DNA of 64,000 nucleotides from positions 34,570 through 98,569 of the forward strand of contig NIVC01003421.1 of assembly GCA_002269645.1 (NCBI GenBank), in the 5' to 3' direction. Source of the DNA: Macrostomum lignano (lineage: Eukaryota). Below the pieces are notes generated by a model. That model saw nothing but the letters and a program-made list of their open reading frames with translations, had not been told where the DNA came from and ran no database searches. Numbering within the stretch: the first letter of the stretch is position 1; every line of letters begins with the position of its first letter. The translations under genes were made by a program, and so were the position numbers. Positions 1 to 64,000 of this stretch are shown piece after piece.

Positions 1-1490
<1,490 letters not shown>

Positions 1491-1630
1491 CTTAGCTTTT
1501 TTAGCGAATCGAAATGTCAAAAAAGGTTTTATTTACTATTAAGCTACTTCTGAGTAGCATAAGCGTATTGGAATTTTAATTAAAAAATCGTTGATTCAAT
1601 CGCTCTCTCGCCTTCTCGCCCTGTTTGCAG

Positions 1631-4600
1631 TCGCCGGTCGTCGCCAACTCGCCCTCGCCCAGACGCCGTGGCCGCCCGCCAAAGCAGTCCAAGCGTTCAA
1701 TATTAGCCAATTCTATTAATAACAATCGTTCCAGTAGCAAGGCAACGTCAATGCCGGCAACTTCAAAGGCTACAACATCGAAACCGACTCGGTCGTCGTC
1801 TCGTCGTCCCGCGGTCAGAGCAGACGCCGACGCCGCCCCGTCATCGTCTATGGCCGGTCCTTCCTATCAGTATCACCAGCAGCTGCAGCATCAAAGTCGG
1901 CGTAAACTGAAGCTGTCTGACGACTACCGGCCGCCCGAATGGCTGACCTCTACGCTGCCCAGGCACAGTCCTTACGTGCCGCAGATTGGCGACGAGATTG
2001 TGTACTTTAGGCAGGGCCATCAGCAGTACATTGATAGCGTCCAGGTGAGAATATGTGTTTACGTGTCGAAGGTTGTCGATAGCAGGTAAATATAAGCATA
2101 TATGATTGCTAGATGAGGGTTATTTAAAGATAAAATAGATGCATAGAATGTTCTAGAAACGTTTGAATGGAGATGGGTGATATAGTTAATTCTGGGATAG
2201 AGTTGGATGGGATAGAGGTTGATGGGATACAGGTTGATGGGATAGAGATGGATGGGATAGAGGTTGATGGGATAGAGGTTGATGGGATAGAGATGGATGG
2301 GATAGAGATGGATGGGATAGAGGTTGATGGGATACAGGTTGATGGGATACAGGTTGATGGGATAGAGATGGATGGGATAGAGGTTGATGGGATAGAGATG
2401 GATGGGATAGAGATGGATGGGATAGAGATGGATGGGATAGAGATGGATGGGATAGAGATGGATGGGATAGAGATGGATGGGATAGAGGTTGATGGGATAC
2501 AGGTTGATGGGATAGAGATGGATGGGATAGAGATGGATGGGATAGAGGTTGATGGGATACAGGTTGATGGGATACAGGTTGATGGGATAGAGATGGATGG
2601 GATAGAGGTTGATGGGATAGAGATGGATGGGATAGAGATGGATGGGATAGAGATGGATGGGATAGAGATGGATGGGATAGAGATGGATGGGATAGAGATG
2701 GATGGGATAGAGGTTGATGGGATACAGGTTGATGGGATAGAGATGGATGGGATAGAGGTTGATGGGATAGAGATGGATGGGATAGAGATGGATGGGATAG
2801 AGATGGATGGGATAGAGATGGATGGGATAGAGATGGATGGGATAGAGATGGATGGGATAGAGGTTGATGGGATAGAGATGGATGGGATAGAGATGGATGG
2901 GATAGAGGTTGATGGGATAGAGTTGGATGGGATAGAGATGGATGGGATAGAGGTTGATGGGATAGAGATGGATGGGATAGAGATGGATGGGATAGAGGTT
3001 GATGGGATAGAGTTGGATGGGATAGAGATGGATGGGATAGAGGTTGATGGGATAGAGATGGATGGGATAGAGATGGATGGGATAGAGGTTGATGGGATAG
3101 AGTTGGATGGGATAGAGATGGATGGGATAGAGGTTGATGGGATAGAGATGGATGGGATAGAGATGGATGGGATAGAGGTTGATGGGATAGAGTTGGATGG
3201 GATAGAGATGGATGGGATAGAGGTTGATGGGATAGAGGTTGATGGGATAGAGATGGATGGGATAGAGGTTGATGGGATACAGGTTGATGGGATACAGGTT
3301 GATGGGATAGAGATGGATGGGATAGAGGTTGATGGGATAGAGATGGATGGGATAGAGATGGATGGGATAGAGATGGATGGGATAGAGATGGATGGGATAG
3401 AGATGGATGGGATAGAGATGGATGGGATAGAGGTTGATGGGATACAGGTTGATGGGATAGAGATGGATGGGATAGAGGTTGATGGGATAGAGATGGATGG
3501 GATAGAGATGGATGGGATAGAGATGGATGGGATAGAGATGGATGGGATAGAGATGGATGGGATAGAGATGGATGGGATAGAGGTTGATGGGATAGAGATG
3601 GATGGGATAGAGATGGATGGGATAGAGGTTGATGGGATAGAGTTGGATGGGATAGAGATGGATGGGATAGAGGTTGATGGGATAGAGATGGATGGGATAG
3701 AGATGGATGGGATAGAGGTTGATGGGATAGAGTTGGATGGGATAGAGATGGATGGGATAGAGGTTGATGGGATAGAGATGGATGGGATAGAGATGGATGG
3801 GACAGAAATGGATCAGATGGAGATGGATTAGATGGTAGATAGATTTTATAGAGATAAATGGGATAGAGATCGATGCGATATAGGTAGAGGGAACGAGTGG
3901 TTTAGCATGGATTCAGGCGAAGGTTGCTAGGTAACTGTCGGTTACAAAATACATTAATATAAATTCCCACTTGAAACGTCAGCAAAACAATGGGTCATAA
4001 ATCATACAAAAAATTTTCTATCAGGCTATCGATGCCTACAAAGTTGACCGCGAACTGCCCTGGTTGCGAATGCCCGACCTGTCGCCACACGAGCAAATGA
4101 AAGTGTCCGGTATGAAGCCTTTGTTAACAAAATCGCCTCGCTTAGTACAAATGACCCTGGCATTCGCTGACGGCTCTCGAGGCAAATTTCAATTACGCTT
4201 TCACGACATGGACAACGTGCTGGATTTTATGGTCCTGCGTCAGACTTACGATCGAGCGTTGGAGCGGAACTGGCAGGTTGGAGATCGATTTCGGGCCATT
4301 ATCGACGACTATTGGTGGTCGGGAACCATTGTGGGCATAGCGGCTCACGATGCAGCGTTCCCGGAATCTCACTGGCTCAGCGTTCGAGCTAAATGGGATA
4401 ACGATGGCAGTGAGGAGAACTTGAGTCTGTGGGATCTGCATCCGCTGAATGTTGGAGAGGATGGGTGAGTAGTTCTCTATGGCCCCATATGATCCTCTTA
4501 TGAACGTCTGTCTATGACTCACTTATGAGCATCTGTCTATAACCTTATGAGCGTCTGTCTATGACCCGCTTATGAGCGTTTGTCTATAATCCACTCATTA

Positions 4601-5830
4601 GCGTCTGTCTATGACCCACTTATGAGCGTCTGTCTATAACCCACTTATGTGCATCTGTCTATGACCCACTATGAGCGTCTGTCTATATGACCCACTTATG
4701 AGCGTCTGTCTATGACCCACTTATGAGCGTCTGTCTATGACCCACTTATGAGCGTCTGTCTATAACCCACTTATGAGCGTCTGTCTATGACCCACTTATG
4801 AGCGTCTGTCTATATGACCCTCTTATGAGCGTCTGTCTATGACCCACTTATGAGCGTCTGTCTATGACCTTCTTATGAGCGTCTGTCTATGACCTTATGA
4901 GCGTCTGTCTATGATCTTATGAGCGTCCGTCTATGGACTTCTTATGAGCGTCAGTCTATGACACACTTATAAGCGTCTATGACCCTCTTATGGACCTCTG
5001 TCAATGACCTTAGGATATTACGAATAATAATAAAAGTACAAACAACAATAATGCCAACAATGAATTTCCAGCTCGGAAGCGGAAGCCGCCGAGAACCGGC
5101 CCGTCACCGCCGCGGAATTTGCCAGCCTCCAGTACACCCCATGTCCGCGCGAATGGCCTCACCCCGACGGTCGACCAGCCGATTGTGCCAGACTAGCCGC
5201 TGCCCTCGACTACCTAATCGATCTGCCCGTATTCGCTGAGTTCGCCAAGCCAGTAGACTTGGAACTGTATCCAACCTATGGATTTATGATTGCCTATCCA
5301 ATCGATTTGAGCACCATCCGGAGCCGCCTAAGGAACATGTACTATCGTCGGCTATTGTCTGTGCAATACGATGTTCGATTTCTAGCTAACAATGCCGAGT
5401 ACTTTAATGAGGCCGAAACCGTGATTGTTAGACGAGCCCGGCTGCTCACCGATCTGCTGTTGGAGTTTATTAGCAAGACCGACTGCTCGGATATTGGCCA
5501 GCTCCATCGAGAGATGCTGGATAGCCTTGATGAGGAGCATCGCAACGGATTGCATTTGAGCGAGTTTGAAGACGATGAGGAAGAGGAACCGCCGGATGCT
5601 GAGGGTGGCAGTGGCGACGGTAGCGAAGGTGACGCTTCGATTGAGAGCGAAGGCGATTTGGCCTCGGCTGATGAGGACGAGGAGGATGAGGCTGCGGAGG
5701 CTGTGCCCAGGAAGCGGAAGAGAATTTCTAGCGATGTAGATGTGAGTGGCAGTTTGATAAAATGCCTGTCTGTCTGTCTGCCTGTCTGTCTGTCTGTCTG
5801 TCTGTCTGTATTTCTGTCTGTCTGTCTGCC

Positions 5831-5871
<41 letters not shown>

Positions 5872-5956
5872 GGCTGTCTGTCTGTCTGTCTGCCTGTCTG
5901 TCTGTCTGCCTGTCTGTCTGTCTGTCTGTGTCTGTCTGCCTGTCTGTCTGTCTGCC

Positions 5957-6018
<62 letters not shown>

Positions 6019-8571
6019 GCTATGTCTGGCGCTGGGTCAGGCAGATAGGACGGCCCCAAACCTGCCAATATTTCTTATCCTTTAATATTTCCACTGCTCA
6101 GGTTGCCGCCGGTCAGCCTCATCAGGAGGAGCAGCAGCCGGGCGCCGATCCCGAAGCTTCATCATCGCTCCCAGCGGATGGGCCGCCCCTGTGGACCCGG
6201 TTGTGCTACCGGGTGCTGGCCAAGCTCACCCAGCGAGACGAGTCCCTGCCCTTCCAGCAGCCAGTGGATCTGGAAGCCTATCCAGACTATTTAGACGTGG
6301 TCTCCGATCCCATAGATTTAAGCACAGCCCGGCAACGCCTTAGCAACGGTTGCTACGCAAGTCCGTTGGATTTTTTCCGCGATCTACAGAGAATGTTTAG
6401 CAACTCTCGGGCCTACAATACTGTGCCAACTTCGAGAATTTATCAGATGACGCTGAGCCTGCAACGGGAATTTGAACGACTAATGAGCGGCGCTTTGAAA
6501 CGATGGCGCCGATTGCGAGCGCGCGGTCTCGACGGCTCGGCTGGCGCCGCTGCTGCCGCCGCCTCCACAGGTGGTGCATCTGGTGCCAGATGTAGACCAA
6601 CCAGGCGTCAGCAGCCGCAGCAGCAGCAGAGAAGCTCCAGAATTAGAGAACGGAGACGAAAACAGGCGTCAGTTGAGTCGGTTGCGGCTCCGACGGTTGG
6701 CAAACGAAATCTTCAGCGGGATCGGCAGCAGCAACAGCAGCAACAGCAGCAGCAGAATTTGCGAAAGAAAGCCACTGCGGCACCGAATCGAGGCAGATCG
6801 GCTGCGGCTTCCTCGTCGTCCTCGGCTGGATTGGGAAGCGGCGGCGGCGGACTGAGGAAGCGAGTTGCCCAGGTGGGATTTTATTATGTTTTTCTTTCCT
6901 GCGTCTAATTTCCTATATAAGAGTCCAATAATCCCCATTACCAAGTCCCATGATCCCACTTCCCAGTCCCATGATCCCATTTCTCAATCCCATGATCCCA
7001 TTTCTCAATCCCATGATCCCATTTCTCAATCCCATGATCCCACTTCCCAATCCCATGATCCCACTTCCCAATCCCATGATTCCACTTCCCAATCCCATGA
7101 TCCCACTTCCCAATCCCATGATCCCACTTCCCAATCCCATGATCCCATTTCCCTATCCCATGAACCCATTTCCCTATCCCGTGATCCCATTTCTCAATCC
7201 CATGATCCCACTTCCCAATCCCATGATCCCATTTCCCTATCCCATGAACCCATTTCCCTATCCCGTGATCCCATTTTTCAATCCCATGATCCCATTTCTC
7301 AATTCCATGATCCCACTTCCCAATCCCATGATCCCACTTCCCAATCCCATGATCCCCATTTCCCAATCCAGTGATCCCATTTCCCAATCCAATGATCCCA
7401 TTTCCCAATCCCATGATCCCATTTCCCAATACCATGATCCGATTTCCCTATCCCATTTCCCATTCCCAGTCGCACAATTGTACTTCCCAATCTCATGATC
7501 CCATTTCTCAATCCCATGATCCCATTTCCCAATACCATGATCCGATTTCCCAATCCCATGATCCGATTTCCCAATCCCATGATCCCATTTCTCAATCCCA
7601 TGATCCCATTTCCCAATACCATGATCCGATTTCCTAATCCCATGATCCAATTTCCCAATCCCATGATCCCATTTCCCAATACCATGATCCGATTTCCCAA
7701 TACCATGATCCGATTTCCCAATCCCATGATCCCCATTTCCCAATCCCATGATCCCACTTCCCAATCCCATGATCCCCATTTCCAAATCCCATGATCCCAC
7801 TTCCCAATCCCATGATCCCATTTCCCAATCCCATGATCCCACTTCCCAATCCCATGATCCCACTTCCCAATCCCATGATCCCCATTTCCCAGTCCCACAA
7901 TTCAACTTTCCAATCCCATGATCTCTTCACTAATCAACCAAACCCAGTGTAAGACTCACCTGCTCATCAAAAAATCTATCCAGGTGAACTACTGCGAATC
8001 AGACGACGACGATGATGATTCGGACGAAGACCACGACGCTGAAAACGACATGGACAGCGCCGGGGACCGCTGCAACCACGGCACCGACAATGACAACTCA
8101 AACAACTCCAACATGGACAGCTCAGTTGACCAAAAGCATCATCCGCGTACCAGACGTCGTGTACAGCTTCAAGAGCGTCGTCGACTTCGACGCCAGCGGC
8201 ATCAGGTGGCGGTGGCGGCGTCTACTCGGCCAAAACGACCTCGACGAGCTGTGATGGTGGACACCTCGGAGGATGAGCAGCAGCAGCAGCAGCCGGTTGC
8301 TCAGTTAGAAGACGAGGACAGTCAACAAGCCAGACGGAAGCGTCAACGACGCCAGTCTCCTGAACAGCAGCAGTCTGCCAGCGGTCGACCATTGCGTCGG
8401 CATCGACCAGATTATCGAGCCATGCTAGAAGGAGACGATGAAAATGTCGATGACAGCGACGAAGGCGCTTCTGAGATTCAGAATAATGCCGATACTAATG
8501 ATGATGAAGCACCTGCCGAGGTTGATGCTGAAGGTAACGACGACTCGTCTGCGAAGTCTGATGAAGATTAA
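1631..8571 (+). CDS. BRWD3: Bromodomain and WD-repeat protein (BRWD1/PHIP/BRWD3 family), 3' portion; the WD40 exons lie upstream of the window
   Basis: GT-AG exons 1631-2044, 4025-4464, 5072-5741, 6102-6872, 7984-8571 join in frame (2883 nt, stop TAA at 8571). Motifs: PYVPQIGDEIVYFRQGH, FMVLRQTYDRALERNWQVGDRFR, DDYWWSGTI, SLWDLHP (central Tudor-like region); bromodomain 1 (YPIDLSTIRSRL...NAEYFN); bromodomain 2 (PFQQPVDLEAYPDYLDVVSDPIDLST...NSRAYN); acidic/basic tail. Family assignment is from recalled similarity to PHIP/BRWD. Confidence 0.93.
2190..3805. repeat. 15-bp tandem repeat (GATGGGATAGAGATG / GATGGGATAGAGGTT), intronic
   Basis: About 105 copies between the donor at 2045 and the acceptor at 4024; source of the spurious 554-aa DGIEM ORF. 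Confidence 0.97.
4490..4990. repeat. ~25-bp minisatellite (TTATGAGCGTCTGTCTATGACCCAC), intronic
   Basis: About 20 degenerate copies in BRWD intron 4465-5071. Confidence 0.95.
5765..6020. repeat. (TCTG)n microsatellite, intronic
   Basis: Between donor GTGAGT at 5742 and acceptor at 6101. Confidence 0.95.
6930..7925. repeat. 21-22 bp minisatellite (CCCATGATCCCACTTCCCAAT), intronic
   Basis: About 45 copies in intron 6873-7983; explains the overlapping repeat ORFs at 6865-7930. Confidence 0.96.
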
Positions 8572-8751
8572 TGATTCTAAATCTGATTATATCTCAATCT
8601 CACTAGCGCTGTGTGAGTCGTAGATTATGAAGACAAAATCGATTTGGTTATTATTTGAATTAAACTAGTCACAGATTGGTGACTTTAGCTTAGAGACGAT
8701 CGATTTAGTGTACGTCGCTTCTAGAGTGTACATTGCAATTGCGATGCCATT

Positions 8752-9283
8752 GGGAATGTACATTGCTGGCGTGAGAGGCAGTCGATAAGGAATGTACATT
8801 GGGAATGCACATTGCTGGCCTTAGAGGCGATCGAAAAGCAATGTACAGTGGGGATGTACATTGCTGGCGAGAGAGGCAGTCGATCAGGAATGTACACTGG
8901 GAATGCACATTGCTGGCCTTAGAGGCGATCGATACGCAATGTACAGTGGGGATGTACATTGCTGGCGTGAGAGGCAGTCGATAAGGAATGTACACTGGGA
9001 ATGCACATTGCTGGCCTTAGAGGCGATCGAAAAGCAATGTACAGTGGGGATGTACATTGCTGGCGTGAGAGGCAGTCGATAAGGAATGTACATTGGGAAT
9101 GCACATTGCTGGCCTTAGAGGCGATCGATACGCAATGTACAGTGGGGATGTACATTGCTGGCGTGAGAGGCAGTCGATAAGGAATGTACATTGGGAATGC
9201 ACATTGCTGGCCTTAGAGGCGATCGATACGCAATGTACAGTGGGGATGTACATTGCTGGCGTGAGAGGCAGTCGATAAGGAAT
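8752..9283. repeat. 98-bp tandem repeat made of two related half-units, downstream of the BRWD stop
   Basis: About 5.5 copies; both halves contain RCATTGCTGGC.TKAGAGGC; the 98-bp period is also visible in the ORF-track offsets. Confidence 0.93.
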
Positions 9284-10514
9284 AAGACACAATTTAGACT
9301 GTACCGTTAATATTATTTGCTAATACACGAACTAAGATGTGCCTACAGTTGCTGCTGTGCTTATGTTTGCTGTGTGATCTATAAATTTGTTGCCGACAAA
9401 ATGTGCACGGTTATTATTTGTATTGTTAATTACAAGTGTAATGCAGTTATGAATACTAGCAGGAATTTGTAAAGAAACCAATAACTATTTTCATTAACTT
9501 GCAAGGTTTTATTTTCATAGCATATGTAATTTATGCTTTCTTGATAGTGTAAATGCTTTTCTTACTACTTATTAACAGTAGTATGCTGTGTCCGAATTCG
9601 GCTCTCTCTAGTATAAATAGTTGGCTTTTATTTATTTCATTTTCCTATTGTTAGTGTAAGCGTTGGCAATTACCTTTTTTGTCTTTTCTGACTTTCCTTC
9701 TGTCATATTTGTACAGTGCCATATATTAACTAATTACGATTGTATGGCCATTGTTTCATCTTGTTTTAATCATTTTCTCTGTGCCAACTTGCTCTTTCCG
9801 GACTATGAATAATAACAATTAGCAATATTTTAGCATCCCCAAATCACCCGTCTTTGGGTGTTATTTTTGTTTTAATAGTTTGAAAATGTGAACTGAAAAT
9901 TAAAATTATATTTATATTCTGTTGGACTTGTATATACGTGTATTCTAATAAATTATCCTCAGTAATATTATTAATAATGCTTATCTGTCTCTGCAACGCC
10001 TTGATTTATTATCGATTTTATTGTAGTATACAAGACTAGATTTTTGTAGACCATAGCTTCGTATGTGGTCTACACATACGAAGTTCAGTAGTAAGTTGAG
10101 CAGGAGCATTTTAATGTATTTTAAAGCCAAGGCTCATTTATTGGCTCTTACCCCTCCCCAGCTTAAACCATCCGACCACCTTTCCACACTACCCCCCGCC
10201 CCGCCCCAATTTTTATTGCCTTTCTCGGAATTCCAGCCTAAAGCTGCCATGTACATTTCAGTGGACTGACTAATGTACATTATTGCTGAACCAATTAGCA
10301 AGTTGTTTACGCCTGCAAGCTTGGGCTTCTAGGCTTATCAAAGTCATTTCAGCTGCCTTGTTTTTATGAAATAGTTTATGTATTCTTCTTTGCTACTGAA
10401 CTGAAAGTAGAAAGCTGTTTTACTAAGTATATATGCCTGAGTGGCCCATCTAGGTATTTTAGTATGTGTGGTATGTACTAATGCTAATCAGTAGGGAGTA
10501 GGGGGCCCACTAGA

Positions 10515-10775
10515 GGGTTTTTAGCCTAGTGGTTAGAGCGTCGGACTTACGACTTGAAGGTCGGGAGTTCGATTCCTGATCCCACTGGAACAATTTGTGT
10601 CATTGAGCAAGACAAGAAGACACTTAACTCTGTATTGCTTCAGTGTTCGCCCAGCTGTAAAATGGGTGCCAGCATTAGCTGGGGTAATTGAGGCTGTGTG
10701 GCGACCCCCCAGTCCTTGGACTGAACAGCCGTGGCTGAGCTGTCGGTTGCACATCTGCTCATTAGCGCAGGTGTA
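10515..10775 (+). mobile_element. tRNA-derived SINE with CORE-like central domain (copy 1)
   Basis: A-box TAGCCTAGTGG and B-box GAGTTCGATTCC, then TTGAGCAAGAC...ACTTAACTC...CTTCAGT...CAGCTGTAAAATGGG resembling the CORE-SINE consensus; second copy at 44340-44625. Confidence 0.8.
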
Positions 10776-10986
10776 ATCAATTATTATAACGATTCATTTT
10801 AGCTTTGTAGTTTGTATTTTCGCGTTCACTTTAGATTAACTCAAGCTTATCTCTAAAGAGTAATAATTATACTAATTGCTGTATTGGTATAATTAAAGTA
10901 ATAAAAACAATTTATTTACAATAAATTACCTGTGATAAGAACACGCGCAATCTAATTATCTGTGCTTTTCTGTCAGCCGTCGTCTC

Positions 10987-13110
10987 ATGGCCGCTCTTCG
11001 TCTGGAATCGAACAAAACCGCGACACATTGCTCACCGTCTTCAGTACCTGCTGAGTCTGCTCTGTCCAGCTTTGTTAATCTTGAGCGCATTGTCCTGGAT
11101 CTAGAGAGCCAATCCATATCCAGAATCGAATTGCCAGCTAAATCAGACGGCATTGAAAAATGCAATCAGTCCGGCACTTTAACTAAACTCCTCCATTTAA
11201 AACCAGTTGTTAAATTGACTCGATTGAAAATCTTACCTGCAGCCAATCGCTGTTCAAGCCAAATCGACCAGCCTAGGCAATGGATTATATCAGCCTCCAT
11301 ATTGCCTTACACGCCTCAGGTTGGCGATCTGGCTGTTTACTTAGCTGACGCCCACACCGGCTGGTTTAATAATTATCGACAGAAGCATAAACTCGTTGCT
11401 CCTACTTATAGTAGTAAACTTTTTGAAGAAACACCCGACGCTGTTAGACCCGAGCGAGCTGTGGTCCGAGTGCGCGGCATTCGCTACGTCCAATGTCGGA
11501 AACCCGACCAGCCAGCCGACTGGTTGATGCGGCTGCGCCTGAGAATTATCGGTGAAAATTGTGCTCAATCTAAATCAACAGTGCCAGAATTTATTGATGT
11601 CACCTGGCCTTTGATTGGTAGTAATTCTACAGAGTCTAGCAGCCTTGCTACGCCACAGTTTCTTGTGCCTCATTCTGTCTATAATGCTGCTATGCAAATG
11701 CAGTGGCACGTTGGTGACAAGTGTCGTTACCGCTGTTGTCATGGCAACAATAGTAAAGCGGAGTCTGACCGACTTGGCACAGTGCTGGGGTTTGACAAAC
11801 AAAATCTAGTCAGCGGCTGGCGTTGCGTCAGAGTTCAGTGGGATGATGAAGTCGGCGAGGATCGTGTCAGCCCGTGGGAGATGCTGCCGGTTAGTGAAAT
11901 TTGTGTTTGAGTCTGTTTATCCGCGCTTGTAGTCTGTTTATCCACTCCTTGAGGCTTCGGTCTGTTTATCCGCTCCTTGAGGCTTGAGTCGGTTTATCCG
12001 CTCTCTAAGTCTGACTATCCACTCTTCGAGTCTGTTTATACGCTCTTTGAGTCTGTTTATCCTCTCTTCGAGTCTGTTTATCCGCTCTTTGAGTCTGTTT
12101 ATCCTCTCTTTGAGTCTGTTTATCCGCTCTTTGAGTCTGTTTATCCGCTCTTTGAGTCTGTTTATCCTCTCTTTGAGTCTGTTTATCCTCTCTTTGAGTC
12201 TGTTTATTCTCTCTTTGAGTCTGTTTATCCGCTCTTTGAGTCTGTTTATCCTCTCTTTGAGTCTGTTTATCCGCTCTTTGAGTCTGTTTATCCGCTCTTT
12301 GAGTCTGTTTATCCGCTCTTTGAGTCTGTTTATCCGCTCTTTGAGTCTGTTTTTCCTCTCTTTGAGTCTGTTTATCCGCTCTTTGAGTCTGTTTATCCGC
12401 TCTTTGAGTCTGTTTATCCTCTCTTTGAGTCTGTTTATCCGGTCTTTGAGTCTGTTTATCCCGTCTTTGAGTCTGTCTCTATTCCATAAATCTCTGAGAA
12501 GTTGCCTGTTTTAACTCTGAATACCATGACCTATATTTAAAGTTCAGTTGCCTTAATTATCTCGCATAAATTTCAACCAACCCCAAAACAGTTGGACCAA
12601 GACAACGCGACAAAGACTGCCGTTTTGTCGACAACCGAATCTGCCTCATCTCGGCGCTCAGAGTCGCTACTGCTGGACCGCATGCTCTCCTGTCTTCAAG
12701 AATGTCGCCGACCCTGCTGGCGTCGCCTGTTCGGCCTCGCTTTCTTAGCCGATCGTCGACCTCGCCGTTGTCAGAAGAGTTGGAAATCGAATTTTCCACT
12801 AAGCGTTTCCATGGTGACGAAGCGGCTTCGACTTGGACAGTATCGGCATTCGCTGGCCGTTTTGCACGACTTAGCCGCTCTGTGCACCAACTATCGGAAG
12901 CGTTGGAGACTCGCCTATCGTACTGGCAGCGTCCGGAACACGGCCGAGGCGGCGATCGACGTTAAACGAGCCAGTCTGCTCTGCGACTCTGTAGCCGTTT
13001 GTTGCAGCCGGCTGGGCCAAGGAATTCAGGAGGATGAGAATTTGCGACAGATGCTGCTTGTGCCTGGCAGGGAAGGCCTGCTGCCCTTAGTTACCGGCGT
13101 GTTCCGCTGA
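10987..13110 (+). CDS. Diverged BRWD-like protein (Tudor-like module + degenerate bromodomain, no WD40), predicted 473 aa in two exons
   Basis: Exon 10987-11889 (donor GTTAGT) joins in phase 0 to exon 12592-13110 (acceptor ...CCCCAAAACAG). Motifs PYTPQVGDLAVY, FLVPHSVYNAAMQMQWHVGDKCR, WDDEVGEDRVSPWEMLP and FPLSVSMVTKRLRLGQYRHSLAVLHDL align with the upstream BRWD gene in the same order. Confidence 0.8.
11915..12478. repeat. 21-bp minisatellite (GAGTCTGTTTATCCGCTCTTT) in the paralog's intron
   Basis: About 26 copies; source of the FESVYPL ORF. Confidence 0.96.
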
Positions 13111-13299
13111 AACTGATTAGTTAATGTTGTGCATGAACCTTCATCAAACCATATTTATTGATAAGATTCTTAATCTACCTCTTTAGCGAAGATTTTCTAA
13201 CGGTTGAGTTTGGGGTGAAGGTGGCTGTCCTTGCCCCAATCAATAATATTGTTAAGGTCGGGTGTCTGGAATAAAATCAATATATTTTTATCAAAACCC

Positions 13300-13700
13300 A
13301 GTTGGGGTGGGTGTCTTGGCTAAATCGATCGATATTGAAGTGGGATGGGTGTCTTGGCTAAATCGATCGATATTGAAGTGGGATGGGTGTCTTGGCTAAA
13401 TCGATCGATATTGAAGTGGGATGGGTGTCTTGGCTAAATCGATCGATATTGAAGTGGGATGGGTGTCTTGGCTAAACCGATCGATATTGAAGTGGGATGG
13501 GTGTCTTGGCTAAACCGATCGATATTGAAGTGGGATGGGTGTCTTGGCTAAACCGATCGATATTGAAGTAGGATGGGTGTCTTGGCTAAACCGATCGATA
13601 TTGAAGTGGGATGGGTGTCTTGGCTAAACCGATCGATATTGAAGTGGGATGGGTGTCTTGGCTAAATCGATCGATATTGAAGTAGGGGTGGGTGTCTTGT
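13300..13700. repeat. 38-bp minisatellite (GTGGGATGGGTGTCTTGGCTAAAYCGATCGATATTGAA), array 1
   Basis: About 10 near-identical copies; related array at 15985-16560. Confidence 0.95.
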
Positions 13701-14317
13701 TATAATCGACCGATATATAGTTATATGTATTTATCTGCAAGTCATGTTTTGTATTTATAAATATAGGTGATCTGGGGTGTCTGTGTTTTAAATCGTGTTT
13801 TACACTTCTTTGTTGTGTTTTCTTTTTTACTCGTAAGCTAAGAATCTTACTCTCTTCTTTCACGTTTTAAAGGTAATCAGTTGGCTAATATAGAATAAAG
13901 CCTTCTTCTTTCATGACAATGCCACTGTGAATGTCGATGTATTGAATATTTGTTCATCTATAGTTAATAATCACGTGCTTTACCAATCATAAAATTGCAA
14001 TCTACTTCTGTGCAAATGCAAATTTAGCCATTGGCTAAATCTACCCTGTAATTACATTTTATCTGTTATCTAGAGTTCCTTTGTTATCTACCGATGCTTT
14101 TATGCATTCCTTTTAAAATATTTCCACACTAATATGCAGTATATCAAGTTAATAATTTCATACGTGTCTTATTGTCATATGCGCTTAAATTAAGCAGTAA
14201 CCTATTTAAAAGCATAGTTAATTAAAATATATGTTTGGAGCCATGTGCCATATTAATTATTGCAGTGAATGTTGATTTCATAAAAATATTCCTGTCCTTA
14301 TTATTCACTTTATACCC

Positions 14318-15027
14318 ATAGCGCACCCACCCCACTCCCCAGTTTGATCGACTGGCCACGCTTTGCAGTTCAGACCCATCGCGCGCACCCACCCCACTTC
14401 CCGCTGGGTTTGGCTGGCCACGCTTTGCAGTTCAGACCCATCGCGCACCCACCCCACTCCTCGCTGGGTTTGGCTGGCTACGCTTTGCAGTTCAGACCCA
14501 TCGCGCGCACCCACCCCACTTCCCGCTGGGTTTGGCTGGCCACGCTTTGCAGTTCAGACCCATCGCGCACCCACCCCATTCCTCGCTGGGTTTGGCTGGC
14601 TACGCTTTGCAGTTCAGACCCATCGCGCGCACCCACCCCACTTCCCGCTGGGTTTGGCTGGCTACGCTTTGCAGTTCAGACCCATCGCGCACCCACCCCA
14701 CTCCCCGCTGGGTTTGGCTGGCTACGCTTTGCAGTTCAGACCCATCGCGCACCCACCCCACTTCCCGCTGGGTTTGGCTGGCTACGCTTTGCAGTTCAGA
14801 CCCATCGCGCACCCACCCCACTCCTCGCTGGGTTTGGCTGGCTACGCTTTGCAGTTCAGACCCATCGCGCGCACCCACCCCACTCCTCGCTGGGTTTGGC
14901 TGGCTACGCTTTGCAGTTCAGACCCATCGCGCACCCACCCCACTCCTCGCTGGGTTTGGCTGGCTACGCTTTGCAGTTCAGACCCATCGCGCGCACCCAC
15001 CCCACTCCCCGCTGGGTTTGGCTGGCA
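14318..15027. repeat. 59-61 bp GC-rich minisatellite
   Basis: About 12 copies of CCCATCGCGCACCCACCCCACTCC..GCTGGGTTTGGCTGGCTACGCTTTGCAGTTCAGA. Confidence 0.96.
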
Positions 15028-15749
15028 ACTGTGTATTTCGGACCCTTCAGATAGAGGAGTACTCGTACATGTAGAAGTAAAAAAGTTAGACAGCTAGCTC
15101 TTGAATGCAAGCAGTTTTGATACGCCAAATCAAGTACGTATAGACGTTCAAAGCGTTTTTATATTATATATTATTTAATCAAAATATGAAGCTTCTACAG
15201 ATTCAAGGTCGGAAGTTGAGTCGCCTTGCGAAATATTATTTTTCTTTCGATGAGACAAATCAACTGCCTCAAATACCTATATTATAGTTTGTACGAGTGT
15301 GTACCAGATCTGGCATGCGTTGCAAATGAAAGTATCCATTGAATATTGGCACTGAATATACATGGGGAATAATTGATTGAAAAAATGACGAGATTACCTT
15401 ACATCGATAGCTACAACACGCTGTACATGAAAGTGATTTTAGAAAGAGAAATTTAACACTAATTCCAATTACTTAATTTTCATTTCGTATAAACGAGTGG
15501 GCTTCTTATCACTATCAGGTACCGGTATAGGAAACAAATCACAAGCCATCGAAGGTTAACTAAAAAGTGTGAGCTTCAGTTAGGTGTACAAATAACAAAA
15601 TCAAAGCGATTTACTAAGATAATAAATCAATCAATCAATTTTTAACAATTATTCGATCGAAGCACTATTTCAGTGAGACCTTAGCCACTTGTTTTTTGTA
15701 CTCAAACAGAAAAAGTCCTACGAACGCACTACTAGCAGTAGCTTGCCGG

Positions 15750-18700
15750 CTAAACAGAGGGCTGACTGCGATCGTTAGTGACGGCCTTCTTTAAGCCGTC
15801 CTTGCGGAATCCGGCGATATCCGACAGCAGCGCGCCGCGGCCCTGGCCACCGCCAGCCGCTCCAGGGTCACCGCTGGGTGGCATCGGCGGTGGTGGCGGC
15901 GGTGGGACACCAGGAGGCGGAGGAGGAGGCGGCTGCTGTTGCTGCTGTTGCGCGCTCGCTGTGTTAATGAAATGTACGATTTGTCTTGGTCAAACCGATC
16001 GATATTGGAGTGGGATGGGTGTCTTGTCCAATCGATTGATATTGGGGTGGAATGGGTGCCCTGGTCAAATCGATCGATTTTGGAGTGGGAGAGGGTGTCT
16101 TAGTTTAATCGATCGATATTGGAGTGGGGTGGGTGTCTTGGTCAAACCGATCGATATCGGAGTGGGAGTGGGTGTCTTAGTCTAATCGATCAATATTGGA
16201 GTGGGATGGGTGTCTTGGTCCAATCGACCGATTCTTGAGTGGAATGGGTGCCCTGGTCAAATCGATCGATTTTGGAGTGGGAGAGGGTGTCTTAGTTTAA
16301 TCGATCGATATTGGAGTGGGGTGGGTGTCTTGGTCAAACCGATCGATATTGGAGTGGGAGTGGGTGTCTTAGTCTAATCGATCAATATTGGAGTGGGATG
16401 GGTGTCTTGGTCCAATCGACCGATTTTTGAGTGGAATGGGTGCCCTGGTCAAATCGAGTTTAGTTTAATCGATCGATATTGGAGTGGGGTGAGTGTCTTG
16501 GTCAAATCGATCGATATTGGAGTTGGGATGGGTGTCTAGGTCAAACCGATCGATATTGAAGTACTCGGCTTTTCACTTACGGTTGACTTTAGTAGCATCA
16601 CCGTCTGCGGACTGCAACAAGACGGAAGAATAAAGAGAACCGTTTTAATTCATAGAAAGAAAACTTCTATTGGAAGCTGCAGGAGCTGGTCAAACCAAAG
16701 CTTTTAAAACAGAACTCACAGAAAATTTCGCTGTCCTTCTTGCCCGCCTTTCATCCTCAGTAAGGTTGGCCGCTCTCGAACGCCGTTTCACCAGGCTCAC
16801 TTGGCGCTGGTCCTCTCGCAGTCGGAACTCTTGAGCAGCCTTATAGGCGGTGAGCACCTCTTTAGCTCTGCCAGCAATCTTCCACTGTGGCTTGGCCAGA
16901 TAGTGAACCGGCGTGGATGCGAAGAAGCTTGAGTTGGGATTTGAGCACTTTATTTATGAGTCATTGCGTTCCGTATAAAAAAATAATCCCCAATTCCTCT
17001 TTGGTTAAAAGACCAAGTTTCCAACTAAGCATTCTGGCCACAGAACTTCATTTCCTTACTCAAAGAAGCCTCTATGGTCGCTGCGCTCCCCAGGAAGGGA
17101 CACTATAGTTTGGGTAGCATACAAGTTTAGGGGTAAAAACCCAATTGGAAAGCAGTAAATGAATAGGAAAATGCAACGTTTTTCATTTTTTGATTGATAA
17201 CTTTTTAACTCAAAGTCATAGAAAGATGCAGCTTGCACTATTCAACGCAAAACATTCAGAACTTTAGGTCTCCAAGGTAAGGTTGTATTATTCAAAAAAC
17301 TCCCGTTTTTAGTGCGAGAAAAAATACTTTACGACCCATCAGGCCATGCAAACATATGAAATAAAAATTGAATTGGTTACCCTTAGGTGATAATCAAGCA
17401 AAAGAGAGTGAAATTAACTTACATACAGAGCAGACAATTGCTGGTGCAAGCTGTATAAAAATAGCACTTTGTATGACTCCATAAAACAAAAGCAAAATCT
17501 ACTAAGAGTATACATCAGAGCTATAGCTCATTTCTCAGATAGTTTTGACTATCTATCTGCCTCATCCTAGCATGGCACTCTCTCGCCGAGTCTGAGCAGA
17601 TGTCATTGTGGTAGGTCGCTTCTCAGGAACAGTTTCGATGAAGTAGGATGGCGCGTTTGGAAAGATGCTGGGTACGGCATCAGAAGTGAACCAAGCGTCG
17701 ATTTTTCAGCTTCTTTGCTTGTCCATCTGCATATGCAAAAGCCGGAGCGCTTACGGCTGGAGTTGGAGTCCTAAGAGTTTGTTACAAAGAACATTTCCGA
17801 AAAATGCAGCGAGCAGATCCGGTAGTTGTGCTTTGGATCGCAGCGCAACTTCTCCCAACTCTGCTGCTGTCCACTTTCGGGGAATTGCAGAGATCCATTT
17901 TCCCAGAAGCTCCGGCTGTGTATATATTCTTTTTCCAGTTAGCAAGCTATGAAATACGAGAGGTGTTACAAAAGTTCGCGTACCAACTGCTCTAGCGAGA
18001 AATCGATAAGCAGCAGCATCATTTCATATTTTATGCCATTCCCCTAAACTTGTATAGCGGAGTGGCGTGGGGCGGATGAGTGTCATGGAGGAAAGAATAG
18101 AATGGAGTGCTAATCTGAGCCAGTTATTTTTATCTCGCTCGATCTTCGCTTTTAACATCCCTTTCCCCCCGTTCTTTCCTATTGGCTCGTGACTACCATA
18201 GACAAAATCTTTTTCGTCTCGATTTCGTTTTCGCCCCCTCGGAAAGTAACACCATCTGAAAGTAGTATCGTGGACTATATGTGAATATAATGCCAGTGGA
18301 TACAGCATGCGAAGCTTTGAGCAAAAATTCAATCTGCTTGATTCTGAACATTCGGTCAATTCATTTTAAGATTCACTTGAATCTAAAAACGTTATATTAC
18401 TAAAATACATGATGCGTTATATTTTGCAGTGTATATACAAGAGTCGTCGTGTGACCGTACTATGTTATGACCGTACATACATAGAAATTCAAAGGCAGCA
18501 CTAAATTCTTTTGAAAAATAAACATTAAACTAATGGCTTTCAGTTTATGTAGTAACTACCAGAAATTTTTAACTTTAACTTAAAACTTAAACTTAAAGAA
18601 ACTTAACGTACAATAAACTTTTATCAATTTTTGTGAAATTAAATGCCTGATGATTCTGGCAGCGAAGGGCATGTCATTTTAGTTAAGCTACACAAAAAAC

Positions 18701-21700
18701 TAAAACTCTGAAAAAAACATATTTTGACGTGAGCTCGCACTTTGGTGTGACATATTTTTCAGAGGGGGCGAAAACGAAATCGAGACGGAAAAGACTTTGT
18801 CTATGGAAGTCACGAGCCAATAGGAAAGAACGGGGGGGGAAAGGGATGTTAAAAGCGAAGATCAATCGAGATAAAAATAACTTGCTCAGATTAGCACTCC
18901 ATTCTATTCTTTCCTCCATGGTGAGTGTCCCTTCCTGGGGAGCGCAGCGACCATAGAGGCTTCCCTGCCTTACTATTGCCTGCAAGGCAAGCAAGTTGAT
19001 ATTTTGGCCATAGACATCGGCACAATGAAGGATGCCAGCAGCAACCACTGCCATAGACTCTCAATTTTCAAAACTATTGTTGAATTTTTGAGCTTATTGA
19101 AATAATGCCATAAAAATGGAGTTCCATTTTCCCTCGTTATGCGCCGGGCCAAATCGATTGCTTCTGAATCGGAATAATTTTATAAAAATACCCCACCCAG
19201 CCAAAGGATTAGGCCAGGATCGGCTAACTCCGGCCCGCGAAGCCTCTCTATCTGGCCTTCGGGTCTCAATGTTTGTGTCTCTTCTCCCCTCTCATCTCTC
19301 GACTCACCTCTCTCCCCTCTTCTCTCTCCACTCTTCCCTCTCTCTTCTCTCTTCCCTCTCCCCTCTTCTACCCCCTTCCTCTCTCCCATCTCCTTTCTTC
19401 CCTTTCCCTCCTTTCTCTCATGTCTCTTCTCCCATTTCATCTCTCGCCTCTCCTCTCTTACTCTTTTCTCTCTTATCTTCTCTCATCTTTCCACTCTCGT
19501 GTGGCCCGCAGCCAAGAGCAGGATTCTTAATCTGAGTCTTGAGGTAAAAAGTCTGCCAACCCCTGGATTAGGCAGTGACCTTCACTATCTTTAACTTACG
19601 GATTTTCCAACAGTTCTGGAACTGTAGGCATCCCAGATCTAATGGCATCTTCGGTTAAAATCGATTGAATAATATTCTCTGGAATTGGATAAATAATTGA
19701 AAAGAAAACAAATTAAAATGATAAAAACAACAACCTTAAAACTCAACAACTCACTCAGATCAGTGGAGCAGGTCAGCGAGTGCGTGTCCACATAGGACGA
19801 AGTTAACACCTGACCAGTGGCCATTTCGTACAGGCAGTGGCCGAACGAATAAACGTCAATTTCTTCAAAAGATTTCAGACGTTTCAACGACAGAACTCGT
19901 TGACGAAGCGAGCAGCTCAGGCCTAGCAGACCGTTCTCAAGGTCTGTCAGCTTGCAGCCGTTCTCAGATACAAGCACGTTTCCAAGGTGGAGATGTCCTG
20001 GGTAAAGCAGTTTGAGCATTGGATTTTACATGACTTGTTTAAGCATTGGACACGTGACTCCCTACTGACCTTGAGGACACGTGAGGACTCTGAGGACAGG
20101 TGACCCCCTACTGACCCTAAGGACACGTGACTCCTATTGACTCTGAGGAAACGTGACCCCCTAACTACTCAGAAGACACATGATTTTAAAAGTACACTAA
20201 CAAAGGACACGTGACCCCCTACTGACCCTGAGGACTCGTGACTCCCTACTGACCCTGAAGACACGTGACTCCCTACTGACCCTGAAGACACGTGACTCCC
20301 TACTGACTCTGAAGACACGTGACTCTCTACTGACCCTGAGGACACGTGACTCCCTACTGACCCTGAGGACACGTGACTCCCTACTGACTCTGAGGACACG
20401 TGACTCCCTACTGACTCTGAGGACACGTGACTCCCTGACTCTGAGGACACGTGACTCCCTAACTACTCAGAAGACACATGACCTTAAAAGTACACTACCT
20501 AAGAACACGTGACGTAGCCCATAATCGATAACTCACCGTAGGCGAAGCCCTTTGAGTGCATAAACTTGAGTGCTTCAAGAATCTGCCGACCAAACGACTG
20601 GATCTGCGGCACACTGAGACCGCCGCTAGAAGACGAAGCTCCTTTTTGTCGGCCGTACTTCTTTAGACAGTCCAACTTTGGCTTTGCCTATAAAAATTAA
20701 ACCAGTATGTACATTAGAACTTTAAAGTGTAAACGTGAAGTGTAACAGGTTAACAATCTTTTTAAGGCCCACCTTGTGCAGTAGGTCTCGAACTGAGCCG
20801 TGCCTTTCAAATTGTCTGACGCAATAAAATCCGTGCTTAACGGCTCCGCAAATGTTGGCATTGGCAATGAATGGGTGCTAGAATTTCAGCATTAGAACAA
20901 GAAACAATAATAATGAACAAACTACTTTACTGTAAGTAGAAAGTAAAGAAAAAATAGATAAAATTACGCTAATCGACGTTAGACAGGACACAACGGCAGC
21001 CGTGTCTTTCTGGTCCAAATTGCAAAACGGTCCGTAGCCAACCTATATAAAAACGAAAAAAAATCTTTAAATGAAATTCAACTACTAACAGTAGTTCTAA
21101 ATAGAAAATATATTGAATAAACACTCACCCAAGTCATCAGGTACTCATTCCTGTCCGTGGGCAGAGCGCTCTCCGCAGTGAAATAAGTTTTACGAATTCT
21201 TGTTCCTGTAAATTGTAAATCATGACTCACTGAAATTCAATGCCACTTTATAAGCTTCAAGTTTTAATAACTTACCCATAAACGAACAGGGTTGCAACAC
21301 CTGAAAAGTGCTTTCGGATCTGAGAACCATCGACACGTGTTGCAGTGACAGCTCTGTGAGGATGCAAGAGTGGAAAGAAATTATTGTTGATAAAGGAATA
21401 ACAGCATGAGCATCTGAGAGGATGATGGTGACCTAGCAACTAAAGATCTGGGAGGCTGGCCCTGCAACTGAGGATCTGGGAGGCTGGCCCAACAACTGAG
21501 GATCTGGGAGGCTGGCCCAGCAACTGAGGATCTGGGAGGCTGGCCCAGCAACTGAGGATCTGGGAGGCTGGCCCAGCAACTGAGGATCTGGGAGGCTGGC
21601 CCAGCAACTGAGGATCTGGGAGGCTGGCCCAACAACTGAGGATCTGGGAGGCTGGCCCAGCAACTGAGGATCTGGGAGGCTGGCCCAGCAAATGAGGATC

Positions 21701-24700
21701 TGGGAGGCTGGCCCAACAACTGAGGATCTGGGAGGCTGGCCCAGCAACTGAGGATCTGGGAGGCTGGCCCAGCAACTGAGGATCTGGGAGGCTGGCCCAA
21801 CAACTGAGGATCTGGGAGGCTGGCCCAGCAACTGAGGATCTGGGAGGCTGGCCTAGCAACTGATACTTTGGGAGGCTGGCCCAGCAACTGATACTTTGGG
21901 AGGCTGGCCTAGCAACTGATACTTTGGGAGGCTGGCCCAGCAACTGATACTTTAGGAGGCTGGCCCAGCAAATGAGAATCTGGGAAGGTGTCAGTCATAT
22001 CAATTACCCCTTCGGAGACAAGCAACTCACCTTGATAGTTAAAGCAATAGTTATCAGGATCAAGGAACTGTTTCACTGGAAACGACTGCTCCAGGAGAGG
22101 AATGCTCAAGAGAACATTCACATAGTTTTGCAACTCTTTCTGCCTAGTAGCCACAAACTCTCTGCCCTTGTTGCCAACCCATTTCTTAGGTGGCAGTGGC
22201 AATTCATAGCCAGAAATTTTCAGTACATTGTCTAAACTGACAAAATCGTTGTAGCGTCGGTAAACTTTCCAAGAATCTGAGTCACCTCTGTTTACCTTCA
22301 GAATGTACTCCTGTGAAAGTGGATACAATATGCAAAAGAATTTATTTCATATTCATTTTATTTCATGAGGGTCTATTTTATAAAGAGTAAACACCTGGTA
22401 ACATGAATAAAAAATTATGAAACAGCAATAATTTTAATTCTATTTGCAAAAATATTTTCATACAACCAAACCACAAACTTATCACATATATTACATACTT
22501 TTGGGCTAATCTGTGCTGTTATTAATGTTCAGTAAGTTGTTTAACAATCACCATGCCAATGAGCACAGAGCAATGAAGTAATCTAAAATATCTGGTCTGA
22601 TTTGAAAATTGCCCTTGAAAGCACTTGCACTTTTGCAACAAGTGTATGGAGATAATGCTATGTATTGCTCCAGAGTTTTTCAGTGGCACAAGCAATTTGA
22701 GAAGGGATGGGAAAGGGTTGAGGATGACACCAGGCGTGGAAGACCTTCAATGTCAAATGTTAAAGGCATTGTCCACAGAGTTTCTGTGCCAAGGCCAGAT
22801 TATCAATCAGCACGTTTACAAGTACAAAGGGATCCTGCAGCAAAGACAAGAGATGCAATTTATGGGAAGCCAACTAACTCGTGGTTTCTTCATCAGAACA
22901 ATGTGCTAATGTGCTCACAATGCTCTAAGAGTCAGGGTGGATCTCACAAATAGTAATGTCACAGTGCTAGACCTAGCTTCCATATTCACCCAATCTAGCT
23001 CCATGTGTTTTCCTATTTCCCAAGCTCAAGAAGGTTCTCAAGGGTACTCAATTTCCTAATGTTGATAGGGGCCTACCATCAGAAGGGCCACAATGACAAA
23101 ACTGCAAAGTATTTCCAAAGAAGCCTGGAGCAGAAGAATGGACAAGTGCATTTGGCTCAGGGGGAGTACTTTGAAGGAGCCAGATTTGATTCTAATCGAT
23201 TTTTGCTAATGAAGTTTCTGTGAGCCCAGTCCTAGAACTTTCTGACACACACCATAAATAGTTTTTTAAAAGTCTAATTCTACATACTATAAAACAACAA
23301 ACAAGCAACAATTCTTTGTGCAATTCCTGACAATTAGATAAAAAAGTTAATTTAAAGTTTAAAAAATGTAAAATCAAACTAATTTGCACTTTTTGTTGAT
23401 TTATTTTAAAGCCATAAAAATAGTGATTTTTAGAAAATAACTTTTCATATCTCTTATCACATGCCCTCTTTTTCTATGCTAGATATCTATCCCTTGCTAC
23501 TCCCTACATATGCATTGCACCTCCTTAATATATAGGCCTCTATGTATTATGTTATTGCTAAACTAATCTATATTAAACACTATCTAAAAATTGCCATTGG
23601 CTGCAATATGGAATAAAACATTTAATTTTATCCAAAGTATAACCAAACCCCTTTCCTTTTTTATATCAATGCCACAATGCCATCTAACACCTTTGGAACA
23701 CTAAATAACCTAATATTTTTATTTTATAAAACAATTGCTTAGTATATGATATATATTAGTTATAATAAGGAGTATTATTGTAAATTTAAACAAGAAAAAA
23801 TTTAGTAGCAAAAAAGAAAATCAAACTAAAGTCAATAATAAGAATTAGTCAATTAGTTAAAAAATTATATATAGGGCCTATAAAAATTAACTTTTAAGCA
23901 ACAAAATAACCTGTTAACTAATTAATACTAGTTAAAGTAAAACTTGTTAAATAAAATATATTGCAAAATGTCTTCTGTTTTTTATCTATAAAATGTCCTA
24001 CAAAATTTTATAAAGAACAGGTGTTTAAAAGTTTAGGATATTTGGGTAAGCAGATAATGCATATTATAAGGACCTACCTATAGGTGTTAAATATACAGGG
24101 TTGTTTAAATAAATCTAGAACAATTTGTTTCACCTGCTAGAAATTTAAATTGAGTCGCACGTCCTCACCACTATAGCGAATTGTAGCCCTGCATCCCTGC
24201 CTTCTTCTGCATTCCAGCTTGTTAATACTCCTGCTTCCTATTCATGGAAATTGATTGCCTAAAAATTATTATTGATTTGTTCCACATGGGACACACTCCT
24301 TTTCAAATTTCAAAGCTGCTTGGTTATCCCAAAAGCACCGTTTATGACATTGTTCATTGCTTTAAGTCAATTGGCAGTCCCGAAAGAAAGCTGCACACTG
24401 CTTGTCAGGATCAAATTCGGACATCTAGCTTCCTAGTAAGACTGAAATGGTCAATTTAGGCAGCACCAGGCCAGCCATATCTGAGCTGGCCAAGAAGTAG
24501 ACAGTCAGTCAACCAACAATCTCGCGAGCTGTCAATTGAGACCTCGGATGCCGCAGCTTCTTGCTGAAGATCCTGCAGCTGCTGATGTTGCAGCAGAAGA
24601 TGGCCGAGTTGACAAATGCCACCAGCTCATTTCTTCTTTCAAGTCAATGGGTGGCCCCTTTCGCTTCTTCTTAGACAAGAAAATTTTTAAGATCAACTGC

Positions 24701-25896
24701 TTGCGCAACTCAGAATGATAAGTGGGTCTGCCAGGACATAGCTGAAGTGCCAGCTAACTGCTGGAGCAAGAAGCCAGTGTCTGTCATGGTCTTGGCCATC
24801 ATCTCTAGCAACAGTCACGTAATGCCGCCACACTTCTTTGGCCAAGGGGAGACCATGACCAAGGAGATATACCAGCGTATCCTAGAGGCAAAAGTAAAGC
24901 CATGGATAGACAAGGCAGCTGCTAAGTGGCCAAACATCTTCTAGCAGGACTCTATGCTAGTCTACAAGTTAAGGCTTATCTAGCAGTGGTTGGCTGCCAA
25001 TGTGCCACATTTTTGGCTGAGCTGTGTGTGGATGCCGAACAGCTTAGACTTAAACCTGTGCAACTTCTACTTGTGGGGCAGAGTCTAGCGGGCAGCTTGT
25101 GCCACTTTCCATGGCAACGTAGACCAGCTGAAGGCTGCTAGTGCCATTAGGCAGCAAATAGCTGCCCTAGATTTTGCAGAGGTTGCAGGGGCTGTCTAAG
25201 CTTTTAGGCGCTGAGTTTAGCGAGTGTTGGCAGCTAGAGGCAGCCATATTGAATAAAATATGCAGCATATGATGTAGATTAACAAGAAACTAATTGTAGG
25301 TCCTATAGTTAATTTCTTAGAATCATTCAAAGTTGTTCCAGATTTATCAGAATGACCCTATAAATCATTGTTTACTTATACTCATACTCCTTTTCAAATA
25401 AATTTAATATTACATTTCACTAAATAATAAAAAATTAACCTATGCTAAATAGTTATATCAGTTATTATATATTTATCAATTATTATATATTGCAATATAT
25501 AATAATTAATATATTAATAAATATTAATTATATTTTAATTAAATATAATTGTTATATTTTAGTTTAATTTTAGTCTCAATATTTTAGCATATAGCTACCT
25601 CTTTAAATCATTAATTAAAACACTGAAAATCTTAACCAAATAGCGAATACTAGGTCCCTCCCTAGGTATGATATACTTTATAACATTGGTATAAATTTAA
25701 AACTGATACCTCAAAATATACTTAAGAGGCAGTTTCAAGCAACTGTTTATAAACAGTTTCTGCTCCCGAGTCCCAACTAACTTCTTAAGACAATACTTAC
25801 CACATATTCCTTTAGATCTTGGCTACCTTCTATTGAAACAGTAAGCTTATAGTAGTCATCCAAAATCTTGGACTCCGATGCACTAAAAAGGGCCAT
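15750..25896 (-). CDS. PXK: PX domain-containing protein kinase-like protein (PX + pseudokinase + proline-rich + WH2), complete, 543 aa
   Basis: 12 exons: 25801-25896, 22031-22310, 21276-21353, 21129-21205, 20968-21042, 20773-20877, 20537-20687, 19755-19997, 19600-19678, 16720-16927, 16581-16611, 15750-15958 (1632 nt, in frame). Motifs: VYRRYNDF...LPPKK (PX), GRQILEALKF, GHLHLGNV, DLENGLLGL, DVYSFGHCLYEM, C-terminal RGALLSDIAGFRKDGLKK (WH2). Confidence 0.95.
15985..16560. repeat. 38-bp minisatellite family, array 2, with 192-bp (5-unit) higher-order repeat; last PXK intron
   Basis: Variant TGCCCTGGTCAAATCG recurs at 16057, 16249 and 16441. Confidence 0.9.
17065..18963. mobile_element. Inverted-repeat (foldback/TIR) element with a ~980-bp insertion in its left arm
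   Basis: 40-bp perfect inverted repeat at 17065-17104 / 18924-18963, continued by a ~155-bp inverted repeat at 18084-18240 / 18763-18920. Insertion 17101-18082 has CACT...AGTG ends and subterminal inverted ATACAAGTTTAGGGG. Confidence 0.75.
17580..17990 (-). pseudogene. Frameshifted THAP zinc-finger domain remnant (transposase-type)
   Basis: Manual minus-strand translation gives ELLGKWISAIPRKW, CDPKHNYRICSLHF and SDAVPSIFPNAP, i.e. the THAP W, CSxHF and AVPTIF motifs, with frameshifts and a stop. Confidence 0.75.
19265..19500. repeat. CT-rich low-complexity tract
   Basis: Polypyrimidine run in PXK intron 16928-19599. Confidence 0.85.
20048..20512. repeat. 27-bp minisatellite (GACACGTGACTCCCTACTGACYCTGAG) in a PXK intron
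   Basis: Two sub-arrays, each followed by the same unique block (CCTAACTACTCAGAAGACACATGA..TTAAAAGTACACTA at ~20160 and ~20458). Confidence 0.92.
21432..21975. repeat. 28-bp minisatellite (GCAACTGAGGATCTGGGAGGCTGGCCCA) in PXK intron 2
   Basis: About 19 copies; GC-rich but without any CpG. Confidence 0.96.
22560..23258 (+). mobile_element. Internally deleted mariner transposon relic
   Basis: Fragments ALLQQVYGDNAMYCSRVFQWHKQFEKGWERVEDDTRRGRPS (mariner HTH), KGIVHREF, WFLHQNN, SYSPNLAP..FLFPKLK (YSPDLAP motif); mariner-like 3' terminus GTCCTAGAACTTTCTGACACACACCATA. The left TIR was not found. Confidence 0.85.
24096..25360 (+). mobile_element. Tc1/mariner-superfamily relic (resembles DD37D/maT), ~1.27 kb, with TIRs and TA flanks
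   Basis: Imperfect ~31-bp TIRs (CAGGGTTGTTTAAATAAATCTAGAACAA / reverse complement at 25330-25360) flanked by TA. Broken ORF with HTH (FQISKLLGYPKSTVYDIV) and catalytic fragments (KKPVSVMV..ISSNSHVMPPHFF..VKPW..F*QDS). Confidence 0.85.
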
Positions 25897-26361
25897 AGTA
25901 TATATATAACATACGTACAGAAGAGTATTTTTAAACCCTTTTTATATGGTATTTATAACTTTATGATTTTATATAACTGAAAAATGAAAAGCAAAACAGA
26001 ACTCGCTTGATAAGTTCTTGGAAAGTCGATCATTTAACTAAACGCTAAAGAACTTGCATTACCTTAGTCTTTCATATGTTAACTTTTTTACATAGGATTT
26101 ATAAAGTATTTTCTTTTGTTACTTTTTAAGTCACTTAGCTTTAGGACTTTACCAAATAAATACGAATACAGTTAAAGTAATTTGTTTACTTAAGCTGTAT
26201 CGCTTCACTTTGCTAATTTAAATTGCGAACAATAGGTAGGATTAAAAATATAGAAAGAAAATCTTTCAGTGTTCTCCCCTACTTAAGCAACATATCATTA
26301 ATCATTTTCAATGTGATACTTTTATATTCTGTCTTTATGCTTACTTAAGTTTGTGCTGGCC
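25897..26361. promoter_or_regulatory. Probable bidirectional promoter and 5' UTRs between PXK and tomosyn
   Basis: Divergent ATGs at 25896 (-) and 26362 (+), 465 bp apart; AT-rich. Confidence 0.7.
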
Positions 26362-48146
<21,785 letters not shown>

Positions 48147-50737
48147 GTTTGTTGAAATCAATTAAAATTTTTTGAATGCTTCAGTTATCACTGTGAGAAA
48201 TTGTTATTTTTGTCTTCTGTGAGCTTTTTTGTGCTCGGTTTGGCATGCGGTGTCACTCTCCGTTTTCAGAGTGCTCAATAGTTTTATTTTTTTCAAGTAA
48301 ACTTTTCTGTGTGCTTACATCATCGAGTCGAGCTGATGTCAGCACGTCCTACTGCTGCAGTTAGGTTGCAGTAAGTTGTCTACTTCAAGTACTATAAAGT
48401 CTGAAATCATAGATTCAGAGGTCATCCGCTGATTGTAACTTGCTGTTTTGCATGCTTGTTATTTTACTTTTGACTAATTGATCATTTTGGAAAGAAGTAG
48501 CATCATATCAAGACAAGCGTCTAAAGTTTTCGTTATGCATGAAAAGATAAAAAAATCGTTTCTTTTTCGAGGTTTCATGGATTAAAGCTAACTTTACTTA
48601 CAGCTAACTAATTTTTCTCGACTCTTAACATTAACACTTAAATACGCTTTCTTTTATAACATTGCTATAGTTACTTTTACTATTAATTATAACTATCTCA
48701 GTGTGCGTGACTTTTATTTAATCTGAATGTATTATAACTAGTTGATTAATGTCTCCCATTTAAGTTTCTAAAAGTCACTATATGATAAAATCCACTGTCT
48801 GTCTCAGTGACGCAATCACAGCATCATTGTTTTTAAAAAAACATTTGTGCGACGTCTTTCCCCCCTTAGAGATTATCTATACTTCGACAATAGTGTTACT
48901 GCGTCCGAACTCCGAATGTGGAAGCCACAAGCACATCTCTGTCTGTCTGTCTGACTGTGTGTGTGTGTGTGTTTGTGCATTAGGCATTTCTTGGGACAAG
49001 CGTGTATAAACTGACCCGTGCTATTAGGACCAAAAATGTGTTGGGCCAGGCCCAATAAGTGCGTCCCGACACTTCCAAAAATGAATTCTATTGAAATGAA
49101 AAAATATTCATTGGAACCGTCTTTCGATTCTCCTTTCAAAAATCAATGTCATTTTTTCATATTTTTAATCAAACACGGGGAATCTAATGATTTGCAGTGT
49201 CCTAAGAAGTTTAAAAAATTATGCGAACTGATGGTCTGATCCAACAGAACAATTGGGTCTCAAATCGGAATTCTCGTTTTATTACAATATTTCTTACAAT
49301 ATCAAGAAAGTCTACTACAAGTAACAGATAGAGGTTCTCCACAGGGCTGCCAATCGACACTTGAAAGGATCCTGACATTTGGCATCGTGTTTACTATAAA
49401 ATATGAAATAATTTAATAAAGATTTAGAATATTACAATCAAGCATACAAACCTTATAGATTTAGTATATTTAGATTTTTGCATAGAAACAGCTAGCATCT
49501 AAATTCATTAGCTTCCAATTTCACTTATACACGAAACATGGCAAATTAAGGTTACATCCGCCTGTGCCCTCGGCCATTTTAACTGAAATTCTCGTTTTCA
49601 GTCAGCTGCATTAATCTATTTGTCATATGTGAATGGGTATTAACTGACTCAAGTTAGTGACTGGAGGCCATTAACGTAAAGTGACACTTTGAGTGAGGTA
49701 GTTTTCCGGTGGAAATTCTCACAGTCTTATGAAGCGCTTTTAGAGCAAAGAAATAAAGGGCAAAGAAAAACTTTGCATTTCCCGAGAAAACCGAGGACGA
49801 GTATTAGAGGGAAACGTTTAATCTCTAAGGCTTTAAATGACTTCCTTATTGGCCTGGGTTTGGGCAGCTATACTATGTAGAAAAATTTTTCCTAGAATTA
49901 TGATAATTATCGTCTGGTATACTGAAATGTACTGAGATACCAAGAAACTTAAGATGACTGCATGGACTGCTAGCACATGTTTGCGTGTCACTGTCACTGT
50001 AAAGTCGAAATCGATGACTAGTTTGGCCCAAAACTAACTACTAGGCCTTCCTGGAAAACAATTCTGCTTATCTTGGATCGTAAAGATAAACCCACGTACA
50101 GTGCAGAAGTGTTAGGACAAGCGTGTACAAGACCCAGGCAATCCCTTACCCAGGCCACGCGTACATTCCTATCGCGGCGGGGGGAAGCGGGGAGGAGAGG
50201 CGGGCGCAAGGGAGTCGGGATAAAGTTTACACTGAAGTTGAGGCCTACAAGAGGAAGAGCCAATTCTAACGGAAAGGTACATGTAGAAGTTCCCTTTGAC
50301 AAACGGCGTACTGGCGGTACTGCATATGTTCAAGCGAATATAATTCATTTACGAGACCTGCACTACACAGACAAAATGTGCCACGTCACAAGAGTTTCCA
50401 TGCATGACCTGGCATGAAAAGACTTGGCTAGGAACCATTACACATATGTAAGTAGAATTTAAAATTCTTTTTAAAATTTTATGATTAAATAAAAACTTAA
50501 CTGGAATTTACATATGTACTTTTCTAAAATTCCAGATACGTTGATATCGATAAGCTACCGTTTTCTTCTATAACAAACAGATTTGCCTTCATTGTCAAGT
50601 AAGTCTTGTCTCGTACTCGTATATGTCGTATTTTTTGTACGTTGAAAAAAATAATAAGCAGCCTAGTAATACTCTGAGCTCAGTGAAATATAAGAGAGGC
50701 GGCACGATCACCTTATTTATCAATTAATTTACAACAG

Positions 50738-51545
50738 CCAATCATCCTGCATCCTGCATTTACAACGCTGCATCCGTCATTTGGTTCACTTGCTGCTCAC
50801 AAGCCGCAGCAGCAGCAGCCGCTATCCGTGCAGGCAGTCAGTCTCTTTGTGAATTTTCTGGTGGATCTGAAGAAAACCCGTCCGGCACAGGATTAAAGAG
50901 AAAGAGACGATCTGTTTTGGGTGAGTATTATCTGCTGTAGAAGTATTGTACACCAGAGTACTTGTGTTACTTGGTAGAGCACAATTGAAAAGCAATGCAA
51001 CAATCTCAGTGGCATTGTTGGGACACAAGCTACAAACGCATTGAATAGTAAACACAGCCCAGCCTAGCTCAAGGCTAGTAATTTGTTGGGCATTTATTGG
51101 GACATTGCAGCCAGGCCTATTTTTTGAACAGCATTTGTTGGGTCGCACTTATTGGGACAATACTGATTCTAATCGCGACTACTTCTGAGTTCTGACTTTT
51201 CAAAACAGACCCAGCATTAGTTGAACACGTTCTATTAAAGGGTTCCTTTATAGCCTATTAATGATTACTAAAGGCAAGCCTATCTTAATTGATTTCTTTT
51301 CCTCGCAGATTCTGAAGTCAGCCACGCCAGCGACATGCCTAAGAGACAAGAATGCGCTTTAACGATCAGCAGCGAGCATTCTGATCTCGCCGCTGCATCC
51401 GTCATTTGGTTCACTTGCTGCTCACAAGCCGCAGCAGCAGCAGCCGCTATCCGTGCAGGCAGTCAGTCTATTTGTGAATTTTCTGGTGGATCTGAAGAAA
51501 ACCCGTCCGGCACAGGATTAAAGAGAAAGAGACGATCTGTTTTGG
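50738..51545 (+). other. Candidate exons at the array start: unique-flank exon A (50738-50920) and first repeated exon (51309-51545), both phase 1-1
   Basis: Acceptors TTTACAACAG and TTTCTTTTCCTCGCAG, donor G|GTGAGT; 183 and 237 nt; the phase-1 reading stays open across A and the repeated exons. No family match recognised. Confidence 0.5.
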
Positions 51546-53930
51546 GTGAGTATTATCTGCTGTAGAAGTATTGTACACCAGAGTACTTGTGTTACTTGGT
51601 AGAGCACAATTCAAAAGCAATGCAACAATCTCAGTGGCATTGTTGGGACACAAGCTACAAACGCATTGAATAGTAAACACAGCCCAGCCTAGCTCAAGGC
51701 TAGTAATTTGTTGGGCATTTATTGGGACATTGCAGCCAGGCCTATTTTTTGAACAGCATTTGTTGGGTCGCACTTATTGGGACAATACTGATTCTAATCG
51801 CGACTACTTCTGAGTTCTGACTTTTCAAAACAGACCCAGCATTAGTTGAACACGTTCTATTAAAGGGTTCCTTTATAGCCTATTAATGATTACTAAAGGC
51901 AAGCCTATCTTAATTGATTTCTTTTCCTCGCAGATTCTGAAGTCAGCCACGCCAGCGACATGCCTAAGAGACAAGAATGCGCTTTAACGATCAGCAGCGA
52001 GCATTCTGATCTCGCCGCTGCATCCGTCATTTGGTTCACTTGCTGCTCACAAGCCGCAGCAGCAGCAGCCGCTATCCGTGCAGGCAGTCAGTCTATTTGT
52101 GAATTTTCTGGTGGATCTGAAGAAAACCCGTCCGGCACAGGATTAAAGAGAAAGAGACGATCTGTTTTGGGTGAGTATTATCTGCTGTAGAAGTATTGTA
52201 CACCAGAGTACTTGTGTTACTTGGTAGAGCACAATTGAAAAGCAATGCAACAATCTCAGTGGCATTGTTGGGACACAAGCTACAAACGCATTGAATAGTA
52301 AACACAGCCCAGCCTAGCTCAAGGCTAGTAATTTGTTGGGCATTTATTGGGACATTGCAGCCAGGCCTATTTTTTGAACAGCATTTGTTGGGTCGCACTT
52401 ATTGGGACAATACTGATTCTAATCGCGACTACTTCTGAGTTCTGACTTTTCAAAACAGACCCAGCATTAGTTGAACACGTTCTATTAAAGGGTTCCTTTA
52501 TAGCCTATTAATGATTACTAAAGGCAAGCCTATCTTAATTGATTTCTTTTCCTCGCAGATTCTGAAGTCAGCCACGCCAGCGACATGCCTAAGAGACAAG
52601 AATGCGCTTTAACGATCAGCAGCGAGCATTCTGATCTCGCCGCTGCATACGTCATTTGGTTCACTTGCTGCTCACAAGCCGCAGCAGCAGCAGCCGCTAT
52701 CCGTGCAGGCAGTCAGTCTATTTGTGAATTTTCTGGTGGATCTGAAGAAAACCCGTCCGGCACAGGATTAAAGAGAAAGAGACGATCTGTTTTGGGTGAG
52801 TATTATCTGCTGTAGAAGTATTGTACACCAGAGTACTTGTGTTACTTGGTAGAGCACAATTCAAAAGCAATGCAACAATCTCAGTGGCATTGTTGGGACA
52901 CAAGCTACAAACGCATTGAATAGTAAACACAGCCCAGCCTAGCTCAAGGCTAGTAATTTGTTGGGCATTTATTGGGACATTGCAGCCAGGCCTATTTTTT
53001 GAACAGCATTTGTTGGGTCGCACTTATTGGGACAATACTGATTCTAATCGCGACTACTTCTGAGTTCTGACTTTTCAAAACAGACCCAGCATTAGTTGAA
53101 CACGTTCTATTAAAGGGTTCCTTTATAGCCTATTAATGATTACTAAAGGCAAGCCTATCTTAATTGATTTCTTTTCCTCGCAGATTCTGAAGTCAGCCAC
53201 GCCAGCGACATGCCTAAGAGACAAGAATGCGCTTTAACGATCAGCAGCGAGCATTCTGATCTCGCCGCTGCATCCGTCATTTGGTTCACTTGCTGCTCAC
53301 AAGCCGCAGCAGCAGCAGCCGCTATCCGTGCAGGCAGTCAGTCTCTTTGTGAATTTTCTGGTGGATCTGAAGAAAACCCGTCCGGCACAGGATTAAAGAG
53401 AAAGAGACGATCTGTTTTGGGTGAGTATTATCTGCTGTAGAAGTATTGTACACCAGAGTACTTGTGTTACTTGGTAGAGCACAATTGAAAAGCAATGCAA
53501 CAATCTCAGTGGCATTGTTGGGACACAAGCTACAAACGCATTGAATAGTAAACACAGCCCAGCCTAGCTCAAGGCTAGTAATTTGTTGGGCATTTATTGG
53601 GACATTGCAGCCAGGCCTATTTTTTGAACAGCATTTGTTGGGTCGCACTTATTGGGACAATACTGATTCTAATCGCGACTACTTCTGAGTTCTGACTTTT
53701 CAAAACAGACCCAGCATTAGTTGAACACGTTCTATTAAAGGGTTCCTTTATAGCCTATTAATGATTACTAAAGGCAAGCCTATCTTAATTGATTTCTTTT
53801 CCTCGCAGATTCTGAAGTCAGCCACGCCAGCGACATGCCTAAGAGACAAGAATGCGCTTTAACGATCAGCAGCGAGCATTCTGATCTCGCCGCTGCATCC
53901 GTCATTTGGTTCACTTGCTGCTCACAAGCC

Positions 53931-53993
<63 letters not shown>

Positions 53994-55846
53994 GCTATCC
54001 GTGCAGGCAGTCAGTCTATTTGTGAATTTTCTGGTGGATCTGAAGAAAACCCGTCCGGCACAGGATTAAAGAGAAAGAGACGATCTGTTTTGGGTGAGTA
54101 TTATCTGCTGTAGAAGTATTGTACACCAGAGTACTTGTGTTACTTGGTAGAGCACAATTCAAAAGCAATGCAACAATCTCAGTGGCATTGTTGGGACACA
54201 AGCTACAAACGCATTGAATAGTAAACACAGCCCAGCCTAGCTCAAGGCTAGTAATTTGTTGGGCATTTATTGGGACATTGCAGCCAGGCCTATTTTTTGA
54301 ACAGCATTTGTTGGGTCGCACTTATTGGGACAATACTGATTCTAATCGCGACTACTTCTGAGTTCTGACTTTTCAAAACAGACCCAGCATTAGTTGAACA
54401 CGTTCTATTAAAGGGTTCCTTTATAGCCTATTAATGATTACTAAAGGCAAGCCTATCTTAATTGATTTCTTTTCCTCGCAGATTCTGAAGTCAGCCACGC
54501 CAGCGACATGCCTAAGAGACAAGAATGCGCTTTAACGATCAGCAGCGAGCATTCTGATCTCGCCGCTGCATCCGTCATTTGGTTCACTTGCTGCTCACAA
54601 GCCGCAGCAGCAGCAGCCGCTATCCGTGCAGGCAGTCAGTCTCTTTGTGAATTTTCTGGTGGATCTGAAGAAAACCCGTCCGGCACAGGATTAAAGAGAA
54701 AGAGACGATCTGTTTTGGGTGAGTATTATCTGCTGTAGAAGTATTGTACACCAGAGTACTTGTGTTACTTGGTAGAGCACAATTCAAAAGCAATGCAACA
54801 ATCTCAGTGGCATTGTTGGGACACAAGCTACAAACGCATTGAATAGTAAACACAGCCCAGCCTAGCTCAAGGCTAGTAATTTGTTGGGCATTTATTGGGA
54901 CATTGCAGCCAGGCCTATTTTTTGAACAGCATTTGTTGGGTCGCACTTATTGGGACAATACTGATTCTAATCGCGACTACTTCTGAGTTCTGACTTTTCA
55001 AAACAGACCCAGCATTAGTTGAACACGTTCTATTAAAGGGTTCCTTTATAGCCTATTAATGATTACTAAAGCAAGCCTATCTTAATTGATTTCTTTTCCT
55101 CGCAGATTCTGAAGTCAGCCACGCCAGCGACATGCCTAAGAGACAAGAATGCGCTTTAACGATCAGCAGCGAGCATTCTGATCTCGCCGCTGCATCCGTC
55201 ATTTGGTTCACTTGCTGCTCACAAGCCGCAGCAGCAGCAGCCGCTATCCGTGCAGGCAGTCAGTCTCTTTGTGAATTTTCTGGTGGATCTGAAGAAAACC
55301 CGTCCGGCACAGGATTAAAGAGAAAGAGACGATCTGTTTTGGGTGAGTATTATCTGCTGTAGAAGTATTGTACACCAGAGTACTTGTGTTACTTGGTAGA
55401 GCACAATTCAAAAGCAATGCAACAATCTCAGTGGCATTGTTGGGACACAAGCTACAAACGCATTGAATAGTAAACACAGCCCAGCCTAGCTCAAGGCTAG
55501 TAATTTGTTGGGCATTTATTGGGACATTGCAGCCAGGCCTATTTTTTGAACAGCATTTGTTGGGTCGCACTTATTGGGACAATACTGATTCTAATCGCGA
55601 CTACTTCTGAGTTCTGACTTTTCAAAACAGACCCAGCATTAGTTGAACACGTTCTATTAAAGGGTTCCTTTATAGCCTATTAATGATTACTAAAGCAAGC
55701 CTATCTTAATTGATTTCTTTTCCTCGCAGATTCTGAAGTCAGCCACGCCAGCGACATGCCTAAGAGACAAGAATGCGCTTTAACGATCAGCAGCGAGCAT
55801 TCTGATCTCGCCGCTGCATCCGTCATTTGGTTCACTTGCTGCTCAC

Positions 55847-55907
<61 letters not shown>

Positions 55908-58381
55908 TATCCGTGCAGGCAGTCAGTCTATTTGTGAATTTTCTGGTGGATCTGAAGAAAACCCGTCCGGCACAGGATTAAAGAGAAAGAGACGATCTGT
56001 TTTGGGTGAGTATTATCTGCTGTAGAAGTATTGTACACCAGAGTACTTGTGTTACTTGGTAGAGCACAATTCAAAAGCAATGCAACAATCTCAGTGGCAT
56101 TGTTGGGACACAAGCTACAAACGCATTGAATAGTAAACACAGCCCAGCCTAGCTCAAGGCTAGTAATTTGTTGGGCATTTATTGGGACATTGCAGCCAGG
56201 CCTATTTTTTGAACAGCATTTGTTGGGTCGCACTTATTGGGACAATACTGATTCTAATCGCGACTACTTCTGAGTTCTGACTTTTCAAAACAGACCCAGC
56301 ATTAGTTGAACACGTTCTATTAAAGGGTTCCTTTATAGCCTATTAATGATTACTAAAGCAAGCCTATCTTAATTGATTTCTTTTCCTCGCAGATTCTGAA
56401 GTCAGCCACGCCAGCGACATGCCTAAGAGACAAGAATGCGCTTTAACGATCAGCAGCGAGCATTCTGATCTCGCCGCTGCATCCGTCATTTGGTTCACTT
56501 GCTGCTCACAAGCCGCAGCAGCAGCAGCCGCTATCCGTGCAGGCAGTCAGTCTATTTGTGAATTTTCTGGTGGATCTGAAGAAAACCCGTCCGGCACAGG
56601 ATTAAAGAGAAAGAGACGATCTGTTTTGGGTGAGTATTATCTGCTGTAGAAGTATTGTACACCAGAGTACTTGTGTTACTTGGTAGAGCACAATTCAAAA
56701 GCAATGCAACAATCTCAGTGGCATTGTTGGGACACAAGCTACAAACGCATTGAATAGTAAACACAGCCCAGCCTAGCTCAAGGCTAGTAATTTGTTGGGC
56801 ATTTATTGGGACATTGCAGCCAGGCCTATTTTTTGAACAGCATTTGTTGGGTCGCACTTATTGGGACAATACTGATTCTAATCGCGACTACTTCTGAGTT
56901 CTGACTTTTCAAAACAGACCCAGCATTAGTTGAACACGTTCTATTAAAGGGTTCCTTTATAGCCTATTAATGATTACTAAAGCAAGCCTATCTTAATTGA
57001 TTTCTTTTCCTCGCAGATTCTGAAGTCAGCCACGCCAGCGACATGCCTAAGAGACAAGAATGCGCTTTAACGATCAGCAGCGAGCATTCTGATCTCGCCG
57101 CTGCATCCGTCATTTGGTTCACTTGCTGCTCACAAGCCGCAGCAGCAGCAGCAGCGCTATCCGTGCAGGCAGTCAGTCTATTTGTGAATTTTCTGGTGGA
57201 TCTGAAGAAAACCCGTCCGGCACAGGATTAAAGAGAAAGAGACGATCTGTTTTGGGTGAGTATTATCTGCTGTAGAAGTATTGTACACCAGAGTACTTGT
57301 GTTACTTGGTAGAGCACAATTCAAAAGCAATGCAACAATCTCAGTGGCATTGTTGGGACACAAGCTACAAACGCATGAATAGTAAACACAGCCCAGCCTA
57401 GCTCAAGGCTAGTAATTTGTTGGGCATTTATTGGGACATTGCAGCCAGGCCTATTTTTTGAACAGCATTTGTTGGGTCGCACTTATTGGGACAATACTGA
57501 TTCTAATCGCGACTACTTCTGAGTTCTGACTTTTCAAAACAGACCCAGCATTAGTTGAACACGTTCTATTAAAGGGTTCCTTTATAGCCTATTAATGATT
57601 ACTAAAGCAAGCCTATCTTAATTGATTTCTTTTCCTCGCAGATTCTGAAGTCAGCCACGCCAGCGACATGCCTAAGAGACAAGAATGCGCTTTAACGATC
57701 AGCAGCGAGCATTCTGATCTCGCCGCTGCATCCGTCATTTGGTTCACTTGCTGCTCACAAGCCGCAGCAGCAGCAGCCGCTATCCGTGCAGGCAGTCAGT
57801 CTCTTTGTGAATTTTCTGGTGGATCTGAAGAAAACCCGTCCGGCACAGGATTAAAGAGAAAGAGACGATCTGTTTTGGGTGAGTATTATCTGCTGTAGAA
57901 GTATTGTACACCAGAGTACTTGTGTTACTTGGTAGAGCACAATTCAAAAGCAATGCAACAATCTCAGTGGCATTGTTGGGACACAAGCTACAAACGCATG
58001 AATAGTAAACACAGCCCAGCCTAGCTCAAGGCTAGTAATTTGTTGGGCATTTATTGGGACATTGCAGCCAGGCCTATTTTTTGAACAGCATTTGTTGGGT
58101 CGCACTTATTGGGACAATACTGATTCTAATCGCGACTACTTCTGAGTTCTGACTTTTCAAAACAGACCCAGCATTAGTTGAACACGTTCTATTAAAGGGT
58201 TCCTTTATAGCCTATTAATGATTACTAAAGCAAGCCTATCTTAATTGATTTCTTTTCCTCGCAGATTCTGAAGTCAGCCACGCCAGCGACATGCCTAAGA
58301 GACAAGAATGCGCTTTAACGATCAGCAGCGAGCATTCTGATCTCGCCGCTGCATCCGTCATTTGGTTCACTTGCTGCTCAC

Positions 58382-58428
<47 letters not shown>

Positions 58429-61400
58429 GCTATCCGTGCAGGCAGTCAGTCTATTTGTGAATTTTCTGGTGGATCTGAAGAAAACCCGTCCGGCACAGGA
58501 TTAAAGAGAAAGAGACGATCTGTTTTGGGTGAGTATTATCTGCTGTAGAAGTATTGTACACCAGAGTACTTGTGTTACTTGGTAGAGCACAATTCAAAAG
58601 CAATGCAACAATCTCAGTGGCATTGTTGGGACACAAGCTACAAACGCATTGAATAGTAAACACAGCCCAGCCTAGCTCAAGGCTAGTAATTTGTTGGGCA
58701 TTTATTGGGACATTGCAGCCAGGCCTATTTTTTGAACAGCATTTGTTGGGTCGCACTTATTGGGACAATACTGATTCTAATCGCGACTACTTCTGAGTTC
58801 TGACTTTTCAAAACAGACCCAGCATTAGTTGAACACGTTCTATTAAAGGGTTCCTTTATAGCCTATTAATGATTACTAAAGCAAGCCTATCTTAATTGAT
58901 TTCTTTTCCTCGCAGATTCTGAAGTCAGCCACGCCAGCGACATGCCTAAGAGACAAGAATGCGCTTTAACGATCAGCAGCGAGCATTCTGATCTCGCCGC
59001 TGCATCCGTCATTTGGTTCACTTGCTGCTCACAAGCCGCAGCAGCAGCAGCCGCTATCCGTGCAGGCAGTCAGTCTCTTTGTGAATTTTCTGGTGGATCT
59101 GAAGAAAACCCGTCCGGCACAGGATTAAAGAGAAAGAGACGATCTGTTTTGGGTGAGTATTATCTGCTGTAGAAGTATTGTACACCAGAGTACTTGTGTT
59201 ACTTGGTAGAGCACAATTCAAAAGCAATGCAACAATCTCAGTGGCATTGTTGGGACACAAGCTACAAACGCATTGAATAGTAAACACAGCCCAGCCTAGC
59301 TCAAGGCTAGTAATTTGTTGGGCATTTATTGGGACATTGCAGCCAGGCCTATTTTTTGAACAGCATTTGTTGGGTCGCACTTATTGGGACAATACTGATT
59401 CTAATCGCGACTACTTCTGAGTTCTGACTTTTCAAAACAGACCCAGCATTAGTTGAACACGTTCTATTAAAGGGTTCCTTTATAGCCTATTAATGATTAC
59501 TAAAGCAAGCCTATCTTAATTGATTTCTTTTCCTCGCAGATTCTGAAGTCAGCCACGCCAGCGACATGCCTAAGAGACAAGAATGCGCTTTAACGATCAG
59601 CAGCGAGCATTCTGATCTCGCCGCTGCATCCGTCATTTGGTTCACTTGCTGCTCACAAGCCGCAGCAGCAGCAGCCGCTATCCGTGCAGGCAGTCAGTCT
59701 ATTTGTGAATTTTCTGGTGGATCTGAAGAAAACCCGTCCGGCACAGGATTAAAGAGAAAGAGACGATCTGTTTTGGGTGAGTATTATCTGCTGTAGAAGT
59801 ATTGTACACCAGAGTACTTGTGTTACTTGGTAGAGCACAATTCAAAAGCAATGCAACAATCTCAGTGGCATTGTTGGGACACAAGCTACAAACGCATTGA
59901 ATAGTAAACACAGCCCAGCCTAGCTCAAGGCTAGTAATTTGTTGGGCATTTATTGGGACATTGCAGCCAGGCCTATTTTTTGAACAGCATTTGTTGGGTC
60001 GCACTTATTGGGACAATACTGATTCTAATCGCGACTACTTCTGAGTTCTGACTTTTCAAAACAGACCCAGCATTAGTTGAACACGTTCTATTAAAGGGTT
60101 CCTTTATAGCCTATTAATGATTACTAAAGCAAGCCTATCTTAATTGATTTCTTTTCCTCGCAGATTCTGAAGTCAGCCACGCCAGCGACATGCCTAAGAG
60201 ACAAGAATGCGCTTTAACGATCAGCAGCGAGCATTCTGATCTCGCCGCTGCATCCGTCATTTGGTTCACTTGCTGCTCACAAGCCGCAGCAGCAGCAGCC
60301 GTATCTATCCGTGCAGGCAGTCAGTCTCTTTGTGAATTTTCTGGTGGATCTGAAGAAAACCCGTCCGGCACAGGATTAAAGAGAAAGAGACGATCTGTTT
60401 TGGGTGAGTATTATCTGCTGTAGAAGTATTGTACACCAGAGTACTTGTGTTACTTGGTAGAGCACAATTCAAAAGCAATGCAACAATCTCAGTGGCATTG
60501 TTGGGACACAAGCTACAAACGCATTGAATAGTAAACACAGCCCAGCCTAGCTCAAGGCTAGTAATTTGTTGGGCATTTATTGGGACATTGCAGCCAGGCC
60601 TATTTTTTGAACAGCATTTGTTGGGTCGCACTTATTGGGACAATACTGATTCTAATCGCGACTACTTCTGAGTTCTGACTTTTCAAAACAGACCCAGCAT
60701 TAGTTGAACACGTTCTATTAAAGGGTTCCTTTATAGCCTATTAATGATTACTAAAGGCAAGCCTATCTTAATTGATTTCTTTTCCTCGCAGATTCTGAAG
60801 TCAGCCACGCCAGCGACATGCCTAAGAGACAAGAATGCGCTTTAACGATCAGCAGCGAGCATTCTGATCTCGCCGCTGCATCCGTCATTTGGTTCACTTG
60901 CTGCTCACAAGCCGCCAGCAGCAGCAGCCCGCTATCCGTGCAGGCAGTCAGTCTCTTTGTGAATTTTCTGGTGGATCTGAAGAAAACCCGTCCGGCACAG
61001 GATTAAAGAGAAAGAGACGATCTGTTTTGGGTGAGTATTATCTGCTGTAGAAGTATTGTACACCAGATACTTGTGTTACTTGGTAGAGCACAATTCAAAA
61101 GCAATGCAACAATCTCAGTGGCATTGTTGGGACACAAGCTACAAAACGCATTGAATAGTAAACACAGCCCAGCCTAGCTCAAGGCTAGTAATTTGTTGGG
61201 CATTTATTGGGACATTGCAGCCAGGCCTATTTTTTGAACAGCATTTGTTGGGGTCGCACTTATTGGGACAATACTGATTCTAATCGCGACTACTTCTGAG
61301 TTCTGACTTTTCAAAACAGACCCAGCATTAGTTGAACACGTTCTATTAAAGGGTTCCTTTATAGCCTATTAATGATTACTAAAGCAAGCCTATCTTAATT

Positions 61401-64000
61401 GATTTCTTTTCTCGCAGATTCTGAAGTCAGCCACGCCAGCGACATGCCTAAGAGACAAGAATGCGCTTTAACGATCAGCAGCGAGCATTCTGATCTCGCC
61501 GCTGCATCCGTCATTTGGTTCACTTGTGCTGCTCACAAGCCAGCAGCCAGCAGCAGCAGCAGCAGCCGCTATCCGTGCAGGCAGTCAGTCTCTTTGTGAA
61601 TTTTCTGGTGGATCTGAAGAAAACCCGTCCGGCACAGGATTAAAGAGAAAGAGACGATCTGTTTTGGGTGAGTATTATCTGCTGTAGAAGTATTGTACAC
61701 CAGAGTACTTGTGTTACTTGGTAGAGCACAATTCAAAAGCAATGCAACAATCTCAGTGGCATTGTTGGGACACAAGCTACAAACGCATTGAATAGTAAAC
61801 ACAGCCCAGCCTAGCTCAAGGCTAGTAATTTGTGGCATTATATTGGACATTGCAGCCAGGCCTATTTTTTGAACAGCATTTGTTGGGTCGCACTTATTGG
61901 GACAATACTGATTCTAATCGCGACTACTTCTGAGTCTGACTTTTAAAACAGACCAGCATTAGTTGAACACGTTCTATTAAAGGGTTCCTTTATAGCCTAT
62001 TAATGATTACTAAAGGCAAGCCTATCTTAATTGATTTCTTTTCCTCGCAATTCTGAAGTCAGCCACGCCAGCGACATGCCTAAGAGACAAGAATGCGCTT
62101 TAACGATCAGCAGCGAGCATTCTGATCTCGCCTGCATCCGTCATTTGGTTCACTTGCTCTGCTTCACAAGCGCGCAGCAGGCACAGCAGCCGCTATCCGT
62201 GCAGGCAGTCAGTCTATTTGTGAATTTTCTGGTGGATCTGAAGAAAACCCGTCCGGCACAGGATTAAAGAGAAAGAGACGATCTGTTTTGGGTGAGTATT
62301 ATCTGCTGTAGAAGTATTGTACACCAGAGTACTTGTGTTACTGGTAGAGCACAATTCAAAAGCAATGCCAACAATCTCAGTGGCATTGTTGGACACAAGC
62401 TACAAACGCAATGAATAGTAAACACAGCCCAGCCTAGCTCAAGGCTAGTAATTTGTTGGGCATTTATTGGGACATTGCAGCCAGGCCTATTTTTGAACAG
62501 CATTTTGTTGGGTCGCACTTATTGGGACAATACTGATTCTAATCGCGACTACTTCTGAGTTCTGACTTTTCAAAACAGACCCAGCATTAGTTGAACACGT
62601 TCTATTAAAGGGTTCCTTTATAGGCCTATTAATGATTACTAAAGCAAGCCTATCTTAATTGATTTCTTTTCCTCGCAGATTCTGAAGTCAGCCACGCCAG
62701 CGACATGCCTAAGAGACAAGAATGCGCTTTAACGATCAGCAGCGAGCATTCTGATCTCGCGCTGCATCCGTCATTTGGTTCACTTGCTGCTCACAAGCCG
62801 CAGCCAGCAGCAGGCAGCCGCTATCCGTGCAGGCAGTCAGTCTCTTTGTGAATTTTCTGGTGGATCTGAAGAAAACCCGTCCGGCACAGGATTAAAGAGA
62901 AAGAGACGATCTGTTTTGGGTGAGTATTATCTGCTGTAGAAGTATTGTACACCAGAGTACTTGTGTTACTTGGTAGAGCACAATTCAAAAGCAATGCAAC
63001 AATCTCAGTGGCATTGTTGGGACACAAGCTACAAACGCAATTGAATAGTAAACACAGCCCAGCCTAGCTCAAGGCTAGTAATTTGTTGGGCATTTATTGG
63101 GACATTGCAGCCAGGCCTATTTTTGAACAGCATTTGTTGGGTCGCACTTATTGGGACAATACTGATTCTAATCGCGACTACTTCTGAGTTCTGACTTTTC
63201 AAAACAGACCCAGCATTAGTTGAACACGTTCTATTAAAGGGTTCCTTTATAGCCTATTAATGATTACTAAAGCAAGCCTATCTTAATTGATTTCTTTTCC
63301 TCGCAGATTCTGAAGTCAGCCAACGCCAGCGACATGCCTAAGAGACAAGAATGCGCTTTAACGATCAGCAGCGAGCATTCTGATCTCGCCGCTGCATCCG
63401 TCATTTGGTTCACTTGCTGCTCACAAGCCGCAGCAGCAGCAGCAGCAGCCGCGCTATCCGTGCAGGCAGTCAGTCTCTTTGTGAATTTTCTGGTGGATCT
63501 GAAGAAAACCCGTCCGGCACAGGATTAAAGAGAAAGAGACGATCTGTTTTGGGTGAGTATTATCTGCTGTAGAAGTATTGTACACCAGTACTTGTGTTAC
63601 TTGGTAGAGCACAATTCAAAAGCAATGCAACAATCTCAGTGCATTGTTGGGACACAAGCTACAAACGCTTGAATAGTAAACACAGCCCAGCCTAGCTCAA
63701 GGCTAGTAATTTGTTGGGCATTTATTGGGACATTGGCAGCCAGGCCTATTTTTTGAACAGCATTTTTGTTGGTCGCACTTATTGGGACAATACTGATTCT
63801 AATCGCGACTACTTCTGAGTTTCTGACTTTTCAAACAGACCAGCAATTAGTTGAACACGTTCTATTAAAGGGTTCCTTTATAGCTATTAATGATTACTAA
63901 AGCAAGCCTATCTTAATTGATTTCTTTTCCTCGCAGATTCTGAAGTCAGCCACGCCAGCGACATGCCTAAGAGACAGAATGCGCTTTAACGATCAGCAGC
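50767..64000 (+). repeat. 624-625 bp tandem array, at least 21 units, running off the window end
   Basis: The unit ATG recurs at 51335, 51960, 52585, 53210, 53835, 54508, 55132, 55756, 56419, 57043, 57668, 58291, 58942, 59566, 60190, 60818 and onward to ~63960; units are near-identical. Confidence 0.99.

What the first reader, a model, noticed from the sequence alone, without database searches (positions are those of the whole stretch)
50738..64000. 13-kb tandem array of an exon+intron unit: at least 21 frame-preserving 79-codon exons
Seen: every 624-625 bp unit has a strong acceptor (TTTCTTTTCCTCGCAG), a 237-nt segment, a strong donor (G|GTGAGT) and a 388-nt intron-like spacer. The segment is symmetric phase 1-1 and open in only that frame (the other two hit TAA or TGA): DSEVSHASDMPKRQECALTISSEHSDLAAASVIWFTCCSQ(A)nIRAGSQS(I/L)CEFSGGSEENPSGTGLKRKRRSVL. 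It has four Cys, a poly-Ala tract and an NLS-like KRKRR. Inference: chained splicing would give a >1,600-aa repeat protein or a variable-length cassette system. The array starts 2.6 kb after the last recognisable tomosyn exon, at the position of tomosyn's alternatively spliced hypervariable region, so it is either inside the tomosyn gene or belongs to a nested or adjacent gene. The tomosyn exon ends in phase 0 and I found no convincing 0-to-1 bridging exon, so the link is unresolved.
Basis: partly seen in the sequence, partly recalled or inferred. Interest (0 to 1): 0.78.

Follow-up and report, generated by a model that had tools for sequence, protein, structure and literature searches.

The report
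Dispersed flatworm repeat with spliced units
The 13-kb array is real, but it is one copy of a repeat element specific to the flatworm Macrostomum lignano, found at five or more unrelated sites; its 625-bp units are transcribed and spliced exon to exon without detectable protein-level selection, so it is most likely a passenger in a tomosyn intron and not part of tomosyn.

Summary
The array exists as described. It has 21 GTGAGT donors, 19 exact acceptors, and 20 full units plus 2 partial ones. The period is 623-673 bp and varies only through a (GCA)n tract. Fourteen of the 20 full exon copies keep the frame, not "at least 21".

The organism is Macrostomum lignano. The same array lies on at least 11 other contigs of assembly GCA_002269645.1. 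In four of them, as in the window, it has the same 1.77-kb left arm with a sharp boundary. Complete copies also share a right arm holding a terminal exon (stop codon, then AATAAA). Flanks are mutually unrelated and TG-rich, so this is a dispersed element, not a tomosyn feature. One complete copy sits in a myosin heavy-chain intron, and the myosin gene model skips it.

GenBank gene models built from RNA-seq join consecutive exon copies at exactly the predicted GT/AG sites, so chained splicing is supported.

Coding constraint is not:
- exon and intron vary equally;
- 7 of 8 exon substitutions change the protein or stop it;
- one array carries a spread stop codon;
- no homologue exists outside this species.

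The last tomosyn-like exon ends in phase 1, not phase 0, so in-frame splicing into the array is possible but undemonstrated.

The parts
46945..47082 (+). Last exon of the Lgl/tomosyn-family gene visible in the window (...[36 protein letters not shown]). Its 3' end is set by the donor G|GTAACT at 47083 and is phase 1. The 5' end is approximate.
   Evidence: ORF listing; sequence. Concatenated exons match Lgl2 at E=5e-20 in the PDB sequence search, with a weak LLGL Pfam hit. The tomosyn assignment itself rests on my memory of STXBP5.
47099..48012 (.). (CTGT)n microsatellite directly after that exon's donor; intronic.
   Evidence: TRF, 232 copies.
48954..48970 (.). (TG)n run abutting the left end of the element. 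TG-rich DNA flanks every copy examined.
48971..50740 (+). Left arm of the dispersed element. It begins GTTTGTGCATTAGGCATTTCTTGGGACAAGCG.
   Evidence: About 97% identical to L001 4439-6192, L002 1-1171, L003 about 6200-7970, L004 5443-7208 and L010 5616-7380. The common 5' boundary is sharp and the upstream DNA is unrelated between loci. No Pfam hit to its ORFs.
50741..50920 (+). Junction filler plus a 5'-truncated first exon copy (homology to the unit from about 50767), with no acceptor. The 705-bp segment present here in the other copies is missing. That segment holds a GTGAGT donor and the first acceptor ...CACGCACAG|.
   Evidence: Alignment A1.
50921..63552 (+). 20 complete units, each a 386-388 nt intron-like spacer (GTGAGT...TTTCTTTTCCTCGCAG) followed by a 237-285 nt exon-like segment.
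51546..51933 (+). Example intron-like spacer (unit 2). It contains three forward copies of the motif TTGGGAC.
   Evidence: No Rfam hit; folding z = -0.45.
51934..52170 (+). Example exon-like segment (unit 2), phase 1-1, 79 codons.
53927..53992 (+). Expanded (GCA)n tract (22 repeats) in unit 5. Similar expansions lie at 55848-55907 and 58383-58427. This is the only source of length variation between units.
61031..64000 (+). Units 17-21, rich in one-base indels with almost no mismatches. The frames are broken and unit 18 has lost its acceptor AG. This may be low-quality consensus.
63553..64000 (+). 21st unit, cut off by the window end. The array continues beyond the window, so the right arm and terminal exon are not visible.
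   Evidence: Right arm seen in L001, L003, L004 and L010.

Best explanation
The array is the internal part of one copy of a young dispersed repeat element specific to Macrostomum lignano.

A complete copy has this structure (shown):
- a 1.77-kb left arm;
- a 705-bp segment that carries a GTGAGT donor and ends in an acceptor;
- a partial exon;
- N tandem 625-bp units, each one intron plus one exon;
- a variant terminal exon with a stop codon, and AATAAA 78 bp after it;
- five 38-bp repeats;
- about 0.65 kb of right arm.

The whole element is bounded by TG-rich microsatellite DNA.

How the array arose (inferred): the tandem part grew by unequal exchange of an exon-intron-exon segment, probably helped by the (GCA)n tract where the array starts and ends. 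It is kept uniform by concerted evolution.

The product is a repetitive RNA. Its open frame is a young relic or an unconstrained ORF, not a conserved protein (inferred from the substitution pattern).

The window copy lies in sense orientation in the intron after the tomosyn-like exon that ends at 47,082. It has lost the 705-bp segment. Tomosyn mRNA most likely skips it, as the myosin model skips the copy in its intron (inferred by analogy).
For: Organism and restriction to one species:
- All 30 protein hits among 5.8 billion sequences are M. lignano.
- An exhaustive phmmer search of 1.84 billion cluster representatives adds only one chance hit.

Dispersal:
- The window, L001, L003, L004 and L010 share identical left boundaries.
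- L001 and L003 were aligned and diverge right after the same right-end sequence. L004 and L010 carry the same terminal motif followed by unrelated flanks.
- Flanks show no similarity to one another.
- Arrays hold 6, 7-9, 10+, 14+ and 21+ units.
- GenBank models are numbered Mlig029855g10 to g39, and there are also Mlig026960g1 and Mlig003618g1.

Intronic passenger:
- In L004 the complete element (5443-14794) lies between the myosin exons ...GANIET and LLEKARV.
- The 1785-aa myosin model spans the element, and a separate 130-aa model sits on the array.

Transcription and splicing:
- The annotation method is RNA-seq based (PMC5730564).
- The junction KRKRRSVL|(A/D)SEVS appears in P0001, P0004, P0007 and P0031.
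- L001 spliced at the predicted sites gives P0001, including the terminal exon ...IRAGSQLIDEFSGRAGYFLSF*.

No coding constraint:
- Variant-site density is 8/220 in the exon against 20/387 in the intron (Fisher p=0.43).
- The 8 exon variants are 6 missense, 1 nonsense and 1 synonymous, giving omega of about 2.
- TGG>TAG has spread through L002. It was counted in 7 units and in 11 of the 14 units translated.
- Predicted proteins use two reading frames, poly-Ala and poly-Gln.
- There is no Pfam domain. The AlphaFold2 model has mean pLDDT 42.5.
Against: - No RNA data were examined directly, and nothing is known about expression of the window copy itself.
- The family is so young (1-3% divergence) that only 8 exon substitutions exist, so weak purifying selection cannot be excluded.
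- 14 of the first 16 well-assembled units in the window are intact.
- P0028 is a 47%-identical older version of the exon that is still open and keeps KRKRRSVL. This hints at some past or present coding use.
- KRKRR followed by S looks like a proprotein-convertase site, and some models are labelled 'Secreted protein' by UniProt.
- No TIR, LTR, transposase or clear target-site duplication was found, so the mechanism of dispersal is unexplained.
- About 85% of this genome exists in three copies (PMC10733133). The number of independent insertions is therefore smaller than the number of gene models. I showed only five loci with mutually unrelated flanks.
- Both sense-oriented intronic copies sit in phase-1 introns, which fits an exonisation role better than a pure passenger role.
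Confidence: 0.65

Rival explanations
1. It is a genuine multi-copy protein-coding gene nested in the tomosyn intron. It would encode a variable-length repeat protein. One version is a secreted polyprotein cut at the KRKRR sites into peptides of about 75 aa with four cysteines each. Another is a nuclear protein that uses KRKRR as an NLS.
For: - The exon is symmetric phase 1-1 and a multiple of 3. It is open in most units of the window (14/20) and L001 (5/6).
- Transcript-derived models read through the junctions in this frame and end in a dedicated terminal exon with a stop codon and AATAAA.
- A diverged exon version, P0028, keeps the frame and the basic motif.
- UniProt labels some models 'Secreted protein'.
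Against: - Seven of 8 exon substitutions are missense or nonsense, and the exon varies as much as the intron.
- L002 has an in-frame stop in most units.
- The models exist in two frames and all are fragments.
- No start exon or signal peptide was identified.
- No homologue exists outside the species, there is no Pfam domain, and the fold prediction has low confidence.
- An open 79-codon frame has a 5-15% chance expectation.
Confidence: 0.2
2. The array exons are cassette exons of tomosyn itself. They would be spliced in frame into its hypervariable region, giving tomosyn isoforms of variable length or truncated isoforms.
For: - The array is on the same strand as tomosyn.
- The upstream tomosyn-like exon ends in phase 1 with G, so G+AT gives Asp and the array frame continues...PDLH-D-SEVSH.
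- The splice sites are strong.
- The window copy lacks the 705-bp segment that in the other copies carries a donor and the first acceptor.
Against: - The same element occurs at four or more other, unrelated loci.
- In the myosin gene the RNA-seq-based model skips the element.
- None of the protein models that contain the repeat carries tomosyn or any other host domain in the sequence held here.
- Complete copies end in their own stop codon and poly(A) signal, so splicing into the array would truncate the host protein rather than extend it.
- The downstream tomosyn exons are outside the window.
Confidence: 0.07
3. It is a host gene for small RNAs. The spliced exons would be a by-product, and the conserved 388-nt introns would release a snoRNA, miRNA or piRNA precursor, as in the SNORD115/116 clusters.
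For: - The architecture fits: tandem units of one exon plus one intron, spliced, with exons under no coding constraint.
- The intron is as conserved as the exon.
Against: - No Rfam match even at E<=1.
- No excess folding energy on either strand, z = -0.45 and -0.66.
- I saw no canonical C box (UGAUGA) in the spacer when reading it.
- Equal conservation of intron and exon is expected anyway under concerted evolution.
Confidence: 0.05
4. It is an inert, untranscribed satellite whose splice-like motifs are fortuitous.
For: - The ORF length is within chance.
- The array is homogenised like a satellite.
Against: Transcript-derived GenBank models use exactly these GT/AG sites at several arrays. The element also has a matching terminal exon and poly(A) signal.
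Confidence: 0.03

Closest known systems
Exon-cassette VNTRs inside protein-coding genes (human LPA kringle IV-2 repeat; NBPF Olduvai/DUF1220 exon sets). Comparison from general knowledge.
   Same: Tandem genomic units that each hold complete, phase-symmetric exon(s) plus intron. The exons are spliced to one another, and copy number varies between arrays.
   Different: - Those arrays sit between unique exons of one gene and are under protein-level constraint.
- Here the cassette has its own terminal exon and arms and is dispersed to five or more unrelated loci.
- It shows omega of about 2, and one array carries a stop codon that has spread through its units.
Satellites and tandem arrays carried inside mobile or dispersed elements (for example Tetris/foldback-derived satellites in Drosophila virilis; MITE- or Helitron-associated satellites of bivalves). 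Comparison from general knowledge.
   Same: - Unique arms with fixed ends flank an internal tandem array of variable copy number.
- Many copies lie in unrelated genomic contexts.
- A short motif (TTGGGAC) recurs in the terminus, in every monomer and in the subterminal repeats.
   Different: - No TIRs, LTRs, hairpin or transposase were found.
- The ends are a short direct repeat (GTTTGTG) embedded in (TG)n.
- The monomer is a splice-competent exon plus intron. I do not know of that being described for those elements.
Tandem snoRNA host-gene clusters (SNORD115/SNORD116 in the SNURF-SNRPN region). Comparison from general knowledge.
   Same: Repeated exon-plus-intron units are transcribed as one long RNA and spliced. 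The exons are non-coding.
   Different: No intron-encoded structured RNA was detectable. The element is dispersed rather than a single locus.
D4Z4 macrosatellite (DUX4). Comparison from general knowledge.
   Same: Each unit of a macrosatellite has an ORF. A distinct distal segment supplies the poly(A) signal for the last unit.
   Different: D4Z4 units are not spliced to each other. They are 3.3 kb long and encode a conserved homeodomain protein.

Membership tests
Exon-cassette VNTR of a single protein-coding gene (LPA KIV-2 / NBPF type) | Each unit contains complete exon(s) with symmetric phase, so any copy number keeps the frame. | tested here: met
   237-nt exon (237-285 nt with the GCA tract), phase 1-1.
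Exon-cassette VNTR of a single protein-coding gene (LPA KIV-2 / NBPF type) | The array is embedded between unique exons of one gene and spliced to them. | tested here: not met
   The same array, with its own arms and terminal exon, lies at five or more unrelated loci. The myosin model skips it. Splicing to tomosyn is frame-compatible but not shown.
Exon-cassette VNTR of a single protein-coding gene (LPA KIV-2 / NBPF type) | The reading frame is kept by purifying selection. | tested here: not met
   Six missense, 1 nonsense and 1 synonymous variant. Exon variation equals intron variation. A stop codon has spread through L002. Power is low, with only 8 sites.
Satellite / macrosatellite DNA | Head-to-tail monomers homogenised within arrays, with copy number differing between arrays. 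| tested here: met
   More than 99% identity within the window array. Array-specific variants exist (D/H in the window, stop in L002). Unit counts are 6 to 21+.
Transposable element | Many copies with identical termini in unrelated flanking DNA. | tested here: met
   Left end shared in 5 loci. L001 and L003 diverge right after the same right end, and L004 and L010 carry the same terminal motif. Flanks show no mutual similarity.
Transposable element | Terminal inverted repeats or long terminal repeats. | tested here: not met
   Comparison of the left and right arms gave only chance matches of 12 bp or less. The ends share a 7-bp direct repeat, GTTTGTG.
Transposable element | Target-site duplication. 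| tested here: inconclusive
   The 8-bp sequence TGTGCATG lies on both sides in L001. In L003, L004 and L010 both flanks are (TG)n, which hides any duplication.
Transposable element | Encodes, or has relatives that encode, a transposase or reverse transcriptase. | tested here: inconclusive
   No Pfam hit to the ORFs of the left arm. Autonomous relatives could not be searched because no eukaryotic genome collection is available here.
Spliced-leader RNA gene array | Contains the 35-nt M. lignano SL sequence directly upstream of a donor site. | tested here: not met
   The SL sequence from PMC8629364 is absent from the window at up to 3 mismatches.
snoRNA host-gene cluster | Intron-encoded snoRNA in each unit. 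| tested here: inconclusive
   No Rfam hit at E<=1 and no excess structure. A lineage-specific snoRNA cannot be excluded, and there is no covariation to use.
Tomosyn (STXBP5) gene, for the flanking gene | Lgl/tomosyn WD40 propeller sequence plus a C-terminal R-SNARE motif. | tested here: inconclusive
   The exons match Lgl2 (E=5e-20) and weakly the LLGL Pfam family. The N-terminus resembles STXBP5 from memory. The R-SNARE part is outside the window. No M. lignano tomosyn model was found.

The most novel reading that the evidence does not exclude
The element may be a mobile cassette associated with TG microsatellites that carries a tandemly amplified, symmetric phase 1-1 exon. It would act as a natural exon-shuffling vector or gene trap. 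When it lands in sense orientation in a phase-1 intron, as in both sense cases seen (tomosyn and myosin), its acceptors could capture host transcripts in frame. The host protein would then gain a variable number of 79-aa modules ending in KRKRR and be terminated at the element's own stop codon and poly(A) site. Alternatively, spliced-leader trans-splicing could release the array RNA from the host pre-mRNA. The host-gene names that UniProt attaches to some repeat-only models (Dymeclin, UCH, Rho-GAP, BAF250_C, DRIM) would be traces of such chimeras.
Probability: 0.1. Interest if true: 0.8.

Novelty: new variant of a known kind. Interest (0 to 1): 0.45.

Why it matters
- **Annotation.** A single repeat family accounts for dozens of 'hypothetical', 'secreted' and oddly named protein entries of M. 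lignano in GenBank and UniProt. It should be flagged as a repeat.
- **Repeat biology.** This is a clean example of a dispersed element whose satellite monomer is a functional splice unit of one exon plus one intron. The RNA product has a length set by array copy number, and the element places strong sense-strand splice sites and a poly(A) signal inside host introns.
- **Possible host effects.** If host transcripts are ever captured, the element would be a live case of exon shuffling or gene trapping by a repeat in a laboratory model animal where transgenesis and RNAi are available. Frame compatibility exists at both sense-oriented intronic copies seen.
- **If not.** It remains a young, lineage-specific, spliced satellite RNA of unknown use.

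Tried and rejected
- **Rfam:** searched at gathering threshold on the whole window and at E<=1 on 48,960-52,170. Nothing found.
- **tRNA scan:** nothing found.
- **SL RNA gene array:** rejected, because the SL sequence is absent.
- **RNA folding of the spacer:** no excess structure on either strand.
- **Pfam:** no hit for one unit or for the ORFs of the left arm. The borderline PF14442 score appears only when weak matches over several repeats are summed, and I treat it as spurious.
- **AlphaFold2 on P0003 without an alignment:** mean pLDDT 42.5, uninformative. I ran no fold search on it.
- **Bacterial promoter/terminator scan:** not applicable to a flatworm.
- **Search for the M. lignano tomosyn protein**, to see what follows ...DLHG: only 40-55% identical proteins from other organisms were returned.
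- **Locus of the diverged exon version P0028:** not on record, and a search with it returned only itself. It is not present in the window, L001 or L002.
- **TIR/LTR search between the arms:** only chance matches.
- **Exact reconstruction of P0031 from L004:** failed. I suspect poly-Ala length differences and models projected from one transcript onto several near-identical loci, but I did not test this.
- **Alternative junctions** in the UniProt (MAKER) models (IRAG|N/T..., KKT|H/P..., SVL|ASILISP): by my own reading of the unit sequence they map to internal GT (GTCAGT, GTCCGG) and AG (CAGCAG|CG) sites. They may be choices an ab initio predictor made to keep a frame open, so I did not count them as evidence.
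- **L003 and L005-L012 except L010:** not available to scripts and were read only through the tools.

Full report
**1. The observation**

The array is there. The donor TTTTGG|GTGAGT occurs 21 times between 50,915 and 63,547. The exact acceptor TTTCTTTTCCTCGCAG occurs 19 times. Cutting at the donors gives 20 complete units of 623-673 bp, a 5'-truncated first copy, and a 21st unit cut by the window end.

Unit length varies almost only through the (GCA)n tract, which is expanded at 53,927, 55,848 and 58,383.

Units are more than 99% identical in the exon part and in the 388-nt spacer alike.

The count of frame-preserving exons is too high. Fourteen of the 20 complete copies are intact. Units 10, 16, 17, 19 and 20 have frameshifts or stops, and unit 18 lost its acceptor AG. 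Units 17-21 carry 5-13 one-base indels each with 0-2 mismatches. That looks like unpolished long-read consensus, so their damage may be artefact.

The open frame alone is not remarkable. In 59% of shuffled units some frame has a stop-free run of at least 79 codons, and the minus strand has a 101-108 aa ORF per unit.

**2. Organism and relatives**

A search with two exon copies found 30 proteins, all from Macrostomum lignano. An exhaustive phmmer search of 1.84 billion cluster representatives added nothing real.

The hits are chains of the same exon joined as ...KRKRRSVL|(D/A)SEVS.... They are fragments of 104-295 aa and come in two frames, poly-Ala and poly-Gln.

The GenBank models are named BOX15_Mlig029855g10 to g39, Mlig026960g1 and Mlig003618g1. 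That annotation was built from RNA-seq with StringTie/TACO, with ORFs called by TransDecoder (PMC5730564). Splicing locus L001 at the predicted GT/AG sites reproduces model P0001 apart from poly-Ala length, including a distinct last exon.

**3. It is a dispersed element**

I fetched 12 loci on 11 contigs of GCA_002269645.1.

The window (48,971-50,740), L001, L003, L004 and L010 share the same 1.77-kb left arm at about 97% identity. L002 has it too but is cut by a contig end. The 5' boundary is sharp (GTTTGTGCATTAGG...), and upstream of it the loci are unrelated.

L001, L003, L004 and L010 also share a right arm. It holds a variant terminal exon (...IRAGSQLIDEFSGRAGYFLSF, TGA), AATAAA 78 bp later, five 38-bp repeats, and about 0.65 kb ending ...CACGTTTGTG. 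Aligned L001 and L003 diverge right after that sequence, and L004 and L010 carry the same end followed by unrelated DNA.

All ends abut (TG)n or TG-rich DNA. No TIR, LTR or transposase was found, and an 8-bp duplication is seen only in L001. The motif TTGGGAC occurs 27 times in the forward direction: in the terminus, three times per unit, and in the 38-bp repeats.

The other copies have a 705-bp segment between the left arm and the array. It carries a GTGAGT donor and ends in an acceptor. The window copy has lost this segment.

About 85% of this genome is present in three copies (PMC10733133). The gene-model count therefore overstates the number of insertions, but five loci with unrelated flanks stand.

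**4. Context**

The window's plus strand carries a BRWD/PHIP-like gene at 1-13 kb. From 26.35 kb it carries an Lgl/tomosyn-family gene.

The last visible exon of that gene ends CAT G|GTAACT at 47,082. G+AT would give Asp and continue in the array frame, so a tomosyn-array junction is frame-compatible. The remaining tomosyn exons must lie beyond the window.

In L004 a complete element lies in sense orientation in a myosin heavy-chain intron, which is also phase 1. It sits between ...GANIET and LLEKARV. The 1785-aa myosin model skips the element, and a separate model sits on the array.

In L003 the element is antisense inside a TIR-domain gene model.

**5. Coding or not**

Across about 45 units of five arrays, the non-microsatellite exon positions have 8 variant sites in 220 nt. 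The spacer has 20 in 387 nt (p=0.43). The 8 exon variants are 6 missense, 1 nonsense and 1 synonymous, giving omega of about 2, which is compatible with neutrality.

The nonsense change TGG>TAG has spread through array L002, where 11 of 14 translated units are broken.

There is no Pfam domain and no confident fold.

Against this, the family is very young, so statistical power is low. Most well-assembled units are open. One 47%-identical older exon version, P0028, is still open and keeps KRKRRSVL.

**6. Other readings tested**

- SL RNA gene array: rejected.
- Structured RNA in the spacer: no support.

**7. Verdict**

The array is the tandem core of a species-specific dispersed element that sits as a passenger in a tomosyn intron. 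It is transcribed and spliced unit to unit. It most likely gives a repetitive RNA, or an unconstrained ORF, rather than a 1,600-aa protein or a tomosyn domain.

Three points remain open: how the element disperses, why both sense intronic copies are in phase-1 introns, and why UniProt gives host-gene names to repeat-only models.

Noticed in passing
window 46945-47083: The last tomosyn-like exon ends in phase 1 (CAT G|GTAACT), so it could splice in frame to the array exons. The myosin intron that hosts another copy (L004, donor at about 5031, acceptor at about 20476) is also phase 1.
   Followed up: partly
window 1-13100 (+): The upstream gene is a BRWD/PHIP-like protein. It has a BRWD ancillary domain at 4001-4465 (E=3.5e-29) and a bromodomain at 5064-5600 (E=6e-15). 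Its exons and introns are interleaved with long coding-frame minisatellites, such as (GIEVD)n at 2167-3828 and SHDPISQ-like repeats at 6856-7949.
   Followed up: partly
window 22600-25140 (+): ORF fragments here look like a decayed mariner/Tc1-type transposase (for example ...QQVYGDNAMYCSRVFQWHKQFEKGWERVEDDTRRGRP...). They lie between the two genes. Pfam did not confirm the two pieces I tested.
   Followed up: partly
window 31185-33200, 33520-35200, 41690-42800, 45161-45844, 47099-48012: The introns of the tomosyn-like gene are packed with microsatellites and minisatellites. These include tetranucleotide runs that translate as LSVC/LSIY repeats, a minisatellite that translates as [13 protein letters not shown] repeats, and a 66-bp repeat of 10.6 copies. 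Each produces long spurious ORFs.
   Followed up: no
L001 11640-11830; L003 15320-15420; element right arm: After the terminal exon there are three (L003) to five (L001) tandem 38-bp repeats (GGAATTGTTGGGACAGCCC...). They carry the same TTGGGAC motif found in the left terminus and three times in each 625-bp unit. This may be a protein-binding motif.
   Followed up: partly
P0012, P0023, P0024, P0026, P0027, P0029, P0030 (UniRef entries): These repeat-only protein fragments carry host-gene names (Dymeclin, UCH, BAF250_C, Rho-GAP, DRIM) that their sequences do not justify. They may be traces of chimeric host-plus-array gene models.
   Followed up: partly
L010 about 4100-5480 and about 15350-16720: The DNA on both sides of this element copy shares a direct duplication of about 1.4 kb (98% identity) that includes a 28-bp tandem repeat.
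   Followed up: no
P0028 (UniRef A0A1I8FV09): This is an older, 47%-identical version of the repeat exon. It is still open, keeps SEHSD...SQSI...GLKRKRRSVL, and is spliced to a canonical exon copy. Its locus could not be retrieved.
   Followed up: partly
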